IMG/VR virus record: IMGVR_UViG_3300027971_000004 | Location: 1 to 59,567 of that record | DNA: 59,567 nucleotides | Reading direction: 5' to 3' (one strand) | Source of the DNA: a virus | Lineage: Duplodnaviria; Caudoviricetes | Shown: piece by piece, positions 1 to 59,567 of the stretch | Numbering within the stretch: position 1 is the stretch's first letter | Layout of the letters: each line of letters begins with the position of its first letter | The notes under the pieces: generated by a model | Databases searched by the model: none | Seen by the model: only the letters and a program-made list of their open reading frames with translations | Told to the model about the DNA's origin: nothing | Program-made: the position numbers and the translations under genes

Positions 1-51
1 CGGATCGCAGCAAGCTCCACCGCACGGCGTGGATTGGCAAGTCCCGCTACA
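1..51. repeat. Terminal direct repeat, copy 1 (circular assembly overlap)
   Basis: 1-51 is identical to 59517-59567, and a minus-strand ORF reads through the join in frame. Confidence 0.95.
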
Positions 52-162
52 GCAGTACTGGCTGGCGGTGCAGCAAGACCCAGTAGGCCCGCCACAGCAG
101 CACTTGCCGATCTCGCCCTCGCCACAGGTCTTGTTACCGCAGCAGCACTTACAACAGGCCAT
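1..162 (-). CDS. N-terminal 54 aa of Cys-rich protein spanning the circular junction (continues 59516..58893)
   Basis: ATG at 162 after GGGAG; translates MACCKCCCGNKTCGEGEIGKCCCGG...GGACCDP and joins VFGCTQ in frame. Confidence 0.85.
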   Translation of the reverse strand, partial: MACCKCCCGNKTCGEGEIGKCCCGGPTGSCCTASQYCCSGTCQSTPCGGACCDP

Positions 163-172
163 AGGTACTCCC

Positions 173-187
173 TACCTATCAATGCCC
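173..187 (-). promoter_or_regulatory. Putative late-promoter motif GGGCA-N-T-N5-GTA
   Basis: GGGCATTGATAGGTA directly before the RBS; the same motif precedes several other late genes. Confidence 0.6.
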
Positions 188-483
188 GGGAAAACGCAAG
201 CCAGGGGCCTTGGCCGGGATTTTGGCCGGCTGCATCCAGAAGGCGTGTAGGGGGAGAGCGGCGACAGACGAAAAAGTTGGCCGCTAATTTGGCCACTTCC
301 GAGCGGCGACACGGGGAAATGTCCACGGTTCGCGAACTGCGGACAGCAGTTTTTGGCGGGAAAGAGGCGTATGGGGGCTATAGGGGTGAAAAAAGTCAGG
401 AGTGGTATTGACGAAATACGTGATCCGTTTCGGGGGGGGAGGGGGTCCCTCTCTTCCCGCGTCTGGCCGTTCCCCGGGCAGGT

Positions 484-512
484 CGTAAGTCTATAGCCCG
501 CCTAGACTTACG
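484..512. repeat. Perfect 10-bp inverted repeat CGTAAGTCTA-N9-TAGACTTACG
   Basis: Seen directly; 29-bp dyad about 40 bp from a G-tract at 432-445. Function not shown. Confidence 0.7.
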
Positions 513-628
513 CTTTCCCGCAAGTGTACCCTATGCGAACGTCGAAAGTTTACCAAAATGGTAGGGTATTTTTCCGCCGCGTTTTCCGGCCCGGGTTGCT
601 TGGCATGCATTCGCCCCCCCTGCGCATG

Positions 629-666
629 GAAAGGCCCCGGGTAGGTTTCCCCGCCCGGGGCCTTTC
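629..666 (-). terminator. Intrinsic terminator (possibly bidirectional)
   Basis: GAAAGGCCCCGGG/CCCGGGGCCTTTC 13-bp stem, GAAA tetraloop on the minus strand, just after the stop of 689..1696. Confidence 0.75.
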
Positions 667-688
667 GCGTCTCGGCTATCCGCCCGCC

Positions 689-1696
689 CTATCGAAACCG
701 CCGGATAGCATGGGCAACCGCCGCCCGTTCCGCCGTTCCGCGATCATATCCCCGGCCCCTGCGCCGTAGGTTTGCGAGGGCGGTTTGCCGATCAACCGCT
801 GGCAGACTTTCCATCCGGCGGGCGGTTGCGCGGTTGCAAACTTCCCCGCCATCGTCAACCCACGCGGATAGCACCGGGGCCGGTTGCGGAGCGTAGCAAA
901 CTCGCGGGGCCGGTTTCCCCGGGTCAACTTCGCACGCCGGATACGATTGAACCCCAGCGCGTTTCCGTTCCATCCGCCATCGGCCATCGGTTATCGCGTA
1001 TTCTTCCGCCCGATCCGTTGGTATGACGATATCCCCATCCAGAATAACCGGCGCAGTAAAACCGCCGGTTTCCCGTTCCCGCCATACCATTTCACCATTC
1101 CCCATAGGTTGATAGTTTCCGCCCTTTACGGGAACGGTGCTACCCGTTGGGATATCGTCCCCGTCGCCTTGCAACGCGGTTGTATCCTCATGCGAGAATC
1201 TGGACGCATGGGCAACCCTGCGCGGGTCGGGAGTTCTAGAATCCTGCGCCCGATTGAATAAAGGGTACATTCCCCAGCGCTCCGCGAGCATCGCCCTATC
1301 CATGGGGGCTGTCCAGAACGAACGCTCCGCCATTCGCAACGTGGAGAGAACCGCCCGGGCGGTTTCGCTCGCGGTTATACCCGCCCTCTTATAGTCGCGG
1401 GTCAGGAACCGATCTAAAAACGCTTCCCAAGCGGATTGTTCGGCCCCCTCGCGGATTTGTTTCCGGCTGTAACCGGCGGGGATATCCCCGGTCGATCCTA
1501 CCCCAGCGCGGCGCGCCCGGGCCTTTACTAGCATTTCTAGGCTTTTCAGCCACCCCGGGTCAAAGAACATGGGCAACGGGTCAAACACTGTGCCCGGTTC
1601 CCGTTCCGGTGCTATCGGCCCTAGGACATGGTGGCGGGCGGTTCGCAACCGCAACCGCAACCGTTCCGCCCGCTCAGATGATGTTATGGTTCCCAT
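689..1696 (-). CDS. Hypothetical protein, 335 aa, stand-alone transcription unit
   Basis: Long ORF with GGAGG RBS, a near-consensus sigma70 promoter and its own terminator. Confidence 0.8.
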   Translation of the reverse strand: MGTITSSERAERLRLRLRTARHHVLGPIAPEREPGTVFDPLPMFFDPGWLKSLEMLVKARARRAGVGSTGDIPAGYSRKQIREGAEQSAWEAFLDRFLTRDYKRAGITASETARAVLSTLRMAERSFWTAPMDRAMLAERWGMYPLFNRAQDSRTPDPRRVAHASRFSHEDTTALQGDGDDIPTGSTVPVKGGNYQPMGNGEMVWRERETGGFTAPVILDGDIVIPTDRAEEYAITDGRWRMERKRAGVQSYPACEVDPGKPAPRVCYAPQPAPVLSAWVDDGGEVCNRATARRMESLPAVDRQTALANLRRRGRGYDRGTAERAAVAHAIRRFR

Positions 1697-1746
1697 TGTA
1701 GTATCCTCCGGTTATAGACTCGCGGGTATCCGCCCGCGTTCCATTC

Positions 1747-1775
1747 ATTCTATACAATCGGTTTCCGGCTGTCAA
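1747..1775 (-). promoter_or_regulatory. sigma70-type promoter
   Basis: TTGACA-17 nt-TAGAAT on the minus strand, about 50 nt before ATG 1696. Confidence 0.85.
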
Positions 1776-1833
1776 CCCCCGCAACTATTCCGCAACCCTT
1801 ACAATACCGAAAGAATAGGAAACCGGGCGGGCG

Positions 1834-1952
1834 GGTTGCAAGGTTTCCGTATATAGGGCGTTCCAATCGGGAGCACTACCCGCGAGGGTAGCAAACCCGT
1901 CAACCGGCAGCGGAAACAAATCCGCCCGCCGGTTGCAAGGTTTCCGTATATA
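1834..1952 (+). repeat. Two perfect 22-bp direct repeats GGTTGCAAGGTTTCCGTATATA (1834-1855, 1931-1952)
   Basis: Seen directly, upstream of the rightward early operon; likely tandem promoters or operators. Confidence 0.75.
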
Positions 1953-2026
1953 CAACGCGGGAACCAAACCAAGCCCCATGCGGGAACCTATTAGGTTACG
2001 CGCATGCGGGCAGATCAGGAGGTGCG

Positions 2027-2368
2027 ATGTCAAAGACTGATCACTCCCTAGTGATCATGGCAGCACTAGCCGAGCCACTAGCCAAACTGCGGGCAGCCGG
2101 GAATGTTTCCGTGCCGTCCGATGAGCTGGCGGTGCGTGCGGTCAAGGGTTGCTTGAACACTAGGACGGGCGGCTGGCGGGCTAGTAAGCCTGCTGACGAT
2201 GCCGCCGGATTGCTGTGGACGCTGGTCAAGTTTCACCGCTCTGGGGGCAGTCTTTACGGCTGGCCGTGGTTTGCGGATGAGACTATGCGGGACCAGTTAG
2301 ACACGCTGGCAGTTGTGCTGCTGGGCGGGTCGCGTGCGGCCAGTGAATGGCAGCGCGTTATGTCCTGA
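2027..2368 (+). CDS. Hypothetical early protein
   Basis: ORF with AGGAGGT RBS. Confidence 0.8.
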   Translation: MSKTDHSLVIMAALAEPLAKLRAAGNVSVPSDELAVRAVKGCLNTRTGGWRASKPADDAAGLLWTLVKFHRSGGSLYGWPWFADETMRDQLDTLAVVLLGGSRAASEWQRVMS

Positions 2369-2453
2369 CGGGATTCGATCCCGGGCAGTGGGCGGGGATT
2401 CCTGCTGCCCGGGTTCGGCTGCCGTTCGGTAGTCGGTTCTACAGGAGGTGCGT

Positions 2454-3293
2454 ATGGTCAAACGATCACGCACCGCCCGTCCCTTGGGTGTCATTCTGCA
2501 CCGAGGTCAGTCTGACTTTGACGGCAGTCCCTATGTGGTCATCATGCCACTGGGCAAGTCTTCAAACAAAAAGACTGGTTCGATGCTTCAGACCTATATC
2601 ATTAGGTCACATGTCCACCCGGTACAGGCGGTGCGCTCAGGTGGTGACGTTGGCATCTGCAACGATTGCCCCATGCGTGGGCTGGTTGGCTTTCCCAAAC
2701 GGCCAGACTACATCGATCAGAAAGCAGCGCGGAAGCGCAATAAAAAGCGTTTTCGGGCCTGTTATGTGAATGTCGGGCAGGGGCCTGCCATGGTGTACGG
2801 TGCGTTCAAGCGTGGCCGTTACGTGGACTATGTCCCTGCCCTGCATGATCAGTACATCCGGGGCCGTAAGGTGCGATTCGGCACATACGGTGAGCCGGTG
2901 CTGATTCCCTTGGAGATAGTGCAGCATCTGGCCAGCATCTCTGCTGGTTGGACGGGCTACACCCACCAGTGGTCCAACCTGCGATATGCGGCATACAAGC
3001 AGGTTCTCATGGCATCTGTCCATGGTCTTACGGGGCCGTGGTCATACGAACATGCCAAGTCTCTCGGCTGGCGTACCTTCCGCACCATGCGGGGTGGTGA
3101 GCCGTTGGCGAGCGAAGTGTTGTGTCCTGCTTCCAAGGAAGCCGGGCATCGGCTGTCCTGCCTCACCTGCAATCTGTGCGACGGTGCTGGCACGCGGCAG
3201 ATCGGTTTGCAGTTAGTGGACGTTTACATTCCCGGGCATGGTGGCAAGGCGATTATGTCTGCCGTTGCCAACCTGCCAATCCTTCAAGCGTGA
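2454..3293 (+). CDS. Cys-rich early phage protein, probably metal or Fe-S binding (GP88/radical-SAM-like)
   Basis: Motifs ICNDCP, CYVN, RFGTYGEP, GYTHQW, GWRTFR, CPAS..CLTCNLC; AGGAGGT RBS before ATG 2454. Confidence 0.6.
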   Translation: MVKRSRTARPLGVILHRGQSDFDGSPYVVIMPLGKSSNKKTGSMLQTYIIRSHVHPVQAVRSGGDVGICNDCPMRGLVGFPKRPDYIDQKAARKRNKKRFRACYVNVGQGPAMVYGAFKRGRYVDYVPALHDQYIRGRKVRFGTYGEPVLIPLEIVQHLASISAGWTGYTHQWSNLRYAAYKQVLMASVHGLTGPWSYEHAKSLGWRTFRTMRGGEPLASEVLCPASKEAGHRLSCLTCNLCDGAGTRQIGLQLVDVYIPGHGGKAIMSAVANLPILQA

Positions 3294-3301
3294 GGTGCGA
3301 T

Positions 3302-3760
3302 GTGACTGATCAGCCCGAATGGGAGTGTATTGCCAACATTGGCGACATGAACCCGATTGACCATGGGGGCAAGTTCATCCTGGTCGATAAGACCGGACAC
3401 TATGCCCCCGAGATGGAGGTGCTGGAGAAGGAATACAACCACCGGAACAGTTGGCGGGTGTGGCGGTTCATCATGGAGCCGCACACATACATCAACGGTG
3501 TGCTGTCAGACAATCCGTACCATCCCGACAAGCCGGTGTGGTACGCGGATGACATCACCGGTGTGGCTGAAGCATGCAGTGTGGAGCCAGCCGACCTGAT
3601 CGCCAATCTCTGTTCGGCGGAAGCCCGGGAACGGGCGGAGGGTTACTACTGCCTGTTCACCTGCCTGTCTGCGGACAACTTTGATTCTTACCCCCTGGAA
3701 CTGGACAGGGAAGAAGTGGAAGAGCGGTATGCGGAAGCCCCTTACAACGTGGAGGTGTGA
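3302..3760 (+). CDS. Hypothetical acidic early protein
   Basis: GTG start with GAGGTG RBS. Confidence 0.75.
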   Translation: MTDQPEWECIANIGDMNPIDHGGKFILVDKTGHYAPEMEVLEKEYNHRNSWRVWRFIMEPHTYINGVLSDNPYHPDKPVWYADDITGVAEACSVEPADLIANLCSAEARERAEGYYCLFTCLSADNFDSYPLELDREEVEERYAEAPYNVEV

Positions 3761-3761
3761 C

Positions 3762-4034
3762 ATGTTGGCGATCACAAGCAAATACCACGGGCCGACCGAT
3801 ACCCGCGGCTCCACGGTGCGGGCCACGGCCATGGGCAAGTCGGCCACCGTGCCATATGACAGCGCGCTAGACAACGAGGCCAATCACCGGGCAGCTGTGG
3901 TAGCCCTGTGCGACAAATTCGGATGGGAGGCCGACCGATTTTTCGGCGGTGCTATGGACGATGGGCGATGGGCTTGGGTGCCCGTCTTTGTCTACGACTG
4001 GGAACAGCGACAAAAGGAGGACAGCAATGCGTGA
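3762..4034 (+). CDS. Small early phage protein (KYxGPTxxRGS type)
   Basis: GGAGG RBS; recurrent phage motif SKYHGPTDTRGS. Confidence 0.75.
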   Translation: MLAITSKYHGPTDTRGSTVRATAMGKSATVPYDSALDNEANHRAAVVALCDKFGWEADRFFGGAMDDGRWAWVPVFVYDWEQRQKEDSNA

Positions 4035-4356
4035 CACCCTGTATCTCGGTGCCTGCCCATACGGCGAGGATGGTGCCTCAGTTGGGCAGGATGGCTACAT
4101 GCGACAAGCCCGCAAGGAATGCCGGGCCTACATCGGGCAACTCAAGCGGATGCTCGGTGAGCCGCCCGAGGATTGTTCCTTGGTCATTCGGTCAAACCCA
4201 CATGATTTCGGAACCTACCTGTCGGTGGAGGCACAGTTCAACACCATGGCCGGGCAGGAGTATGCGTTGAGGTGTGACAACAAACAGCCCGAGCTGTGGG
4301 ATGACCAGGCACGGGCGGAACTAGGACTGGGGGTGAGCGATGTGCCCAATGTGTAA
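4027..4356 (+). CDS. Small early phage protein (HDFGTY type)
   Basis: AGGAGG RBS; motif NPHDFGTY. Confidence 0.75.
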   Translation: MRDTLYLGACPYGEDGASVGQDGYMRQARKECRAYIGQLKRMLGEPPEDCSLVIRSNPHDFGTYLSVEAQFNTMAGQEYALRCDNKQPELWDDQARAELGLGVSDVPNV

Positions 4357-4454
4357 CTGCCAAGAGATGGCCTGGGCCGCACCCCTGGGGAATCTGTGGC
4401 ATGCCTGCTGTAGGGCATGCGGCATGGTATACACGTTTACATGGGAGGTAGACG

Positions 4455-4583
4455 ATGTGGGCTGTGAGGACACGGAAGTTGGTGCTGGCGACGTTTGCTG
4501 ACCGCTGGGAGGCGGAAGAGTGGATGCGGACTTGGCGTTCCATCCATGGGCATCGGGTGTACCTATCAAGAACGGAGAACTGA
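4455..4583 (+). CDS. Hypothetical 42-aa protein
   Basis: GGAGG RBS; fills the gap in the operon (MWAVRTRKLVLATFADRWEAEEW...). Confidence 0.5.
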   Translation: MWAVRTRKLVLATFADRWEAEEWMRTWRSIHGHRVYLSRTEN

Positions 4584-4584
4584 G

Positions 4585-4797
4585 ATGAGCTTTCGACCGA
4601 TGGTTTCAACTGGCGGAGAGTTTGCTGGCAACGCCTTGCGGTTTGCCACCAGGGAAGAGGCCGAGTCTTCGGCCCGTGACCTGGCGATGCGGTGGACTTT
4701 GGTGGAACGCTTTCGGACAGACGAGTCCGACGATCCCGTGAACTGTGCATGGGATGCGAACCGTGGCAACGTACATCTGGAGGTGGTCAATGCCTGA
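4585..4797 (+). CDS. Small early phage protein (NALRFATxEEAE type)
   Basis: GGAG RBS; recurrent phage motif. Confidence 0.75.
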   Translation: MSFRPMVSTGGEFAGNALRFATREEAESSARDLAMRWTLVERFRTDESDDPVNCAWDANRGNVHLEVVNA

Positions 4798-5041
4798 CAA
4801 AGTCTTCTTCATTCGACTGCGGAGTCTCAGCAATCTCGCCAGCGAGGTGCAGGAGATCAAGGCAGAGAATGCCCACCGGGCATTCCTCGCCTGCCCAGCA
4901 GCGGCTGCCAACTGGGGCCGAAACAATGGCAGTTCGTCTGTTGTCTGGCGGGTGGAAACCTTCTCCGGTGATGACATCGGGAACGGCAAGTGGGATGCGA
5001 CACCGATCATTCCTCAAGAGGTGGCCAATGCCAACGATTGA
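4790..5041 (+). CDS. Hypothetical protein
   Basis: GGAGG RBS; overlaps its neighbours. Confidence 0.65.
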   Translation: MPDKVFFIRLRSLSNLASEVQEIKAENAHRAFLACPAAAANWGRNNGSSSVVWRVETFSGDDIGNGKWDATPIIPQEVANAND

Positions 5042-5201
5042 ACTGACCGACGAACAGGCCGAGGAGTTGAAAGATGTGCTGCAACGGGAGATCGATCACC
5101 TCTCCGCATTGGTTGGTGAATCGAATCATCCCGATGACATCATCGACCAGCACCGTAAGTCTGTTATGTCCGACATCCTTGAACTACTGGAGATTGCGTG
5201 A
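5028..5201 (+). CDS. Hypothetical acidic helical protein
   Basis: GAGG RBS; MPTIELTDEQAEELK... Confidence 0.65.
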   Translation: MPTIELTDEQAEELKDVLQREIDHLSALVGESNHPDDIIDQHRKSVMSDILELLEIA

Positions 5202-5365
5202 TGCCATTCCCTGACGCCAAGTATCCATACGATCAGCGACTAGTGCGTTCTGCATCTCGTTTGCTAGAGGCATGCAAGCTGGCATTGGTAGCCGGCGACC
5301 AAGACTACGTTCGGTTCATCATAGCGGCGGCAATCGCCAAGGCAGAAGGAAAGGAGCGTGAGTGA
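5201..5365 (+). CDS. Hypothetical protein (LLEACK...AIAKAEG type)
   Basis: TGATG coupling; C-terminus resembles the next gene. Confidence 0.6.
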   Translation: MPFPDAKYPYDQRLVRSASRLLEACKLALVAGDQDYVRFIIAAAIAKAEGKERE

Positions 5366-5673
5366 TGGCACATACACCAGGACCATGGGAGGCGAGGCCG
5401 AATGATGGGCAGATCATCCTCAACGGATCGAACTGCTACAACATCCAAGAGATATTCAACGATGTCGGCGGGTTTAATCCTGATGACATTCGGCTCATGG
5501 CCGCAGCCCCCGGCTTGCTGGCCGCACTCAAGTTGTGCGTGGAGCTGGAGACTAACTGCGACGGGCGAGTCATCTGTTTCTGCGATGACCCCGAGATCGC
5601 CAAGCATGGCAAGTGCTACATGTGCGTTGCGTGTGATGCGATTGCCAAAGCAGAAGGGAGGACCGATGATTAG
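5365..5673 (+). CDS. Phage protein of HTPGPW...AAAPxLL...AIAKAEG type
   Basis: Recurrent phage motifs; AGGAG RBS. Confidence 0.75.
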   Translation: MAHTPGPWEARPNDGQIILNGSNCYNIQEIFNDVGGFNPDDIRLMAAAPGLLAALKLCVELETNCDGRVICFCDDPEIAKHGKCYMCVACDAIAKAEGRTDD

Positions 5674-5953
5674 TGCATCCATACCACGCATTGCCCAGGC
5701 GGCAGCCGTCATCACCGAGGTGGTGGGCGATAACTTTCAGTTTCAGTGGGAGACGCCTGGCGACCGGCAGTATGGCAGGGGTGCGATGATGCTCCTTATG
5801 CACCCGCCGGGCAGTGAGCTGCGTGCCTACTGCAACTACGACTGCCGCGAGTACGACAAGATCGACAAGCTGGCCGATGCCCTGTCGGCTATCGGCCTGA
5901 TGGTTGAGGATTGCACGGGTGATTACTCCGGTGTCTATGAGGAATCTATCTAG
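5666..5953 (+). CDS. Hypothetical protein
   Basis: GGAGG RBS before ATG 5666. Confidence 0.7.
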   Translation: MISASIPRIAQAAAVITEVVGDNFQFQWETPGDRQYGRGAMMLLMHPPGSELRAYCNYDCREYDKIDKLADALSAIGLMVEDCTGDYSGVYEESI

Positions 5954-5970
5954 CCCCAAGGAATAGGAGC

Positions 5971-6180
5971 GTGGTTCGCATGTGTACGGACTACAAGGAC
6001 GTTGCCGCTGCAGCCGTGGCGGATGCGATGAGCGTGATCTATGAGGCGACTGAGCTAGACCCGGGCAGCATGGTGGCGGTCAAGCTGATCAACACCCTGT
6101 TCATGGAGACGATCATCGCCCTAGACGAGATGGACGATGACGATGAGTGGCCCGAAGACTACAATCCCGAGGCAAACTAG
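5971..6180 (+). CDS. Hypothetical acidic protein
   Basis: AGGAG RBS; start at 5971 or 5980. Confidence 0.65.
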   Translation: MVRMCTDYKDVAAAAVADAMSVIYEATELDPGSMVAVKLINTLFMETIIALDEMDDDDEWPEDYNPEAN

Positions 6181-6181
6181 A

Positions 6182-6364
6182 ATGATCACCGTGCAGCTGA
6201 CGATTGCGGACCTCGCCTACCTGCGGGCCGCTGTTGAGAGGGACCTGGAAGATGCCCGAGACATCATCGCATTCGGTGATGATGAACACGCGGAGGCTGC
6301 GTATGCCTCTGCCGTGGAGGTGCTGAAGAAACTGCCCACTGAGGGGCAGGCGATACCTTTCTGA
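6182..6364 (+). CDS. Hypothetical protein
   Basis: In-operon ORF, MITVQLTIADL... Confidence 0.65.
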   Translation: MITVQLTIADLAYLRAAVERDLEDARDIIAFGDDEHAEAAYASAVEVLKKLPTEGQAIPF

Positions 6365-6371
6365 GGAGGGA

Positions 6372-6719
6372 GTGATGAGCGAACGAACGAGCCGCGGCTT
6401 GTCGGCCGACGCTGTTGTGGCTGTGCGCAAGCGGCGGCTAGGCACGCTGCCATTTGCCTTGGCTTTGCGGTGCTGCGATATCGGGGAAGCCCAAGACAGC
6501 GCGGGCAACGTGTACTTGACAACGTGGGGGCGGAATCTTTCCGACACCGATCAGAAGTGGTACGTCCGCGAGACTCGCTTCCACCCGATCTGGATGGGCG
6601 CTGACGATGGAAGCTGTGAATTGATCCTCGGCAGCCCTCGCAGCGGCGATGCGCTGGTCGGGTGGGTGAAGGACGGGCTGCGGCTTGGCGAAAACCCTGC
6701 GTGGGAGGAGGTGAAGTGA
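6372..6719 (+). CDS. Hypothetical protein
   Basis: GAGGAGG RBS. Confidence 0.7.
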   Translation: MMSERTSRGLSADAVVAVRKRRLGTLPFALALRCCDIGEAQDSAGNVYLTTWGRNLSDTDQKWYVRETRFHPIWMGADDGSCELILGSPRSGDALVGWVKDGLRLGENPAWEEVK

Positions 6720-6913
6720 TGGCTAAGACTGGTGACTTTGTGTACGTGGATCGCGATGTGTTTGTTGCCTCTCCCCAGAGAAGCGGCAGGCTTGTGAAGT
6801 GCGAGGTCTTGGAGGACAGCGGGCCGAGCCAGACCTACCTGACAAAGACTGATGGTAGCGGCTCACCGATGTACGTGTTCAACCGTGAACTGAAGGAGGG
6901 CAGCGATGGCTAA
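6719..6913 (+). CDS. Hypothetical small beta-rich protein
   Basis: GGAGG RBS, TGATG coupling. Confidence 0.65.
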   Translation: MAKTGDFVYVDRDVFVASPQRSGRLVKCEVLEDSGPSQTYLTKTDGSGSPMYVFNRELKEGSDG

Positions 6914-7238
6914 GAAGAAAGCTGAAGATGGCATTGTGATCTCGGGGTTTGGCATCCTGACGATCAGCGTAAGGCTGGAACTGCACGTTGATGAGGACAT
7001 GTTCAATGTCCCTACCGTGCTGCAGCACAAAGTCCAGACGGTGATCCCTGATCCAGGCGTTGGCAAGTCCCACAATCCCGACCGCCTCATGTCTGCTGGC
7101 GAGGTGTTCGGTGCGGACATGGGCCGTGTGGCCCACCATTTCCGCGAGGCCCTGGCTGACCATGAGGACATGGCCAAGGGGTTTGCTCGCGAAATGCAGG
7201 ACTGGGCGAAGGATCACGGGAGGAAGACAAGTGGCTAA
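6906..7238 (+). CDS. Hypothetical protein (MAKKK start)
   Basis: GGAGG RBS; ATGGCTAA overlap. Confidence 0.7.
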   Translation: MAKKKAEDGIVISGFGILTISVRLELHVDEDMFNVPTVLQHKVQTVIPDPGVGKSHNPDRLMSAGEVFGADMGRVAHHFREALADHEDMAKGFAREMQDWAKDHGRKTSG

Positions 7239-7449
7239 GAAGAAACACCATCCGGACTACGAACCGGACATTGAGTGCGGGTCGCTGTACCTACAGAAGG
7301 AAGTCGCCGTGCAGATGATGCTGGCGATTGCCTACTCGCTCAAGCACAACGAGTCGATGGATGACCTGGATAAGCAGCGGCTGTGCGTGGCAGCCACTGT
7401 GATCAACGATGTGTTCGACCTTGGGGCAGGGGAGGTGAGTGATGGCTAA
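7231..7449 (+). CDS. Hypothetical protein (MAKKK start, GTG)
   Basis: GGAGG RBS; GTGGCTAA overlap. Confidence 0.7.
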   Translation: MAKKKHHPDYEPDIECGSLYLQKEVAVQMMLAIAYSLKHNESMDDLDKQRLCVAATVINDVFDLGAGEVSDG

Positions 7450-7840
7450 GAAGAAGGCAAGCAAGCAGCCAGTGGCTGCGGAGTACAAGTTCCTTGATGA
7501 CGTTCGCGACAAGGTGCCGCACCTGCTAGAGCAGGCGGCGTCTTTGCTGCCGTTCGATGATGTGATCAGCGAGCAGTGGATCGATGTTGAGGAAGGGTGC
7601 TTTGGCGTTGGATTCGACCTAGACGGCAGGGTCTGCCCGTCCCGCGTGTACTCGCTGTACGGCGCACGCATCTATGCCGACCGAGTGGTCCTCTTCTCTG
7701 ACATGCACACTCCAGCAGACGATACCTACCGCGAACAGTACGAAAGCGACATGCCCAGGCTGTGGTCCCTGCTGCGGCAGATTCCTCGCCCCGTGCATTC
7801 GTTTGGCGTTTGGACCGCAGCATTGAATGGAGGTGAGTGA
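7442..7840 (+). CDS. Hypothetical protein (MAKKK start)
   Basis: GGAGG RBS; ATGGCTAA overlap. Confidence 0.7.
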   Translation: MAKKKASKQPVAAEYKFLDDVRDKVPHLLEQAASLLPFDDVISEQWIDVEEGCFGVGFDLDGRVCPSRVYSLYGARIYADRVVLFSDMHTPADDTYREQYESDMPRLWSLLRQIPRPVHSFGVWTAALNGGE

Positions 7841-8076
7841 TGGGGTTCAATGTTGATCAGGCCAACGCGGCGAAGCAGCGGCGGAACGAATTGATGACAG
7901 CCACCGACAGGTACGCCAAGGCGCACCAGCGAGTGCATCGGTCGCCGCGACTGCGTAAGTATGCGAGCATCATCTTGGCAGACCTCGGCGGTCGCCATTG
8001 GGAGTGGGTTACCTACGCCCGGGTGAAGGAGATCGAAGCATGGGCACAGAAGATTAAGGAGGACAGCGATGAGTGA
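7840..8076 (+). CDS. Hypothetical protein
   Basis: GGAGG RBS; coupled. Confidence 0.7.
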   Translation: MGFNVDQANAAKQRRNELMTATDRYAKAHQRVHRSPRLRKYASIILADLGGRHWEWVTYARVKEIEAWAQKIKEDSDE

Positions 8077-8251
8077 CGATCACACCGAGGCTGCGATCTG
8101 GGCGGAGGGCACGCCTTACAAGGCTGACGAACTGCTGCATGGGTGGCGTGAGTGGCTGGAATACAACCGGGACGGCGCGGATTTGGCCTGGTGGTGCGAG
8201 AACATTATGCATATCCCTAGCACAAAGGAGGATCGCGATGGCGTTGTCTAA
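8069..8251 (+). CDS. Hypothetical protein
   Basis: AGGAGG RBS. Confidence 0.65.
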   Translation: MSDDHTEAAIWAEGTPYKADELLHGWREWLEYNRDGADLAWWCENIMHIPSTKEDRDGVV

Positions 8252-8570
8252 GAAGAAGGCCGACCGCAAGCTGCCGTGCATCGGCATCTGGTCGCTGATT
8301 GCAACATGCGAGCCTACTGCAGGCAACACGCTGGTTGGGCTGTGGCTTGACGATGACGGCGCACAGCGTATCGAATTCTTCTGTGCCTTCTATGTGGACA
8401 AGGACGGCGAAGGCGTTGACCCGGACGATCTGAATCCTGGCGACGAGTACAGCATCACCTACCGATCACGGCAGGGTGGCAACACTGCGTTCTGGGACGA
8501 GGAGATTGATCCGCCTGACTACTGGGCGGATTGCAGGCTATTGATCCCGGCATGGGGAGGAGACAAGTGA
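8238..8570 (+). CDS. Hypothetical acidic protein
   Basis: AGGAGG RBS before ATG 8238. Confidence 0.7.
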   Translation: MALSKKKADRKLPCIGIWSLIATCEPTAGNTLVGLWLDDDGAQRIEFFCAFYVDKDGEGVDPDDLNPGDEYSITYRSRQGGNTAFWDEEIDPPDYWADCRLLIPAWGGDK

Positions 8571-8794
8571 TGGCTAAAGGTAACAAGGCAGATAGCGAGC
8601 GATTCATAAAGGTCATCTTCAGTGCGGCATCTATAGCCGACGCTGCCCGTGAGCTTGGCGTTTCTCGCCAGGCCGTGAGCGCCCGGCTGCAGAGATGGAA
8701 GGACTCCGGGGTGACCGGACTCCCGGAGTTTGACAAGAGTCTGGACACGGATTTGGTGCAAGAGATCGTCAACAAGCACCGCAACAAGAAGTAA
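8570..8794 (+). CDS. Helix-turn-helix DNA-binding protein
   Basis: SIADAARELGVSRQAVSARL is a typical HTH. Confidence 0.8.
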   Translation: MAKGNKADSERFIKVIFSAASIADAARELGVSRQAVSARLQRWKDSGVTGLPEFDKSLDTDLVQEIVNKHRNKK

Positions 8795-8838
8795 TCGCCT
8801 GCGTTGGGCGATGTAGTTGATGACACAGGGGGTATTGA

Positions 8839-9258
8839 ATGAGCGATCAGCCGACGATGAGCAGCCTGTTTGGTGGAGAGAAAGATCGACCAGAACTCCC
8901 AGAGGACCTTCTTCAATGGGTCTTTCACCAAGACTTTATGGTTCAAGCCACAGGCAGGCCAATCAACACTCGGTATCTGTGCCAAGCGTTGCGTGACCTG
9001 AGAGCCGCCAGCTACGGGGTCAATGTCCATGAGGTTCGCCTTGCATGGCAGATGCTCTTGGATACAGCAGGCCCCCAGTTGACGGGCATGTTCATACGCG
9101 GCGGAGACTGGAAGCGGTTCGCTCCGCCCTGCGACAGCAAGACAGACACCCCTTCCAACGTGACGGTGTGGAAAGACTTCGACCACAGGGTGGTGGTTCG
9201 CAGACAGTTTGTTGGCGAGGTGCCGACAGACATTTCCTTTAGCGTGGAGAGCTTGTAA
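8839..9258 (+). CDS. Hypothetical protein
   Basis: 139-aa ORF with G-rich RBS. Confidence 0.7.
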   Translation: MSDQPTMSSLFGGEKDRPELPEDLLQWVFHQDFMVQATGRPINTRYLCQALRDLRAASYGVNVHEVRLAWQMLLDTAGPQLTGMFIRGGDWKRFAPPCDSKTDTPSNVTVWKDFDHRVVVRRQFVGEVPTDISFSVESL

Positions 9259-9399
9259 TGGACAAGGATGTCCTGGTTGAGCTTGTGATTGTGGTGATCC
9301 GTGTCATTCTGGAGAACATACGATGAGCGAGATGGCTGACTTTTTCCTTGGTTCTTTGATAGTATTAGTTGTCCTATTCTTCTCGTCACTGAGGAGCTG

Positions 9400-10185
9400 A
9401 TGCTATACCTATACGCCCGTGTGTCCACCGACAAGCAGGAGAACGGCCGCGAGGCCCAAGTCTCCAGGCTCCAGCAGTGGGTCGCTGACAAAGGCTTGTC
9501 GGTGGACGGTGTGTACCTGGACGAGGATGTGTCTGCGTTCTCTGTGTCACTGCCAGACCGACCGGCTGGCAAGCAGCTGTGGGATGTCCTCGCACCAGGC
9601 GATACGGTCCTGATGACCAAGATCGACCGCGGCTTCCGGCGCTGGGCCGATGCCGCAGTCACACACGCTAGGTGGAAAGACCTCGGTGTGTCGCTGCGGT
9701 TTACGGACATGGACTTCGACCTGTCCACGCCGCAGGGCGAGTTGTTCTTCTCGCAGATTGTGGCGTTCAGTCAGTACGAATCACGCATGCACGGGCAACG
9801 CAAGCGTGAGGTCTACGCCAACAAGCGGCAGAGCGGACTGCCCTACAACCAGCTGCGTCCGTTCGGCTGGCTGTCAGTGAAGGGTAAGTCTGGCCGGCTG
9901 GAATCCTGGCAGCCCTGCCTTGCGGAGCAGGAGCTTGGCCGGCGGGTTGTGGCGATGCGGAAGCAGGGGATGACCTGCTCTAAGATCGCCCTCGTCCTTT
10001 GCCATGAGGGACTGAGGAAGCCGGTGAGGAAGAAGGGTTCGTCCGGTTACTATCACGTGAACGATGTGTTCCTTCTGGAGCGTGCGGCGAAAGCCGGATA
10101 TCCAAAGCTGCCGCGAGGTTTCTGGCTAGCTCCCGACTACGCACAGAAGCTAGACGCAATGAGATGTCATGGTCTTCCGCTATAG
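9400..10185 (+). CDS. Serine recombinase (resolvase family)
   Basis: YARVSTDKQ catalytic Ser motif, DEDVSA, DRP, KIDRGFR; C-terminal DNA-binding region. Confidence 0.92.
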   Translation: MLYLYARVSTDKQENGREAQVSRLQQWVADKGLSVDGVYLDEDVSAFSVSLPDRPAGKQLWDVLAPGDTVLMTKIDRGFRRWADAAVTHARWKDLGVSLRFTDMDFDLSTPQGELFFSQIVAFSQYESRMHGQRKREVYANKRQSGLPYNQLRPFGWLSVKGKSGRLESWQPCLAEQELGRRVVAMRKQGMTCSKIALVLCHEGLRKPVRKKGSSGYYHVNDVFLLERAAKAGYPKLPRGFWLAPDYAQKLDAMRCHGLPL

Positions 10186-10606
10186 TCCTGAGCGTATGAC
10201 CCGACTCAAACCTGTCGCTTGCCATCTGCTGGTGTTCTTCGGGCAGGTCTTGGATCGCCAGCCCTAGGTAGTCAGGGTTCTCTAGCAGGGGCAGCATGTC
10301 TTCTGCTTCCTGCAGGCTGATCTTCCAATCGCCGGGCTGGCGGGTCACCTTCTTGATCGACTTGTACATGCTGTTCATTATCGCACGGGCGAAGTATGCC
10401 TTGGGGTAAGGCAGTCGCTTCTTGTCGTACGTGCGGGCTGCCTTGGTGAGGGCGAGGAACCCTTCCCCTTCCAGGTCTGGGAGCAGCACTGACTTCTGCC
10501 ACGGCGGGCGGTTCTGAACGAAGAACCTTGCCAGCATCTTGGCAAGGGGAACGTACTCAGCCGCTAACTCTTGACGCTTCTTTGAGAGTCGCAATCTCTT
10601 TTGCAT
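9980..10606 (-). CDS. Phage sigma70-family sigma factor
   Basis: Region 2 (YVPLAKMLA, DLEGEGFLALTKAARTYD, AYFARAI) and region 4 HTH (TLRTIAEDHDIS); start uncertain (10606-10627). Confidence 0.85.
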   Translation of the reverse strand: MQKRLRLSKKRQELAAEYVPLAKMLARFFVQNRPPWQKSVLLPDLEGEGFLALTKAARTYDKKRLPYPKAYFARAIMNSMYKSIKKVTRQPGDWKISLQEAEDMLPLLENPDYLGLAIQDLPEEHQQMASDRFESGHTLRTIAEDHDISLRLASVRSRELARNLAAALDIRLSPHAPEGTHRSRDSNRTNPSSSPASSVPHGKGRGRS

Positions 10607-10790
10607 GTTCATCCAGTCGGTGCTCATGCTCAAGCAACGCTCGTCGGAGTTCTTCCACAATCTCTGGAAGAGCCTCCACGCTGCTGGCAATCACAGCCAC
10701 CTTGGCATGGATTGAGAAAGCCCATGGAGCAACCGCACAAGCGGCCGTCAGGGCGAGCATCCATACCTCAACATCAATCGTCATGCGCAA
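10557..10790 (-). CDS. Small membrane protein with coiled coil (holin/spanin-like)
   Basis: N-terminal hydrophobic segment followed by a heptad-rich tail. Confidence 0.6.
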   Translation of the reverse strand: MRMTIDVEVWMLALTAACAVAPWAFSIHAKVAVIASSVEALPEIVEELRRALLEHEHRLDEHAKEIATLKEASRVSG

Positions 10791-11001
10791 CCTCCCTCAC
10801 CATCTTGACTAGCATGATCCCCGCATAGGGGTGAAGCTGCCCTTCCTCAACGTGCAACTTGACCATGCCTACACATTCTTCGGTTCGCTCGGGGAAGTAG
10901 GAGTAGATGTGAGTCTCTCCATTGAGCTTGGCGATGACACGGTTAAGGCGTCGAAAGCCTGGCCTCGGATCGTCTGCATATCCTTCCGATTCATAATCCA
11001 T
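10774..11001 (-). CDS. Hypothetical protein
   Basis: MDYESEG...; protein-like composition; overlaps the upstream gene. Confidence 0.55.
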   Translation of the reverse strand: MDYESEGYADDPRPGFRRLNRVIAKLNGETHIYSYFPERTEECVGMVKLHVEEGQLHPYAGIMLVKMVREVAHDD

Positions 11002-11252
11002 TTCGCTATCCAGTTGCTCACCAGTGAAATGAGTACGGGCAACACAAACAAGATGAAGAATGACCCGCACTCAGGGTGCATCCGCAGGTATGTCTCCTTC
11101 ATCCTGCGCCGGTAGGTGCGCATGGAGATCGCACCATCAGGGACTACAAGCAGGCCGACAAGGGCGACTTCCCTGGAGTGGGCACTGATTCCCCGTGCGC
11201 CTGATTCGTACAGGCAGAGGTCTGCTACTTCCGTGGCTTGCAGTCTTTGCAC
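10869..11252 (-). CDS. Membrane protein
   Basis: TM segment FFILFVLPVLISLVSNWIAKWI; start uncertain. Confidence 0.6.
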   Translation of the reverse strand: MQRLQATEVADLCLYESGARGISAHSREVALVGLLVVPDGAISMRTYRRRMKETYLRMHPECGSFFILFVLPVLISLVSNWIAKWIMNRKDMQTIRGQAFDALTVSSPSSMERLTSTPTSPSEPKNV

Positions 11253-11476
11253 TCCGGAAGAAGGACAGACTTGGCCTTGCACTTGCACCCGGGCGGGCAG
11301 GCACAGTCGGTCACATGCCCGTCGCCGTGGATAATCTTGCCGTTCTTGCATAGGCCGCAGCACTTCTCTGGCACAGCAACTGCTTTGGTGTGCAGGGTGT
11401 ACGAAGCGTTGACTGCAACGGCCGCGGAATAATCCGGGGCCGCAAGTCCCAAGAGAATCAGCAGAGTCTTAACCAT
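11225..11476 (-). CDS. Small exported Cys-rich protein
   Basis: Signal-like N-terminus; CCGLC..GDGH..CACPPGCKC. Confidence 0.7.
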   Translation of the reverse strand: MVKTLLILLGLAAPDYSAAVAVNASYTLHTKAVAVPEKCCGLCKNGKIIHGDGHVTDCACPPGCKCKAKSVLLPECKDCKPRK

Positions 11477-12422
11477 GGTTCAGTAGCCCTATGGTTCCGT
11501 AGTCGGGGAGACGCTGCGGCGGGAACCCGTCAACTGACCCATACGCATAGCAGTCCCCGCCCGCCACGCATACAGCCCAGTCATCCGCCTTTGTGACAAT
11601 CATTCCAGGCACCCAGGCGGGGTAGTCGGACGGCCATTCCTTCGGCGGCTGATTCCATTTGCCCCAGCTATTCTGGATAAAGAACACATCGAACGGCCAG
11701 TGCTTCCTTGTGAAGTCCATGCCAACCGTCGCCATTGAATGCGACCATCCGCCCGATGTTCTCGGGTGAATGTTCTGGCTGTTCGGCGCCGCGGCCCATG
11801 ATGCAAACTGACCAGACGCCAAGCAGTATCCGTTCGCGAGCGCGTCCCTGGCATCGCTTACATGCGCCACCTGCCGGATGATTCCTACACGGTGCGCGCG
11901 GCACAATTCCTTGACGTTCTCGGGCACGCCAGTCGATCCCCAGCCTGTGCCTATGCGACTTGTATATTTAGATAGATCGACAACGCCTTCATACTTCTTC
12001 CTGATGAGGAAGCCGACCTCGTTCTCAAACATTGCCGCAACCGCTGGCGACATGCCCTGTCCAGAGTGGCCGCGGCACCCGTACGTAGGCTCTGTGGCAC
12101 CGCGAGAGACGAAGCCCTCTGGCTTCTTGGCTATTGCTATTTGCACTGCGCGTGAACCGTCTCTGGCATTGCGGGCCGCGTGGCTGGAACAGTCCCCGGT
12201 GTCTTGGACTTCAGTGAACGACAGCGGGTCAAGTGCCTGCACGTACGGCCACAGCAATGCCCTCTTGCCCTCTCCACTCCCGGCCATGTTTGGCTCAGAA
12301 TAGATCGGTTGTTTCATGGAGTCTAGGAAGAGTGCGCGGTCACGCGGGCTGTCGATGTAGCCAGTCAGGCCGTCGCTTTCATACGCCTGCAGCATGCCAA
12401 GTGGAGTTCCGTTGTCAGCCAC
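11469..12422 (-). CDS. Papain-like cysteine peptidase (C1A-like)
   Basis: QDTGDC (oxyanion Q, catalytic C), WSHSM (His), IQNSWG (Asn). Confidence 0.88.
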   Translation of the reverse strand: MADNGTPLGMLQAYESDGLTGYIDSPRDRALFLDSMKQPIYSEPNMAGSGEGKRALLWPYVQALDPLSFTEVQDTGDCSSHAARNARDGSRAVQIAIAKKPEGFVSRGATEPTYGCRGHSGQGMSPAVAAMFENEVGFLIRKKYEGVVDLSKYTSRIGTGWGSTGVPENVKELCRAHRVGIIRQVAHVSDARDALANGYCLASGQFASWAAAPNSQNIHPRTSGGWSHSMATVGMDFTRKHWPFDVFFIQNSWGKWNQPPKEWPSDYPAWVPGMIVTKADDWAVCVAGGDCYAYGSVDGFPPQRLPDYGTIGLLNHG

Positions 12423-13068
12423 GCCTCACCTCCATGCGCCGGTTGCGGAGATACGATATTCCAGCAGACAAAATGCCTGGGTTATCCCTGGCACCGCCAA
12501 GCATGCGATTGCACCCGCCGCAAAGCGTGCCCCTCACTGCGCCAGTTGTATGGCAATGATCAATGTTCTTTTTGGATGGCGAAGAAAACCCATCTCCGCA
12601 GATTTCGCATTGGCTAACTGCGCATTGTTTCTTGCACTCATCGAACGACAGCTTGTATATGCTGGACCTGTTGCGAATGCTGGCACAGTCTCGGCATTCT
12701 TTTCTCAGGCCACCGACTCTTTTTTTGTCTCGCGGAAATTGAGATGCCGGCTTCAATTCACCGCAGTCACAACAAGTCTTCTCGGTTAGCGTGACGGGAT
12801 GGGACGCAAGTCTCTTTCTGGCAGCGTTGCATTCCTTGCACTCATGCTGCAGCCCTGACGCCCGGTGCTTGGCCCTGTTAAAGCAGTCGGCCGGCAAGGT
12901 TTTCTTGCAAGAGAAACATTCCTGCCCCGCGACAGTGACGGGAATGTTTAGGCTCTTTGCCTTGAAGTTCCTGCAGTCCTTGCATGAAGGCTGATAGCCA
13001 TTCCTGCATGGGCTAAATGCGTCCAGCGGTTTGATCTCTTTGCACACAGTGCAAGACTTCTCACTCAC
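12415..13068 (-). CDS. Endonuclease VII-domain homing endonuclease with three Zn-finger repeats
   Basis: CEICG...IDHCHTTGAVRGTLCGGCNRMLG; three CxxC..P...F....CxxC repeats; AT-richer than flanks. Confidence 0.88.
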   Translation of the reverse strand: MSEKSCTVCKEIKPLDAFSPCRNGYQPSCKDCRNFKAKSLNIPVTVAGQECFSCKKTLPADCFNRAKHRASGLQHECKECNAARKRLASHPVTLTEKTCCDCGELKPASQFPRDKKRVGGLRKECRDCASIRNRSSIYKLSFDECKKQCAVSQCEICGDGFSSPSKKNIDHCHTTGAVRGTLCGGCNRMLGGARDNPGILSAGISYLRNRRMEVRRG

Positions 13069-13483
13069 ACTGACGCTCCACTGCGGTCATTCCGGCGGCG
13101 ATCTTCGCTGCCAAGTCTCGGTCGATGGGGAGGTTGTCCAGCGAGTAATACTCGGAGAGAACCTTGTCCACAGCCACATCAAGGCCGGGGTATTTCTTGG
13201 GTAGGTCGGTTCCACCCGCGGCCAGCCGCAGCGCATCGGCATAGATGCTGCGCCAGGCTGCCGTGGTAGTGATCAGCTGGCCCTGGTCCCTGCTGATGAC
13301 ATCAGCCAGCGCACCATAGATGCTGGCGAGTTTCGCCCGGTCGGAGGAGGAGGCCGACTGGAGGGCGACAGCGACGGGACCCGTGGCGGCTGGCCGCGGG
13401 GAACTGACAAACGACGCTGCAACCAACGCGGCTGCAAGCGCGAGCGGGATTAGCCGAGTAGGGCTTTGAGCAGTTGGCTGCAT
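13061..13483 (-). CDS. Exported or membrane-anchored protein
   Basis: Hydrophobic LIPLALAAALVAASFV near the N-terminus. Confidence 0.7.
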   Translation of the reverse strand: MQPTAQSPTRLIPLALAAALVAASFVSSPRPAATGPVAVALQSASSSDRAKLASIYGALADVISRDQGQLITTTAAWRSIYADALRLAAGGTDLPKKYPGLDVAVDKVLSEYYSLDNLPIDRDLAAKIAAGMTAVERQCE

Positions 13484-13647
13484 GCTTCCACCACCTGGGG
13501 GTTGTTGGATGATTCCTTGATAGCCATCACTGCTTCAATGCTCTGCATGGTGTTGGTTCGCTTCGGCAACTTCACGTTGGGAAGAACGAACTGCACCACA
13601 AGAACGATGGCCAGGATGGAGAGGGCGATGATCTGAAAGGGCGTCAT
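13450..13647 (-). CDS. Small single-TM protein
   Basis: IIALSILAIVLVVQFVL. Confidence 0.7.
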   Translation of the reverse strand: MTPFQIIALSILAIVLVVQFVLPNVKLPKRTNTMQSIEAVMAIKESSNNPQVVEACSQLLKALLG

Positions 13648-14588
13648 AGAATCTTGGCTCCAGGAATGAAGATGGTTACTCCGCCTACCGACTGGGCCAC
13701 GGAGTAGTTGATTAGGTTGTGCGGGTCCAGCAGGCCCCAGCCGTAGATGCTGTCCCTGCCAGTGTCACCAGCGTCCTTGCATGTCTGACTCAGGGCATGC
13801 AGTACGGCAGGCTGGTCGATCTTCTTGCCGTCCTTCTTGGCGGCTGACACGTACAGGGCAAGAGTCCCTGCGACGAACGGCGCAGCCATGCTTGTGCCTG
13901 ACACCGTGGCATAGCCGTCGTTCAGCCAGGTGGATGTGATGTCGCAGCCCGGCGCCGCAACCACAATCTCCTTGCCGCGTGACGAGAACTCACACGCCGC
14001 CCCCGTGCGATCTACCGCACCGACACCAACCGTTTCCGGGAACGCGGCCGGGTAGTTAACCTTGCCGCCGTCATTCCCTGCTGCGCAGACAACGATCACC
14101 CCCTCTCGGCAAGCCAGCTTGATGGCCTCATGGAGCCTGCTGTCAGGCGTTGGCGAACCCAGCGACATGCAAGCAATGTCGCAACGCTGTTCCGCTGCAT
14201 GGAGCACAGCCTTGGCTACTGCCTCGTTGCTGCCCATGCCGCTATGGCCAAGGACCTTGAGCGAGAGGAGCTTGGCTTCTGGTGCGATGCCTTTAGCCAA
14301 ACCCCTGCGGGCGCCGATGATCCCCGCCACATGCGTCCCGTGACCGACCGTATCCTCAAACGATGTGTCGCTTGAGAAATTCCGGTAGTCCACCACTGCA
14401 TCGACCAAGGCGGAATGCTTGGAGATGCCGGTGTCAATCACTGCCACTGTAACACCGTCGCCTTTGGTTTGTTTCCAAAGGCTCGGGATGCCGTAGGACT
14501 CCACCCCCCAGTCCACACCGTCCTTGTCGGACAACGGGATGTTGCCAAACTCAACACGGTAGGGCGGGAGGTGGACGTAATCACTCAT
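13644..14588 (-). CDS. Subtilisin-like serine peptidase (S8)
   Basis: VAVIDTG (Asp), GHGTHVAG (His), AAGN (oxyanion), GTSMAAP (Ser). Confidence 0.96.
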   Translation of the reverse strand: MSDYVHLPPYRVEFGNIPLSDKDGVDWGVESYGIPSLWKQTKGDGVTVAVIDTGISKHSALVDAVVDYRNFSSDTSFEDTVGHGTHVAGIIGARRGLAKGIAPEAKLLSLKVLGHSGMGSNEAVAKAVLHAAEQRCDIACMSLGSPTPDSRLHEAIKLACREGVIVVCAAGNDGGKVNYPAAFPETVGVGAVDRTGAACEFSSRGKEIVVAAPGCDITSTWLNDGYATVSGTSMAAPFVAGTLALYVSAAKKDGKKIDQPAVLHALSQTCKDAGDTGRDSIYGWGLLDPHNLINYSVAQSVGGVTIFIPGAKIL

Positions 14589-14913
14589 CGGGCGAGAGCG
14601 TCTCAAGTGCCAGGAGAATCAGCCGCAGGATCGGGATGAGGCTGGTCAGGACGAAGTTCCAGTCCAAGCCAAGCGCGGAATACTCTGCACCCAGGGCGAA
14701 GGCACCGACTTCATGGTCCTCGTCCCAGTCATAAGCCTGCAGGGAACGCAGCTCCGACTCTGACAGGACTGGCATGATCAACCGGGCGACCTTGTCTACG
14801 ATCTCCCACTTGGCAAGGACAGGCAGGTCCTTGTTGTATGCCTTGACTACATCCAGCACCTTGGTGAGAAGGTCACGGTGAGCCAGAAGCCACTGAAGAA
14901 TCTTGAGATTCAT
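14581..14913 (-). CDS. Membrane-associated protein
   Basis: GAGG RBS; hydrophobic C-terminal helix FVLTSLIPILRLILLAL. Confidence 0.7.
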   Translation of the reverse strand: MNLKILQWLLAHRDLLTKVLDVVKAYNKDLPVLAKWEIVDKVARLIMPVLSESELRSLQAYDWDEDHEVGAFALGAEYSALGLDWNFVLTSLIPILRLILLALETLSPDE

Positions 14914-15280
14914 GTTCCACCTCATGGTCCAAACAGGCAACCGCCACAACAGCGTGGCCGGCGATGTCCATCAATGTCTCTCTAATGTCTATTGTCCGCA
15001 GTGATCCTCGGAGCCTGCGGCACTTCTCCCCGATTCTGGCAACCTGATATTTCCACGGGGTAATGCCGTCTTCCGCGACGCCGAGGGCGTTTTCCAAAGG
15101 GCTTTGCTTGCACCCGTAGTACCCACGCTTCCTGGTCAGCAACCTCCAGAGCAGGATGCAGATTCCCCAGTAGGGATCGTCCCGCAATAGGCCGGTCAGT
15201 TCACCAAGTAACTTCTCTTGCCGCTCGCTGGATTCGTCCGTACTCGCTCCAGAAGCTGGGGTGATGGTGGGGGTCTTCAT
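14873..15280 (-). CDS. DUF1599/nucleotide-modification-associated (MazG-like helical) protein
   Basis: KRGYYG...N...ARIGEKCRRL...RETLMDIAGHA pattern. Confidence 0.6.
   Translation of the reverse strand: MKTPTITPASGASTDESSERQEKLLGELTGLLRDDPYWGICILLWRLLTRKRGYYGCKQSPLENALGVAEDGITPWKYQVARIGEKCRRLRGSLRTIDIRETLMDIAGHAVVAVACLDHEVEHESQDSSVASGSP
14983..14997 (-). promoter_or_regulatory. Putative late-promoter motif for the protease cassette
   Basis: GGACAATAGACATTA, 13/15 identical to the copy before the portal gene (GGGCAATAGACAGTA). Confidence 0.5.
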
Positions 15281-15545
15281 CGTTGTCTTCCATGTCCAGT
15301 AGGTAGTTACATCTTGCATGTGCCCATTCCTCCACAAACGAGTCGATCAGGGTTTCTTTATCCTGGGTATTCAGCAGGGCGATGATTCCTCGTTCGTCCT
15401 CGCCGTTGAACAGCCAGTAGCCCAGCATCCCGTCCATCCGATTGGCCGGGCGCAGGTACACTCTGACCGGAAACAGGAGAGGGAATCTCCGGTCGGCCCA
15501 CAACTTCAGCCGTCGCAGCAATCTCTTGCGCCAGTCTGGGGCCAT
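15201..15545 (-). CDS. SprT/zincin-like protein with variant metal motif
   Basis: FVEEWAHA (HExxH-like) plus downstream HHPSFW. Confidence 0.55.
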   Translation of the reverse strand: MAPDWRKRLLRRLKLWADRRFPLLFPVRVYLRPANRMDGMLGYWLFNGEDERGIIALLNTQDKETLIDSFVEEWAHARCNYLLDMEDNDEDPHHHPSFWSEYGRIQRAAREVTW

Positions 15546-15828
15546 CTTCCAGCCTCACAATAAGCAGCCAGTCCCTACCGTTCCGGCGGTGAAGGACAAC
15601 AGGGACTTTGTCCCCGGCATCCCGCACGGCCTGATCCATCCACACATAGGGATTGCCTGCTTCGACCCGCTTCACTTCCAGATGCAGGTTTTCATAGGAG
15701 GAAATGACATCGGGCGAGTCGGTCCCGCCAGCAAACTGCTGGCCACGCCTGGCCTGGCCACCGAAGACTCGCACCCATTCACGGGCCATCTCCCGTTCGG
15801 CCCTGGCCCCCTTGGCCCGGCTGTTCAC
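15358..15828 (-). CDS. Holliday-junction resolvase-like PD-(D/E)XK nuclease
   Basis: NSRAKGARAERE...SPDV...HLEVKR. Confidence 0.85.
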   Translation of the reverse strand: MNSRAKGARAEREMAREWVRVFGGQARRGQQFAGGTDSPDVISSYENLHLEVKRVEAGNPYVWMDQAVRDAGDKVPVVLHRRNGRDWLLIVRLEDGPRLAQEIAATAEVVGRPEIPSPVSGQSVPAPGQSDGRDAGLLAVQRRGRTRNHRPAEYPG

Positions 15829-16082
15829 TTGTCACCCCGCTTCCAAGACACGGTGATGAAGGTCCCGATGAACGCACCCGTGGCCAGAGGGAATAGGTAC
15901 AGGATGTTCTTGGAATAAGAGACAACCCCAAAGGCTAGGAGGGAGTAGAGGACCGATGACACAATAGCTGATCGCCACGGGTCACGCTTCTCCACGCAGA
16001 TGATGTAGTAGGCGTACAGCATGTCCACAACTATGTAGACCAAGAGGATCATCGCGGCGGTGGCGTAAGAAAAGTCGCCCAT
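15825..16082 (-). CDS. Three-TM membrane protein
   Basis: Three hydrophobic segments in 85 aa. Confidence 0.75.
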   Translation of the reverse strand: MGDFSYATAAMILLVYIVVDMLYAYYIICVEKRDPWRSAIVSSVLYSLLAFGVVSYSKNILYLFPLATGAFIGTFITVSWKRGDK

Positions 16083-16354
16083 TATTTCCTATGCCCACTG
16101 GCTGCAAGACTGGACTGTTTCCACTTTGCATGCTGATGCTGGGCGTGACGGGCCTCAACCTCCATGAGGTATGGGAACTGCTCCACTATGAGCTTCACCA
16201 CCTCGGGAGAGCGCTTCTTATCCAGGACCCGCACGTTCTGTCCGATCCATGAGGCGACCGGATTGCCTAGCTGGCGATCCCGCCCCTCAGTCTCGGACTC
16301 CCACCACCAACTGATGGTGTAACTGTTCGTCTTTGTCTGATCACCCGCCAGCAT
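16082..16354 (-). CDS. Hypothetical protein
   Basis: GGAGG RBS before ATG 16354. Confidence 0.6.
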   Translation of the reverse strand: MLAGDQTKTNSYTISWWWESETEGRDRQLGNPVASWIGQNVRVLDKKRSPEVVKLIVEQFPYLMEVEARHAQHQHAKWKQSSLAASGHRK

Positions 16355-16724
16355 CTTCGACCTCCGTTGAAGAGAGGAGAACTCCCAGCATTTCCAGGAT
16401 GTGGTGCGGCCTTGGCTTGGCTGCCCCAACGCTCAGGAGGTAGGCAGTCAGGGTTTCGCCCGTCTGGATGTCTGCCAGGTCGCCCATGAGCCGGCCGTAC
16501 TCGTCTCGCATGTGATCGTAGGTAACGAGCTTCAGCCGGTCGGCATCGGAATGTAATTCACACCAGTCGATGATGTGTTCCTTGGCATCATCAAGACACC
16601 AAATGCCACAGGGAACCATGTAGAGGGTGACTCGGGTTTGCGACAGCGGGCACCAGGCCCGCAGCTGCAGGGTGTCATGCCGGATGACGCGGAGTACGTG
16701 TGCTATGGGCTGCGACTCGTCCAT
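16341..16724 (-). CDS. Thermonuclease (SNase)-fold protein, degenerate active site
   Basis: VLRVIRHDTL (cf. VIDGDT), DEYGRLMG, LLSVGAA. Confidence 0.65.
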   Translation of the reverse strand: MDESQPIAHVLRVIRHDTLQLRAWCPLSQTRVTLYMVPCGIWCLDDAKEHIIDWCELHSDADRLKLVTYDHMRDEYGRLMGDLADIQTGETLTAYLLSVGAAKPRPHHILEMLGVLLSSTEVEDAGG

Positions 16725-17095
16725 GATCCCGTGTTACGTTCCCGTTCCTTGAGGTAGTAATCCGGCAGAGGCTCGGGGTCATAGCCCAGATGCTTCTTAT
16801 GTCTTAGCGAGGCGAGGTATTCCGGATCGTAGTTATCCGGATCACACTCCTGCTTGACACCTAATAGTATACGGTTGTCCAGATCGGCATGCAACTTGTT
16901 TCCACTGTGCAGCGTGTGATGGTCACGGTCGCAGAGCCGAAGGTAGTTCCTGATGTCATGCTTGCGACCTGCGCCACCAACGATGTGGTGAACCTCAAGC
17001 CGGCGGCGACCATCAGACTCGGGCCACCAGCACACTGAGCAACAGCGATGCTCGGCCACCCATTCCAGCAGGGCGGAGCGTTCAACAGCGTTCAA
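16703..17095 (-). CDS. HNH endonuclease
   Basis: CSVC...EVHHI...NYLRLCDRDH. Confidence 0.8.
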   Translation of the reverse strand: MNAVERSALLEWVAEHRCCSVCWWPESDGRRRLEVHHIVGGAGRKHDIRNYLRLCDRDHHTLHSGNKLHADLDNRILLGVKQECDPDNYDPEYLASLRHKKHLGYDPEPLPDYYLKERERNTGSWTSRSP

Positions 17096-17594
17096 CGACA
17101 GCCTCCGCTACTTGGCGCAGGGCCGACTGGAAGTCATCTTCTAAGATGTCGTTCTTGGCCTGGTTGATTATCCAAAGAACAACTCGGCAGTTGTCTGGCG
17201 TGTAACCCTTGCTGCTGTCGATGCGATCAATTGACGGCATGAATGGATGTCGCCTGACGTTAAGAACAAAAACAATTCCTGTGACCTCGCACGTGCAGGC
17301 CAGTAATTTCTGCCGAAACCACTCAAGCGCAAGCCCAAACTCTAGCGATCTATGCTTCGCCCGGCTTTTGCATTGCTGAAACATTGCTGCAGCCAAGTCC
17401 CGATCTTTCCACGCTCCGCGCGTTCTTCTTCTGCGAGCTTTATTTTTTTCATCCTTCTGATATTCGGAGTCACAGCGCCTGCAACTGCCCTGTAGACCGT
17501 CAGCCTTACTGTTGTTCCTGTTAAAGTCCGAGCGGGGTCTTTCCCGCCCTTGACACAATGGCCCGTTGCAAACCTTGGTTGCCTCGGCGTACAT
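17082..17594 (-). CDS. HNH-like (DRID..KGY..DN) endonuclease with N-terminal Zn finger
   Basis: SIDRIDSSKGYTPDNCRVV...NQAK; AGGAG RBS; AT-richer. Confidence 0.82.
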   Translation of the reverse strand: MYAEATKVCNGPLCQGRERPRSDFNRNNSKADGLQGSCRRCDSEYQKDEKNKARRRRTRGAWKDRDLAAAMFQQCKSRAKHRSLEFGLALEWFRQKLLACTCEVTGIVFVLNVRRHPFMPSIDRIDSSKGYTPDNCRVVLWIINQAKNDILEDDFQSALRQVAEAVVERC

Positions 17595-17599
17595 GCTCC

Positions 17600-17990
17600 T
17601 TCACGCTTCCACCTCCGTGGGTTGGGCGGGAGTGTACAGGCGATCACGCCCCAGTCAAACGTAGACCGTGCAGAGGCGCAGTTGACTCCCAGCAAAAATG
17701 CCGGAAGTCAATCGCTTAGACCGCGCTTTCGGCGGCAGCGACTGGATGCTGATTGTTTAACGCCGTTGTATCCATTTCTCCCAGACACGGCGCTTGCGGT
17801 TGGCTGTAGCCCGGGGCAGGCGGAGTCACCAGTTCCCACCCCTCAGTCGCAAGAGTTCGGATGGATTGCCTTGCGGGCGGGTCACATCCGTGTTGCCCCC
17901 TCTTGTCGCATCCCATACGGGACCAGTTGGCGGGGGGCCGATCTGCAGGCCAGGTGCCCATCCGTGGGCTATGTAAGGGCGGCAGTCTAC
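17600..17990 (-). ncRNA. Candidate large structured non-coding RNA
   Basis: The one long gap in a tightly packed operon; many nested helices with G-U pairs and GNRA loops on the minus strand (see findings). Confidence 0.55.
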
Positions 17991-18250
17991 CTGAGACTGT
18001 CCTTATGTCCAGTGTCTTCTAAGGCCCCTGGCGTGCGTTCTACGGGGCGTTTGGGTTCCGGGATACCGTACATGGCGTTCCCGGCTATTCGGATTTCTGA
18101 GGCGTCTACGTGCGTCACGCGGCCATCCCCAGTCAAATGTACAACCCAGACGGTGTTAATGTGGGGGCCGTAGTCAATGACGAGCAGGGCGATCCCGTCC
18201 CCGAGAGGGCAGGTAACCCAGATCGGCGGGTCCAGCTGGCAGATAGTCAC
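17987..18250 (-). CDS. Conserved-type phage hypothetical protein
   Basis: QLDPPIWVTCPLGDG.A..IDYG motif; coupled start. Confidence 0.7.
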   Translation of the reverse strand: MTICQLDPPIWVTCPLGDGIALLVIDYGPHINTVWVVHLTGDGRVTHVDASEIRIAGNAMYGIPEPKRPVERTPGALEDTGHKDSLR

Positions 18251-18474
18251 TCGGCCAGCCTCCAGGCTTCCTCGGCGTCGAACACGTTCGGCGCCCGCTC
18301 CCCGGCCAAGGACATGTCCACCACCCCCGGGTAGTGACGCATGAGCCTGCGGGCCTCCTCGCGTACGTGGCGGGGAACTCTCTTAAAACCATCCGGCAGG
18401 GCGGGGTTCATCAGCCGCAGGAGAAAGTCCCTGGTGCTAAGGACTGATCGGGTTCGCTGGCTTGGAAGAGTCAT
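18247..18474 (-). CDS. BPSL0761-like protein
   Basis: MTLPxQRTRxVLxTRxFL...VPxxVRxEARxLMRHYP. Confidence 0.7.
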   Translation of the reverse strand: MTLPSQRTRSVLSTRDFLLRLMNPALPDGFKRVPRHVREEARRLMRHYPGVVDMSLAGERAPNVFDAEEAWRLAE

Positions 18475-18746
18475 TTGGTTCTCTCCAGCAGTGAGCGGAG
18501 CGTGGCGGCACTTGCGTAACTCTTCGCGTCAATGAAGTCTGCAGCCGCCTCAATCGCCTGCCGCTCCTCGTCGGTGAGCGTGGGCGGAGTCAGGGAACAG
18601 TACTGAGTTGTAGTGCCGACAACGTACGGACACGGGGCCTTACGCAGCCGCTCAATCTCGTCAGCAGCCTCATCCATGAGGTCGGAAGCCGAGACTGAAT
18701 CGACTGCGTGAACCCAGCGTCGGAGCCGGGTGACGATGTCTGTCAT
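18471..18746 (-). CDS. Hypothetical phage protein
   Basis: DIVTRLR...EAADEIERLR; shares its C-terminus with the next gene. Confidence 0.75.
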   Translation of the reverse strand: MTDIVTRLRRWVHAVDSVSASDLMDEAADEIERLRKAPCPYVVGTTTQYCSLTPPTLTDEERQAIEAAADFIDAKSYASAATLRSLLERTK

Positions 18747-19033
18747 TTCATTCGCTCCAGAAGGCCGCTCAAAGTCAATCCTGTCTGGGTGCCAATGTAG
18801 AACTCGCTCGCCTCAGTGAGGGCACGCCGCTCCTTGTCAGTCAGGTGCTTGCCGTCGATGCACAACGCCTGCATTTTCTGGTAACCCTCTATCAGGGCAC
18901 TCATCTGTTTGCTGTCCTCTTCCCTTTGCCGGCGGAGGTCGGCAATCTCCTGCGCTCCTTCCAGCAGCAGCTCGGCCGGTTCTTCCCGTGGACGCTTGGC
19001 TGCCCACATGGACATGCGGTCTTCAATCTTCAT
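18743..19033 (-). CDS. Hypothetical phage protein (paralog of 18471..18746)
   Basis: LTDKERRAL...TLSGLLERMK vs LTDEERQAI...TLRSLLERTK. Confidence 0.7.
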   Translation of the reverse strand: MKIEDRMSMWAAKRPREEPAELLLEGAQEIADLRRQREEDSKQMSALIEGYQKMQALCIDGKHLTDKERRALTEASEFYIGTQTGLTLSGLLERMK

Positions 19034-19121
19034 GGTTGCTCAAGATGATGAGGAGGATGACTATGATCAGGAGGAACATGGTGAACGTGCCTTCGCCTAT
19101 GGTGTCGATGAACGTCAGCAT
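19023..19121 (-). CDS. 32-aa single-TM peptide
   Basis: MLTFIDTIGEGTFTMFLLIIVILLIILSNHED fills the operon gap. Confidence 0.5.
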   Translation of the reverse strand: MLTFIDTIGEGTFTMFLLIIVILLIILSNHED

Positions 19122-19255
19122 GATCCCCACGCATTAATGACCTTGGCCTGGAGGCTTGCGATCTCGGCCTCCAAAGTCTGGATGCGTCTTCGCAACGTAG
19201 CGTTCTCGTTCTTCAATCGCTCCACCTCCTGAGAGGAATAGTCCTGCGTCTCCAT
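19115..19255 (-). CDS. Small coiled-coil protein
   Basis: EVERLKNENATLRRRIQTLEAEIASLQAK. Confidence 0.55.
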   Translation of the reverse strand: METQDYSSQEVERLKNENATLRRRIQTLEAEIASLQAKVINAWGSC

Positions 19256-19739
19256 CGACAAGGTCCAGATAGTGATGTGGGTATAGGAGGTCTGTGAGTT
19301 GGCTGGCTGGTCGGAGGAACTTCTTCGGGGCAACGAGGGTCGGAACGTCATGCCCTCGCCCTCGGTCGAAGACAGTCTGTTCCTTCCAACTGTTGTCCCG
19401 ATCAAGGGGAGTGAGCCACACCCACTCTCCTGTTGGCCGGGAGATGTAGATGTAGGCGAGGTGCTGCAGTCGCTCGCGTCCAAGTCCTCGCATGTCATCA
19501 ACAAAGACGGTGTCATATGGGTAATCCTCCGGGGAAGTGAAAGTTAGGGACCGCTCCTTGATCTCCAAGCTGAACAAGCCCAGTGCATCGGGCGTCTCAA
19601 CGTGGTCCTTGTTCTTGTTGTGAACCTTTACAACGATCTTCTTGCCGTGGGCCGCTGACCTGCCTGCCTCGCGAACAGACTCAACCCAGTTACGCTCGGC
19701 TCTGTGCCCGCCCTCAAGCGCACTCTTGAACGAACGCAT
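19134..19739 (-). CDS. PD-(D/E)XK nuclease-like protein
   Basis: GHRAE...TPDA...LEIKER; GGAG RBS before ATG 19739. Confidence 0.7.
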   Translation of the reverse strand: MRSFKSALEGGHRAERNWVESVREAGRSAAHGKKIVVKVHNKNKDHVETPDALGLFSLEIKERSLTFTSPEDYPYDTVFVDDMRGLGRERLQHLAYIYISRPTGEWVWLTPLDRDNSWKEQTVFDRGRGHDVPTLVAPKKFLRPASQLTDLLYPHHYLDLVDGDAGLFLSGGGAIEERERYVAKTHPDFGGRDRKPPGQGH

Positions 19740-20196
19740 TGAGTTCTCTCCGGTGTGACGGGAGCCGGGACCGATACGTGCCGGCGACACGCAGGGCTTC
19801 GGCTTGCTCAAGGATTTCCGTGGGAGTCGGATCGCCAGGCTGAAGCCCATCGTCCAAGTACTCAAGGTCCCAGCGGATCGGCTCGGCCTCGCGGAGTTCG
19901 ACCGCACGCTCGCGGACCAGATAGGCCCAGCGAGGAGAGCGGCCAAAGATTTCAGCGATGTCCCGGTTGTCCAGCCCGCAGTCACGCATCACCACCAGGG
20001 CGAGTCGCTCAGGGCTTGGCTTGGCAGGCAAGCTCCTTAGCAGACGGACGGCCCCCTTGGTCTGCTGGATGTCCAGCCCCAAGCTCTCCGCCACTGCGGT
20101 CGCTGACTCCTGATTGATCAGCACTCGGCGGTGCAGCTCGTCTGCGAAAGCCAAAGCATGCCGCAATCGAATCTCGCCATCGTTTCCAAAAACCAT
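19714..20196 (-). CDS. Double-HTH transcriptional regulator
   Basis: SATAVAESLGLD and DNRDIAEIFGRSPRWA; AGGAGG RBS. Confidence 0.7.
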   Translation of the reverse strand: MVFGNDGEIRLRHALAFADELHRRVLINQESATAVAESLGLDIQQTKGAVRLLRSLPAKPSPERLALVVMRDCGLDNRDIAEIFGRSPRWAYLVRERAVELREAEPIRWDLEYLDDGLQPGDPTPTEILEQAEALRVAGTYRSRLPSHRRELNAFVQECA

Positions 20197-20311
20197 CTCT
20201 CTTCTCCTCCTTGAGAAACTCGGTAGGGAACACATGCTCAACATCGAACTGATTCAGAATCGCATCGACCGTCTCATCCAAGAGAAAGTCAGGACGCTTG
20301 GGGGATTCCAT
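20009..20311 (-). CDS. Hypothetical protein
   Basis: GAGG RBS; overlaps the helicase end and the regulator start. Confidence 0.5.
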   Translation of the reverse strand: MESPKRPDFLLDETVDAILNQFDVEHVFPTEFLKEEKRDGFWKRWRDSIAACFGFRRRAAPPSADQSGVSDRSGGELGAGHPADQGGRPSAKELACQAKP

Positions 20312-21332
20312 GTCGCCTCTCCCACTCCCTACAGAACAGACCCTTCACCCATCCGCTGATGCTCGGTGCATCACATGCCCATCGGATGTAGTGATCTGGA
20401 AGCTGGCTCATCTTCAGCCCGCCGTACTTGCCCCGGAGAGGGTTCGTATACGTGCCGACCGGCCTCTTGCCCTTCCATGTAATGTCGATCTCTTGGCTGG
20501 CCACCCGGCCAAAGCCCCGGCCTTGCGTGTTCTTCCGCATGGCTTCGATGGCCTTGGCGGATGCGATCCGCTCGGCCTCCTTGGCGGCGATGTCAGCCAT
20601 CTCCTCGGCAGTCAGTGGCTTCTTGGATTCAGCAGCCGCCTTCTTGACTACCTTCTTCACTTCCTCGTCGGCGGCAGGGCAGAACATGTCCACGCTGGTG
20701 ACGAGCGAGTGGTCGATGCTGCCCGTGGTGCAGTCCACTATCTTGAAGTGCTTCTTCGCACTTGCGGAGACGGCAGCTCGTCGGCTATCTGGCGTACTGC
20801 CCTCAAAATCAACAACGCCCGGTAGCGGACGAGTGGCTCGTCCCACGCACTGCAGCCAGAAGGACCTTGAGCGGGTGGGCCTTCCCAGAATAAGGGTTGC
20901 TGTAGGGGGGTAATCGAAGCCAACGGCAACGACTTGGCAGTTGCACAGGACCTTGGCCTCGCCTGACTTAAACGCTCGGAGTGCCTCACGCCTCTCCTCC
21001 TCGGGCTGTGTGCCGTACACGTACACGGCAGGGATGCCGTAGTTGTTGTTGAGGTAGTGGGCCGCAGCCTTCGATGACGAGACAGATGCCGTGAAGAGGA
21101 CGGTCTGGCCCTCCATCTCCTCCGCCGTGATCAGGCACAGGCGTTGGATGTTGGATTCCTTATTCAACTCGGCCTGTAGGGCCTGCTGCTGGAAGTCACC
21201 GCCAACGATCTTGATGCCTGACAGGTCCAAGGATTCCACCCGTGCTAGTTTGCAGACGGGGGAAACAGCCCACCCGTATTCGATGGCCCACCGCAGGTCG
21301 TATCCGCCGACGAGTTCTTCGTAGAATTGCAT
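20289..21332 (-). CDS. SF2 helicase, C-terminal (RecA2/HELICc) half
   Basis: TVLFTAS, VLCNCQVVAVGFDYP, RPTRS...QCVGRATR (motif VI); AGGAG 6 nt before ATG. Confidence 0.9.
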   Translation of the reverse strand: MQFYEELVGGYDLRWAIEYGWAVSPVCKLARVESLDLSGIKIVGGDFQQQALQAELNKESNIQRLCLITAEEMEGQTVLFTASVSSSKAAAHYLNNNYGIPAVYVYGTQPEEERREALRAFKSGEAKVLCNCQVVAVGFDYPPTATLILGRPTRSRSFWLQCVGRATRPLPGVVDFEGSTPDSRRAAVSASAKKHFKIVDCTTGSIDHSLVTSVDMFCPAADEEVKKVVKKAAAESKKPLTAEEMADIAAKEAERIASAKAIEAMRKNTQGRGFGRVASQEIDITWKGKRPVGTYTNPLRGKYGGLKMSQLPDHYIRWACDAPSISGWVKGLFCREWERRHGIPQAS

Positions 21333-21835
21333 GCTTCACTCCTGAGCATTGGCTTGCCGTCCATCCGAAATGGCGTGGCTGTAAAGCCAGCGACCATTGC
21401 CCCCTTCGATTGGAAATGCGTGAGCATCTCCACCACCGCCTCACTGCACATCATGTGTGCTTCATCAACGATCACCAGTTGGAAATCATCGAACCTCTCG
21501 TAACGCTTCTGCCCGCCCCTCCGGGAAAGCAGCGTTTGCTTCGATGCCACCACCACCTTGGGCGAGAACCAGTCATCGGCACCCGCCCTGTACTCAGCCA
21601 TCTCAATGTCAGGGTCTTCCCCGAGGATGTCCCTGACCTTGTCCACTGCCTGCCACAGAAGTTCCTTGAGCGGGACGATGATGAGCGTGCGGCCCGGGAT
21701 TCGATTGGCCAGGCTGCAGAACACCACCGTCTTCCCCGCTCCCGTGAACATGGGGTTGAGCGTGGACTTCACTCCGCGTTCCATCGCGGCGATGTTGTCG
21801 CCCACCACTTGCTCTTGATAGTCACGTAGTTGCAT
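21245..21835 (-). CDS. SF2 helicase, N-terminal (DEAH ATPase) half
   Basis: LRDYQ, TGAGKT, IVDEAH, GFTATP. Confidence 0.92.
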   Translation of the reverse strand: MQLRDYQEQVVGDNIAAMERGVKSTLNPMFTGAGKTVVFCSLANRIPGRTLIIVPLKELLWQAVDKVRDILGEDPDIEMAEYRAGADDWFSPKVVVASKQTLLSRRGGQKRYERFDDFQLVIVDEAHMMCSEAVVEMLTHFQSKGAMVAGFTATPFRMDGKPMLRSEACNSTKNSSADTTCGGPSNTGGLFPPSAN

Positions 21836-21855
21836 GTCTCATTCCTTTGAGAAGA

Positions 21856-21890
21856 CCTGGGGGCTGGGCGGAGGGTTCCCAGCCCCCAGG
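21856..21890 (-). terminator. 13-bp perfect hairpin after ssb (terminator or processing site)
   Basis: CCTGGGGGCTGGG/CCCAGCCCCCAGG with only a weak U-tract. Confidence 0.6.
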
Positions 21891-21914
21891 CGGCGCGCAC
21901 TTTCTTCCTTCAAA

Positions 21915-22256
21915 TCACCTAAAGTCCGAGAACGATTCCTCCAAGGCCGGCTCTTCACGGCGCTTCCCGCCGCAGAGCTGCACCTTCATCACCTTGATGA
22001 TCTTCTTCGACTTCTTCTCGCCGTCCTTCTCCCAAGACTGCGTCTGAATCTCACCTTCCACCAGCACCTGAGTGCCGCGGACGAGGTACTCAACGACGCC
22101 ACCGGGCTTCCACATCTCGCAGTCGAAGTACTCAACCGAGTCCTTGTAGCCATTGACCGCGAGGCTGAACTTCGCAACCTCGTTCTCGCCGGCCATGCGA
22201 CTCTCGGCATCCTTGGTCAGATTGCCGAGACAGATGAAACGCTGGTAACCGCTCAT
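21915..22256 (-). CDS. ssb: Single-stranded DNA-binding protein
   Basis: GNLTKDAE, FSLAVN, GTQVLVEGEIQTQSWEKDG; acidic tail. Confidence 0.95.
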   Translation of the reverse strand: MSGYQRFICLGNLTKDAESRMAGENEVAKFSLAVNGYKDSVEYFDCEMWKPGGVVEYLVRGTQVLVEGEIQTQSWEKDGEKKSKKIIKVMKVQLCGGKRREEPALEESFSDFR

Positions 22257-22891
22257 GCTTGAACCTCCCAGACCTTCTTGAATTCGGCCTCAACCCTGTG
22301 GAACACTTCCGCAGGGACGGCCTTCTCCTTCGCACGGAGACGCACCATGTCTAGATGCTTCTTCGCGTGATCCTTACTCTCGGCCTCGTTGATCGCCTTG
22401 ATCGCACCCTGCTGGTAGGCAAGGCTCTTGGCGTCCACCTTCGGCTCTGACTTCTTCTGCGGCTGCTGCTCACCAAGGCTGTTGCCGTCATCGTCAGCCT
22501 CGCCACTGAACCCGCCGCACAGAGCCATCAGTAGCGTCCGCTTGGCGTAGGTCATCGCCGCCCCAAAGGACTGCATGTCGGTCTTTCCCATGAACAAAGG
22601 GGCGGCACCGCTGATCCACTGGCCTGACGAATGACGCAGGGTTCCAACGACGAGCCACTGACCACCAACAAGGCCGGGTCGGAAGTCAGGGAGACTCAGC
22701 CCGTTCTTGGTGAGCGGCCCGCGGAGCGAGTCGCAGCACTGTGCATATGAAGCAAACTTGCTTTTGAAGTGCGGGTTCGCACTGTCATAGGCAACGATGG
22801 GATACTCGGCCTGGGCCTTGGCAAGAGCCTTGGTCAACTCCGATGTCTCGGGCGAACAACTCGGCCCGAGGATGTTGTTGTCGTAATTCAT
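22253..22891 (-). CDS. erf: ERF-family ssDNA-annealing protein
   Basis: ALAKAQ, NPHFKSKFA, HSSGQW, QSFGAAMTYAKR, DDDGN. Confidence 0.92.
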   Translation of the reverse strand: MNYDNNILGPSCSPETSELTKALAKAQAEYPIVAYDSANPHFKSKFASYAQCCDSLRGPLTKNGLSLPDFRPGLVGGQWLVVGTLRHSSGQWISGAAPLFMGKTDMQSFGAAMTYAKRTLLMALCGGFSGEADDDGNSLGEQQPQKKSEPKVDAKSLAYQQGAIKAINEAESKDHAKKHLDMVRLRAKEKAVPAEVFHRVEAEFKKVWEVQA

Positions 22892-23739
22892 ACCTCTACG
22901 TACTCCTCTTCCTTCTTTGCCCACGCCGGGACAACGAGTTCCGTGATCTCGTTTGCGTCAGCGGGCATATACATGCCCGTGGAGCGGCGTAGACGAACCT
23001 CCTCCATGGTGTTGAGCATCCGGCGCCCGGCTGCCTCAACAAGTTCAACTGGCAGATAGAAGACCTTGCAGCCGTAGGGCGGCATGGTCTGCACAAAAAC
23101 GAATGGCATGCGGAAGTGCGGCAGGCCGATGGCCTTGGCAGACTCCACGTACAGCCACTCCTGCTCGTAGTAGCCGTAGTCCCTCGCACTGAAGAAGAGC
23201 TTCTCCCATGGCTGGGATGTGGTCTTGAGGTCCCACCACAACTCTGGGCAGCATGCGTCCGGGCGGGTCTTGAGCGGATGGCCGTCTATCTCAAAGAACA
23301 CTGAGACTTGCGTCTCGGTGGTCCGCTTCATCAGGTCATAGGCAGCGTCGTTGCCCAGCATTGAGCCGTGCATCTGCTTGTAGGCCCACAACTGATCAGG
23401 CGTGCAGATGATGGCCGTCTGCTGGGCAGCCCACTCCCTGTAGGCATTGGTCGTTCGGGAGCCACCCTTCCCAAGCACATCGTCCGGGGGGGTGACCACC
23501 ATGTCCTCAAACCGCTTGCCGCCGAGGATGCCGGTGATGATCTCGTCAAACTCAGACCCCTTGGAGGTCCCTGAGTTGCCACCGAAAAACGTCTTGCCCT
23601 GCTCCAGCCACAGCTGCACCTCGCCGCCGTGCTTGGCGACCGTGTGCAGGAAGGACCGTGAGTCGAAGTCCGACTCCATCCGGTACGCCTGATTGCTCAT
23701 GCCGATCACCTTGGTCGGCAGTTCTTTGATAGTGGTCAT
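22888..23739 (-). CDS. RecE/ExoVIII-like PD-(D/E)XK exonuclease
   Basis: KTRPD...DLKTT...YGYYEQ; adjacent to ERF; GGAGG RBS. Confidence 0.85.
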   Translation of the reverse strand: MTTIKELPTKVIGMSNQAYRMESDFDSRSFLHTVAKHGGEVQLWLEQGKTFFGGNSGTSKGSEFDEIITGILGGKRFEDMVVTPPDDVLGKGGSRTTNAYREWAAQQTAIICTPDQLWAYKQMHGSMLGNDAAYDLMKRTTETQVSVFFEIDGHPLKTRPDACCPELWWDLKTTSQPWEKLFFSARDYGYYEQEWLYVESAKAIGLPHFRMPFVFVQTMPPYGCKVFYLPVELVEAAGRRMLNTMEEVRLRRSTGMYMPADANEITELVVPAWAKKEEEYVEV

Positions 23740-23824
23740 CCGTACACCTCCAGAAAATGAAAGCCCCATCCGTGGGGCAGGGTCGATCCTTCAATCCCCG
23801 TCCTTGGGGCAGAACTCCTTGATC
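23737..23824 (-). promoter_or_regulatory. Leader with clustered ANGGA-loop hairpins (CsrA/RsmA-type sites)
   Basis: CCCC-AAGGAC-GGGG, TTGA-AGGA-TCGA, GCCCCA-CGGA-TGGGGC, plus ACGGATG over the start codon. Confidence 0.6.
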
Positions 23825-24006
23825 GCTTCGCCCAGATGTCCAAGCACCAGCAAGGTGCAGACGAGGCCCAATCGGTTGAGCCAGAGGGCAGTGGTCAGGG
23901 CGGCGAGAAACGCCAGCCGTAGGATTCGGTGATCCCGAAGGACGCACCAAACTAGGGCACTCCGGAGAGTGCTATAGACAATTGAGCTAGGGGTGCCTGT
24001 AAACAT
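23791..24006 (-). CDS. Possible small membrane protein (leaderless)
   Basis: ATG 7 nt after a TATAAT box; two hydrophobic stretches. Confidence 0.4.
   Translation of the reverse strand: MFTGTPSSIVYSTLRSALVWCVLRDHRILRLAFLAALTTALWLNRLGLVCTLLVLGHLGEAIKEFCPKDGD
23979..23996 (-). other. tRNA-Arg-like 5' fragment, candidate attP core
   Basis: GCACCCCTAGCTCAATTG resembles an acceptor 5' strand plus D-arm start; about 95 bp from the integrase start. Confidence 0.55.
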
Positions 24007-24012
24007 GTTCGG

Positions 24013-24041
24013 ATTATACGAACTTTGCAGGGGGGTATGAA
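24013..24041 (-). promoter_or_regulatory. Leftward sigma70-type promoter
   Basis: TTCATA-17 nt-TATAAT; the -10 box is bracketed by the dyad GTTCG-N7-CGAAC (24007-24023). Confidence 0.55.
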
Positions 24042-24090
24042 ATGCCTCGGACTTCGGGAAAAACACTCGCCACCATCGGGGGGCTTTCCC

Positions 24091-24915
24091 ATGCTGCTTT
24101 ACCACTTCGCACTTGACTACGCTATGAAGTCCGGGGCTTCCGCCGGGTACGCGGAGCAGCTTCGCGTCCTGACCAAAAGACTGCCGTGGCAGGTCAGCGA
24201 ACTGACCATTAGCAACATCGACGGCTACCTGACTCAGGCTCTCCATATCCTCGCTCCTCAGACTGTCCAGAACCACAGGAGGATGTTGATCACCCTCCGC
24301 CGTGCTGCCCTCCGAGGCAACCTGCTGGTGGACGATTGTACAGGCGAGGTTCGCCGTGTCAAGTGCCCTCGTCCGTTGCCCCGTGCGTGGAGCCATGAGG
24401 AGATACGAAGATTGATACAAGCTGCCGGGGAAATGCCGGGTGGCACCCAGAAATGTAGATGGAAGATTCTGCTTCCAGCTTGGATTCTGGTGGCCTACAG
24501 CAGCGGTCTTCGGCTCGGAGATATGCTGACGCTGCGACATGATTCCATCCGTGGAGCCAGAGTTGCGTTGGTGATGGCCAAGACAGCCCGCCCGCATGTA
24601 GTCATGCTGGACAGCGCCGCCCTCCAGGCCATCGCATCCCTCCCAATCTCAGGCCCCCTTATCTTCGGGGGTCTGGTTGGGCGGTGCGTACTTATACGGG
24701 CGTTCAGGAGACTTGTCAAGCGGGCCGGAATGGCCGGGTCAGGGCGGTTTCTTCGCCGCTCGTCCGCGACCTATGCTGCCATAGCCGGGATGAACCCCTC
24801 GGACCACCTCGGGCACCTCACCCCCGGACTCGCACAGCGGTGCTATGTCGATCCGGTCTTGGTGGCAGAGTTGAAGAACCCAGTGCCGTCAGTCGCGCTA
24901 GCCGTTGATCCCTAG
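24091..24915 (+). CDS. int: Tyrosine recombinase/integrase
   Basis: YSSGLRLGD (Arg), KT, RFLRRS, LGH, RCY (Tyr); start could be 24038. Confidence 0.9.
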   Translation: MLLYHFALDYAMKSGASAGYAEQLRVLTKRLPWQVSELTISNIDGYLTQALHILAPQTVQNHRRMLITLRRAALRGNLLVDDCTGEVRRVKCPRPLPRAWSHEEIRRLIQAAGEMPGGTQKCRWKILLPAWILVAYSSGLRLGDMLTLRHDSIRGARVALVMAKTARPHVVMLDSAALQAIASLPISGPLIFGGLVGRCVLIRAFRRLVKRAGMAGSGRFLRRSSATYAAIAGMNPSDHLGHLTPGLAQRCYVDPVLVAELKNPVPSVALAVDP

Positions 24916-27900
24916 CATCTGCATCGGGTCCATGACGAGTTGCTGCTTCTTCTTCTCGCGGGCACGCTTGGCTGCCTCGGACTGGATGATCTTGTAGAGG
25001 AGGTACATGTCCTGCTGTTCCTTCGGCATGTTCATCAGAACATCTTCGGGGACGGCAATGTTCTCAAACGTCCTGACCCCTGGCGTTGTCTCCAGGATGC
25101 TGTTAAGCATGTCTCTCGCCGCCAGTCTCTTGGCTCGGTCGGAGTCAACGTCGGTGAGCTTGGCTCCAGCGAGGAGATTGAACGCCGCCTTCTGCAGGGC
25201 CTGTCCGCTTGTCATTCGATCATCGGTCGCCTGGCGATACAGGCCGAGGCCGCGGGCACCAAACGGGACAAAGTTTGTGACGAGCTGTTCCAGTGGTCTG
25301 CCTATCGGGCCAAGGTCCTGCTCAAGCACCGAGTACAAGTCGGACATCTGCCGGCCGCTGTACAGCTGACGGTTGGTGATGTACTCCAATGGCGCTTTGA
25401 GAAGTGGATTGGTCTGCCCAAGGATGTTGGAGCCAGTCTTGCGGATGGTGTCAGCAAGAGTTGAAGACGCATCCGCGCCCACCCCTTGCGTGTAAGTCTG
25501 GAACAGGCTCTCCCATGGCAGGTCGATGTTGTTGAGATAACGCTTGAGTTCTGGGTTGCCAGACCCACCAAGGATTCCTGGCAGGTCGGCGGGCAGCGGG
25601 ATTGCCGCAGACTGCCGTAGATGCTCAGGGACGAAGTTGTCTTGCGACGGCTCTGATCCGCGGTTGACGGCACGGATGAGCTGGTTCTGCAATCCGCCCG
25701 GTCGCTCAACGACGTTGGTCGCGATACTCGGGATGATGCCCTTCTGAAAACTGTAGAACGGGATTAGCCGTTTTAATCCCTTCTCAAAGCCCGTAAACGC
25801 TTGGGGCCGGTAGTCCACGTTTGAGAGGAACGACACATCCGCGGCCCGCCGCGGGTCCACTCCCTTCCTAATTTGGTTGAGGAACATGCCGCCTCGCAGC
25901 GAGTCCTCCACCCGCTGGCCCACAGCATCGTTGAGGACAAGCAGCGGATTAGTGTTCTCGCGCATCGGGTTCTGCGTGAACCCAACGCCACGCATTGAGA
26001 ACATGTCGCTGAGATATTGCCGCCAGCCACGGCCCCTTGGCATGGCTGCGTTGGCGACTTGGGCGGCAACCGATGTCGGGTCGGAGCCAAGGTACATGCC
26101 CTTCATCGCCTGCTCTGGCATTCCAGCAACGTCATCCAGTGCATTGCTGCCGGTGACCTGAGTGGCTCCAGTCAGGTCCAGGTATCTTGCGACCCGCTCT
26201 TCGTCAGTGAGGTTCTCAAATCCGGGGGCGTTTCGCAGTCGCCTGGCGAGCGGGCCGTAGTCGCCAGCGCTCGCCCGGTTTGCGGCCATCATGTCCCACA
26301 GATTGAACGCGCCGTGCGTTGCGGCATTGATCGCACCGCTATAGGCATTGCGAGTGTGGAAGGACGGGGCGGCGAGGGCACCGACCTTAAACATGTTGGT
26401 GAACTGATCGACCGCACCAAGCAAGCCCCTCTCGGGCATGGCAAGCTGGGTCTTCGGGGCCAGCGTGCGAAGTGCGTCTGAGTATCGCTCGTTGATTGAC
26501 AGGTTGGTCGGGTCTGCCCCAAACCTATCGTTCCACATCTGCCGGAAAGAAGCCGGATCAAATCCGAATCGCTCGGCAGCCTGCGTCAGCGGGATGCTTG
26601 TGCCGCCGACAACCTGATTAGCTTGGATGGGTTCTGCCAATTCGCCCATCTGGCGGATCAGCTCTTCGGCGTTGGCTCGGTTGGTGGCCTGGCCCGCGGA
26701 ATAGCGAGCCATGTTGTTCCATGGGTCGCTGTCAAAGATGCCTCGCCGGTTGGTGGCGAACTGCGTGTCTGCGGCCCGGAGCAAGTCGGCAAGCTGCGTG
26801 TACATGCCGTTGATGGCTTGGTCGGCCTGATCCAGCATCTGCTGCTGAATCGCAGGCGTGCCGTTGATGTACGCTGGGTCGTTTAGGACATCGTCCATCC
26901 ACGGCTGGTACGGGTCCTGGATGCCGATCTGCCCAAAGGCGTTGTCCAGGATTCCGCGGACCTGATCGTCGCTGGCGCCAATGAGCTGCTGCTGAAGCGC
27001 CGCCGAGTCCAAGCGGGGATTGAGGTTTCCCGTCAGCTCCCGGAAGGTCCGCATGCCACCAGGGAGGTCGGTGTACGCCTGCCGTCTACGGCCGAAGTTG
27101 TCTTGCGTACCAAGGATTCGCTCGGCCCGGGACCAAGGCTTCTCGCGGACCTGCGCCGCACCCGGTCGCACAGGAGCGCGGTCCTGCTGCCAGAAGTGAA
27201 GCTGACGCGGGAACCAGTCTGTTCCTTGGCGACTCGCCCATTGCGTGACAGGAAGTCCAAGATCATTGGCAGCAACATTAGCGTTGCGACCAAGGGTGGC
27301 AAACTCGTCCCGGACGTTTCGGAACTCTGGGACGTTCTCCATGACCCAGTCGGCCATCTCGTCGCCCGATCCGCGAGCGCCGGAATAGTAGGCCCCGTTC
27401 GGGAGCATGGGGCCGAAATGCCCGGTCGGGGTTCCGCCTCCGCCTTCAACCCAGTCGGCCATGGATTGGCGAAGCCGGGCGTTGTCGAACGTCCGCAAGT
27501 CATCGGGTATCGCCTGGCCAGCAAGCGACCCGGCCGAAGCAGGAAAGAACTCCGGAGCCTCTGCGTTGAGCGCCTCGCGCTGAAGCCTGGTTTGCCGCAG
27601 TCGGTCAGCGTATGCCAGGTCATCGGCGTTGCGATAGGCCCGGCGGTTGGCATCCTGGACCAGGTTGGTCAACTCAAGGTCGCGGTTCCAGTACTCGCCG
27701 GCCGACTTATCAAACGCTGCCGCTCCCCAGCGAGTGGCGTGACCGATGATTGGGGCATTCCGGGAGAAGTGCCCAAACCTATCTGCGGCATTGGCGACCG
27801 CATCACCGACCGGGCCGAGGTTGTATGAGAAGCCGATGTTGGTGCCCGGGATGCGAACGTCATCGAACGCACCCATAGCCTGGTCCAGCCCATCGGGGCC

Positions 27901-28530
27901 AACCCCAAACCTGTCAAGCTGCTGCATCAATCGCTGTTCGGTGTCGGCACGCACCGCGGGGTCAGCAATGGTGAGCAGTTGTTCCCGCGGCGTGGTGTTC
28001 CGCATGTAGTTGCGAACGCCAGTCACGCCAGGAGTGTCGGCTGCATCAAGGGCCACGTTGCGAAGCATGCCCGCAGCTTCCGTGGCCTTGCCGGCAAGCG
28101 TCTTGGCGCCGCGACCAAAGAGAGTGCTAAGTCCAAACGAGCCGTAAGTGAGCGGATCAAGAAGCACTTCGGCAGCAAGCCCGCCACCGAAGTTTCCCCA
28201 GGTATCCTCGTCTCCGACCATTCCGTACTGGCGAAGAAGCTCTCGCCCAGTAACGCGATCCTCAGATGTGCCAAACGCACTGAGGGGATCGCCTGCAAGC
28301 GTGCCGCGTATCAAGGCGCCTGGAGTGTCAAACAGATAGCCAGCCGCCGCCAGTCCAGAGGAACCAATCTGGGCCAGTGAATTGAGGAGGCTGCTCTGCT
28401 CCTCCTTTGGCATCAGGTCAGCGATCTGCCGCCGACGCTTCTGCCCAGTCAGGGGGTCAATGTCGTAGTCGGACTGCCCGGTCAGCAGTCCATCTGGATC
28501 ATAGAGATCGAAGAGCGGGGAGCGTGCCAT
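24898..28530 (-). CDS. Large internal virion/ejection protein (1210 aa)
   Basis: Last and largest gene of the virion operon; C-terminal IPFYSF and NPLLKAPLEYITNRQLYSGR motifs typical of podoviral ejected proteins. Confidence 0.7.
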   Translation of the reverse strand: MARSPLFDLYDPDGLLTGQSDYDIDPLTGQKRRRQIADLMPKEEQSSLLNSLAQIGSSGLAAAGYLFDTPGALIRGTLAGDPLSAFGTSEDRVTGRELLRQYGMVGDEDTWGNFGGGLAAEVLLDPLTYGSFGLSTLFGRGAKTLAGKATEAAGMLRNVALDAADTPGVTGVRNYMRNTTPREQLLTIADPAVRADTEQRLMQQLDRFGVGPDGLDQAMGAFDDVRIPGTNIGFSYNLGPVGDAVANAADRFGHFSRNAPIIGHATRWGAAAFDKSAGEYWNRDLELTNLVQDANRRAYRNADDLAYADRLRQTRLQREALNAEAPEFFPASAGSLAGQAIPDDLRTFDNARLRQSMADWVEGGGGTPTGHFGPMLPNGAYYSGARGSGDEMADWVMENVPEFRNVRDEFATLGRNANVAANDLGLPVTQWASRQGTDWFPRQLHFWQQDRAPVRPGAAQVREKPWSRAERILGTQDNFGRRRQAYTDLPGGMRTFRELTGNLNPRLDSAALQQQLIGASDDQVRGILDNAFGQIGIQDPYQPWMDDVLNDPAYINGTPAIQQQMLDQADQAINGMYTQLADLLRAADTQFATNRRGIFDSDPWNNMARYSAGQATNRANAEELIRQMGELAEPIQANQVVGGTSIPLTQAAERFGFDPASFRQMWNDRFGADPTNLSINERYSDALRTLAPKTQLAMPERGLLGAVDQFTNMFKVGALAAPSFHTRNAYSGAINAATHGAFNLWDMMAANRASAGDYGPLARRLRNAPGFENLTDEERVARYLDLTGATQVTGSNALDDVAGMPEQAMKGMYLGSDPTSVAAQVANAAMPRGRGWRQYLSDMFSMRGVGFTQNPMRENTNPLLVLNDAVGQRVEDSLRGGMFLNQIRKGVDPRRAADVSFLSNVDYRPQAFTGFEKGLKRLIPFYSFQKGIIPSIATNVVERPGGLQNQLIRAVNRGSEPSQDNFVPEHLRQSAAIPLPADLPGILGGSGNPELKRYLNNIDLPWESLFQTYTQGVGADASSTLADTIRKTGSNILGQTNPLLKAPLEYITNRQLYSGRQMSDLYSVLEQDLGPIGRPLEQLVTNFVPFGARGLGLYRQATDDRMTSGQALQKAAFNLLAGAKLTDVDSDRAKRLAARDMLNSILETTPGVRTFENIAVPEDVLMNMPKEQQDMYLLYKIIQSEAAKRAREKKKQQLVMDPMQMLGING

Positions 28531-30129
28531 TTATCCCGTGAACCCACCGTCAGCACCGCCGGCACCGGGAGCCGTGGCGCCAGCAGGCGGAACTGCTGCT
28601 GCTTGGCGACCACCCTTGCGAGCCGCAATGCTGTCAACTATCTCCCGCGCCTGCTCTCGCGTGGTGCCTGGGTATCTCTGCATGATGTCATTTACCGCGG
28701 CCTCCTGCTCGGCAGGCGTGAACTCATCAAACCCGAATGCAGAAGACACCCAGCCAGAGTCGTAGGCATAGTTGTCGCCAATGTGGCCCTCGGCCCAAGT
28801 CAGCATGTCTTGCCGGTCCTTGGCCTTCTGCTGCTCAAGTGCGGCCTGCTGCAGGGGAGTGGCGCCGGGGTTGTTCGTCAAGAATGCCGTCATTGCCCGC
28901 TGCGCCATTCCTGCCGCCGCCTCGGCGTTTGCGGCATCCACCTGAGCGTGCAGCTGTCCACCCGGGAGCATGTACTTCATGGCGTTTGCTCGGTCCTCGT
29001 CGCTCATGTTAACAAGAGATTGAGCAATCCAGCGGTTGCCTGAGTTGAGGTTCTGCGACCCGCCGGCAAGCATCGCTGTAGCCTGCCAGTTGGCTCGGCG
29101 CTTGTCGCGTTCTGCGGACAGCTCTTGCCGGCGGCGCTTTTGATTGTCTTCTTGCTGTTTGCGGAACTCAGGCGTCGGTGCGTAAACGGAACGAGGAACG
29201 CCATCGGGGCCAACGGCAATGTCCATTTCGTACTTGCCGTCCAAGTATGGCTTGGCAAGTCCGGTGCGAGGTCCTGGCCGACCGGGTCCACCGGGAATCG
29301 CATACTTGTTTCTATTGGCCACATAGGCAGGCTGGTATGAAACACCGTCCGGAGTCACAACCGGAACGTATCCGCGAGCCTGCATGTCCCGATCTCGCTG
29401 CGACAGCCCCCCGGGCTTGCGAGTGTTGTAAGCCTCGGCCTCCTCTGCAGTCAGGCCGCGAGACGGCGCGGGAGAATTTCCGTCCAACGTGCGAGGGCCA
29501 GGAACCGTGGAGTCGGCAAAGTCCGGCGCCACGGATTCGGTGCCGCCGAAAGGACGGCCATCGTCCTCGGACTCAGCGTAGTCACTTGGATAGTTTTGGT
29601 AGTCAAGTTCGCTGGTGTTGGCACCACGCCAGTGATTGCGGCGAATCGCTTGGCGGCTGCCATAGATGCTCCCTGCGCCAAGTCGCTCACCTTGGCCTGG
29701 GTTGCGGATGTCAACCCTCCCCAGCCTGGCCGCATTCCCGGCCTCGTCGTAGCCGTACTCTGGGTGGCCAGTCTCGGCGTTGTAGTTGGTTTCAAAAGCA
29801 GCCATCCGCGCGTTGGCGGCTTTGCTCTCAGCAATTCGTTGACGCAGGGCTGCGTTGTCCCTTGGGTTGTTGTAGTGATCAAACAGCTCTGGCGACATCT
29901 CTTCGCCATGGATTTCGCGCATGCGGTCTACAACCATGGCGGCAGTGCGAGGGTCATCGCCAAGGCCCACAAGTCGGTCGATTTGAGCCTGCCTAACATC
30001 GCTCGGCAAAGGCCCGGCTCCCGCCGTAGGCTCAACAGCGATAGGCGTGGCAGCGGCCTCAAGGTTGGCGTCCACGTTATCAACAGTCTCATACGCCCCA
30101 TTGGGGAGGCGGCGATGCTTGACGGCCAT
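28531..30129 (-). CDS. Probable internal virion protein
   Basis: 532 aa, AAGGAG RBS, position in the operon. Confidence 0.6.
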   Translation of the reverse strand: MAVKHRRLPNGAYETVDNVDANLEAAATPIAVEPTAGAGPLPSDVRQAQIDRLVGLGDDPRTAAMVVDRMREIHGEEMSPELFDHYNNPRDNAALRQRIAESKAANARMAAFETNYNAETGHPEYGYDEAGNAARLGRVDIRNPGQGERLGAGSIYGSRQAIRRNHWRGANTSELDYQNYPSDYAESEDDGRPFGGTESVAPDFADSTVPGPRTLDGNSPAPSRGLTAEEAEAYNTRKPGGLSQRDRDMQARGYVPVVTPDGVSYQPAYVANRNKYAIPGGPGRPGPRTGLAKPYLDGKYEMDIAVGPDGVPRSVYAPTPEFRKQQEDNQKRRRQELSAERDKRRANWQATAMLAGGSQNLNSGNRWIAQSLVNMSDEDRANAMKYMLPGGQLHAQVDAANAEAAAGMAQRAMTAFLTNNPGATPLQQAALEQQKAKDRQDMLTWAEGHIGDNYAYDSGWVSSAFGFDEFTPAEQEAAVNDIMQRYPGTTREQAREIVDSIAARKGGRQAAAVPPAGATAPGAGGADGGFTG

Positions 30130-30138
30130 GAATGCTCC

Positions 30139-31212
30139 TTACCTTGCGTTTCTCATCTGATCGCCCATGGCCTGGAGGCGACGAACCTCCGCCATGACCT
30201 TCTGCGTATCGGCCACTTCACCGCCGGCTTCCATGCGACGAGCGTTCAAGTCTTGGAGAAGACGCTGTGCCTCGCCGTGGTAGTCGGTAGGCATTGCGGG
30301 CTTGTAGCCCGGCGCATTCTTCTGCTGATTCGCCATCCCAAGCAGCCGGTCAATCTCGGCCATCATCTGCTTGGCTTCTGGCACCTCGCCGCCAGCGGCC
30401 TTGCGCATGGCGTTGAGCTTGCCCATCAACTCGCGGGCTTGGAATGAGTAGTCCACAGGGGCGTTTCGCTTCGCCTCGCGGGCGAGGTACTGACGCTTGA
30501 ACCTGTCGGCAAACTCCTGCTCATCGGGCGGCATGTCAGGCTCAACGCTTGGCGCCGGCCGGGATTCTGCCGCAAGGTCTTCCGTGCCCGAGGTGTCGGT
30601 CATGTCGCCTTGGGTAGGCGTCTCGCCAGACGGGTACATCGAACTCAGGCCCGCACCAATTCCGACAGTTGCGGCAGCGGCACCGAGTTCACCGAGTCCT
30701 TCACGCATGCCCTGGGCACGCTGGGCATCAGCGGCCCGAGTGGCTCTGGCGGCGGAGTTGGTGGAGTTGAGTTCCTGCCCAGCAATGCGGGCAAGCTGCG
30801 GGTCTTGATTCCGCAGGTTGGGCGTGCGGCCACGGCGAAGGTTGTCGTTGGCCCGATAGCCCTTGTCCAGCTGATGCCAGAGCGGAGAGCCGAGTTCAAA
30901 GTCTTCAGCGGCTGCGGGGCGCGAAAGGGTCGGGCCTTCGGGCATGTTGGCGTTGATCACATCGTCAAACAGTTTTGTGCCGTCCACACTTGTTCCGCCA
31001 CGCTGCGGGCTGAACAAGTATGACGTTCCATACCTCTCCTGAGATGCCCGCATGTCATCCCAGAGCGCGTTGCTTCCGTGCATCTCTTGCGAGTGGCGAG
31101 TTGCTGCGCGGGCCACATCGTCCGCAACGTCAAGCGGGACGCCAGCCGCTGGACGGCCGACAAGCCTGCGAATTGCATCAACGGTTTCGCCCCACTTGCT
31201 TGGATTACCCAT
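30139..31212 (-). CDS. Probable internal virion protein with C-terminal tandem repeat
   Basis: Two copies of DY...A..L...LNA.R..AGGEV......MAE..RL..M..Q..NA. Confidence 0.65.
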   Translation of the reverse strand: MGNPSKWGETVDAIRRLVGRPAAGVPLDVADDVARAATRHSQEMHGSNALWDDMRASQERYGTSYLFSPQRGGTSVDGTKLFDDVINANMPEGPTLSRPAAAEDFELGSPLWHQLDKGYRANDNLRRGRTPNLRNQDPQLARIAGQELNSTNSAARATRAADAQRAQGMREGLGELGAAAATVGIGAGLSSMYPSGETPTQGDMTDTSGTEDLAAESRPAPSVEPDMPPDEQEFADRFKRQYLAREAKRNAPVDYSFQARELMGKLNAMRKAAGGEVPEAKQMMAEIDRLLGMANQQKNAPGYKPAMPTDYHGEAQRLLQDLNARRMEAGGEVADTQKVMAEVRRLQAMGDQMRNAR

Positions 31213-31484
31213 TACTTCTTCCCCTTCTTCTTCGGAACGTCAGGCAGTTCGTCATCGCCGTCGTACGGGAGGTCATCGTCAGTGACCATCGGCGTGTTGG
31301 GCTTGCCGTGCTTCTCCTCATGGAGGTCGGCTAGATCGTTCTTCTCTGCCTTGGCGCCAGTTTTCTTGCCAAGGTTCTTGACAATCTTCTTCTCCTCATC
31401 GTCATCAGCGACAAGGAGTTGCTTGACCAGCCGCTTCAGTGCGGTGTTGGTGAGATCGTCTAGATCAAAATCTATACGTGCCAT
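31212..31484 (-). CDS. Small highly charged protein
   Basis: D/E/K-rich; MARIDFDLDD... Confidence 0.7.
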   Translation of the reverse strand: MARIDFDLDDLTNTALKRLVKQLLVADDDEEKKIVKNLGKKTGAKAEKNDLADLHEEKHGKPNTPMVTDDDLPYDGDDELPDVPKKKGKK

Positions 31485-31935
31485 TGTAGTTTCCGAAGGA
31501 ACCGAGATTGCTTGTGTTACCAATGCTCCCCAGCAAGCCGCCGAGAGCGTTACCCTGGAAGTTCAGTACGTTCTGATTGCGCTGCAGAGCGGCCATCGCG
31601 TTGGCGTAGTCGTTCTGCTGTGCGATGTTGGAGATGCCCTGACCGAAGTTCTCTTGGTTGGTCTGGTACTGGAGCGTGTTGTTGGCGTTGGTGGACGCAT
31701 CCTGAGCGGGAACCTGATACGCTTTAGCAATGCCGCCAGCGAGGTTCTGGGCCGCTTGAATGCCCGCCACAGCCATCGTCCCCTTGCCACGGGACACGCC
31801 ATTGCGGTCCATGGCCTTCATGTTGAATCGCGGATCGGCCGCTGCCTGGGCATTAGCCAGTTCCGTGTTGAACATGCCCTGCGTGTTCGGGACCTGCTGC
31901 GGGGCGAACGTCGAAGTTGTTGTGGCGTAGTTCAT
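31465..31935 (-). CDS. Q/N/A-rich helical virion protein
   Basis: Composition and position. Confidence 0.65.
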   Translation of the reverse strand: MNYATTTSTFAPQQVPNTQGMFNTELANAQAAADPRFNMKAMDRNGVSRGKGTMAVAGIQAAQNLAGGIAKAYQVPAQDASTNANNTLQYQTNQENFGQGISNIAQQNDYANAMAALQRNQNVLNFQGNALGGLLGSIGNTSNLGSFGNYNGTYRF

Positions 31936-32300
31936 CAGAAGATGTTTCCGAGAAGTCCGTTAAGCCCGCCAGACAACTTGCCGAGATAGTCCAGCTTCAT
32001 CGACTGCTGCGAGTTGGCGAGGTTGTTTGCGTTCTGCTGGGCCGTAGCCATCTGCTGCAGTCCCGCGAGAGCTGTGGACTGCTGCGCCTTCTGTGCGTTG
32101 GCAAGGTACTCGTTGTTGGTGGTTGCCGCGGCACGTTCGTAGTCCAAGCCCGCAGCCATGGCGCGGGCGTTGTAGACATCCGCTGCCGAGCCGGGGTACT
32201 GAAGTACGCCACCCTGCGCAGCCAGCCCGGCCAGAGCCTGCTGCTGCATGCCTTGGGTGACCGGCGGCTTGTTTTGAATGCCAGTGTCGTATGAGAGCAT
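31935..32300 (-). CDS. Q/A-rich helical virion protein
   Basis: TAATG coupling; ends GGLNGLLGNIF. Confidence 0.65.
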   Translation of the reverse strand: MLSYDTGIQNKPPVTQGMQQQALAGLAAQGGVLQYPGSAADVYNARAMAAGLDYERAAATTNNEYLANAQKAQQSTALAGLQQMATAQQNANNLANSQQSMKLDYLGKLSGGLNGLLGNIF

Positions 32301-34609
32301 TAGCGGTAGTACGCCTGGTTCATTCGGTCGAACGTGGCATTGCCTGTCGGCCTCACTGGGTTGGCCTGTTTCCACGCGGCAGTCGCAGCGGCGGTGTCGG
32401 CGCGGGCCTTGGCCATCATCTCGGCCTGCGATTGCATCGGACGTTGCTGTGGCTGCTGGAACCCGCCGTTGGCCATCTTGTACAGGTCAGTTACCTGCTG
32501 CATGGCGCCTTGGCGACCTGCGTTGTTGGAGTTGTTGAACGAGCCATACGCCGACCCCATCTGCGATCCGATAGAGCCGATCTGGCCAGCGCCTTGCTTG
32601 AGTGCCGACCCCAGAAGTTCCGCGCCGTCGCGTGGGATGTTGGCGTAGAACTGGTTCATGCCGTTGTTGAGTTGGCCATAACCACTCGCCAAGGCGCCAC
32701 GCATGTTGCCAAGGCCACTGTTTACCCAACTGCCCAACAGGTTGTCGTTCGTAGCCATCGAACTACCGAGCTGATCCCTGCCGGCCTGTCCGGTCTGCAT
32801 GAGGTAACTAGCGATGGGCGACGAGTTGATGGAGTTGCGAGACTGATTGATCGCGTCATAGCCCTGACTGAGTGACGATCCGATCCCTGACTGCGACCGA
32901 GAGAAGTCGTTGTTGATGCCACTCATGGTGGTGTTCAACATGCCGGGGATGGCGCCGGCTTGGCTGGCCGTGTTCCGCAGCGCCCCGAAGGCGTTAGCCC
33001 CATCGCGGTCCATCGCCTGCATGGAGGTGTTCAGCATGCCTGGAATCTGGCGGTTGGCCGATGCTAATCCTCTGTTGAGGTTGGCATACCCTTGCTGGCC
33101 AGCGGACCCGATGCCCTGCATGCCCGAGTTAAACATGCCGGGGATGTTGGAGAGCTGGTTTGAGAGAGCGCCGAGCTGGCCGTAGGTCGAAGCGGAGTTA
33201 TTCCCAATCGCCCCACCGCCCGCCGCACCTGTCCCATAAAGCCCGCTGAGGACGGCCTGGTCTGCGCCGCCCATCTGACTTGCGGCGTATGGCGTCTGGT
33301 TCGGGAAAGGTGCCAAGTATTGCGGACTCTGATACCAGGCCGGCGAAGGATTGGGCGAGTATCCGCCACCAGTGCCGCCGCCCCCATAGCCTCCGCCACC
33401 ACCACCAGACGAGTAGCCGCCAGATGCGTACCCGAGCGGCTCGCCAGCCGCCGTCATGCTTACGCCACCGCTTCCGCCGCCACCACCAAACGCGCTGCCA
33501 GCAACTCCGATCTGCCCAAGCCCAAGCTCCCGGGCCAATCCAAGTTTGGCCATGTCTGCCTGATAGCTGGCGCCGGTGTTGTATCCGCCGAGATTTGTGT
33601 TGGCCAGCGAAGACAGCATGTTGCCACGCGCTGTCTGCGATGCAGCCCCGTACTGCCCTTGGGCGGTCCCCAGTGTGCCGTACATGTTGCCGAGGGCGGT
33701 GTTGGTGGCCGATCCGAAATTGCCTGCGGCGGTGCCGAGACTTCCGGCAGCCTGACCGTACGCATTGCCCATCGCGCCGGCCATGTTGCCGTAAGCGCCG
33801 GCCATGCTTCCGCCAAGGGCAGCGTTGGACGAGTTGTAGCTGTTGAGCGCGGAGCCATAGGCCGACCCGAGCGCCCCGGCCGTGTTGCCCCGAGCCGTCG
33901 CCAAGCCAGTGCCAAGATTGCCAGCCGAGTTTGCAATCCCGCCCAAGACGCTGCCGTACGCAGTGCCAAGAGAGCTTGCCGCGTTGGCCCTCGCGGTGGA
34001 GGTTCCGGTCCCGAGCTGGCCGTAAGCGTTTGCCCCAGCGCCACCAAGGGACGCTGCGGAAGCACCAAGGCCGGCGAGGGCATTGTTCTGGGAGGCCCCG
34101 TAGGAACTCATGGCTCCTTGGTTCGCGGCCTGCATGTCGGCCATGGCCCGGTAGGCGGCAGACTGATTCTGGGCCTGGGCACCAAACGCCCCGCTCATCA
34201 TCTGGCCCATCGAACTCAGGCCAGCCGTGCCGATGTTGGCGGCGGCAATCTGCCGCGCTGCCTCGGTCTGGCCCATCGCAGAAGTCTGATTGGAATACAG
34301 GTTCTGGAGGTTGTTGCCGTAGTTGCCGTACAGATTGGCCAGCGACGAGCCAATCCCGCTCATGCCTTGGTTGTAGGCGTTAAAGGCGTTAGCGCCAGAT
34401 GTGGCGTAGTTGCCGTAGATGTTGGCCGGCTGACCGTACAGCGTCCCCTGGGCCGCGGCTTGGGCAGCCCCAATTTGGCCATTGGCGGCAGCCTGGGCGG
34501 AGTCAACTTGGCCGTAAGCCTTTAAGTGATCCGAGGCGACTTTGGCAGCCGCGGCTTGGGACACCGGATCGCCGCTGAAGGTGTAGTTCGGGACTTTGAT
34601 AAAGGCCAT
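32300..34609 (-). CDS. Gly/Ala/Ser-rich DNA-pilot/ejection-tube-like protein
   Basis: 769 aa with ~11-residue quasi-repeats (LGxAYG..); AGGAG RBS. Confidence 0.65.
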   Translation of the reverse strand: MAFIKVPNYTFSGDPVSQAAAAKVASDHLKAYGQVDSAQAAANGQIGAAQAAAQGTLYGQPANIYGNYATSGANAFNAYNQGMSGIGSSLANLYGNYGNNLQNLYSNQTSAMGQTEAARQIAAANIGTAGLSSMGQMMSGAFGAQAQNQSAAYRAMADMQAANQGAMSSYGASQNNALAGLGASAASLGGAGANAYGQLGTGTSTARANAASSLGTAYGSVLGGIANSAGNLGTGLATARGNTAGALGSAYGSALNSYNSSNAALGGSMAGAYGNMAGAMGNAYGQAAGSLGTAAGNFGSATNTALGNMYGTLGTAQGQYGAASQTARGNMLSSLANTNLGGYNTGASYQADMAKLGLARELGLGQIGVAGSAFGGGGGSGGVSMTAAGEPLGYASGGYSSGGGGGGYGGGGTGGGYSPNPSPAWYQSPQYLAPFPNQTPYAASQMGGADQAVLSGLYGTGAAGGGAIGNNSASTYGQLGALSNQLSNIPGMFNSGMQGIGSAGQQGYANLNRGLASANRQIPGMLNTSMQAMDRDGANAFGALRNTASQAGAIPGMLNTTMSGINNDFSRSQSGIGSSLSQGYDAINQSRNSINSSPIASYLMQTGQAGRDQLGSSMATNDNLLGSWVNSGLGNMRGALASGYGQLNNGMNQFYANIPRDGAELLGSALKQGAGQIGSIGSQMGSAYGSFNNSNNAGRQGAMQQVTDLYKMANGGFQQPQQRPMQSQAEMMAKARADTAAATAAWKQANPVRPTGNATFDRMNQAYYR

Positions 34610-34619
34610 GAGTTTCTCC

Positions 34620-34634
34620 TACTGACTAATGCCC
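34620..34634 (-). promoter_or_regulatory. Putative late-promoter motif
   Basis: GGGCATTAGTCAGTA. Confidence 0.6.
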
Positions 34635-35660
34635 TCAAAGGGCGTTCTTCTCCACGGTGCCCTGTGGCGTGAATTCAATGTCCTTGGTGCCGTCCTCCTC
34701 AATGGCGCAAGATTCCGCGTTAAACTTGTATTTTGGCACCTTAATCTTGGCTTTTTTGCCCTTGAACGCATGTGTGTGCGGGAGGGGCTTTGCGGGAAGG
34801 CCGTCCTTGCCATCCTTACCGTCTTGGCCTCCGCCCTGGATGATGTTTATCACCGTGTTGGTGATGTAATTAATCAGGTTTATGGTGCGGTTGTCGTTCG
34901 TAATGAACGTCTTGTTTTCGTCCAGGTACGTGTCGCCCTGATGGATCACATCCCCTTGGTTGATGACCGTGGACTGGTTGATCACATCGCCCTGGTTGAC
35001 GGTGTTTTCAAAGTAGGAGTCACCCTCAAAGTTGTTGACGGTCTGGTTGTAGTTGTTCTGTGTAGTCTGAAGGGTGGTGGAGAAGTCGTTGTAGCTGTTG
35101 TCTGTGTACTGGTTGTTGTACCAGTTGCTGATGTTGTTGTTCTGAATGGAGTTGTTGACGTTGTTCGTTGAGTTGTTGTAGGTGTTGTAGTCAGTCTGAT
35201 TGTTTATGTTGAAGTTTTGGGAGTTGTCGTAGTTGTTGGTGGTCAGGTAGTTGTCGCCATAGAACGTGTCACCGCCATAATAATTGCTGGTATTGTCATT
35301 GTTGGTGGTGAAGTAGCTGTTGTTGGTGTCACCGCCGTAGTTGTTGACATTCCAGACGTTGGGCGGGTAGTTGTTGATCGTCCGGTAATCGCCACCGTTT
35401 AGGTAGTTCTGGAGATTGTTTGTTGTGTTGTTGGTGTTGCCGTCGTAGTAGTTGTTGGTGACGCTTCCTACGCCTGGGGGTGAAGTGATCACGCCCCCCG
35501 GAGGTGCTTGGCTGCCCGCGCCAGTGTTGATGGACACTGGGCCGTTCTGGCGCAAGCCTTGGATGCAGTTGGCGAAGACTTGCAGCAGCGCCTGAGACTG
35601 CTGCTGGCCTGCTGGGAGGGCGAGAGCAGCGGCTAAGGCATTGCTCTGCTGTGTGTACAT
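34635..35660 (-). CDS. Asn/Thr-rich beta-solenoid-like tail needle or spike
   Basis: Long N/T/Y/GD repeat tract, then a GQDGKDGKDG collagen-like hinge; follows the nozzle gene. Confidence 0.6.
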   Translation of the reverse strand: MYTQQSNALAAALALPAGQQQSQALLQVFANCIQGLRQNGPVSINTGAGSQAPPGGVITSPPGVGSVTNNYYDGNTNNTTNNLQNYLNGGDYRTINNYPPNVWNVNNYGGDTNNSYFTTNNDNTSNYYGGDTFYGDNYLTTNNYDNSQNFNINNQTDYNTYNNSTNNVNNSIQNNNISNWYNNQYTDNSYNDFSTTLQTTQNNYNQTVNNFEGDSYFENTVNQGDVINQSTVINQGDVIHQGDTYLDENKTFITNDNRTINLINYITNTVINIIQGGGQDGKDGKDGLPAKPLPHTHAFKGKKAKIKVPKYKFNAESCAIEEDGTKDIEFTPQGTVEKNAL

Positions 35661-38023
35661 TACGCAGTCACTCCACCGATGGTGACGCCGTGCAACACAA
35701 TCGGGGAGGATGACTGAGAGCCTGACAGGGCGACGGCTAAATGCCTGTCTGCACCCGACGAGCGGTCGTTGGCCCTGCCGGAATACCGGGCCGTTGAGTA
35801 GCCATTGGAATCGCCAAGCGCCGACCGTCCGGTTCGCATGTCAATCACCACGCCAGCCGGGGAAGCCACAACTCCTTCGCCGCGGTCGGAGTCAACGGCA
35901 TTCGATCTAGCCGTGGATGAGTTGTTGTAGTGAACCTTGAGCGTCAGGTCGGCCGTGGTGGCGGTGGGCTTGTACAGGACACCGATCTGACGGGTTGGTT
36001 CGTCCGTGATCACCAGCGGGCCAGTGCGCAGTTGGTACGGGATGGTTGCGGTGGTGTTCCCGCTTGTGTCCACAAGGCCCGTGTTGGCCTTGAGGAGCTT
36101 CCCATCGGCGGAGCCAGAGACTAAGGACTGCTTGCCGCTTATGCGGATGACGGTGGAGGCGCCGACCCCTTGGGGATATGTCTCCTCCCACCAAGTTTTT
36201 GTCGCAAGCGAATAGCACAGCGCCCTCGGGGGAGTGGTGCCGTCCGTGGACTTGCAGTAGTGGAAACGAATCACCCGCGAAACCGGGTCGGCTTGGACAA
36301 AGAAGTTGGCTGACTTGGAGAAGTCAATGACACTGTCTCTCCAGTAATCATCCACCGCTACAGATAGCGGCTCCATGCTTGAGCCGTCGAAGGCGTACAT
36401 GCCAAACGAGTCAACGCAGTACAGCCCGCCTTCAAAGGTGGTCCAGCATCGCTTGTTCAGAAGCCCGCGATATCCTGCCAGAGTCACGGCCGCGTCAATG
36501 ACTGGCTGGGCCACGTACGTGAGGCGGTACATGTGCTTCTCTTGGGCGACGAGCATCATGGCGCCATAGGGAATCAAGGCCACCACCCGGTCTTGGGAGC
36601 CGGTGTTGTTCTGGATCACAATCTCGTTCACGGGCGGAACGGATTCTGCCTCATCTGTCTCAGAGAACAGCAGCGTGTTTGGTCGCGTGCCGTTGGTGTT
36701 GGCCCCGTACCAGGCGCGGTCTTGGAACCAGCAGGCGTCTTCCATGTCCGTGGGCGGCACTTCAAAGCGATACGCATTGAGCTGGCCTGACGGGAGAGTG
36801 ATCGGCATCAGGCCGTATCCAGACCTAGTTGGGCTGATCAGCGTTGCCTCGTCCATGGTGTCCGTGTACGAGGTCGGCAACAGCCCGCCAGACCTCTCTA
36901 GGAGCGCAATGCGATAAAGGACAACAGCCTGGTTTGCTGATGTGCGCCACAGCTCCACGGCCACGGCCCGTGAGTCCGCGGCGGCATTGGACCAGTTCCA
37001 AGTAAAACCCGAGGCGCCCTCGCCGGCCTCAACGGTGACAAGTTCCGAGAGGCTAGAAGGAATAGGCCCGCCGTCCCCAATAAGCGTGTTGTCTAGGAAC
37101 CTGTATCCGCAGCGGTACGATCCTCGCATAGGCGAGCGGATAAGCGTTTCGGCCCTGGCGGCAGTTCCCAGGACGCTTGCTGTAGGAATGACCGAGTAAG
37201 CGCCGCGAGAGGTGATCACTGGGTTTTCTGGCGCGCCAGCTGAGTTTGCTATGCAATACGCCGCAGCCCCAGAGCCGCTGACAGAAGAGAACTGCACGGG
37301 AACAGTCCCGGCAAATCCGGAGCCGCCAACGACCGTGAGGTTGGTGACGGCATATGACATGATGCACTTCAGCGTGGCGCCAGCGCCTCCATTTACTGCA
37401 GTGATTGTGCCCGTGGCTACGCCCGTGGCGCTGCGGCCTGGGTTAACAATCCTTACGCCGCTTACGCGGCCATCAGTGATGTCAACTTCGCCAATGGCTT
37501 CAGCAATGCCGTTGCCAGAGAAGCTGACAAGTGCGCCGTTTGTATACCCAGACCCTTGAGTAAGAGGTATGGCAGAAGCGATACTGCCGTCAACAACAAC
37601 GGTCACCTCGGCCCCGCTACCTCGCCCACCACTGAGTGCGATCTGTGGGCGAGATGTGTAATTCCTGCCAGCGTTGGTGACGATGACATTGGCTACTCCG
37701 CCGTTCTTGAGTTTCGCCAATCCTTGAGCGTGATTCGTATTGCCCGCGGCCAGGCCACCTCCAGAGAACGCTACAGTGGGCGGCTGGAAATATCCTGAGC
37801 CAGACGCGATGACTTCTACGGCAGCGACGATGTTGGCCGTCGCTGCGATAGTGGACATCGTTAGCCCTGCGGTCGGGGCCTGCATGCCGATGTACTCAGC
37901 ATTCCCGTCGCCCGACCACCTTATCCCACGCCCGCCACCGTTCACGCCGTAGATGTACTTGTACTGACCCTTAAACAGCGAAACCTTGGTCGATCCAGTG
38001 AGCGTGGCGCCGTTGATCTTCAT
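35660..38023 (-). CDS. Tail nozzle/tubular protein B-like, main part
   Basis: Beta-rich, FQDRAWY, LLFSETDEAESVP; inserted GSGY/GGxGA repeat domains. Confidence 0.7.
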   Translation of the reverse strand: MKINGATLTGSTKVSLFKGQYKYIYGVNGGGRGIRWSGDGNAEYIGMQAPTAGLTMSTIAATANIVAAVEVIASGSGYFQPPTVAFSGGGLAAGNTNHAQGLAKLKNGGVANVIVTNAGRNYTSRPQIALSGGRGSGAEVTVVVDGSIASAIPLTQGSGYTNGALVSFSGNGIAEAIGEVDITDGRVSGVRIVNPGRSATGVATGTITAVNGGAGATLKCIMSYAVTNLTVVGGSGFAGTVPVQFSSVSGSGAAAYCIANSAGAPENPVITSRGAYSVIPTASVLGTAARAETLIRSPMRGSYRCGYRFLDNTLIGDGGPIPSSLSELVTVEAGEGASGFTWNWSNAAADSRAVAVELWRTSANQAVVLYRIALLERSGGLLPTSYTDTMDEATLISPTRSGYGLMPITLPSGQLNAYRFEVPPTDMEDACWFQDRAWYGANTNGTRPNTLLFSETDEAESVPPVNEIVIQNNTGSQDRVVALIPYGAMMLVAQEKHMYRLTYVAQPVIDAAVTLAGYRGLLNKRCWTTFEGGLYCVDSFGMYAFDGSSMEPLSVAVDDYWRDSVIDFSKSANFFVQADPVSRVIRFHYCKSTDGTTPPRALCYSLATKTWWEETYPQGVGASTVIRISGKQSLVSGSADGKLLKANTGLVDTSGNTTATIPYQLRTGPLVITDEPTRQIGVLYKPTATTADLTLKVHYNNSSTARSNAVDSDRGEGVVASPAGVVIDMRTGRSALGDSNGYSTARYSGRANDRSSGADRHLAVALSGSQSSSPIVLHGVTIGGVTA

Positions 38024-38289
38024 GTCGGCCCTTTGGCGTAGAACAGGACACCAGAAGCGTTCTGGTACACCACCGTCTCAAGCGTCCCGCTCTGAAACCT
38101 TTGGAGGGTTGTGATCGGGATCGTTGAGCCAGAGTGAGTGGTCCAAGACATCGAAGTCATGCCCTTGCGAACCGTCAGTTGTCCGGGGTTAAGGCACTGG
38201 AGATTGACTTGGGTAACTGCTGCGCCGGGAGGGATGGCGTACGGACTGACGTTGGTAGCAAGCCCGGCCCACTTTTCGATGATGATCAT
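38020..38289 (-). CDS. Small protein resembling a nozzle N-terminus
   Basis: WAGL..SP..IPPG....N....GQL..RKG; ATGA overlap with the next gene. Confidence 0.6.
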   Translation of the reverse strand: MIIIEKWAGLATNVSPYAIPPGAAVTQVNLQCLNPGQLTVRKGMTSMSWTTHSGSTIPITTLQRFQSGTLETVVYQNASGVLFYAKGPT

Positions 38290-39425
38290 GCGCCCTCGTC
38301 AGCCTTAAGCGGACTCCTCCAGCCACCGTCATGCCAGATTTCCCTGGTCCTGCCAGAGAGCGGGGCGAGCTGGTCTTGCTCTAGGGCAAGGCGGAGGTCG
38401 CGCTGATAAGTGGAGAAGGACTGGTCGGCCTTGCCGCCACGGATGCGATCCAGCCAGTAGGAGGCGCAGGAGTGAAGTGCAGTCTGCATGTGGCGAGCAA
38501 CGTCAGCGGGGTCGGTGATCAGGTATTTGTACGATGACTCCAATGATGAGCCGGGAGGGGCAATAAAAATCACATCCTCCCCTGGGCGGGATGCAATCAA
38601 ATGCTCTTCTGTGTAAGGAGTCATTGACTCTATGGAGCCTGGATACTCCGATGCAGTGCCAATGCGGATGATTGACCCCGGGCAATCCGGTGGGAAGTTG
38701 GCGTCGGCGCTAGTTATTTCGACAGAAGAAGAGACGGTGATTGTCCCAGTGCGAACTCGCGGCTCATGCCCGGAGTACTTGATCTGCCTTGGATAGCGAC
38801 GGTAGGTGAAGTCCAGCGTCTCTTGCGATGTCGGATAACCAACGAGCTTGAGGATGTACCCAGACCCATTCGGGTTCTTGAGGACCGTCCAGTGCCATGG
38901 CCTTCCGGACCTGTTCCCGACCCGCTCCAACTTCATCGCTTCGTCAGGCTTCAGATACAGACCGGACCACCAGTTAAACTCATTGGACGGCTCGTCCATG
39001 TTCCGGAAGTCAGCCGGCAGGGCGTAGTCGGTTTGGTAGAGAACGTATGCCTGGCCGGCTGCGAGAGTGCTGGCAAACGTCAGAGTTGTGTCCAACGCCA
39101 AGATTGTTGGGGACACGCGCGTGGCGACCTTGGCAATCGCCCGGCCGATGGATACCGATCCAGACGCGGCCCATGTGGGCCAAGTTCCGCCAGACAGAGT
39201 GAGTTGGTTGGTTGTGGCATTGAACGCCACCGTCCCGGTCTGATACTGGGGCTGGGTGATGATCCGGCCGTGCTGGTAGTAGTGCGACCACTCGGTGACT
39301 GTGGTGACTTCGCTATAGGCGCGCTGCACGGCCGTGCGGATGTCTCGCTGCTCTGCGTCCTGCGGCCCGCCGTAGGAGGAGACGATGAGGTTTTCGACAA
39401 GATCGAAATAAGTGAGGTAGGCCAT
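38286..39425 (-). CDS. Head-tail adaptor/tubular protein A-like
   Basis: AVQRAY...W, DYALPADF, GRP..W, GYP pattern; position. Confidence 0.7.
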   Translation of the reverse strand: MAYLTYFDLVENLIVSSYGGPQDAEQRDIRTAVQRAYSEVTTVTEWSHYYQHGRIITQPQYQTGTVAFNATTNQLTLSGGTWPTWAASGSVSIGRAIAKVATRVSPTILALDTTLTFASTLAAGQAYVLYQTDYALPADFRNMDEPSNEFNWWSGLYLKPDEAMKLERVGNRSGRPWHWTVLKNPNGSGYILKLVGYPTSQETLDFTYRRYPRQIKYSGHEPRVRTGTITVSSSVEITSADANFPPDCPGSIIRIGTASEYPGSIESMTPYTEEHLIASRPGEDVIFIAPPGSSLESSYKYLITDPADVARHMQTALHSCASYWLDRIRGGKADQSFSTYQRDLRLALEQDQLAPLSGRTREIWHDGGWRSPLKADEGA

Positions 39426-39455
39426 TAGCGATGTGTCTTTGGTTGCATTTGTTCA

Positions 39456-39776
39456 CTAGTTCACAGGGCTAGGAGACTCTGGTGGCAGCAGGGCGAGGGC
39501 GTCGGCCAGGGGCACAATCTCTACCGCTGCCATGAACTCCGGCGTCAGGTACGGCAGAGCCCATGCCAGGATGCCACCCTCATGAAGTTCCGAGAGCAGA
39601 TGCCCGCCCATCATCCAGCGACCATCGGTCAGTTGCTGCCCGCCAGCCACATGGCGAGGATCGCCGTGTTCCTGTTGGATGGTGTACCACTCTGAGGCGG
39701 TCGCGTAGTCGTAGACAAGGGCAAGGTCTTTACACTCGTCGTAGGGCATCGGAAGCGTGATGTCTGCGAGTGTCAT
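39456..39776 (-). CDS. Tail-fibre-associated small protein
   Basis: Coupled to the upstream fibre gene. Confidence 0.55.
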   Translation of the reverse strand: MTLADITLPMPYDECKDLALVYDYATASEWYTIQQEHGDPRHVAGGQQLTDGRWMMGGHLLSELHEGGILAWALPYLTPEFMAAVEIVPLADALALLPPESPSPVN

Positions 39777-41080
39777 ACGTTCCTCGTCATGGCTGCTTGG
39801 AAGGCTTGCATCGCGGTGTTGTAGGCGGCGGCTTGCGGTGCGGTCATCGACAGGCCGATGGAGTAGCCGCCGATGCGGCCGTTGAAGTAGTTTGCTGCGT
39901 TACCGCTTGCTGCCCGATTTACAGCAAACGCATATATCTCCGATGCCGTTGGCGTTGCGGCGGCGAGGGACATCGTCCCGTTGGCGGTGCCGTTCCTGTA
40001 GATAGTTCCGCTTCCTGATGTATTGACGCCCATCCACATCCCGCCACTAGAAATGGCAGTTGTGTTGTTGAGGTAACTTCCTGACGTTGGCCCAAACGCA
40101 AATGCACCCTTGTCCGCGTAGTCGAAGTGACCGAGAGCAAACTGCTGCTGGCCGATGCCGCCTGCAGACTCCGATCCCAAGAAATACTGAAAGCCTCCGT
40201 TGGGCCATGTGATCGGATACGCCGCCAAGTGACGGTCGCTGGCCGAAAGAGTATTTGTCGGGAACCCAGTGTTGAGGTACTTATTGCTGCCGTTGCCCGC
40301 CAGCCCGCCACTCGCACCTGTCTCGTTGTAGTTCGCAGATACGAACAGCCCGCCCACGTTGGTGTCGGTGGTGTTGCCGTATCTCGGCTGGCTGTACGAG
40401 GTCGCAGCCGCGCCGTACTCACACTGCATTCCCCAAACGTAAATGAACCCTGCGGCGTCACTGAGTTCGCTGACGGTCGAAAATCCAGTGCGAGCGTCTG
40501 TGGAAGTCGGAAGCGTGAATGTCTTTGTGAATCGCTGCCACGTTGTTGTGACGGTTACGGTATCGGAGTACGAGTTCCCTGTGAGCCACTGGATTTGGCG
40601 AGTGCCAGAGTTGGTCTTCATCCACGCAGACACGGTCACCTGACGCCCATCAAGTGGCATCTGCTGGTACATCTGACGAACATCAAACGGGGCTGACGGC
40701 GTTGTGAGTTTGGTCGCGTATCCGTATCCAAGCGGCCCGACTTCAGTGGTTGCCGTGCGGGTGACTAGGCCATTCCCGCCAGCAAGCCACGCCGCGTTGG
40801 TCTGGTCTGTCCCAAACTGGAACAGGTTTGTGACCGTCTTGTCTGGCGTCAGATAGAGCGGCACCAGTGCGGCGTTGAGTCCTGTGCCGCAAAACAAGTT
40901 AAGCCGATAGAAGCGGTCGCGTAGCGATGCCGAGTCAATGGCACGGCAGAACGCAGACACCGCTGGCAGCGATGTGCCAACCGTGCCGCCGTTGGCAACA
41001 ACGCGAGCGGCCCACGCTGCCGCTTCGGGATGAACGGCGTTTCTGTTTTGCGGGCGAAGAAGGCGTGGAGACAGGCCCAT
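39773..41080 (-). CDS. Fibre/spike protein with lectin-like domains
   Basis: TVTTTWQRF and YVWGMQCEYG carbohydrate-binding module nested in a ConA-like domain. Confidence 0.65.
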   Translation of the reverse strand: MGLSPRLLRPQNRNAVHPEAAAWAARVVANGGTVGTSLPAVSAFCRAIDSASLRDRFYRLNLFCGTGLNAALVPLYLTPDKTVTNLFQFGTDQTNAAWLAGGNGLVTRTATTEVGPLGYGYATKLTTPSAPFDVRQMYQQMPLDGRQVTVSAWMKTNSGTRQIQWLTGNSYSDTVTVTTTWQRFTKTFTLPTSTDARTGFSTVSELSDAAGFIYVWGMQCEYGAAATSYSQPRYGNTTDTNVGGLFVSANYNETGASGGLAGNGSNKYLNTGFPTNTLSASDRHLAAYPITWPNGGFQYFLGSESAGGIGQQQFALGHFDYADKGAFAFGPTSGSYLNNTTAISSGGMWMGVNTSGSGTIYRNGTANGTMSLAAATPTASEIYAFAVNRAASGNAANYFNGRIGGYSIGLSMTAPQAAAYNTAMQAFQAAMTRNV

Positions 41081-41081
41081 G

Positions 41082-41411
41082 TCAGCCCTTTGCCATGACG
41101 GTCATCGCGCAGGTGGTGGCGCCAGCAACGATGGGGACAACGTAGTTGGACGAGAAACAGGCGTCTGGAACCGGCATGATGCCGACCGTCAGTGCCGTGG
41201 TGACCGCAGCGCCGTCAGCGTAAATCTGAAGCGGAGCCACCACAGGATCGACGGTTCCGTACCAGTTGATCTGCGTGCCGCCGCCAGTGCTGGCAACCAT
41301 CACGCACGCGCCGCCGAAACGGCCGAAGGGAAACTTGCCCGAGGTGGTTGCCGCCGAAGAGTTGGCGGTGACAACCATGCCGGGAGAGAAATGGCGAGCG
41401 ATTTCGTTCAT
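41082..41411 (-). CDS. Small beta-rich virion protein
   Basis: Position and composition. Confidence 0.65.
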   Translation of the reverse strand: MNEIARHFSPGMVVTANSSAATTSGKFPFGRFGGACVMVASTGGGTQINWYGTVDPVVAPLQIYADGAAVTTALTVGIMPVPDACFSSNYVVPIVAGATTCAMTVMAKG

Positions 41412-41947
41412 CGGTTCTTGACCCTGTAGGCGTGTTTTTCAATGACCTTTTCACGGAGTTCGGCAGTCTTGGCGCCGGGGTTCTTCTTCTTCTCCCGGCG
41501 CACCAAGTCCTTGACGATTGATTCGTTGATGAGCGTCCGCTTTGGCGCGGCGGGGCCGGGGTCATAGTTGACGCTCCCGGTCACCATCATCTGCCGCTCT
41601 TTGGCTACGCGGAGAACGTCATCGTTCCCTGACACCCAAGCCTTGGGGTCGCGCCAGCCGCGATGGTTGGCGATGCCGCCGCAGTAGTACTTGCCCGAGA
41701 TGTTGATCCCAGCGGCCTTGGCTTCGTCAGCCACGTACTTGGCTTGGCGGAGCGGCATGGCATCTAACTGTTGGTTGTTGTAGCGGCCTTCCATGAACGC
41801 CCGGTCGGTTCCCTGCGTCCCGGGAGGACATTGCAGGGCACACATCTCTGCGAACCGGGGATTCTGGCCGTCCTCAACCATGCGGCGGTAATGGGCCTGC
41901 ACGGACGAGGAGGCGTTGGCGATGTCGAATGGAAGGTCCATATACAA
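41408..41947 (-). CDS. Hypothetical protein after portal
   Basis: 179-aa ORF abutting the portal stop. Confidence 0.7.
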   Translation of the reverse strand: MYMDLPFDIANASSSVQAHYRRMVEDGQNPRFAEMCALQCPPGTQGTDRAFMEGRYNNQQLDAMPLRQAKYVADEAKAAGINISGKYYCGGIANHRGWRDPKAWVSGNDDVLRVAKERQMMVTGSVNYDPGPAAPKRTLINESIVKDLVRREKKKNPGAKTAELREKVIEKHAYRVKNR

Positions 41948-43966
41948 CTACTGTCCCGGGGGAGGGCCTTGTGGCGGCTGATCCTGCGGAGGGCCTCCTT
42001 GCGGGGGCTGACCAGGAGGAGGCCCTGGGGGTGGCGGAGGGGGTGGTGGCACGGCGAAGTCGGCCACATCCATCTGGTTGACCTCGCCCCACTTGGCCAT
42101 GAGGGTGTTGAAGAGTTCCGGCTTTCCGGCCTGCAACATGCCCTGAGCGACAGGCATCATCACCTGCATCAGGTTGTTGAGGTTCTCTGTCTTGGTAGCA
42201 ATGTTGGGCTTCCTCGCGGAGCCGGCTTCGACCCGGTAGTCGTACTCCCTGACAATGGAGTCAGGGTCTTCCTGCTGTACGTGCATCTGCCACGCTTGGG
42301 CTGCCATCGGACCCATGAACGGGGCAACGTCTTGTGGCTGAATCAACCACCTCGCAAGGAGTGCTTCCTTCCTCGCAACGTCCGAAAGAGCGTCTTCCAG
42401 CGTGTTGGCATAATCGTCTGGCCTGACCGAGATTTGCTCGGCCTTCACGTTGGCCTCTGCAGCTGACCGGAACTGATTTCTGGTCATGCCGTAAATTAAC
42501 TCTGTCAGGCCCACTCGCCGGTCGAAGAGGTTCGTCACCTCCGCGATGATCTTGTATAGGTCTTCTGTGACTGCGGGAAGCTGGAAGACTGAGATCACAT
42601 CGTTGACCGACCGGCCGATGGCTTCAGAGATTTCCACAATCTTGAAACCGCCCTCCGACTTCTCAAGCAACTTGCTCTTGAGGTTCTCATCCGCAGCCTT
42701 CGACACGCCAATCAGCACTTGGCTGGACGCTGCAATGCGTGTTGCAAGGAAGGACATCGCCCAATTAATGAATCGAAGCTCACCGATCCCGGGGCGGATC
42801 AGCGACACAGGCCATGAGTAGCCAGGCTTGCCGTGCCACGCCAGAAGTGTGAACGGCCAACCGTTTGGCTCGGCCCAGAAAGGGATGGGCCACTGAGTGT
42901 TCATAAACAGTTGCTGGGGAATGCCCGTCTCGTCCACCTCCTCTTGGAGCATCTTGGGCGGGCAGTTCAGCGGGAAGTCCACGCCCTCGGCAACGACGAT
43001 GTAGCAGTTTGGCCCCATGGCATCGAACTTGCCCTTGAGGTCCTTGTCGGAGTCCTTGAGCCGGTCACCGAATCCAATCTTGGAGTAGACCTCCCAGTAA
43101 CAGATGAGGTCGGCCGTCTTGCCGTTTCTCTTCTGAGTCCTGTACCCACGCTGATCCTCATTCACCCGAGACGAGTAAGACTCGGCGTGACCCTTGAGGT
43201 CTTCAATCGACAGACCAAACTTCGCCGCCACCTCATCGACTGGCTGAACCCGCTTGCGTGCGGCCCAGCGGATGTCTTCAAACTCGTCGGCGTCAGGGTC
43301 CCAAGTCAGGTTGTCGATGGAGTCAAAGAACGACCCAGCCATCTTCACGTTCGACCCAGGTGGCGAATACAGCTCATGCCACCACACGCCAGCACCCTTG
43401 ATGAACGCTTCCTCCACAACCTTCCGAGAGTGACGCTTGAGATCAAGCTCGTTGGGTGTGTAGTTGAGGTAGTCTTCCAAGAGCTTGGAAACAACCTTGC
43501 GGCGCTCAAAGGCGAACTGCTGCTGCTCCATGCCCTGCTGGTACGCCTGCACCCCAGGATCGGGCATCATCACCGGCTGGCCGTCAGGCCCCATCACAGG
43601 GCCTTCTGGACCCATCTGCGGAACCGGGGGCTGCGGGAAGATTCCCAACAGCTGTGGGCCGATGATGGGGAACTGCCTGGCGTTGACCGTCCGGGCAGGG
43701 TTCCGGTGATGAATGACTGCCGAGAACAGACGCACGGCCTCCCAGACACGGTTGACCGTCATCCGAAACGCAGGTGGGTCGATGCCGCGGTTGTAGCCCC
43801 GCTCGCCCATGGCATAACTGTTTTCCCACATAACCGATGGGTCGCTCGCGTAGAACCCCATAGCTTCTTTTGCATCGTCTGTGAACGCCTTCTTGTGCTT
43901 TTCAGCCAAGTCGATGAGGCGGAGCCAGTTCTTGGCTATGGGCGCGAGCGGGTTATCGTTGGACAC
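41948..43966 (-). CDS. Portal protein
   Basis: 672 aa downstream of terL; RSAAEA, Pro/Gln-rich tail; GGGAG RBS. Confidence 0.85.
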   Translation of the reverse strand: MSNDNPLAPIAKNWLRLIDLAEKHKKAFTDDAKEAMGFYASDPSVMWENSYAMGERGYNRGIDPPAFRMTVNRVWEAVRLFSAVIHHRNPARTVNARQFPIIGPQLLGIFPQPPVPQMGPEGPVMGPDGQPVMMPDPGVQAYQQGMEQQQFAFERRKVVSKLLEDYLNYTPNELDLKRHSRKVVEEAFIKGAGVWWHELYSPPGSNVKMAGSFFDSIDNLTWDPDADEFEDIRWAARKRVQPVDEVAAKFGLSIEDLKGHAESYSSRVNEDQRGYRTQKRNGKTADLICYWEVYSKIGFGDRLKDSDKDLKGKFDAMGPNCYIVVAEGVDFPLNCPPKMLQEEVDETGIPQQLFMNTQWPIPFWAEPNGWPFTLLAWHGKPGYSWPVSLIRPGIGELRFINWAMSFLATRIAASSQVLIGVSKAADENLKSKLLEKSEGGFKIVEISEAIGRSVNDVISVFQLPAVTEDLYKIIAEVTNLFDRRVGLTELIYGMTRNQFRSAAEANVKAEQISVRPDDYANTLEDALSDVARKEALLARWLIQPQDVAPFMGPMAAQAWQMHVQQEDPDSIVREYDYRVEAGSARKPNIATKTENLNNLMQVMMPVAQGMLQAGKPELFNTLMAKWGEVNQMDVADFAVPPPPPPPPGPPPGQPPQGGPPQDQPPQGPPPGQ

Positions 43967-43977
43967 GCAGTATCTCC

Positions 43978-44304
43978 CTACTGTCTATTGCCCTTCCGGC
44001 CCTCAAGTTCGGCCACTTTCTTCTCAAGAAGTGCGACTTTCTCGGACAGGATGGCTTCTTTGCCCGCCGGCCGGGGTCCCCAGAAGCCGTATTCCTTCCA
44101 AGCCGGGAACTCTTGGACCCCCGGATCGTCCTTGTGGTGGACGCTGGCCTTCTCAACCCCGCCATAACCCGGGACCACGGCCCAAAGCGTCAGGGTCCGC
44201 GAGGCTGTGGTGGTCACAAACGCCATGACAGGGTCCGCGCCCTCATGGGCGTAGAACAGAACCATGTCGCCAATCTTCACTTCGGGCATTTCGTAGCTAG
44301 TCAT
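43978..44304 (-). CDS. Small SH3-like plus coiled-coil protein
   Basis: IGDMVLFY...; ATGA overlap with terL. Confidence 0.65.
   Translation of the reverse strand: MTSYEMPEVKIGDMVLFYAHEGADPVMAFVTTTASRTLTLWAVVPGYGGVEKASVHHKDDPGVQEFPAWKEYGFWGPRPAGKEAILSEKVALLEKKVAELEGRKGNRQ
43979..43993 (-). promoter_or_regulatory. Putative late-promoter motif
   Basis: GGGCAATAGACAGTA. Confidence 0.6.
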
Positions 44305-45986
44305 TTCCGGCTTCCCATCGGGCCAAGGATCACGCAGGCGTCTTCGGACGCCCGCTCTCGTTTCTTCTTCCTGTCTAAGTAGTCCACCCACCATGGAGTA
44401 GGACCGTAGGTCTTGGGTGGCTTGTGGTACTTCGGCTCATTGGCGCAGAGGTATTCCAACACTTGGCAGGCGTGGACCTCGCCTCGGGTCTGTGGTTCGT
44501 CGGTCACGTAGACCTGGCCGTTGACCGTCGTTGTCTTCTTCCTGTACCGCTTGATTTCCCTGAGGAGGTTCGGACACCCACCCTCTAAAAACTTCAACTT
44601 TGTAGTGCCGTCGCCCTTGATGTGCAGCGCCTGCCTAACGAGAGCCGTGCGGGCCTGGATGTCATCAGACCCCGGAATGAACTGCGTGTTCGTCAACTGG
44701 AAGCGGAACTTGCGCTTCTTGAGTTCCTCGGAGTAAAGCTCATGCGGAAGTCTTCCGGACCCAAGGTCACGCAGCGCACCGCCGTGCATGTCCATGATCC
44801 CGGTGTAGATGTTCTGCTCCAGGGCCTTGGAACAGAACTGCTCTCCCCAGATCAGCGCGTTGCAGTTGCGGATGTACAACTCGTCGTAGATCAGCCAGAA
44901 CTTCTCGTCTGGCGGGATGGCGAGGAAGAGAGTCGCCATGACCGCATGGCCTGGGTCGATCCCCACATAGCGAGTCCAGTCCGATGGGATTCGACCATCA
45001 GGGAGTTCGGACCTCTGCATCATGTGGACTGACGCATTGAAGGTCGGGTACATGAGCGTCGATTCGGTGGTGAACTCACCCTCGGCACGCATGCGGAGTT
45101 CATCCATTCCGAGAGCCGACCACCGTTCGATGTTCTTCTTCTTTTCTTCCGGGTCGATGTGGTCGTTGTCCAGGAATCGAAGGACGAACTTCTTGATGAG
45201 CGGAACTTCCTGGCCCAGCTCCTCGGCCTTATCGGCTCGCTCGCACAATCCAAGGAGCGCGTCGTTCTTGCTCCACGGCATGGCCGACCAGACAAACCGG
45301 CCCTTGCGGTCAGACAAGCGAGCCTGCATTTCGCCCACCCAACGCTCGTTATTAATGTCCTCGTCTATATGTACAAGGTCGGCTTGAAAGCCTTGCGGCG
45401 GTTCCCCCTCAGACGAGAAACAGTAAATGGTCCAGCCGTTGTTGAGTTCAGCCTTGTTGAGGTAGCCAGCGTTCTTCTGCACCCAGGACATGTCTTTGAT
45501 CAGCCGGGGCGGAATCAATGGCGGAGCGGGCTTGGAGTCCTTTTGACGAGGGGCATCGGTCCCGGGATTGAAGGCCCTCCACTTGCCCGTGTCCTGATCT
45601 TTTATGATGCGAAATGCCCCGGCCTTAAACAGCATGGGATAGACCACCATGCCGATGTGCTGCCAGTTCTTCCCGATGATCACAAGGTTGCCGCCCTCCC
45701 TGGGATACTTCCCGTGAGGGTCTTGGCCAGTGGCGGCGCGAGCATCCTCAACGAATGAACACGCACTCTTGCCTGACCGATTGCCGCCGATCACCAATCG
45801 CTCCGATGACATGCACTTGTGGAAGTCATCTTGCTTAGGCATCGGCACGTACAGACGCAACGCCTCAAGGCGACGTTCGGACAGTTCGGCTTGAACGTCC
45901 TTCATCTGCCCAAGAGCGTGCTGCGTCAGCCCGCCGATTGGGCCTTCAACTGGGGGTGGCGGTGAAATCTTGGGGTGCTTTTTCAT
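44301..45986 (-). CDS. terL: Terminase large subunit
   Basis: GGNRSGKS (Walker A), VHIDE (Walker B), GIDPG nuclease motif. Confidence 0.93.
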   Translation of the reverse strand: MKKHPKISPPPPVEGPIGGLTQHALGQMKDVQAELSERRLEALRLYVPMPKQDDFHKCMSSERLVIGGNRSGKSACSFVEDARAATGQDPHGKYPREGGNLVIIGKNWQHIGMVVYPMLFKAGAFRIIKDQDTGKWRAFNPGTDAPRQKDSKPAPPLIPPRLIKDMSWVQKNAGYLNKAELNNGWTIYCFSSEGEPPQGFQADLVHIDEDINNERWVGEMQARLSDRKGRFVWSAMPWSKNDALLGLCERADKAEELGQEVPLIKKFVLRFLDNDHIDPEEKKKNIERWSALGMDELRMRAEGEFTTESTLMYPTFNASVHMMQRSELPDGRIPSDWTRYVGIDPGHAVMATLFLAIPPDEKFWLIYDELYIRNCNALIWGEQFCSKALEQNIYTGIMDMHGGALRDLGSGRLPHELYSEELKKRKFRFQLTNTQFIPGSDDIQARTALVRQALHIKGDGTTKLKFLEGGCPNLLREIKRYRKKTTTVNGQVYVTDEPQTRGEVHACQVLEYLCANEPKYHKPPKTYGPTPWWVDYLDRKKKRERASEDACVILGPMGSRK

Positions 45987-46128
45987 ACTCGCCGCAGCCG
46001 TCAGCTGCCGTCACCACTGGGTACGCACATGTCTCTTGGTCCACCCACCTCGGCGGATACCGGCGGCACTGCGCCCACGGCCCCGCCTCCGCGATCAGTT
46101 TGAACCAACGGCAGGTTTCGCACTTCAT
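45946..46128 (-). CDS. Small four-Cys protein overlapping terS and terL
   Basis: CETCRWF...CRRYPP...YP....GCGE recurrent phage motif. Confidence 0.6.
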   Translation of the reverse strand: MKCETCRWFKLIAEAGPWAQCRRYPPRWVDQETCAYPVVTAADGCGEYEKAPQDFTATPS

Positions 46129-46624
46129 CTACTATCTCCACTTTCTTGAGACTCATCGCCGCCTCCAGAACCTGTCTCCGGAGTTCGGCTTCCAGTTCTT
46201 CTTCACTCATCAGCTCAAGCGGCTTCTTGGCACCACCCATGGCCGTATTCCCTACGACCAGTCGGACAACCGAGTCCAACATCTTGGTCCTAAACGCACC
46301 GCCCACGGGAGCGTCGTAAAATTGTTTCATATAGGCGTTAGCGAACCCGCGGACTCCGCCGAAGTACTCCATGAGTACCTCCAGCAACTCCGAGGAGTGC
46401 GGAATGTTCGCCCCACCAATCCTCGCAGCGGCTGTGAAGAGATCGACTGCACCCTTCTCAATCTCTTCTAACTTCTTGTTCCGCTTCTTCTTCCTGGCGC
46501 CACGCTCGCCCTTGTTGCGGCACTTCCTGCACTTGGCATGGAAGCCGTCCTTGGACTTGTGGAAGTTCGCCGTGGTGGCGGGATAGGAAGTCCCGCACTC
46601 AATGCAAGCCTTGTAGTCAGACAC
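46001..46624 (-). CDS. Probable terminase small subunit with N-terminal Zn finger
   Basis: Directly upstream of terL; MSEEELEAEL tail motif. Confidence 0.6.
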   Translation of the reverse strand: MSDYKACIECGTSYPATTANFHKSKDGFHAKCRKCRNKGERGARKKKRNKKLEEIEKGAVDLFTAAARIGGANIPHSSELLEVLMEYFGGVRGFANAYMKQFYDAPVGGAFRTKMLDSVVRLVVGNTAMGGAKKPLELMSEEELEAELRRQVLEAAMSLKKVEIVDEVRNLPLVQTDRGGGAVGAVPPVSAEVGGPRDMCVPSGDGS

Positions 46625-47498
46625 TCGCCGGCAATCGCCTCATAATTTCAGCGGGAGCCTTGAGGTCCACCAGCTTGACGTTCATGTCCACGTTAGCCTC
46701 AAAGGACTGCCGCATCTTCTGGGCAATCTGGCTGGCGTCGATGAACTGCGGCTTGCCGACGCACTTGGGCTTCCAGTGACCGGCCCACGCATCCCAGTTG
46801 CAGTAGACCGGGTTGTAGCCCAGCTTCTGAGTGCCGACGAGGGAAATGTCCCGAGTGTTCGTCACATCCTCGGTGGATGATTTCTCGGCACAATACTTGT
46901 CTTTCCACTCATAAAAGAACCACGGCTTGTCTTCTGCCGTCTTTGGTTCCGTAAGTTCAAACGCCCGCATGTCGTACATGATCAGGCCGGTCGGGAGCGC
47001 GGCGCACTCTTGGATGCCAGCCAGCTTCACGGCAGTGTGCCGGTCGTACATCTCAAGCTGGAAGTCCGGGTTGGGATTCTCGGACTGCATGTGCTGCCAC
47101 CGGAACACGTAGACGCACTCCACAGGCGGAGGACCGCAGTAGGGCGCACCAATGACGCATGGACCCTTGGCGTAGTGGTCCACCAAGAAGTCGAAGGACG
47201 AGTTGAAGAACGGCTTCACGCCCTCTTGGCCCATGAGGATGTCGGGCTTCATGTCCGAGTCCACCATCACCAGAACGTCAACTTCGTTCTGACGAGCCAT
47301 GAGTACGGCCCGGTTGCGAGTCATAGTGATCGGAGTGTCGGCCAGGTTCCAGACGCGGATAGTTCCAATCCGTTCGTCCTGGGAAGCGTTGGCTACAAGC
47401 GGCACCATCCACTCTCGGATGTCAGGAACCTCAGAGGAGATTCCGCCGTTGCCGCCGTAAGAGAAAGTGCAGATACCTACGTTGAACTTTTGCTGCAT
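46617..47498 (-). CDS. GT-A fold glycosyltransferase
   Basis: ITMTRN, LVMVDSDM (DxD), PTGLIM, PWF, TED, GHWK. Confidence 0.8.
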   Translation of the reverse strand: MQQKFNVGICTFSYGGNGGISSEVPDIREWMVPLVANASQDERIGTIRVWNLADTPITMTRNRAVLMARQNEVDVLVMVDSDMKPDILMGQEGVKPFFNSSFDFLVDHYAKGPCVIGAPYCGPPPVECVYVFRWQHMQSENPNPDFQLEMYDRHTAVKLAGIQECAALPTGLIMYDMRAFELTEPKTAEDKPWFFYEWKDKYCAEKSSTEDVTNTRDISLVGTQKLGYNPVYCNWDAWAGHWKPKCVGKPQFIDASQIAQKMRQSFEANVDMNVKLVDLKAPAEIMRRLPASV

Positions 47499-47548
47499 AA
47501 AACACCTCGGGGGTTGGTGTACAAGCGTACCCTAAATGGTCGCTATAG

Positions 47549-48220
47549 TCAAGCCTGATACATGGGCTGCTTGGGCCGCGGGAGTGGATCGAAAGCGCGG
47601 CCCCCGAATTGCGTAAGACTGCGGGGGTCAAATGGTTTGGCGAGTTTCGTTGGCCCAGTCCTCTCGCCGTAATTCAAGTAGTAATTCTTCGTCGCCTCGC
47701 TGGCTTGGTTCCACTCGTCATCGTTGACATACCTGGTGTCGTACCAGCCCCCGGCCGTGTCGGCGAATGCGCCTTGGATCGCGCTCGCCCAATCCTTGTT
47801 GGCCAAGCCCTGCGCATTGGCTCGCTGGTAAGCCCCAACCGCGAGGTCAGAACTCATTCCGGCCCCGCCGTAGCCACTAACGTGATTCAAAAAATTTGGA
47901 GACTTGTAGTACTCTGCAGTACCCGGTTCGGGATTATGTGCCTTCATAACCTCGCCAGACGCTCTCGCGGCGTTGGGGTCGAACCCGTTGCCGTTGACCA
48001 TTGTGTTGGGGTTAAAGAAATTCTGACTGTAAACCTTGGTCTGCGGCCGTGGGGCGGCTGGCTTCGGGGCCGGTTGCGGCGCGGGCTTTGGTGCGTAGGC
48101 CGAGAACGATGACCCGTACGGAGTTCCGCGGCCTGACGCAGGAACAGGGTTAGCCTGCCCCGTCTTGTAGGCGGGCTGAGAGAAACCAGAGCTGGATGCT
48201 GGGGCAAATGTTGAAGGCAT
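47549..48220 (-). CDS. Pro-rich hypothetical protein
   Basis: APKPAPQPAPKP; shares a GTPYG motif with the upstream gene. Confidence 0.7.
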   Translation of the reverse strand: MPSTFAPASSSGFSQPAYKTGQANPVPASGRGTPYGSSFSAYAPKPAPQPAPKPAAPRPQTKVYSQNFFNPNTMVNGNGFDPNAARASGEVMKAHNPEPGTAEYYKSPNFLNHVSGYGGAGMSSDLAVGAYQRANAQGLANKDWASAIQGAFADTAGGWYDTRYVNDDEWNQASEATKNYYLNYGERTGPTKLAKPFDPRSLTQFGGRAFDPLPRPKQPMYQA

Positions 48221-48245
48221 TGCTTTGCTTTCTGTCAGTCAAGCG

Positions 48246-49991
48246 TTACGAGCGGACCTGCCACGGGCGGTTGGTAAACGTCGGCTGGCTAACTTGTGGT
48301 GCGGGCGTAGCGTTCCTGTCTTTATACCTCTGCCATATGTCTGCCTCAGTGGTCCCCGGAGGCAGGGTTGGCGCTTGGCCGTATGGCATTCCCTTCGACG
48401 GAGGCTGAATAGATTGCGCCTTGCCTACCGGCGACTGCTTGGATGTGGCGTCGTTGTATACGTTTGAATTTGCTTGGCCATAGTCAGGACCTCTGGTCGG
48501 CTCCAGCATTTGCATGTCCCAGGCGTGGCCGTTCCTAAACGAGTAGCCGGGAACTATCGGGTCGCCAGCCGTCAGTCGGCCAGCCCCCGGCAACTCCCAC
48601 CATGGACTGCCCACAGGCCCGTCGTAAGGCTTGAATGTGTTTGGCAAGCTGGTAGCAAGTTGGCCATACGGAGTCCCCTGCGGCTGCGGCTGAATGGACT
48701 GCGCCTTGCCTGCGGGAGACTGCTTGGCCGCATAACGACTCATGGCGTCGTTGAAGTACTGGTCCTTGCCCTCCGCTGCTGACTTGCCTGTCTTCTTGGA
48801 CATCCAATCGTCTGCTGGCGCGACGTTTTGCTGCGATGCCGACGCATAGATCAGATTCTTTAGCCGGTCGCCGTACGCCTTCCTCTGCAATGGGTCACCG
48901 TACTGGTACTCGTTGTATAGCTGATAGCCAGCGGGCGAGTTCAGCACTTGGCCAACCGCATTGTCCAGCCCCGTCTTCACATAGTCATCGTATGTGGCGG
49001 CGGGGTTCTCGTACCTGCCTGCGGCTTTGTTCTGGAGGAACTGAGAGCGATTTGCGTCTATGCCGGTACGTGGCGGCGTGTAAGTCGAAGGTGCGGGACG
49101 GTCGGTCACGGGTGGGCCGTAAGGATTCGCCGGCCCGCTCGGCGGTGGTGTCGGAGTGCCTACGGCGCTGACGGGAGAGTAGGTGGGCGGCGTGTATGGC
49201 GCCTGCGCGACTGACGGCGAACCCTGCTGCTGCGGCTGGTAGTACCCCTGCTGGTTGGCGTAGTTTCCGTACGCTTGGTTTTGATAAGCCTGTGAGGTTC
49301 CGGGAGCGAAGGACATAGTGCCCTGGAACTGCTGGCCCTGCTGGTTTACGAATGGCTGATACGGAGTGACCTGCGGCTGTGCGAATGTGAACGGATCGCC
49401 CTGACCGCCAAAGGCTTGGTTTAAACGCTGGATCATGCTGTCGCCGTAGTTGGGCGCCATGGACGGGGCACCACCACCAAGACCAGCCTGCTGCATGGCC
49501 TGCTGGTAGTCCAGTCCGGGAGTCATTCCCGCGGTCGGGTCGGTCATGCCGCCAGAGTTGAATGCAACCTGATTCTGCATCCGCTGCTGGTTGAGCTGGT
49601 TGATGAACGCATCCCGCTCAACGAACGGGTCCATGCTCTGGCCCCACGGGGTCTGAGCGGCTCCCATCTGGAACGGAGCTGGGCGCTGGCTTGCGGGCGC
49701 AGTAACGTAAGACCCCTGCGGGTCGCCAGTGACAGTCTGGCTTGCCGGGCGCAGCGTCGGCTTGCTTGGCTGCGAGTACGCCTGATACGGCGTGCCCTGC
49801 GACTGCGGCGGGATCGACTGAGCTTGCCCCTGTTGGGCGTAGGATTGGTAAGGAGTGCCTTGGGTCTTTGGGGCGCTGCTAGGTTTCGCTTGCGGAGGGT
49901 ATGCGTTCGCAGGCCCGAAGGATGGCTGAAACGCCGAGGCGATGTCCAGTTGAGGGCCGCGGGCGTACGGATTAGCGAACGAAGAAGCCAT
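48246..49991 (-). CDS. Gln/Pro/Tyr-rich low-complexity protein
   Basis: 581 aa; repeated AQSI.P...G.PY; AGGAGG RBS. Confidence 0.75.
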   Translation of the reverse strand: MASSFANPYARGPQLDIASAFQPSFGPANAYPPQAKPSSAPKTQGTPYQSYAQQGQAQSIPPQSQGTPYQAYSQPSKPTLRPASQTVTGDPQGSYVTAPASQRPAPFQMGAAQTPWGQSMDPFVERDAFINQLNQQRMQNQVAFNSGGMTDPTAGMTPGLDYQQAMQQAGLGGGAPSMAPNYGDSMIQRLNQAFGGQGDPFTFAQPQVTPYQPFVNQQGQQFQGTMSFAPGTSQAYQNQAYGNYANQQGYYQPQQQGSPSVAQAPYTPPTYSPVSAVGTPTPPPSGPANPYGPPVTDRPAPSTYTPPRTGIDANRSQFLQNKAAGRYENPAATYDDYVKTGLDNAVGQVLNSPAGYQLYNEYQYGDPLQRKAYGDRLKNLIYASASQQNVAPADDWMSKKTGKSAAEGKDQYFNDAMSRYAAKQSPAGKAQSIQPQPQGTPYGQLATSLPNTFKPYDGPVGSPWWELPGAGRLTAGDPIVPGYSFRNGHAWDMQMLEPTRGPDYGQANSNVYNDATSKQSPVGKAQSIQPPSKGMPYGQAPTLPPGTTEADIWQRYKDRNATPAPQVSQPTFTNRPWQVRS

Positions 49992-50161
49992 CAGACATCC
50001 TCCTGCTTTGCGGAATCAGTCCCCATGCCCGACCCTTGCAGCATTCGCAGCTTGGCCATGTCTGCGTACGGATTCTCTTGCCGAGCCTCGGCAATGAGTT
50101 GACGCAGGAAGTCCAGGTTCTGGACGGCTGGATCGCTCATAAGAAGAAGTAGTTCGTCCAT
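49991..50161 (-). CDS. Hypothetical 56-aa protein
   Basis: MDELLLLMSDPAVQNLDFLRQLIAEARQ...; TGATG coupling. Confidence 0.55.
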   Translation of the reverse strand: MDELLLLMSDPAVQNLDFLRQLIAEARQENPYADMAKLRMLQGSGMGTDSAKQEDV

Positions 50162-50203
50162 TTAAAAGAAAACAGCCGGCCGGCTTGCGCCTGCACCGGC
50201 TGT
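50162..50203 (-). terminator. Intrinsic terminator after capsid genes
   Basis: ACAGCCGG/CCGGCTGT stem, inner GGC-GCAA-GCC, then TTTCTTTT. Confidence 0.75.
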
Positions 50204-50229
50204 CCCCCGAAAGCCCATAAGGGCAATAC

Positions 50230-50460
50230 TCAAGTCCCGACCAAGCCGTAGTTCTGCAGCGCAACCTTGAGGCTGGCGTAGTCAGTCACGGCAGCGCTTG
50301 TGGCTCGCGTGGAGCCAGTGGCGCCGAAGAATCCGATGACGGCCGTGGAGGCACCAATCGTCAATCCGGTTGAGCTGCCGCTAAGGTGCTGCAGTTCGTC
50401 CCAGATCGTATTGGCGAGCTGCTGGTTGGCCAGCCCGATGATCAACTGGTTTCTGCTCAT
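50230..50460 (-). CDS. Small capsid-associated protein
   Basis: IGFFGATG...ALQNYGL; GAGG RBS. Confidence 0.65.
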   Translation of the reverse strand: MSRNQLIIGLANQQLANTIWDELQHLSGSSTGLTIGASTAVIGFFGATGSTRATSAAVTDYASLKVALQNYGLVGT

Positions 50461-50468
50461 CAGTTACC

Positions 50469-51110
50469 TCACGCGATGGGAGTGGTGATCAACGCCAGAA
50501 CCGACGAGCCGTCAGAAGTAGTACCAGCCGAGATGGCGTAGCCGATGACGCCACGGCCATTGTCGTTCGCCTGCCCGGTGGTGGAGCCGGTAAGCGCGCT
50601 GGGCGTGGCCCGGCCGGCAGTGGTGCCCGTCGATGCCGCGGCGGTGATCGCAGCGAGGCGGGTGCCTGCCGTGATCGCCGTACCCGAGAGAGCCGCCGAC
50701 ACTTCCGTGGGGCCGTTGACGGTCACCCAGAAGATGTCGTTGATAGCCACGCCGGCCGATGGCAGCCACTCATCGACCACGCCAATCCGCTCCTCGTTGA
50801 GGGAGGCCGAGTAGCCGTTCACTTCCGTGAACAACTTGCCGGCAGCGGTGCTGAACGCGACAACTCGCTTCGGAGCCAAGGCGATGGTCGCCGTGTTCTT
50901 TACAGCAATGCAAACCTTGCGCCGATTGCTGCGAACCTGGCCCGTGATGGGATTCACATCAGTGAACTCCTTCACAACGCCAACGAAGTTGTCGCCGTAT
51001 GAGGCACTGGACTGAATGCCGTGGTAGCTGTCGTTCTTGATCGACTCACCCGAGCCAAGCGAGAACCAAGTCTGACCAAGACCGAATGGAGGATCAACCT
51101 GCAGACCCAT
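50469..51110 (-). CDS. Capsid decoration/cement protein
   Basis: Follows the MCP; GVVDE...DIFWV..GP. Confidence 0.65.
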   Translation of the reverse strand: MGLQVDPPFGLGQTWFSLGSGESIKNDSYHGIQSSASYGDNFVGVVKEFTDVNPITGQVRSNRRKVCIAVKNTATIALAPKRVVAFSTAAGKLFTEVNGYSASLNEERIGVVDEWLPSAGVAINDIFWVTVNGPTEVSAALSGTAITAGTRLAAITAAASTGTTAGRATPSALTGSTTGQANDNGRGVIGYAISAGTTSDGSSVLALITTPIA

Positions 51111-51127
51111 AGTAATCTATTCCTTTC

Positions 51128-52261
51128 TCAGGAGGCGATGATCTTGAAGAAGTTACGCGGCGACTTGAACTTGAGGTTGCCGAGCGTTGACACCACGTAG
51201 CGATATTGCTGCGTAATTTCGTCGTAAAAAGGTCCCTCGCTGTTCATCAGCTGACCTTCCATGCACAGCAGCTCCATGTTGCCGATGCACAGGCCGTAGC
51301 CCGAGTTGGCAGTGGTGGAGACGGCACCAATCGAATTCTCCTGCGAGATTTCGACCCCGTCCAGCTCAAACACATCCGTGAAGCCATAGCTGCGGAGGCC
51401 GTTCGCACGGGAGACGATTACTCGCTCCTTGGCGTCCAGCGTGTTCAGCATGTCGATGTAGAGCCGGCGATCAAGCAGGACCATGTCAATCTGGTCTTCC
51501 TTGGTGTCGTTGCGACGGGTCTGATGCAAACCCTCGCGGATTGCCTTGACGCAGTTGTCCTTCCACGTAGTCGAACCGAAGTACGAAGACGTTGCGTTCA
51601 CAATCACAGGCGTAAAGAAGTCGAACTCCGGATCGGCATAGCCGTTGGGCCAGTTGCCGGCCCGCTGCGAACCGCCGTACGCACCGAGGACGGTCGAAAG
51701 ACCGGCGTAGGTGTCGTTGGGATAGTAGAACGGGTCAAGGGCGCTGACCGACCCACGCGCGGCAGGCGAAGTGCCCGAATCGACCTGGAGCGTCTGGGTC
51801 GCGCCCATGAAGCTCTCAATGCCGTGGAACCGCAGCTCGTTACCCGCGAGGTATCCATCTTGCAGCCACTCACGCGCGAGGTACTGTTCCATGCTCGTCA
51901 GGAGACGGCTGGCCATCTTACCGGCGACGTTTACAAGAGCCTGAGCGGAGCGGTTCTCCAGCATCTCTTTCTTGTAAATAGCGTCTGTCACTTGTGCACC
52001 ACGGTACTCAAGCTCGGCTCGCTTCCAGAGGTTCTGGCGTGCGAACGTACGCGGAGTTTCTCCGTTATTGCCGCTTGGAGTATGATTTCTGTACTGGATT
52101 TCCCAGTCGAAACCCCTTCCTGACATGTTAGTACGGATGTTACCCGACCCCTCAAGGGCGGCGAACACTTTGTACTTCCGCAACGACGCAATTTCTTCAA
52201 CCGCCAAATGGTTGACAATTGTCGTTGCAATACTGCGTGCCCAGTCAGTCGAACTACTCAT
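51128..52261 (-). CDS. Major capsid protein
   Basis: 377 aa after the scaffold gene; pattern (FHGIES, YGF...DGVEI, GNL...PR) typical of HK97-fold podoviral MCPs. Confidence 0.85.
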   Translation of the reverse strand: MSSSTDWARSIATTIVNHLAVEEIASLRKYKVFAALEGSGNIRTNMSGRGFDWEIQYRNHTPSGNNGETPRTFARQNLWKRAELEYRGAQVTDAIYKKEMLENRSAQALVNVAGKMASRLLTSMEQYLAREWLQDGYLAGNELRFHGIESFMGATQTLQVDSGTSPAARGSVSALDPFYYPNDTYAGLSTVLGAYGGSQRAGNWPNGYADPEFDFFTPVIVNATSSYFGSTTWKDNCVKAIREGLHQTRRNDTKEDQIDMVLLDRRLYIDMLNTLDAKERVIVSRANGLRSYGFTDVFELDGVEISQENSIGAVSTTANSGYGLCIGNMELLCMEGQLMNSEGPFYDEITQQYRYVVSTLGNLKFKSPRNFFKIIAS

Positions 52262-53289
52262 CAGATTACTCCATCGTTAACGAGTTGGCCGCGAAGCCGA
52301 TCTTCAAAAGACATCCGCTGGCGAGGTGCCCGCGGCTCTGTGGTTCCTGCACTGCGATTCGGGGTACGGGTTGCGCGTTCCCGGAGGAACTGCATGTTCT
52401 GTTGGGCCACCGGGTCGGCCTGCGGCTGAGGCTGCGGCGCGTACTGCGGGGCGTACTGCGGTGGAGCCGACTGCATCTGCTGGTAGCGGATGTTCAGAAG
52501 GTCGCGCTGCAGCATGCCAGTTGCGTACTTCCAGCGGGCCTCGGGCGAGGTAATCCCGATCTCGGAAGCCTGCTGGATGTACGCCTGGATCGCCTGCCCC
52601 TCGCGGGAGATGTTTCCAGTTTGGTCGTAGAGCCAGTCAGCGTTCTGTCGCTCAAGGTCCGAAACGTAGTTGGTGGCCTGGTACTGGTTGAGCTGCTGCT
52701 GCACCAGTTCCTGAGCCTTCTGCATTGCGACCTGCTCAACGAACGGCTTGAGCGTGTTTTCGGGGTCCGTGACGAACTTGCGAGCGAAGTCGGCCGTGTA
52801 CGCCTGATACTCACGCAGGGCCTGCTGGGCCTCATACGGAGCGGACGGGTCAATGACTTCCTTGCCCGTGGACGGGTCGCGGACGATGTAACCCTTCCAG
52901 GTATCTTTGACCTGGGGCGGCGACCACCACTTGGGGGATTCTTCGGCCTTCGGCTTCGACGCTTCTGCCTGCGAGCGCCGCCACGCCTCAAACTCCTTCT
53001 GGTTGCGAAGGTAGTCCATTCCGGCGGGCACAATCGTTTGGTACTGCTGAAGCTGCTGGGTGGCGTTCTGGTATCCGTTGAACGCCCTGTAGAGGTTCTG
53101 GGCAATCGCCAGATCGTCCTGGCCTTGGAACTCGGGAAGATGGCGGAAGGCTTCGTAGGGAGACGAAAAGCCTTCACTGGCCCGCGACTCTGACTGATAT
53201 CCAGAGGCCGGCGAGGCATCCGCTGGCGACGATGGCGCCTCGGCTACGGCTGCGGACTGATCTGATGGTTCGTTGTATTCGTCTGACAT
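52261..53289 (-). CDS. Capsid scaffolding protein
   Basis: Acidic N-terminus, Q-rich helices, directly before the MCP. Confidence 0.75.
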   Translation of the reverse strand: MSDEYNEPSDQSAAVAEAPSSPADASPASGYQSESRASEGFSSPYEAFRHLPEFQGQDDLAIAQNLYRAFNGYQNATQQLQQYQTIVPAGMDYLRNQKEFEAWRRSQAEASKPKAEESPKWWSPPQVKDTWKGYIVRDPSTGKEVIDPSAPYEAQQALREYQAYTADFARKFVTDPENTLKPFVEQVAMQKAQELVQQQLNQYQATNYVSDLERQNADWLYDQTGNISREGQAIQAYIQQASEIGITSPEARWKYATGMLQRDLLNIRYQQMQSAPPQYAPQYAPQPQPQADPVAQQNMQFLRERATRTPNRSAGTTEPRAPRQRMSFEDRLRGQLVNDGVI

Positions 53290-53321
53290 GTGTCTGCATT
53301 GCCTTCGGGGGGAAAGGACTC

Positions 53322-53337
53322 TGCATGACTAGTGGCC
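53322..53337 (-). promoter_or_regulatory. Degenerate late-promoter motif
   Basis: GGCCACTAGTCATGCA in the gap before the scaffold gene. Confidence 0.4.
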
Positions 53338-53447
53338 GACGAATCGACGTTTTGTTCCAGGTAAGGCTGATTTCGGTAGTCGATGAATTCTGTGCGACTC
53401 AAGTAATCGCATAGCCGAGTCAAAATCTCCGGACTTTCGCCGCAGAT

Positions 53448-54311
53448 TTAGTTCCCGCAGTATCCTTCGCACTCGTCTTGGAAACCAGCGAAAAGACTTT
53501 TCTGCCCGCTCTTTTCGTCGGCGGGCCGTAGATCGACTTCATCCAGCGGAACGCACGCCTTGTGCAAGTATCGGTGAGCGTCCAGCCCGGTGCCGGTGCG
53601 ACACACCTTGTCGATATGGACGGCCCGGTCCCAGCCCTTGGGATCGTCGGTCTTTAGCCGACGCCACTCGGCGTCTGACTTGAACGGGCAGAACACGCAC
53701 GCAGACCGCGGAACCTCGTACGGCAGTCGCTCCCGCAAGTACGCCATGCAATCACCGCGAGTCATTTGCATATCCCACAACGGAAAGTGGACCTTCCAGT
53801 TAGAGGGCTTGGCAAGAAACCGCTGCTTTACTCTGATGACACGCTTTGGCTCATCAAAAGACAAGCCCATGTATTGATGAACAACAACGTCCTTGCTAAC
53901 GGGCCTTCCTGGCTGCGCTCCGACATGCTGCCGAATCAGTCGCTCAATCGGCCTGACCTTAAAATCAGCTGTGCATTGCCGCTGAATGATGCCCTTGTCG
54001 CCGGTCTGCGGATTCAACGTGTAGGCCGGAATGGAAATGAAGTGCCCGCCATCTGTTCGCTGATTTCCGTTTACGTCTGCTCCGCGATCTAAGGCGTCTC
54101 CAAGCCTTCCTGCCGTTGTGATGATGATGGGCGGCCCGCCAAGCGTCTTGAGATAGTCAAGGTGCTTGTAGACCTCATCTGGCTCTTCTTGAACGTCGGC
54201 AAAAATCGCGGCATCAAACTTCGGCACCTCTGGCTCGTCGCCATCGATGCTCATCAGGTAGAGGGCCGTTGACTGCACGCCGGCGCCAAGATTTAGAAAG
54301 TGGTGTTCCAT
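53448..54311 (-). CDS. PAPS-reductase/PP-loop family protein
   Basis: LGAGVQST, FAD, RQCT..FK, SACVFCPF, terminal ECEGYCG. Confidence 0.8.
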   Translation of the reverse strand: MEHHFLNLGAGVQSTALYLMSIDGDEPEVPKFDAAIFADVQEEPDEVYKHLDYLKTLGGPPIIITTAGRLGDALDRGADVNGNQRTDGGHFISIPAYTLNPQTGDKGIIQRQCTADFKVRPIERLIRQHVGAQPGRPVSKDVVVHQYMGLSFDEPKRVIRVKQRFLAKPSNWKVHFPLWDMQMTRGDCMAYLRERLPYEVPRSACVFCPFKSDAEWRRLKTDDPKGWDRAVHIDKVCRTGTGLDAHRYLHKACVPLDEVDLRPADEKSGQKSLFAGFQDECEGYCGN

Positions 54312-54344
54312 GGCGCACAAATGTACACCAAACGTCGCGTTATG

Positions 54345-55028
54345 TCAACGCAAACGAAGAAGCCTGATCGCCTCTTCTGGCGTCATTGATCCCGTACCAG
54401 GAACATAACCTTCCCGCGGGCGAACGGGACCGTCGAAAACCCCAAACGTGCCATCCGGCATCAGCCCAATGTTCCCCTCGTCGTAATCCAGCCAGTGGTG
54501 TCCGCGCGCCCACAGGCTCTGCTCAACATCATGCGCCCTGTCGGTCCACCACTCCCAGTGGCCGTGCCCTTCTGGGCGCCACTTGTCAGCATAGGTCTTA
54601 GCAGCGCGAGGCTGCACTCCAAACGCGACCCCACCTTCAGCCCCCTTGGAGGCGTACGGAACGACGCCTGGGACATCGGGTAGTTCGTACAGCTTTGGGT
54701 CGTAACCGACTTTAAACACGTACCGCTGATCGCCAAATGACGGGAGGGCCTCAAACACCACACTGTCTTGGCCTGACCCAATGGTGTCACCGAGCGTCAG
54801 CCTGTTATCCTTCAAAAATTCGTTGACTCTGTTCCAGTCTTCTGGAGAAGTGTCGGTGTGTCGCAGCAGGTGGTCGGCCAGCATGGCGTGCTGCGAATTG
54901 CGTTTTGCTTCAACCAACCGCTCTGCGACCATGCTGCGCCACGCCGGTTCACCGTGGTAGGCCCTAATGACAGAGCGAACGGCATCGCCTGCTTCGTCCG
55001 CGTGCTGGGCGAATTGGCGTGGGTTCAT
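54345..55028 (-). CDS. Protein-kinase-like effector
   Basis: IGSGQDSVVF (Gly loop), VFKV, WLDYDEGN (catalytic loop), VFDG. Confidence 0.65.
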   Translation of the reverse strand: MNPRQFAQHADEAGDAVRSVIRAYHGEPAWRSMVAERLVEAKRNSQHAMLADHLLRHTDTSPEDWNRVNEFLKDNRLTLGDTIGSGQDSVVFEALPSFGDQRYVFKVGYDPKLYELPDVPGVVPYASKGAEGGVAFGVQPRAAKTYADKWRPEGHGHWEWWTDRAHDVEQSLWARGHHWLDYDEGNIGLMPDGTFGVFDGPVRPREGYVPGTGSMTPEEAIRLLRLR

Positions 55029-55771
55029 TTGTATTCGATCCTGAGCCGCGGAGCCTCTGGAGAGTTTCGCAGCCGGCGAATGACTTCTCCTGCATCATCC
55101 ACCAGTTGCGTTGTGGCACCCCTGCCATAGGCCGCTTGGTCTGCCGCACGGCCTACGGCACGCATAACGTCATCGGCCTTGGAGAGTCCCTTGGCGCCAA
55201 GTTTCGCTGCGGCGAACGGCATGGCTGGAGCGACGAACGCCATCGGGCCACGCACGGGAGCGGCAAGGTAAGTTTCTGGGTCAGTCCCAAAGTCAAAAGC
55301 CATGATGCTTGCTTCGGGCACGCCGTTCTTCCTAGCCACTGGTCGCCAGTCATCGGGTGATCCTGGAGTTCCTGCGGCGGCTGGCGTGTATAGGGCTGAA
55401 GGAAGTGCGCGTGCGGCAAGCGATGCAGCGTCTGAGTAGTTGCCCTGATACGCCTCCTGTGCGGCGCGAAGACCGGTGTCCCTTACTCGCTGCCCCATAG
55501 CCAGGGCGTAGTCCGCAGCCGCCTTCTCGTCATCCCACGCCTCAGTTCCCATGCGTGGATAGAACGAGTTCGCCGCCATGTTCATCCGCAGTTCGCGCGG
55601 GTCATAGGTCGTACCGCGTGCATCGTCATAGATGGCGGTGTCATTCATGCCGCGCAGGGCCTTGTACAGCGGCTGGGACTTGGTTCTCTCCCACTCGGAT
55701 CGCTGGATGGCCTGATCCCTCGCCTCGGATTCCGGAGAACCCTGCATCCATTCGTACCAGGAGTCAGCCAT
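55025..55771 (-). CDS. Hypothetical Ala-rich protein
   Basis: 248 aa, coupled at both ends. Confidence 0.7.
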   Translation of the reverse strand: MADSWYEWMQGSPESEARDQAIQRSEWERTKSQPLYKALRGMNDTAIYDDARGTTYDPRELRMNMAANSFYPRMGTEAWDDEKAAADYALAMGQRVRDTGLRAAQEAYQGNYSDAASLAARALPSALYTPAAAGTPGSPDDWRPVARKNGVPEASIMAFDFGTDPETYLAAPVRGPMAFVAPAMPFAAAKLGAKGLSKADDVMRAVGRAADQAAYGRGATTQLVDDAGEVIRRLRNSPEAPRLRIEYK

Positions 55772-57483
55772 TACTTGTTGAGCCTTTCGATAAGGTCATC
55801 GTCCGACATCATTGGGGCAGCCACTGCGGCACCAATGCCTTGGGTGAGGATGCGCCTTCGCATCTCGTCGGACATGATGTACCGCCTCCCGGCCTCGCCG
55901 GCACCTTGGCGAGTTAGTTTCCCAACCGAATCCAGCTGTTCTCGCAATGCAAAGTTGTGCATTGCCCTTGCGTTATGGGGCGCAAGGTACAGGGCTTGGC
56001 TTGTGATGCGCTGGGCCGCCTCCGGGGAAAGCCCAAGGGCATTCAAATACTCATACATCTCTTGCGGGGTTCCGCCATCGGCCTGAGACACTGGGTGCGA
56101 ACCGCCGAAACGGTCGTACGTGAGCGCCTGCTGCGCCGGAGGCAGGCTGTCGTACCGCATGCCGCTGTACAGCCTCCAGAAGTTAGGCCCCAAATGTTCG
56201 TCGCCAGTGGCGGCACGCATTTGATCGCGAAAAGGTTGATGAGTTTCGTACTGGGGACTTTCTTCTGCGATCCTTGCAACTGGCGAATTGCTCTCATCCA
56301 CCGTTAACCCGCCCATCTTTCTGCCCAATCTCTCCAGTGCGCCTGGAACAACCTTCCCGTAGAAGTGTTCGTAGTTGTCGATGTTGCCGCCGACCTTGTC
56401 AGCGATTGACCTGGGAGAGGCGACCTCAATTGCGCGGTGACCTTTTTGCGCCGCCTCTAGGGCGAGTCGCTTGATCAGAAGGTCTGCCCAAGAATCCTCC
56501 AGCGGAAAGTGAATGCCCTGCGACTTGGGGTCGTTGGACCACTGCCACTCGCCGTCATCGCCCATCTGCATGACATAGCCCTGTCCCTGGACGCGATCCA
56601 GATAGGCAGAGTCAGACTCGCTCGGCAGTTGCGCTGGTGGGCGTTGATGGTTGGCGATAGCTTCTCGGACCTTGCGGTTATGAATCCCTAAGTCAGACTG
56701 CAGTTCGTTTATCCGCAATGCATCGCCGTGAGTGTCGTAGCGTGCGTGAGCAACTGCGTTGGAGTCTATGTCTGACCAGTGAGAGCCAAACTCTGCGTTC
56801 TCTCGCATTGGCTGGCTGAGAAGCATTTCTGTGTAGTTTTTCCCGCCCTGGCCGTAGTTTCCATACTTGGGGCCAGAAACTATCTCGCCACTGCCGATGG
56901 GCTTTGGCCCCACGGGGGAAGACTTGGAAAACCAATCCCGCACATCATTCTCGCTGGGGGGCGTGCTGTGAGTCCTTGCGCGCTCTCCTGGCCGGGGAAC
57001 GCCTTGCGCGTCCGAGGATATGACGGTGACCCCCCATTCCCAGGGCGATTCTTCGCTGCGGTTAAATCCCAGGACCTTGTCGTAATCGCCGTAGCTGCTG
57101 ATTACAGAGCCAGGCGTATAGTATCGCTGGGCAAGGTCTGCCATGCCGCCCGCAGTTGTCGGGTATCGGTTACCCGACTCCGCAAGCAAAAGCTCTTTGT
57201 GCGTGTAGACCGGGCTACGTTCCTTGACTCGCGATAGAAGCTCTTCTCTTGCAACCGCATCGCGGCCGGCGATCAGCGAATCAAAGTCAGCCGCCTTCAG
57301 CTCCCAGCCCGGGACCCCGTCCTTGTATCGCTTGAGAAGCCCAGGAAGTTCTTGCACCCGGACGTTAGCGGGCATCTGCTCAATCGCCCTCTCTAAGCGA
57401 GAGTAGATTCCCGGGCCAGGGTTGTAGGGTAAGTATCCCGCGATCTTGCGGACTGCGTCCCCGGCTTGATCAAAGGTCGCCAT
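55771..57483 (-). CDS. Polyvalent-protein-type virion protein (ExQSD domain)
   Basis: YSRLE, GVPGWEL, GGKNYTE, SHW...AHAR...INELQSD, with a small inserted domain. Confidence 0.6.
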   Translation of the reverse strand: MATFDQAGDAVRKIAGYLPYNPGPGIYSRLERAIEQMPANVRVQELPGLLKRYKDGVPGWELKAADFDSLIAGRDAVAREELLSRVKERSPVYTHKELLLAESGNRYPTTAGGMADLAQRYYTPGSVISSYGDYDKVLGFNRSEESPWEWGVTVISSDAQGVPRPGERARTHSTPPSENDVRDWFSKSSPVGPKPIGSGEIVSGPKYGNYGQGGKNYTEMLLSQPMRENAEFGSHWSDIDSNAVAHARYDTHGDALRINELQSDLGIHNRKVREAIANHQRPPAQLPSESDSAYLDRVQGQGYVMQMGDDGEWQWSNDPKSQGIHFPLEDSWADLLIKRLALEAAQKGHRAIEVASPRSIADKVGGNIDNYEHFYGKVVPGALERLGRKMGGLTVDESNSPVARIAEESPQYETHQPFRDQMRAATGDEHLGPNFWRLYSGMRYDSLPPAQQALTYDRFGGSHPVSQADGGTPQEMYEYLNALGLSPEAAQRITSQALYLAPHNARAMHNFALREQLDSVGKLTRQGAGEAGRRYIMSDEMRRRILTQGIGAAVAAPMMSDDDLIERLNK

Positions 57484-57750
57484 CTAGCACTTCCACGCGC
57501 GCAGGGACTTGTTGATCCGGCTATTCGGGTCGTTGGCGGTTTCTTTGCTGGTGAGCTTGTCCTTCATGCCCTGCATCCTGGCGCAGAATGAATCCCTGCG
57601 AGGGCCGCCTTCCGGCTGCGGAGCCTTGAGGTTCGCATCGTTTGCCCGGTTGTATGCAGCGCGCCCCTTGGCGTTCAGCCCACCGTCCGGGTCTTGGCCT
57701 TCCTTGCGCGTCCACAGGAGATTGCGGACCTTGTCGCCATCGGAGTCCAT
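57484..57750 (-). CDS. DUF6321-like small basic phage protein
   Basis: WTRKEG..GGLNAKGRA..NLK..RRDSFCARM.G...DPNSRINKSLRAWKC; start 57750 or 57756. Confidence 0.75.
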   Translation of the reverse strand: MDSDGDKVRNLLWTRKEGQDPDGGLNAKGRAAYNRANDANLKAPQPEGGPRRDSFCARMQGMKDKLTSKETANDPNSRINKSLRAWKC

Positions 57751-57752
57751 CG

Positions 57753-58046
57753 TCACCTCTTGTGATCTTCGTAGTGCTTGCGATACTTCTGGCGGGGAGA
57801 AGGCTGCTTTATCCCAGTTCTCACGCCAAAGAGAGTTTCGTAAGGCCCTGGCGATTCTCTGGGGTATTGTGCGGCCATGTCGGTTATTTGCCGTTCGATC
57901 CCGCCATGGTCAAGGCCGAGTCGCATGCTGTTGGCTTGTTCCGCCGCCATTGCCTCAGGCCATCCCATTGATAGCAGGCCGGTTCGCAAAACATTCGGAT
58001 CGCCACTGGCAATTAATCTGCGAACAAGCTCACCTTCCTTGTCCAT
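57753..58046 (-). CDS. Hypothetical protein
   Basis: GAGG RBS; coupled. Confidence 0.7.
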   Translation of the reverse strand: MDKEGELVRRLIASGDPNVLRTGLLSMGWPEAMAAEQANSMRLGLDHGGIERQITDMAAQYPRESPGPYETLFGVRTGIKQPSPRQKYRKHYEDHKR

Positions 58047-58088
58047 CAGTCCTCGTCCCTTTCCTCAAAGAGAAACCACCAGGGGTTG

Positions 58089-58463
58089 TCATCCATTGAG
58101 CAAGGACCTGATGATGTTGCCCTCTTGCTCCTTCTGGGCCATCTGGACACGCATGTTGGCTAGGTACTTCTCATGCTCCATGCGCCGCTTCTCACGCTCT
58201 TGGGCCACGCGAGAATCCATCTCGTCTGAGATGGCGGAGTTGATTGCACCAGCCGCTGCGGCGTGATTGGCCATGCCCTGCCGGTGCATGTCCATGGCAA
58301 ACCCAAGCCCGGGATGCCCGAAGGCACCGCCCTGTTCATCTTCCATGCGTTGCTCGCGGTCAGCCTTGGCGCGCTCCAGTCGCATCTGACGCTGCTCTTC
58401 AGCTTGACGCTTCTTGCCGCCGTCTTGGTTCCACGCATCTTCCAGCATGCCCGACATCGCCAT
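58089..58463 (-). CDS. Hypothetical coiled-coil protein
   Basis: Q/E/R/M-rich; follows a late-promoter motif. Confidence 0.7.
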   Translation of the reverse strand: MAMSGMLEDAWNQDGGKKRQAEEQRQMRLERAKADREQRMEDEQGGAFGHPGLGFAMDMHRQGMANHAAAAGAINSAISDEMDSRVAQEREKRRMEHEKYLANMRVQMAQKEQEGNIIRSLLNG

Positions 58464-58473
58464 ATTTCACCCC

Positions 58474-58896
58474 TTACTTGTTAGTGCCCTTCTTGGCACG
58501 CCTAATAGCCATATGTATAAGTGCCTTACCAGCAAGGCGCACAAACGGAAGTTTCCTCTTGGTCGCTTCCTCTTGGAGCCAGTCGCAGATTGTCTCTACG
58601 TTTTCCTCGCACCATGGGATGCCCTTTTCGTCCATGGCCTTGGCGCGAGCATTGCAGGAGCATGTTGCGGAAGCGGTGATCCCGATCTTGGAGAGGAGAG
58701 CCTTCATCTCCGTGCCGGGGCCAGAGCCTAGCTCAATTCCCCTCTTGTCCTGCGGGATTTTTGGGTACGCGGGATGGTCAACATCCACTGTCCATTGGTC
58801 GCCGTCTTGTGAGACAACACACGGCATAACTTCGTCCAAGATGTATCCGCGCTCGTCGCATCGGGCGAGCAAGTGCTTCTTGTGACAAGTAATCAC
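58474..58896 (-). CDS. Conserved-type phage protein (GPGTE...CxC...WC)
   Basis: GTGA overlap with the Cys-rich gene; motif recalled from planctomycete phage-like sequences. Confidence 0.7.
   Translation of the reverse strand: MITCHKKHLLARCDERGYILDEVMPCVVSQDGDQWTVDVDHPAYPKIPQDKRGIELGSGPGTEMKALLSKIGITASATCSCNARAKAMDEKGIPWCEENVETICDWLQEEATKRKLPFVRLAGKALIHMAIRRAKKGTNK
58475..58489 (-). promoter_or_regulatory. Putative late-promoter motif
   Basis: GGGCACTAACAAGTA. Confidence 0.55.
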
Positions 58897-59516
58897 GGCA
58901 ATGGATTCCCTGCGCTCAATGCGTCGTTGACCCCGAAACAAATAGTCAGGCTGTACCCTGAGCCGCCAAAGAGGTTATCTTGCGCGGCCACCGTAAATGT
59001 TCGCCCCACCTCCATGACCCATTTTCCTTCGCCCGCGCCACCAACAGTGTGCCCGCCGTTGCAGGTAGGCTGTGGATCGCAAAAAGACCAAGGGCCAGTT
59101 GGATACAGCCCGGCCTCAATCAGTGAGCCGTTAACAAGAAGGTCATCGTCTACGGTTCCGGTTATTCGTATTCGACAAGGAGTTGAAAACCCCGACGGAA
59201 CCGTCACCGTCCTTGTGTTTGTCACACCCCGATTGCAACAAACAGATGGGGGAACGGCGAAAGTTTCTGCCTTAGAGTCAGAAACGCTGACGCAATATCC
59301 TCCGCATGGGTCGGGAATGCACGGAATCCCGGCGCCAATAAACGTCCTGCCGTCCTCCTCGCAACTGGCCTGTGTCTCTTGATAGCAGCTGCCAAACACT
59401 GTGTCACAACAAGCACCAGGGCAGGGGTTTGGATCACAAGGGACTCCGTAGCCGAGCCAATCGCCGCCAAGTTCTGTGCAAGTCTCTTCGTCCGCTACCT
59501 GGGTGCAACCAAACAC
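58893..59516 (-). CDS. Cys-rich GACC-repeat protein, C-terminal 207 of 261 aa
   Basis: Two GACCD.VFG.C....C...G....G.G.PC.P.PC units followed by a beta domain. Confidence 0.85.
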   Translation of the reverse strand: MFGCTQVADEETCTELGGDWLGYGVPCDPNPCPGACCDTVFGSCYQETQASCEEDGRTFIGAGIPCIPDPCGGYCVSVSDSKAETFAVPPSVCCNRGVTNTRTVTVPSGFSTPCRIRITGTVDDDLLVNGSLIEAGLYPTGPWSFCDPQPTCNGGHTVGGAGEGKWVMEVGRTFTVAAQDNLFGGSGYSLTICFGVNDALSAGNPLP

Positions 59517-59567
59517 CGGATCGCAGCAAGCTCCACCGCACGGCGTGGATTGGCAAGTCCCGCTACA
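59517..59567. repeat. Terminal direct repeat, copy 2
   Basis: Identical to 1-51. Confidence 0.95.

Follow-up and report, generated by a model that had tools for sequence, protein, structure and literature searches.

Large, intricate RNAs with many invariant bases are rare, and those that have been solved are usually ribozymes, riboswitches or the cores of RNA-protein machines. The processive antitermination RNAs HK022 put and EAR, of about 70-120 nt, work in cis on the polymerase that transcribes them, irrespective of the downstream genes, and the lariat-capping ribozyme GIR1 lies upstream of a homing-endonuclease ORF. In one report (10.1101/2024.12.08.627333), HEARO is described as an RNA of 343 nt that is ordered only when protein-bound, GOLLD and ROOL as ornate phage-encoded RNAs of unknown function, and GOLLD as conserved in its 3' region and variable in its 5' region.

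The window, by which we mean the whole stretch of DNA analysed here, corresponds to a viral record of 59,567 bp that is complete (CheckV 100 %), with a 51-bp terminal overlap and a G+C content of about 59 %. Its minus strand almost certainly encodes, at 17681-17975, a genuine and previously unclassified structured RNA of about 295 nt, with 12 helices, three of which form pseudoknots. The RNA is a member of none of HEARO, GOLLD, ROOL, the group I introns, the CsrB-type sponges or the Rfam riboswitch classes. Rfam 15 gave no match at gathering score in the window or in nine related loci, and a search of 17400-18200 gave nothing for HEARO at E values up to 10. This agrees with the first-pass annotation, which had seen no RNase P RNA, group I intron, tRNA or tmRNA; for the last two, ARAGORN found none in the whole 59.6-kb genome. 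A group I intron was also rejected on the ground that the ORFs on either side are distinct genes and vary from relative to relative. No description of the RNA appeared among the listings and abstracts of full-text literature searches; the novelty of the RNA rests on these searches and on Rfam 15, and its mechanism may prove ordinary.

The likeness to HEARO and the omega-RNAs is that of a pseudoknotted RNA of about 300 nt directly upstream of an HNH-domain gene. However, no Rfam model of that family matches here, the HNH gene also occurs without the RNA, and the proteins encoded here, of 170 and 130 aa, are not of the IscB/IsrB type (RuvC with or without HNH, about 350-500 aa). Like GOLLD and ROOL, the RNA is phage-encoded with many helices and pseudoknots, and two relatives (L248 and L250) combine the same 3' core with a different 5' domain, much as is described for GOLLD. 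It differs from both in size (about 295 nt against 500-800 nt), in matching no Rfam model and in setting: GOLLD and ROOL often lie beside tRNA genes, of which this phage has none by ARAGORN. With riboswitch-type leaders built on a pseudoknot switch it shares a sense position ahead of a gene and a conserved core whose closing 3' strand has an alternative partner nearby, but the regulated gene is not constant here and no Rfam riboswitch class matches. The put and EAR RNAs resemble the proposed element as cis-acting RNAs of phages or operons that are accessory among relatives, but they are much shorter than the RNA described here, and terminator-like sites downstream of the latter are at chance level. 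In the way it works, its nearest counterparts would be large leaders and ornate phage RNAs.

Relatives were collected by four routes. A helicase-based search gave 11 syntenic loci, exact-pattern scans with the invariant core gave 19 viral loci and one further, looser pattern scans of genomes and metagenomes gave 170 stretches, 22 of them with at least two further hallmarks, and covariance models run over 48 loci with the conserved HNH gene gave seven more divergent copies. The remaining stretches of the 170, with fewer than two further hallmarks, were discarded as chance GC-rich matches. About 38 sequence variants of the RNA, from uncultivated freshwater phages of about 60 kb, were obtained in this way, and their central parts are 34-99 % identical (median 48 %). 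The DNA of 17974-17894 is 79-87 % identical in seven of the 11 syntenic loci, compared with only 64-68 % for the helicase protein. Among the GenBank phages (50,697 records) there was no blastn match to 17000-18300.

The decisive evidence for an RNA comes from these relatives. Because helix registers differ between lineages in MAFFT alignments, an alignment-free test was chosen, in which strand windows were cut by conserved anchors, the best contiguous helix was scored, and each sequence's own pair was compared with all window pairings between different sequences. For each helix examined in this way, cognate strands gave the better pairing (p between 7e-12 and 0.015). Gathering the homologous gaps of related phages, as the first-pass annotation had advised, showed 12 helices that keep pairing while their sequences change, and its proposal of a new large structured RNA is borne out by this covariation together with the absence of a matching Rfam family and of a conserved ORF. 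RNAalifold on the MAFFT alignment of all types returned almost nothing, and column scans on MAFFT alignments were equally messy; for 18 type-A sequences, RNAalifold predicted 37 pairs, 14 of them with a compensatory change.

Folding energy by itself is only suggestive. The minus strand of 17678-17977 gave z=-2.50, with one of 200 shuffles folding as well; the wider span originally proposed gave a modest z=-1.89 on the minus strand (+0.81 on the plus strand). The earlier argument that G-U pairs place the RNA on the minus strand also held in part. In H8, the given strand outscores its reverse complement in 21 variants versus 4, of 27 (Wilcoxon p=1e-4), and in H7 it is favoured in 16 versus 7. 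The tests for H6 and PK2 point the opposite way (1 versus 9 and 2 versus 10), a lean that is attributed to noisy search windows with spurious stems.

Table 1. Positions of the RNA, its helices and the neighbouring features in the window
Feature	Position	Strand	Evidence or remark
Structured RNA core, from conserved AUAG before H1 to PK3 3' strand	17681-17975	-	about 38 variants; MFE z=-2.50; no Rfam match
H1 hairpin GCCCA-CGGA-UGGGC	17956-17969	-	12 helix versions, p=9e-4; RNAalifold compensatory pairs
P1b, UGGC (17952-17949)/GCCA (17931-17928), C-run in loop	17928-17952	-	29-30 of 30 rows paired per position
P2 pseudoknot, GCCCCC (17938-17933)/GGGGGC (17900-17895), crosses P1b	17895-17938	-	30/30 rows paired
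H2 hairpin TCCC/GGGA, inside P2	17910-17923	-	p=2e-4
H3, CGGAUG/CAUCCG, internal loop, inner GCC-CGCAA-GGC hairpin	17858-17890	-	17 helix versions, p=8e-11
P5, CUUGCG (17853-17848)/CGCAAG (17798-17793)	17793-17853	-	14 versions in 19 variants, p=1.4e-8
H4, GGGGUGGG/CCUGCCCC, 14-nt loop	17813-17842	-	19 helix versions in 27 variants, p=7e-12
H5, small hairpin GGC-UACA-GCC	17802-17811	-	13 versions, p=9e-3 (weak)
H6, CGCCGU/ACGGCG, UGGAU (17774-17770) in loop	17761-17792	-	p=1.5e-10 on 35 rows
PK2 3' strand AUCCA, pairs with UGGAU of H6 loop	17743-17747	-	15 helix versions, p=5.6e-6
H7, AGUCGCU/AGCGAUU, inner GAAA-capped hairpin	17710-17743	-	21 versions, p=0.015
H8, 13-bp hairpin UUGACUUCCGGCA-UUUU-UGCUGGGAGUCAA	17682-17711	-	p=2e-9; strand test 21 vs 4
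PK3 3' strand GGAGUCA(A)C, pairs with GUGACUCC (17829-17822) of H4 loop	17681-17689	-	p=3e-4
Repeat unit L, overlapping H7	17726-17706	-	near-copy of unit R
Repeat unit R, GCACGGUCUACGUUUGACU, just after H8	17653-17671	-	near-copy of unit L; local alignment of flanks
Sigma-70-like site TGGACA-16-TAGACT	17984-18011	-	ends 7-9 nt before conserved RNA start
Sigma-70-like site TTGACT-16-TACACT, between RNA and next gene	17631-17658	-	5/27 relatives
Endonuclease VII/HNH-like gene, 170 aa	17082-17594	-	PHROG 3322, endonuclease / endonuclease VII, E 1.6e-29
Small conserved HNH gene 'c1', 130 aa	16703-17095	-	Pfam HNH E 5.6e-6

The 5' domain consists of a hairpin (H1) followed by an H-type pseudoknot of invariant bases (P1b and P2), and holds about 30 invariant bases. 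The pseudoknot is new with respect to the first-pass annotation. P1b and P2 are jointly 99.7 % paired, and the outer pair of P1b is CG in 23 rows, UA in 5 and AU in 1. The P2 pairs are invariant across 30 rows, and the pairing is unproven within these rows because it never varies there; the divergent L249 reads CACCC/GGGUG by eye. H3 is optional, being absent or replaced in some relatives and absent from L016, L024, L031 and L138, and in L013-type relatives an extra GGGAGUC-UCC-GACUCCC hairpin replaces it. The three-way junction that P5 closes with H4 and H5 is likewise new, and P5 is also present in the MFE fold. The H4 loop motif GACUCC (17827-17822) is invariant in 28 of 29 rows. For H6, the versions CGCCGU, CGCAGU, CGCUG, CGGGG and CGGAG occur, every one with a matching partner. 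The H7 loop contains GGCUCC in 23 of 29 copies, which is also complementary to GGAGUC of the 3' end.

All sequence letters quoted in the first-pass annotation are present in the window, and several of its helices reappear in this architecture. The relatives support its hairpins GCCCA/TGGGC (H1) and TCCC/GGGA (H2), its CGGATG/CATCCG helix with an inner GCC/GGC stem (H3), its CGCCGT/ACGGCG helix (H6, p=1.5e-9 before extension to the 35 rows of Table 1), its 13-bp stem TTGACTTCCGGCA/TGCTGGGAGTCAA (H8) and, more weakly, AGTCGCT/AGCGATT (H7). Three other pairings are not supported. The supposed closing helix GTAGACTG/CGGTCTAC is not kept: L179 has a near-identical RNA and an unrelated upstream flank without GTAGACTG. 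The nested CAAGAG/CTCTTG helix is displaced by P5, in which CUUGCG pairs with CGCAAG 55 nt downstream. Finally, the two strands of a possible GGGGCA/TGCCCC pseudoknot have other partners, GGGGGC belonging to P2 and UGCCCC being the 3' strand of H4.

The long-range pseudoknot PK3, also new, joins GGAGUC at the 3' end to GACUCC in the H4 loop, 130 nt upstream. Its cells are paired in 92.7 % of cases compared with 87.0+-1.0 % after shuffling; none of 500 shuffles reached 92.7 %, and slid controls gave 17-58 %. Two-sided changes occur at three of its pairs. At the flanking position, 20 rows have CG, 5 have UA, 2 have AU and 2 have UG, and L138 has a G-C to A-U double change. The GGAGUC strand (17689-17684) is invariant and also lies in the 3' arm of H8, so H8 and PK3 are mutually exclusive, both using the same six bases.

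The local arm with which GGAGUC pairs in H8 is less conserved. In L138, a change in the H4 loop is matched by changes in both the local arm and the 3' strand (AACUCC / GGAGUU). In L021 and L025, the two bases 3' of GGAGUC pair with the H4 loop (in L021, AAGACUCC/GGAGUCUU) and, by eye, the same two bases are unpaired with the local arm. The H8 helix ends before the final invariant C of GGAGUC in L027 and L142 and two bases short in L114, and in these three the H4 loop matches 10 bases of the GGAGUC strand. These patterns show that the invariance of GGAGUC follows PK3 rather than H8.

H8 is bracketed by a direct repeat, units L and R, of 19-33 nt. Its sequence is lineage-specific with the two copies alike within each genome, and the pair was seen in every relative by local alignment of the two flanks. 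A target in trans was considered for the repeat and rejected: the reverse complement of the repeat core was found in no locus, except for one 7-nt match in the window about 12 kb from the element. The element is also modular. Its middle part occurs in two architectures, type A, to which the window belongs, and type B, which have all helices in common and differ in sequence. In L248 and L250 the 3' core is kept but an unrelated fold takes the place of the 5' domain, and the standard 5' model has no match anywhere in the complete L248 genome.

Between about 59,500 and 10,800, nearly every gene is encoded on the minus strand, and in all copies the RNA has the same orientation as the gene that it directly precedes. 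In the window it occupies a gap (17595-17986) between an 87-aa ORF, which has no relatives among the viral contigs searched and no Pfam or PHROG family, and the gene of 170 aa, with the 130-aa gene next; the first-pass report of two nuclease genes downstream is thereby confirmed (Table 1). The neighbourhood contains recombination-type genes: an exonuclease VIII-like and an Erf-like gene, RusA, a helicase split into two overlapping ORFs, and several endonuclease VII/HNH-like genes. The distance from the end of GGAGUC to the next ATG is 90 nt in the window, and to the HNH start it is 26 nt in L013.

The conserved 130-aa HNH gene was found downstream of the RNA in 19 of 20 element-bearing loci, the one exception being cut by a contig end. 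It follows the RNA directly in L013, L016 and L031; in general, between zero and two variable genes intervene, drawn from four unrelated cassette clusters, of which two are endonuclease VII-like (one weakly) and two have no family. The 170-aa gene is such a variable cassette, absent from most relatives, its cluster being found only in the window and L015. The upstream neighbour of the RNA is also variable. With genes on both flanks varying while the RNA stays constant, the site is a gene-exchange hot spot around a constant RNA.

In the window, the RNA lies between two sigma-70-like sites, compared with 0.4 expected in 2 kb. The upstream site has a counterpart in 2 of 29 relatives, and it was for this reason rejected as a conserved feature; the downstream site is present in 5 of 27. 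Control windows, for comparison with both, gave 1.5 %. For the downstream site, in the cases viewed by eye it comes with the 170-aa nuclease cassette. Because only 2 of 29 relatives have the upstream site, most copies of the RNA are probably read through from upstream genes. Among terminator-like sites on the minus strand of 16600-18600, none lies between the RNA and the next gene, across 10300-24900 such sites are at chance level (12 found versus 11.3 expected), and H8 has no U-tract.

Our preferred explanation, held tentatively, is that the RNA acts in cis, as a leader or switch governing the genes downstream of it. This reading is favoured because the RNA has a fixed sense position ahead of a gene, no terminator between it and that gene, and built-in competing pairings. 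The RNA would be made as part, or at the start, of a long minus-strand transcript. The invariant 3' GGAGUC closes the whole 3' half through GACUCC of the H4 loop, or can alternatively be captured by the local arm to form H8. The structure, its strand, its position and these two competing pairings are shown by the data; we infer from them a switch that influences the expression of what lies downstream. Whether PK3 or H8 forms would decide what becomes of the message beyond it, through read-through, processing or translation of the nuclease / RusA block, and a ligand, a protein or folding kinetics might tip the balance. Several observations sit poorly with a leader. The immediate downstream gene differs, being HNH or a member of any of the four cassette clusters, so no fixed gene is regulated, and in the window and four others a promoter-like site lies between the RNA and the next gene. 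No terminator or Shine-Dalgarno logic could be shown, a leader of 295 nt and three pseudoknots would be a large one, the 3' core is missing from four complete relatives, and the lineage-specific direct repeat around H8 is unaccounted for.

Nearly as likely is a free-standing RNA acting in trans, released from the transcript as a compact RNA or an RNA-protein particle and serving as a decoy, a scaffold or a host-takeover RNA. It would explain a constant RNA among variable flanking genes, with about 30 invariant bases and a 3' end tucked into PK3, and would suit the two promoter-like sites that bracket it in the window. The molecules possibly assemble with one another, each H4 loop binding the GGAGUC tail of a neighbouring molecule; covariation is blind to the difference between intra- and intermolecular pairing, and the extra hairpin of L013-type relatives would fit such a scheme. 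The ornate phage RNAs GOLLD and ROOL (10.1101/2024.12.08.627333) provide a precedent. Against a free-standing RNA, there is no terminator-like 3' end, the upstream promoter-like site is rare among relatives and no partner protein was identified.

A bolder and unlikely proposal would make the RNA the first of a new class of phage RNAs that are catalytic or self-assembling. As a ribozyme, it would have the invariant 5' pseudoknot and the GACUCC/GGAGUC closure as its active site. As a multimer, copies would be joined hand to tail, the H4 loop of one with GGAGUC of the next; ROOL and GOLLD form cages. In the boldest variant, the RNA would arm the small conserved HNH protein as a minimal RNA-dependent nuclease. 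A true ribozyme, an assembling RNA or a nuclease partner would each represent a new kind of phage biology, and if the RNA is a leader only, it is still unusually large and modular. In either case it has no Rfam kin, three pseudoknots, built-in competing structures and a location where abundant lake phages have a hot spot of gene shuffling, and the natural variants in hand suffice for the design of structure probing, mutational and cryo-EM work.

Taken separately, a ribozyme that, by self-cleavage or other processing, would cut the polycistronic message upstream of the nuclease genes is improbable. Such a role would account for the invariant unpaired bases within a pseudoknotted core and for the intergenic position in a long co-directional gene array, and GIR1 offers a parallel in its location upstream of a homing-endonuclease ORF. 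However, the RNA matches none of the known ribozyme families, a cleavage site cannot be pointed to, and in L248 and L250 an unrelated 5' fold accompanies the retained 3' core.

Slightly more doubtful again is a role as RNA partner, guide or autoregulatory site of the small HNH nuclease, in the manner of HEARO or omega-RNA with IscB or IsrB. The co-location on which the first-pass annotation had based an HNH-associated RNA is real, as the counts above indicate, and the HNH protein is unusually conserved, with 55-80 % identity to the first sequence compared with 64-68 % for the helicase in all but one near-identical relative; units L and R could represent a primary site and its mimic. The association itself is not supported. 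All RNA-HNH loci come from one syntenic clade, 22 of 48 HNH loci show no RNA (one of these having only 156 nt of upstream sequence), and four complete relatives of about 60 kb (CheckV 100 %) have the HNH gene and lack the 3' core, the positive control having matched. The HEARO model does not match, and the 130-aa protein has an HNH domain only, with no RuvC by Pfam, no NCBIfam match and no close solved relative. A search for a variable, guide-like segment at the 5' or 3' side with a target close by gave none, the 7-nt match noted above being the sole complement of the repeat core.

That the region is not an RNA at all, and is instead a protein-coding stretch (a sense ORF of 81 aa or an antisense ORF of 207 aa) or a CsrA sponge, is very improbable. 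In 17 of 30 relatives one antisense frame is stop-free over the whole core, which by a rough estimate is commoner than chance. Against this, stops occur in all antisense frames in 13 of 30 and in all sense frames over the core in 28 of 30, and close relatives are single-base gaps apart. The sense ORFs form unrelated clusters and are missing in part, 6 of 19 full-length loci being without any of at least 45 aa, and neither the sense ORF (17716-17961) nor the antisense ORF (17550-18173) has a Pfam or PHROG match. Paired changes up to 140 nt apart are also not producible by coding. The region is thus not explained as protein-coding. A small ORF after GGAGUC was considered separately and rejected: most type-B relatives have an AUG there, but by eye its frame and length are not kept. 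The CsrA sponge suggested earlier from GGA motifs is not supported, given that there is no CsrB-type Rfam match and that GGA is not kept in hairpin loops in alignments viewed by eye; the H1 loop, for example, reads CGGA, CUGGAU or CUGUU in relatives.

The least probable reading is the RNA-based replication origin or primer of the first-pass annotation, which would suit the recombination-gene neighbours (exonuclease, Erf, helicase, RusA), a direct repeat flanking an inverted repeat and the lack of a recognised polymerase, primase or initiator among the ORFs scanned (many large ORFs being without any family), but the 3' core is dispensable in the four complete HNH-bearing relatives, which disfavours an essential origin, the compensatory changes and the G-U strand bias point to a folded transcript rather than a duplex DNA site, and there are just two repeat copies.

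Copies on the host side were sought around L091, a prophage in a Gemmataceae metagenome-assembled genome. Among 201 genomes of its family, an exact 19-mer was found only in L091's own genome, and one-mismatch matches occurred in 25 genomes versus 12 for the reversed control; 151 genomes of its phylum gave 8 weak matches of 22-27 bits, sharing little beyond the coding-like CTGAAGATCGG. These one-mismatch and weak matches were judged to be chance. L091 itself has no match by the 3'-core model and no Rfam match, its covariance-model score follows by construction from its place in the seed alignment, and CTGAAGATCGG, which figures in its comparison, is also a common coding string. It is possibly a distant relative of the 5' domain, with a domain-like stretch ahead of capsid, portal and terminase genes that has a 26-nt identity with the 5' core, an H1-like hairpin, P1b and P2.

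The slot between the structured RNA and the conserved HNH gene downstream of it is a hot spot of gene exchange. The genes that fill it in different relatives belong to four unrelated clusters, two of the four being endonuclease VII-like, and it is empty in some; the window's own nuclease cassette carries a promoter-like site. The conserved HNH of the window reads C-D-R-D-H-H at the second zinc-binding position, while the second zinc-binding C-x-x-C-H-G is present in 9 of 10 relatives. Judged from this sequence, the window may hold a weakened copy of the gene.

The hairpin H8, a 13-bp stem near the 3′ end of the RNA, is flanked at corresponding sites in all relatives by a direct repeat of 19–33 nt, the repeat cores being separated by 45–63 nt. 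The repeat is lineage-specific in sequence, yet its two copies are similar inside each genome. No complementary partner of the repeat was found in the related loci or the window, barring one 7-nt match approximately 12 kb from the window's RNA.

Features of the window and of related loci
Feature	Location	Strand	Remarks
Serine recombinase	9400–10185	plus (plus-strand arm)	Pfam Resolvase, E 1.9e-27
Third endonuclease VII-like gene	12415–13068	minus (minus-strand block)	
Conserved HNH	16703–17095	minus	
RNA-to-HNH slot	17082–17594; L013–L031		variable gene content
Antisense frame across RNA	17550–18173	plus	
Direct repeat copies	17726–17706 and 17671–17653	minus	flank hairpin H8
Helicase	20289–21835	minus	two ORFs
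Prophage stretch, Gemmataceae MAG	L091 2380–3050		

In the relatives L248 and L250 the 3′ core of the RNA is retained, approximately 900–480 nt upstream of the HNH gene, with a differing 5′ domain that does not have the C-run/G-run pseudoknot. L249 has the pseudoknot variant CACCC/GGGUG and CGGAG/CUCCG as hairpin H6. The prophage region of a Gemmataceae MAG includes approximately 650 nt with no recognized gene upstream of a capsid gene, opening with a 26-nt identity to the 5′ core of the RNA; the stretch is an unconfirmed candidate homologue of that core. The HNH-bearing relatives L266, L267 and L270, which do not have the RNA, contain gaps of 450–615 nt located 0.9–1.5 kb upstream of the HNH gene and with no ORF of at least 50 aa on the strand of that gene. 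A different RNA might lie inside these gaps.

A stop-free antisense frame extends across the RNA in 17 of 30 relatives, which by a rough estimate only is more than expected by chance. Among close relatives this frame is interrupted by single-base gaps.

The helicase of the window was found as two ORFs in different frames, overlapping by approximately 88 nt. They match consecutive stretches of PHROG 16 (positions 271–426 and 436–654). A frameshift, an error in sequencing or programmed recoding might account for the split.

Follow-up and report, generated by a model that had tools for sequence, protein, structure and literature searches.

The SF2 helicase of the phage genome analysed here is split into two adjacent ORFs. 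The split is conserved among relatives, both halves are under purifying selection, and the junction has the features of a ribosome binding site (RBS). We consider it about 85% probable that gene fission has given rise to a two-polypeptide RadD/XPB-like SF2 helicase, the second half of which is made from a normal Shine-Dalgarno (SD)-ATG, and we infer that the two halves are initiated separately, assemble and are active. The original prediction had put forward a translational bypass resembling that of T4 gene 60 and had named as its alternative an SF2 helicase genuinely composed of two subunits, with a separate RBS for the second half; it is this alternative that the comparative data support.

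Layout and domains of the two helicase ORFs

The stretch of DNA studied, hereafter the window, is a complete virus record of 59,567 bp with direct terminal repeats and a G+C content of 59%. According to Pfam matches, the helicase halves belong to a PDDEXK nuclease/ERF/SSB/helicase/HTH module. The region directly upstream of the helicase (21915-23769, minus strand) is a compact phage recombination/replication module. It comprises, all on the minus strand, genes for a PDDEXK-like nuclease (22888-23769; Pfam DUF3799, 4.7e-6), an ERF recombinase (22253-22924; Pfam ERF, 5.4e-12) and an SSB (21915-22256; Pfam SSB, 6.2e-15). The ERF gene overlaps that of the nuclease by about 37 nt and that of the SSB by 4 nt.

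The first helicase ORF (21835-21245, minus strand; 196 aa), here called the N ORF, encodes a ResIII/DEAD domain with motifs I-III (Pfam ResIII, 1.7e-22; DEAD, 1.3e-14). Its conserved part, residues 1-163 (21347..21835, minus strand), forms a RecA1 domain that ends in ...FRMDGKPM and contains Walker A (GAGKT), DEAH and TAT (motif III). In tblastn searches, homology to relatives stopped at residue 163, while the ORF itself runs 33 codons beyond Met163 in its own frame. The resulting out-of-frame tail (33 codons plus TAG; 21245..21346, minus strand), which overlaps the start of the second ORF over 88 nt (21245-21332), is probably not a functional protein.

The second ORF, the C half (20289-21332, minus strand; 347 aa), lies in the -1 frame relative to the N ORF and starts with MQFYEEL. 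When initiated at the second ATG of the junction, its predicted first residues are (f)MQFYEELVGGYDLR. It encodes a RecA2 domain (Pfam Helicase_C, 6.3e-15) followed by a conserved C-terminal region of about 120 aa (20289-20640, minus strand). This region contains residues that are invariant across the alignment (G-T-Y-x-N-P-L-x-G-K ... L-P-x-x-Y-x-x-W) and has no Pfam match at E <= 0.01; judged by its sequence, it forms an uncharacterised domain that accompanies the helicases of this family.

When both halves were placed on PHROG 16 (DNA helicase), the N half covered profile positions 271-426 and the C half positions 436-654 (from about 426 on), so that the halves abut with nothing missing in between. 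With Walker A, DEAH and motif III in RecA1 and with RecA2 following, the SF2 signature is complete, its domains being spread over two ORFs. The helicase motifs are intact in the window and invariant in alignments of the relatives.

The closest solved relatives by sequence are E. coli RadD and archaeal XPBII. RadD (PDB 6jde) was matched by the N half at 7.6e-9 and by the C half at 5.3e-9, with N-half residues 3-159 aligning to RadD 5-157 and C-half residues 10-175 to RadD 184-350. As in RadD and XPB/XPBII, a ResIII-type RecA1 with a TAT motif III is followed by Helicase_C. Unlike the phage enzyme, those helicases are single polypeptides; identity to them is low (E about 1e-8 to 1e-9), and the C-terminal domain without a Pfam match is a further difference.

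In protein databases the C half appears in a shorter form. The entry for the same contig (P0003) has 316 aa and lacks the first 31 residues encoded after the SD and its ATG, apparently because gene callers avoid the 88-nt overlap. The C halves of many relatives are likewise shortened, to 303-334 aa.

Sequence of the junction

Read along the minus strand, the junction consists of CCA ATG, a spacer of 14 nt (CTCAGGAGTGAAGC) and ATG CAA TTC, exactly as had been described. The first ATG (21349-21347), the 'take-off' codon of the original prediction, is codon 163 and corresponds to a conserved position of the family, nothing unusual in itself, that holds Met or Leu. The peptide preceding it, TATPFRMDGKPM, is the conserved helicase motif III region; fused relatives have it as well, and no nascent-peptide signal of the gene 60 kind stands out from it. 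The spacer (21346-21333) carries the SD sequence AGGAG, located at 21343-21339 and hence at the predicted distance of 6 nt from the second ATG (21332-21330), the start codon of the C half. Removal of 17 nt joins residues 1-163 to the remaining 346 residues and gives the 509-aa helicase that had been proposed.

An SD at this place is not exceptional in this genome. In a crude ORF set, SD-like 4-mers precede 39 of the 78 ORFs of the window as compared with 47 of 748 internal ATGs, and SD sequences with comparable spacing are also present at other genes of the window. Relatives with a 14-nt spacer retain the purine-rich GGAG/GAGG core but differ at the remaining positions of the spacer.

The hairpin that had been seen in the insert is not supported by folding analysis. 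The 81-nt junction region folds at -18.7 kcal/mol, compared with a mean of -19.1 kcal/mol for shuffled sequences (z 0.15), and 107 of 200 shuffles fold equally well. An RNAalifold consensus of 18 relatives contained neither a base pair inside the spacer nor a downstream stem-loop, and an Rfam search at the junction gave no match. The duplicated ATGC around the insert is not conserved either: relatives have ATGA...ATGC, TTGC...ATGC or ATGC...ATGG.

Occurrence of the split in metagenomes and among relatives

The presence of the junction in independent material was checked with Logan contigs rather than raw reads. Contigs from runs of three independent studies bridge positions 21330-21349 with 0 gaps at approximately 96% identity (run X7, record 17; run X11, record 2; run X3, records 9 and 10), with no indel listed; run X5 yielded no contig bridging the junction. 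Of the earlier statement that a structured 17-nt insert is unlike a sequencing indel, the part concerning real DNA was thus borne out, and the part concerning structure was not. All sequencing runs in which near-identical sequence was detected are freshwater or lake metagenomes, and no RNA run is among those listed. Three relatives (L134, L135, L136) have been binned in metagenome-assembled genomes labelled Phycisphaerales, Pirellulaceae (Planctomycetota) and Rubrivivax; the phage host may be a freshwater planctomycete, with the reservation that binning of phage contigs is unreliable.

Relatives were inspected for the insert, as had been suggested. A search with the C half brought up 11 IMG/VR loci (64-97% identity), each of which has ATG-N14-ATG. 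In a larger set of 57 sequences, made up of the window and 56 loci from a profile scan and including some identical ones, 39 were split at the same codon and 18 were fused. Among the best 123 matches in protein databases, 98 corresponded to the C half only, mostly starting with M-x-[FY]-Y, and 25 were fused proteins of 500-516 aa. Distant homologues are overwhelmingly single-chain, and by far most of the 150 representative clusters that matched best have 500 or more residues. A tblastn search of cultured phages returned only distant fused helicases with less than 40% identity. Among the papers listed in literature searches, none was found to describe a split phage SF2 helicase such as this one.

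Junction variants

The following features were counted over the 39 split sequences. The spacer measures 14 nt in 28 of them; other lengths are 11, 5, 2, 19, 28 and about 16 nt (the last in L094), and four loci (L106, L109, L112, L133) have 472-490 nt between the halves. The C half starts with ATG in 34 cases and with GTG in five. The GTG start is unambiguous in L113, the sister of which, L110, has ATG; three of the five are GTG-ATG doublets, and the assignment of GTG in L094 is doubtful. Codon 163 is ATG in 31 split sequences, TTG in six and TTA in two, and it is ATG in all 18 fused loci. A codon in the N frame that matches the start codon is absent in five split sequences, namely L125-127 (TTG, then CTG or CTC) and L110/L113 (TTA CT). 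In L122 and L129 the halves overlap by ATGA, while L114 has TGATG and L092 TAG-T-ATG; all three are usual layouts of adjacent, separately translated genes.

In 17 of the 18 fused loci, exactly two residues separate Met163 from [FY]Y. An N half ending in Met163 and a C half starting with M1-x2-[FY]3-Y4 are therefore colinear with the fused proteins without any indel.

The four loci with a long interval carry an ORF of 150-155 aa between the halves (plus strand; 2034-2501 in L112 and 1619-2071 in L109), of which two versions, 45% identical, occur and for which a coiled coil is predicted. The ORF had no significant Pfam match and no match in PHROG, fell into one database cluster only, and had no further copy in the window or in the relatives' loci. 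It could encode an accessory subunit or have been carried in by an insertion at the place of the split. The idea of a homing endonuclease as the cause of the split was considered and dropped, the ORF between the halves having no recognisable family. For the same reason an origin of the split in a mobile element is speculation; by analogy with what has been reported for MobA and T4 gene 60, it is possible.

Evolution of the split

A DNA-verified tree was calculated with IQ-TREE (quick mode) from the C parts of the 57 sequences and four fused outgroups. On this tree a single clade (31 rows, SH-aLRT 92; one change) unites the loci that have a 14-nt spacer with those whose spacers are derived from it (11 nt and 2 nt), and the fused/split state changes three times. 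In a larger, protein-only tree nine fused/split changes were found, with three fused proteins (P0089, P0073 and P0029) nested in the big split clade. In that tree 'split' was derived from gene calls, some of them on contigs of barely gene length (e.g. P0100); we therefore rely on the DNA-verified tree and treat the nine changes as a lead and not as a count.

Two of the nested fused proteins have linkers longer than those of the usual fused forms, by five residues in P0089 and by four in P0073. These lengths are compatible with a re-fusion in which spacer-derived codons were retained, by gain of 1 nt or loss of 2 nt, respectively, in a 14-nt spacer, as far as can be read from the protein sequences. 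P0029 has a short linker, yet its N part is nearly identical to that of the split L080 type.

Selection on the halves and predicted pairing

In 13 pairs of relatives, dN/dS ranged from 0.03 to 0.23 for the N half and from 0.08 to 0.24 for the C half, values that identify both halves as being under purifying selection. The original prediction had named an insert private to this genome, with decayed halves, as the outcome that would speak against it; the opposite was found, the split being widespread and both halves maintained by selection.

The 33-aa tail of the N ORF was also considered as a case of dual coding, and this was rejected. In diverged pairs, dS of the C frame was 0.36-1.27 in the overlap and 0.39-1.47 in the next 100 codons; it is thus not clearly suppressed, and because of this similarity the tail does not qualify as a second coding layer. 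Its length is also variable, from 2 to 40 aa among split relatives.

Complex prediction for the N and C halves gave a score of 0.71 as opposed to 0.22 for the best control, and passed a mark attained in 58 of 80 solved complexes and in 2 of 110 mismatched pairs. The runs agreed in at least 88% of the contacts, and the pLDDT of the partner was at least 72. In the predicted complex, C-half residues 1-13 contact N-half residues 22-33 and 148-150, which would place the cut inside the RecA1 structural unit. Binding of the halves to each other is plausible on this modelling, although such a result is expected for the halves of any helicase and may stem from similarity to solved single-chain helicases.

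Alternative explanations

The first alternative, a hop, would have the peptidyl-tRNA-Met leave the ATG of codon 163, slide over 17 nt with the help of the internal SD and land on the second ATG, so that a fused 509-aa helicase is made as the exclusive or a minor product. This fusion would contain the junction peptide ...MDGKPMQFYEELVGGYDLR. The model is prompted by the arrangement in the window and in most of its clade, where two ATGs lie 17 nt apart with AGGAG or GGAG 5-8 nt before the second one. The N frame, moreover, has no stop for 33 codons, which leaves the N product with a seemingly useless tail. Matched codons and an SD within the gap are reported features of the gene 60 cassette, which in T4 has a coding gap of 50 nt and is associated with MobA. 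The window resembles that system in the location in a phage DNA-metabolism gene and in the short non-coding interruption, with identical flanking codons and an SD-like element close to the downstream codon. The SD in the gap, however, equally has the look of an ordinary RBS of this genome.

Most of what distinguishes a gene 60-like bypass is missing at this junction. There is neither a stop nor a conserved unusual codon after the supposed take-off site. The lack of a stop had been conceded as a caveat and holds: the next codon is CTC (Leu), replaced by CTA, CTT, CTG or ATG in relatives, and the N frame stays open. The stem-loop is neither significant nor conserved. The five split loci devoid of a matching N-frame codon have kept the split, and ATG occupies codon 163 just as regularly in fused loci, which points to a constraint on the protein and not to a take-off signal. 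The supposed landing codon is always an initiation codon, either ATG or GTG. The product of a hop would be one residue shorter than 17 of the 18 fused relatives, whereas the N and C halves laid side by side are colinear with them. Finally, relatives with ATGA or TGATG overlaps or with an intervening ORF could not use such a mechanism. Compared with gene 60 as reported, the phage junction departs from that system in the length of the gap (17 nt versus 50 nt), the lack of a stop or recognisable hungry codon after take-off, the missing take-off stem-loop, the non-conserved matched codon, the downstream codon that is always an initiator and the absence of a homing endonuclease nearby. A hop as the route to the helicase is thus very unlikely. 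We give the same small chance to a weaker form, in which some ribosomes of window-type lineages hop the 17 nt between the matched AUGs flanking the internal SD and produce a fused helicase besides the two halves. If this were true, a short-range programmed bypass would have evolved from an ordinary internal RBS.

A programmed -1 frameshift that fuses both frames, taking place within the spacer or immediately behind it with the SD-like AGGAG as stimulator, is slightly less probable still. Its appeal lies in the position of the C frame, which is -1 relative to the N frame throughout the window-type clade, and in the stimulation of -1 shifting by SD-like sequences reported for dnaX. The internal SD-like sequence and the -1 relation of two ORFs are common to dnaX and the phage junction, but the latter has no slippery heptamer and no downstream stem-loop, and its frame relation is variable among split relatives. 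In a scan reaching from 10 codons before codon 163 to the stop of the N ORF, an X XXY YYZ heptamer was absent in 22 of 24 window-type loci, and the two exceptions had no site in common. In 12 of the 39 split sequences, including the window, the C frame is closed by TGA or TAA one codon before the ATG, so that only about 6 nt are left in which a shift could take place. Other split lineages, with gaps of 19, 28 and 16 nt, have a +1 relation.

That the gene is a decaying pseudogene, or a sequencing or assembly artefact in which a frameshifted helicase has gone out of use, might be supposed because the insertion has a length of 3n+2 and nearly all distant homologues are made as one chain, but this is effectively excluded by the recurrence of the layout across dozens of independent assemblies, by its presence in contigs that come from three independent studies, by dN/dS of 0.03-0.24 over both halves, by intact helicase motifs and by conservation of the SD-ATG.

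A probable helicase of two polypeptides

Under the preferred reading, a gene fission with separate translation of the halves, the first polypeptide (about 22 kDa) would consist of RecA1 up to Met163 and a dispensable out-of-frame tail, and the second one (about 39 kDa) of RecA2 and the C-terminal domain. The C half would be initiated de novo at AGGAG-N6-ATG inside the end of the first ORF, and the two chains would assemble into a working helicase in which, according to the structure prediction, roughly the first 13 residues of the second chain pack against RecA1. The spacer of 14 nt would go back to an old insertion between motif III and RecA2 that broke the frame, supplied the RBS and became fixed. 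It would have arisen once in the clade of the window and have been remodelled later in relatives.

Two features of the window stand against this reading. In the window-type layout the N ORF does not end close to the junction but continues for 88 nt within the C half; coupled genes do not usually overlap in this manner, and the arrangement leaves room for some recoding. The window also does have matched ATGs 17 nt apart with an SD between them.

A comparable case is the large subunit of T4 topoisomerase, which consists of gp39 and gp60 and is encoded by a single gene in relatives. Here, too, the enzyme is single-chain in relatives and is encoded by two adjacent ORFs, each with a start of its own; the split is stable over long evolutionary distances, and fused and split forms exist within one family. 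In contrast to gp39/gp60, it is an SF2 helicase that is cut, after motif III, and the ORFs share 88 nt that they read in different frames. The site yielded no mobile endonuclease; all that was found there is an ORFan, and this in one lineage.

The analysis removes a candidate recoding signal, since the resemblance to gene 60 comes down to a conserved Met codon beside an ordinary RBS. It also has a practical side for annotation, as pipelines call such genes frameshifted or place the start of the second half too late. What is left, as we see it, is an SF2 helicase that was cut naturally behind motif III and has stayed so throughout a large clade of freshwater phages. Since fused forms, altered junctions and the insertion of one ORF are all met with at the same codon, this family would offer a system for studying how motor proteins tolerate cuts.

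What the first reader, a model, noticed from the sequence alone, without database searches (positions are those of the whole stretch)
54345..58463. Six adjacent unrelated proteins share a terminal motif: candidate capsid-loading tag for an effector cargo array
Seen: DEAGDAVRSVI (near N-terminus, kinase-like 55028), DDAGEVIRRLR (near C-terminus, 55771), DQAGDAVRKIA (N-terminus, ExQSD protein 57483), DSDGDKVRNLL (N-terminus, DUF6321-like), DKEGELVRRLI (N-terminus, 58046), EQEGNIIRSLL (C-terminus, 58463). Consensus D-x-x-G-[DE]-x-[VI]-R-x-[LI], always near a terminus, with divergent DNA, behind a late-promoter motif. Weaker echoes: AYGDRLKNLI (581-aa protein) and the scaffold C-terminus FEDRLRGQL. 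Known: T4 internal proteins use a short capsid-targeting sequence, and the P22 scaffold binds coat via its C-terminal helix. Inference: a portable amphipathic helix that loads diverse effectors into the head for injection, a split version of polyvalent proteins.
Basis: partly seen in the sequence, partly recalled or inferred. Interest (0 to 1): 0.85.

Follow-up and report, generated by a model that had tools for sequence, protein, structure and literature searches.

The report
Portable terminal peptide tag on phage proteins
Six unrelated neighbouring proteins of an uncultured phage, and many more in its relatives, carry the same short peptide at one end, most likely an address label that loads enzymes and small basic proteins into the phage head, though the loading itself is not shown.

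Summary
The core motif G-[DEN]-x-[VI]-R-x-[LIV] occurs 6 times in the window's 79 ORFs, only in the six adjacent genes 54345-58463 (minus strand), always within 13 residues of a terminus. Shuffles give 0.235 hits. The codons differ, so the conservation is at the protein level.

A matrix built from the six tags finds 69 hits in 37 related IMG/VR loci, against 3 in shuffles. Of these, 62 are terminal, in 10 families, all upstream of the scaffold gene. A blind DNA pattern scan of 2.9 million viral contigs gave 46 matches, 43 of them in this lineage.

Homologues of the same domains in other phages lack the tag. One 27-residue tag module sits on two different protein bodies. The tags are predicted as short helices on flexible tethers.

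The carriers include a protein-kinase fold, a GNAT-like fold related to phage polyvalent proteins, ART-PolyVal-like proteins and small basic proteins.

Best reading, confidence 0.5: a lineage-specific capsid-targeting peptide, analogous to the T4 capsid targeting sequence (CTS) or to encapsulin cargo peptides. The binding partner and the packaging are inferred, not shown. The "echoes" in the 581-aa protein and the scaffold tail are not significant.

The parts
54345..55028 (-). 227-aa protein with a protein-kinase-like fold. N-terminal tag, then a tether, then the kinase domain.
   Evidence: AF2 pLDDT 88.8. Foldseek against PDB gave at least 500 matches at E<=1e-3; the 50 rows listed are nearly all protein kinases or pseudokinases (one is the kinase domain of a lanthipeptide synthetase), best E 2.1e-6. 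G86, K106, D181, N186 and D199 are invariant in 14 sequences.
54966..54998 (-). Tag DEAGDAVRSVI (residues 11-21 of the 227-aa protein).
   Evidence: 22.8 bits. It lies in helix 3-24 (pLDDT 55-64), followed by linker 24-30 with pLDDT<50. A near-identical 27-residue N-terminus (one D/E difference; 93% identity over 12% of the query) sits on a body resembling the ART-PolyVal-like family in P0130.
55025..55771 (-). 248-aa protein of unknown fold with a C-terminal tag.
   Evidence: No Pfam or PHROG hit. The ESM Atlas model is poor, pLDDT 0.44. All 12 members of its family carry the C-terminal tag.
55067..55099 (-). Tag DDAGEVIRRLR (residues 225-235 of 248).
   Evidence: 21.3 bits.
55771..57483 (-). 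570-aa protein with a GNAT-like core. N-terminal tag, plus a looser C-terminal DDDLIERLNK.
   Evidence: AF2 pLDDT 79, pTM 0.67. VIA-align: nearly all of the top 50 rows are GNAT-fold acyltransferases or proteins with GNAT-like domains, Z 6.6-8.8. BFVD: 16 matches at E<=1e-3 to uncultured-phage proteins of 763-1439 aa, two of them labelled 'Large polyvalent protein associated domain'.
57439..57471 (-). Tag DQAGDAVRKIA (residues 5-15 of 570).
   Evidence: 22.1 bits. Residues 1-18 have pLDDT<50 with a short helix at 8-13. D5 and G8 are at least 90% conserved in 116 homologues.
55774..55803 (-). C-terminal DDDLIERLNK of the 570-aa protein: a looser, tag-like helix.
   Evidence: Scores 7.2 bits, below threshold. 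Residues 554-570 have pLDDT<50 with a helix at 561-568. The ending recurs as DDLI[DE]RLNQ in many relatives. Weak evidence.
57484..57756 (-). DUF6321 protein (90 aa from the GTG, 88 from the ATG at 57750). Basic, with an N-terminal tag.
   Evidence: Pfam DUF6321, E 1.5e-21, on residues 21-88 only. The 88-aa form from the ATG has pI 9.69. In the 13-sequence alignment of in-lineage homologues, D6, R9 and L11 of the tag are invariant.
57715..57747 (-). Tag DSDGDKVRNLL.
   Evidence: 22.8 bits. Homologues outside the lineage lack it.
57753..58046 (-). 97-aa protein with no relatives in the set. N-terminal tag directly after Met.
   Evidence: singleton family. pI 9.1.
58011..58043 (-). Tag DKEGELVRRLI.
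   Evidence: 23.5 bits.
58089..58463 (-). 124-aa charged protein with a C-terminal tag.
   Evidence: 10 of the 24 family members carry a C-terminal tag.
58098..58130 (-). Tag EQEGNIIRSLL (residues 112-122 of 124).
   Evidence: 21.9 bits.
52261..53289 (-). Putative scaffold protein: context, and a candidate receptor for the tag.
   Evidence: It lies immediately upstream of the MCP gene and overlaps it. pI 4.95. Present in 37 of 38 sources. No family hit. The scaffold role is inferred from position and composition.
51128..52261 (-). Major capsid protein: context, and a candidate receptor for the tag.
   Evidence: PHROG 9953 'major head protein', E 6.6e-5. Mean column identity 80% in 32 sequences.

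Best explanation
The motif is a lineage-specific, portable docking peptide of about 11 residues: an acidic start, Gly, then an amphipathic turn [DE]-x-[IV]-R-x-[LI]-[LIR]. It sits at the extreme N- or C-terminus and is joined to the protein body by a flexible tether.

I propose that it binds one conserved component of the assembling procapsid, either the scaffold core or the inner face of the capsid protein. Whatever carries it would then be enclosed in the head and delivered with the DNA at the next infection.

The load is a changeable set: small basic proteins, a kinase-like enzyme, a GNAT-like enzyme and, in relatives, ART-PolyVal-like enzymes.

Shown: the tag is real, terminal, selected at the protein level, confined to this lineage, absent from homologues elsewhere, exchanged between bodies, and encoded in the same tight gene block as the scaffold and capsid genes.

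Inferred: the binding partner, the encapsidation and the injection.
For: 1. Statistics. 6 hits against 0.235 expected in the window. In 37 other loci, 69 hits against 3 in shuffles, 62 of 69 terminal. After iteration, 92 hits against 1, 82 terminal, in 16 families.

2. Location. All 10 families hit in relatives lie 0.4-6.3 kb upstream of the scaffold gene on the same strand. In the window the array genes are separated by -49 to +42 bases, and the last array gene lies 158 bases upstream of the scaffold gene.

3. Protein-level selection. Tag DNA is 50.5% identical and Gly uses four codons. Tag residues are invariant or nearly so within families.

4. Lineage specificity. The DNA pattern for M-D-x-x-G-D-K-I-R-x-L found 46 matches in IMG/VR. 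43 of them are in three small families of this lineage, and 43 of 45 loci carry the lineage's scaffold, MCP or array genes within 4 kb.

5. Same domains, no tag elsewhere. The DUF6321 protein of phage MinM2 starts directly at the domain. In S-SCSM1 the domain ends a 517-aa protein whose record calls it a 'virion protein'. S-CAM4 gp151 fuses two of the small domains without the tag. The family-13 domain is the C-terminal part of the ICP1 protein annotated 'capsid protease', encoded between portal and scaffold. These domains therefore occur in head or virion contexts in other phages.

6. Portability. P0130 has a near-identical 27-residue N-terminus to the window's kinase-like protein (one D/E difference; 93% identity over 12% of the query), but its body resembles the ART-PolyVal-like family of the relatives. 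The window protein and an ART-like relative share only 15 of 18 N-terminal residues.

7. Architecture. The tags are short helices in low-confidence termini (570-aa: residues 1-18 and 554-570; 227-aa: linker 24-30). Homologues have Pro-rich tethers such as AQSAPPPPGPP.

8. The receptor is not the 570-aa protein. That family is absent from 0 of 5 tagged lineage genomes, 4 of them at least 90% complete, while 5 of 5 positive controls matched. The structural proteins remain as the conserved candidates.

9. Precedent. T4 internal proteins are diverse and share only a capsid targeting sequence that directs them into the scaffolding core (PMC3012670 passages; PMC9026906 passages). Enzymes encoded among late structural genes are argued to be packaged (PMC5512222 passages).
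Against: - No virion proteomics and no cultured relative exist. The MCP has no match in 50,697 phage records.
- No receptor was identified.
- The tag shows no significant likeness to the scaffold C-terminus (under 6 bits), so mimicry of the scaffold tail is unsupported.
- The tag sits at either terminus, and no prohead protease was detected among 18 head-module proteins. This differs from T4.
- Two array genes lack the tag: the 155-aa protein and the PAPS-reductase-like protein.
- Many relatives carry looser variants such as LDDLIRRVG and DDAGRxIAGLL. It is assumed, not proven, that these are equivalent to the tag.
- The C-terminal EEAIRLLR of the 227-aa protein is predicted to be ordered (pLDDT about 94), so it may be part of the fold rather than a tag.
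Confidence: 0.5

Rival explanations
1. The tags let the array proteins bind one another, or a non-structural phage protein, to form a cytoplasmic multi-enzyme complex that is not packaged.
For: Some proteins may carry tag-like elements at both ends (570-aa; 227-aa), as bridging subunits would. The genes are co-encoded and tightly packed.
Against: The only large protein common to most arrays, the 570-aa family, is missing from 5 of 5 tested tagged genomes, 4 of them complete, with 5 of 5 positive controls. The set of carriers varies from genome to genome, which fits a shared fixed receptor better than a fixed complex. Tags of 11 residues on 50-aa basic proteins are hard to explain as complex subunits.
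Confidence: 0.15
2. The tag is a recognition site for a modifying or processing enzyme, or for a host factor such as a chaperone, a protease or a common host target. One candidate enzyme is the GNAT-like protein, acting on Met-Asp N-termini.
For: Many N-terminal tags begin Met-Asp directly. The VIA-align rows for the 570-aa model include several N-terminal acetyltransferases (NatD, Naa10, Naa50, RimI). Short terminal motifs shared by unrelated proteins are typical of docking on a common factor (general knowledge).
Against: Tags also occur at C-termini and 5-10 residues in from the N-terminus, which an N-terminal acetyltransferase would not read. Tagged genomes lack the GNAT-like protein. The kinase-like and ART-like proteins occur in only some genomes. 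Z scores of 6.6-8.8 show a GNAT-like fold only, not a specificity.
Confidence: 0.12
3. The tag is a remnant of the junctions of an ancestral fused polyvalent protein, kept by descent and now without a function of its own.
For: The 570-aa model matches large multi-domain phage proteins. A 62-residue stretch matches the 3,787-aa giant protein of F116-like phages. Relatives have ART-PolyVal-like proteins. Fused 1,355-1,389-aa forms of the 570-aa family exist.
Against: The F116-type giant protein has no convincing copy of the motif. The fused forms add unrelated C-terminal sequence rather than the neighbouring array proteins. Tag residues are invariant within families while the adjacent linkers vary, which indicates present-day selection. 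The tag has moved between unrelated bodies in close relatives.
Confidence: 0.08
4. The motif is a chance or compositional match, or a nucleotide-level signal read through as protein.
For: The pattern was defined after seeing the data. C-terminal tags lie shortly upstream of the next gene's start.
Against: Shuffles give 0.235 hits against 6. The independent loci give 69 hits against 3. Codons differ at synonymous positions. N-terminal tags lie downstream of the start codon, not upstream of one.
Confidence: 0.02

Closest known systems
Capsid targeting sequence (CTS) of T4 internal proteins (IPI, IPII, IPIII, Alt)
   Same: A short conserved terminal peptide is the only thing shared by a diverse, fast-changing set of small basic proteins and enzymes encoded with the head genes. 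In T4 it directs them into the scaffolding core, and it works on foreign proteins (PMC3012670; PMC9026906). In T4 Alt both termini are propeptides; here some proteins may carry elements at both ends.
   Different: There is no sequence likeness. The tag here sits at either terminus. No prohead protease was detected and no cleavage motif follows the tag, so it is probably not removed. Different phage lineage; the function is untested.
Encapsulin cargo-loading (targeting) peptides
   Same: A short terminal peptide on a flexible tether marks unrelated cargo proteins for enclosure in an HK97-fold shell (general knowledge; for the encapsulin papers I saw the search listing and abstract starts only). 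The tether architecture is seen here.
   Different: This is a tailed phage with a scaffold, portal and terminase. The consensus differs. Binding to the shell protein is not shown.
Polyvalent proteins of phages (Iyer et al. 2017, PMC5512222)
   Same: The kinds of module are similar: ART-PolyVal (below threshold), a GNAT-like domain, and structural matches to proteins labelled as polyvalent-protein-associated. They are encoded among late virion genes and are therefore argued to be packaged.
   Different: Here the modules are separate genes, each with its own tag, not domains of one polypeptide. No MuF or portal fusion was found.
C-terminal targeting tails of prohead proteases and scaffold proteins (HK97 protease, P22 scaffold helix-turn-helix, herpesvirus protease/scaffold tail)
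   Same: A terminal segment docks a protein onto the inner capsid surface or the scaffold during assembly (recalled knowledge; for the P22 papers I saw only the listing). In ICP1, one of the small domains that is tagged here forms the C-terminal part of the annotated capsid protease.
   Different: Those tails serve one protein each. Here one tag serves a dozen or more families. The scaffold tail shows no significant likeness to the tag.

Membership tests
T4-type capsid targeting sequence | Short peptide at the extreme N-terminus of head-internal proteins. | tested here: inconclusive
   4 of the 6 window tags are N-terminal (residues 2-21) and 2 are C-terminal. Whether the proteins are head-internal is unknown.
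T4-type capsid targeting sequence | Removed by a prohead protease at a defined site (PMC9026906). | tested here: inconclusive
   No protease family was found among 18 head-module proteins by Pfam or PHROGs. No shared motif follows the tags. Absence of a hit is not proof, and cleavage needs protein data.
T4-type capsid targeting sequence | Sufficient to carry a foreign protein into the head. | not testable with these tools
   This needs a packaging assay with GFP fused to the tag.
Encapsulin-type cargo-loading peptide | Terminal peptide separated from the cargo domain by a flexible linker. | tested here: met
   Low-confidence termini with short helices in both AF2 models. Pro/Ala-rich tethers in homologues.
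Encapsulin-type cargo-loading peptide | Binds the inner face of the HK97-fold shell protein. | not testable with these tools
   No informative computation was obtained. This needs binding or structural data.
Polyvalent protein (Iyer et al. 2017) | Two or more effector domains in one polypeptide. | tested here: not met
   The six proteins are separate ORFs with their own starts and stops. The fused 1,355-1,389-aa relatives do not contain the neighbouring proteins.
Polyvalent protein (Iyer et al. 2017) | Contains domains typical of the class (ART-PolyVal, GNAT and others). | tested here: inconclusive
   ART-PolyVal scores E 1.8e-5 but 25.9 bits, below the 31.2 cut-off, and only in relatives. GNAT-like fold at Z 6.6-8.8. 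BFVD matches down to E 3.8e-9.
Protein kinase-like fold (227-aa protein) | Bilobal kinase fold with a Gly-rich loop, a Lys, a catalytic D-x4-N and a DFG-like Asp. | tested here: met
   Foldseek: at least 500 matches at E<=1e-3, the listed rows nearly all protein kinases or pseudokinases. G86, K106, D181, N186 and D199 are invariant. Activity is untested.
DUF6321 (PF19846) | Match above the Pfam gathering score. | tested here: met
   77.2 bits against a cut-off of 28.5, on residues 21-88. The tag lies outside the domain.

The most novel reading that the evidence does not exclude
A tailed-phage lineage without a detectable prohead protease uses an uncleaved cargo-loading peptide that works at either terminus, a phage counterpart of encapsulin targeting peptides. 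With it the phage fills its head with a swappable arsenal: a kinase-like enzyme, a GNAT-like enzyme, ART-like enzymes and small basic DNA-associated proteins. New cargo is recruited simply by recombining the roughly 11-27-residue tag module onto a new body, as the P0130/P0121 pair suggests.
Probability: 0.4. Interest if true: 0.8.

Novelty: new variant of a known kind. Interest (0 to 1): 0.65.

Why it matters
If the tag is a head-loading signal, it would be a second, independent case beside T4 of a phage using one short peptide to pack a changeable set of proteins for injection. This one works at either end of a protein and apparently without proteolysis.

The tag would then give a simple way to read the injected arsenal of an uncultured phage lineage straight from its sequence: look for the tag. 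It would show how new cargo is recruited, by swapping the tag module. It would also offer a compact label for loading foreign proteins into HK97-type capsids.

Even if the partner turns out to be something else, the tag is a clear, testable short linear motif linking a dozen or more otherwise unannotated phage protein families.

Tried and rejected
- Complex prediction with MCP + scaffold + tagged DUF6321 protein gave no verdict (ipSAE 0.00 in two runs; controls were not run). It counts neither for nor against binding.
- Single-sequence search for related loci with the 570-aa protein found no relative. The alignment-based scan did.
- The 570-aa profile had no match in PDB sequences. Foldseek against PDB gave nothing at E<=1e-3. 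The ESM Atlas gave only unnamed viral clusters.
- For the 248-aa protein, the Atlas gave only leads under the bar, including a P22 gp16-like cluster at 0.83. I did not use them.
- The MCP has no match in cultured or deposited phage records, so no virion proteomics could be borrowed.
- The F116-type giant protein was scanned for the motif. There were 3 loose hits and none convincing.
- Fused long forms of the 570-aa family were examined for motif-marked junctions. None were found.
- Scaffold-tail mimicry was rejected because the matrix score is under 6 bits.
- Host inference from MAG bins was rejected. 10 loci sit in bins labelled with at least six unrelated lineages, which most likely reflects mis-binned phage contigs.
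- Literature: 'DUF6321' gave 0 papers. Searches on capsid targeting sequences, ejection-protein incorporation and cargo-loading peptides listed nothing describing this motif. This rests on titles and abstract starts only.

Full report
**What is in the window**

The window is a virus record of 59,567 bases. A long minus-strand block runs, in transcription order:
- a Cys-rich protein (58893-59567);
- a 155-aa protein (58474-58941);
- the six proteins of the finding (58463 down to 54345);
- a PAPS-reductase-like protein (53448-54320; PHROG 424, E 4.1e-35);
- a putative scaffold (52261-53289);
- the major capsid protein (51128-52261; PHROG 9953, E 6.6e-5);
- further on, the large terminase (44301-45986; PHROG 2, E 3e-13) and the portal (41948-43966; PHROG 156, E 1.3e-10).

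The array genes overlap or lie at most 42 bases apart. The PAPS-reductase-like gene lies 158 bases upstream of the scaffold gene. The scaffold role is inferred from position, overlap with the capsid gene and acidity (pI 4.95). No family matched it.

**Checking the observation**

The core pattern G[DEN].[VI]R.[LIV] hits 6 times in 79 ORFs (18,593 aa), only in these six neighbouring proteins. Each hit lies 1-13 residues from a terminus.

Residue shuffles of 84 ORFs gave a mean of 0.235 hits and never more than 3 in 2000 trials. The pattern was chosen after seeing the data, so the real test is on other genomes (next section).

The six proteins fall into six separate BLAST families. The tag DNA is only 50.5% identical, and Gly is encoded by GGC, GGA, GGG and GGT. 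This is protein-level conservation, not a DNA repeat.

AYGDRLKNLI in the 581-aa protein scores 7.8 bits (11.7 after iteration), and the scaffold C-terminus scores under 6 bits. The six tags score 21.3-23.5 bits and the next best site in the window 12.9. A consensus scan found 2 promoter-like sites in 50000-59567, against 2.7 in shuffles. This shows no excess of sigma-70-like sites; it cannot detect another kind of late-promoter motif.

**Relatives**

The 570-aa protein has 240 homologues in metagenome-derived proteins. An alignment of 26 of them recovered 37 related IMG/VR loci.

A position matrix built only from the six window tags was run over the 899 plus-strand ORFs of those loci. It gave 69 hits of 12 bits or more, against 3 in shuffled sequences. 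62 of the 69 lie within 25 residues of a terminus, where 25% of positions lie. The hits fall into 10 protein families, all encoded 0.4-6.3 kb upstream of the scaffold gene on the same strand.

Iterating the matrix gave 92 hits against 1 in shuffles, 82 of them terminal, in 16 families. A few are N-termini of proteins about 3 kb downstream of the scaffold gene.

Where the longest-ORF rule put residues in front of a tag, a GTG or ATG start lies directly before the Asp. The small proteins therefore begin Met-Asp-x-x-Gly-Asp.

A DNA pattern for M-D-x-x-G-D-K-I-R-x-L was run blind over the 2.9 million IMG/VR contigs. It gave 46 matches in 45 loci. 43 matches belong to three small families of this lineage (18, 13 and 12 members). 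43 of the 45 loci carry the lineage's scaffold, capsid or array genes within 4 kb. The two others look like chance matches. Scanning those loci added more carriers, 76 hits with 66 terminal, including families not seen before.

**The tag is an add-on**

DUF6321 covers residues 21-88 of the 90-aa protein, so the tag lies outside it. In the 13-sequence alignment of in-lineage DUF6321 proteins, D6, R9 and L11 of the tag are invariant and the linker after it is variable; 12 of the 13 reach the 12-bit threshold of the matrix.

Outside the lineage the domain is common. tblastn found it in 535 phage records, mostly cyanophages, and in the 40 rows listed the match begins at query residue 10-26.
- In Synechococcus phage MinM2 the protein starts directly at the domain.
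- In S-SCSM1 the domain ends a 517-aa protein that the record calls a virion protein.
- In S-CAM4 it is fused behind another of the small domains, with a different N-terminus.

A second small family (tag plus a DUF5754-like domain) has homologues that align from about residue 14 in 9 of the 15 rows listed (4-22 over all 15). In Vibrio phage ICP1 that domain is the C-terminal part of the protein annotated as capsid protease, encoded between portal and scaffold. So the same domains occur in head or virion contexts in other phages, without this tag.

**The tag moves between bodies**

Homologues of the 227-aa protein carry different N-terminal versions, such as EKVAEVIARLAGQAPPP or LDEIAELAARLAQSAPPPPGPP, in front of the same domain. 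P0130 has a near-identical 27-residue N-terminus to the window's protein (one D/E difference; 93% identity over 12% of the query), followed by a body that resembles the ART-PolyVal-like family of the relatives. The window protein and a relative's ART-like protein share only 15 of 18 N-terminal residues.

**Shape of the tag**

In the AF2 model of the 570-aa protein (116 sequences, pLDDT 79, pTM 0.67), residues 1-18 and 554-570 have pLDDT under 50. Each holds a short helix, at 8-13 and 561-568.

In the 227-aa model (pLDDT 88.8) the tag lies in helix 3-24 at pLDDT 55-64, followed by a linker (24-30) under 50.

The C-terminal EEAIRLLR of that protein is modelled with high confidence (pLDDT about 94). 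It may belong to the fold rather than being a free tag.

**What the carriers are**

- The 227-aa protein has a protein-kinase fold. Foldseek gave at least 500 PDB matches at E<=1e-3; the rows listed are nearly all protein kinases or pseudokinases, best E 2.1e-6. G86, K106, D181, N186 and D199 are invariant.
- The 570-aa protein has a GNAT-like core. Nearly all of the top 50 VIA-align rows are GNAT-fold acyltransferases or proteins with GNAT-like domains, at Z 6.6-8.8. These Z values are middling but consistent. It also matches large uncultured-phage proteins in BFVD: 16 at E<=1e-3, two of them labelled as polyvalent-protein-associated.
- Relatives encode an IRAYHGSPYDF family that hits ART-PolyVal below the Pfam cut-off (E 1.8e-5, 25.9 against 31.2 bits).
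- The DUF6321 and 97-aa proteins are basic (pI 9.7 and 9.1). Other tagged proteins in relatives are only about 50-90 residues long.
- The 248-aa and 124-aa proteins remain unassigned.

**Which partner?**

The 570-aa family is not the receptor. It is absent from all 5 tested lineage genomes that carry tagged proteins, 4 of them at least 90% complete. The same search found it in 5 of 5 positive controls.

What all tagged genomes share are the structural proteins. The MCP has 80% and the scaffold 63% mean column identity across 32 sequences. I could not identify the partner.

**Interpretation**

The pattern is what T4 shows for its internal proteins. That is a diverse, fast-changing set of small basic proteins and enzymes which share only a short terminal peptide directing them into the scaffolding core, and which can carry foreign proteins along (PMC3012670 passages; PMC9026906 passages). 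The tether architecture also recalls encapsulin cargo peptides.

Enzymes aimed at host proteins but encoded with late structural genes make most sense if packed for the next infection. Iyer et al. use this argument for polyvalent proteins (PMC5512222 passages).

I therefore read the motif as a lineage-specific capsid-targeting tag, with confidence 0.5. That it is a selected, portable docking peptide for some common partner I hold at about 0.85.

The differences from T4 are: no sequence likeness, use of either terminus, no detected prohead protease, and no cleavage motif.

The rivals are a cytoplasmic complex, recognition by an enzyme or host factor, a relic of a fused ancestor, and chance. They are weighed in their own sections.

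**Novelty**

Full-text searches found no paper on DUF6321. The listings for capsid targeting, ejection-protein incorporation and cargo-loading peptides showed nothing describing this motif (titles and abstract starts only).

The lineage has no cultured member in the phage collection searched. Its contigs sit in MAG bins labelled with at least six unrelated lineages, so the host is unknown.

I rate it a new variant of a known kind (capsid-targeting or cargo-loading peptides), with the function still to be shown.

Noticed in passing
window 49991-50161 (-): A 56-aa ORF missed by longest-ORF calling. It belongs to a small family conserved in 29 related ORFs, encoded between the capsid gene and the Q-rich 581-aa protein. 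It contains VQNLDFLRQLIAEAR, which shares the tag's D-x-[LI]-R-x-L-I core but scores below threshold (about 7-9 bits in relatives).
   Followed up: partly
window 55774-55860 (-) and relatives (e.g. L010:7301-8143, L014:11563-12396): A second shared C-terminal element: a short hydrophobic Ala/Gly/Pro-rich stretch (QG[IV]GA[AS]..AP.. or YGLLAPIAAGAA) followed by acidic residues. It occurs in 18 of 35 members of the 570-aa family, 10 of 14 ART-like proteins and 1 kinase-like protein. The pattern was chosen after seeing the data, and its meaning is unknown.
   Followed up: partly
window 55771-57483 (-), residues 121-182: A 62-residue insertion specific to the window's 570-aa protein matches (42% identity, E 2e-4) the 3,787-aa giant protein of F116-like Pseudomonas phages. 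The records annotate that protein variously as structural protein, methyltransferase or internal virion polymerase.
   Followed up: partly
window 52261-53289 (-), scaffold residues 228-238: The best-scoring site in every scaffold examined is the conserved internal segment SREGQAIQAYI (7-9 bits, not significant). It faintly resembles the tag.
   Followed up: no
L041 (Synechococcus phage S-CAM4 gp151): In this T4-like cyanophage two of the small domains tagged in this lineage are fused in one 142-aa protein. Its N-terminal extension contains two L-x-E triplets. That form is the T4 prohead-protease site as I recall it, so this lineage may use a T4-type targeting propeptide instead. Not tested.
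   Followed up: no
window 58474-59567 (-) and relatives: The array is preceded by Cys-rich proteins (CC..C motifs) and a conserved 155-aa basic protein, neither tagged. In L009 the two are fused into one 259-aa protein.
   Followed up: no
window 53448-54320 (-): A PAPS-reductase-like gene sits between the tagged array and the scaffold gene. Only 5 sources in the set have it.
   Followed up: no
L032, L033, L037, L038: Distant relatives encode 1,355-1,389-aa forms of the 570-aa family. Their C-terminal extension is unrelated to the neighbouring array proteins. L037 has GSTVRSLINSG about 100 residues from its C-terminus.
   Followed up: partly
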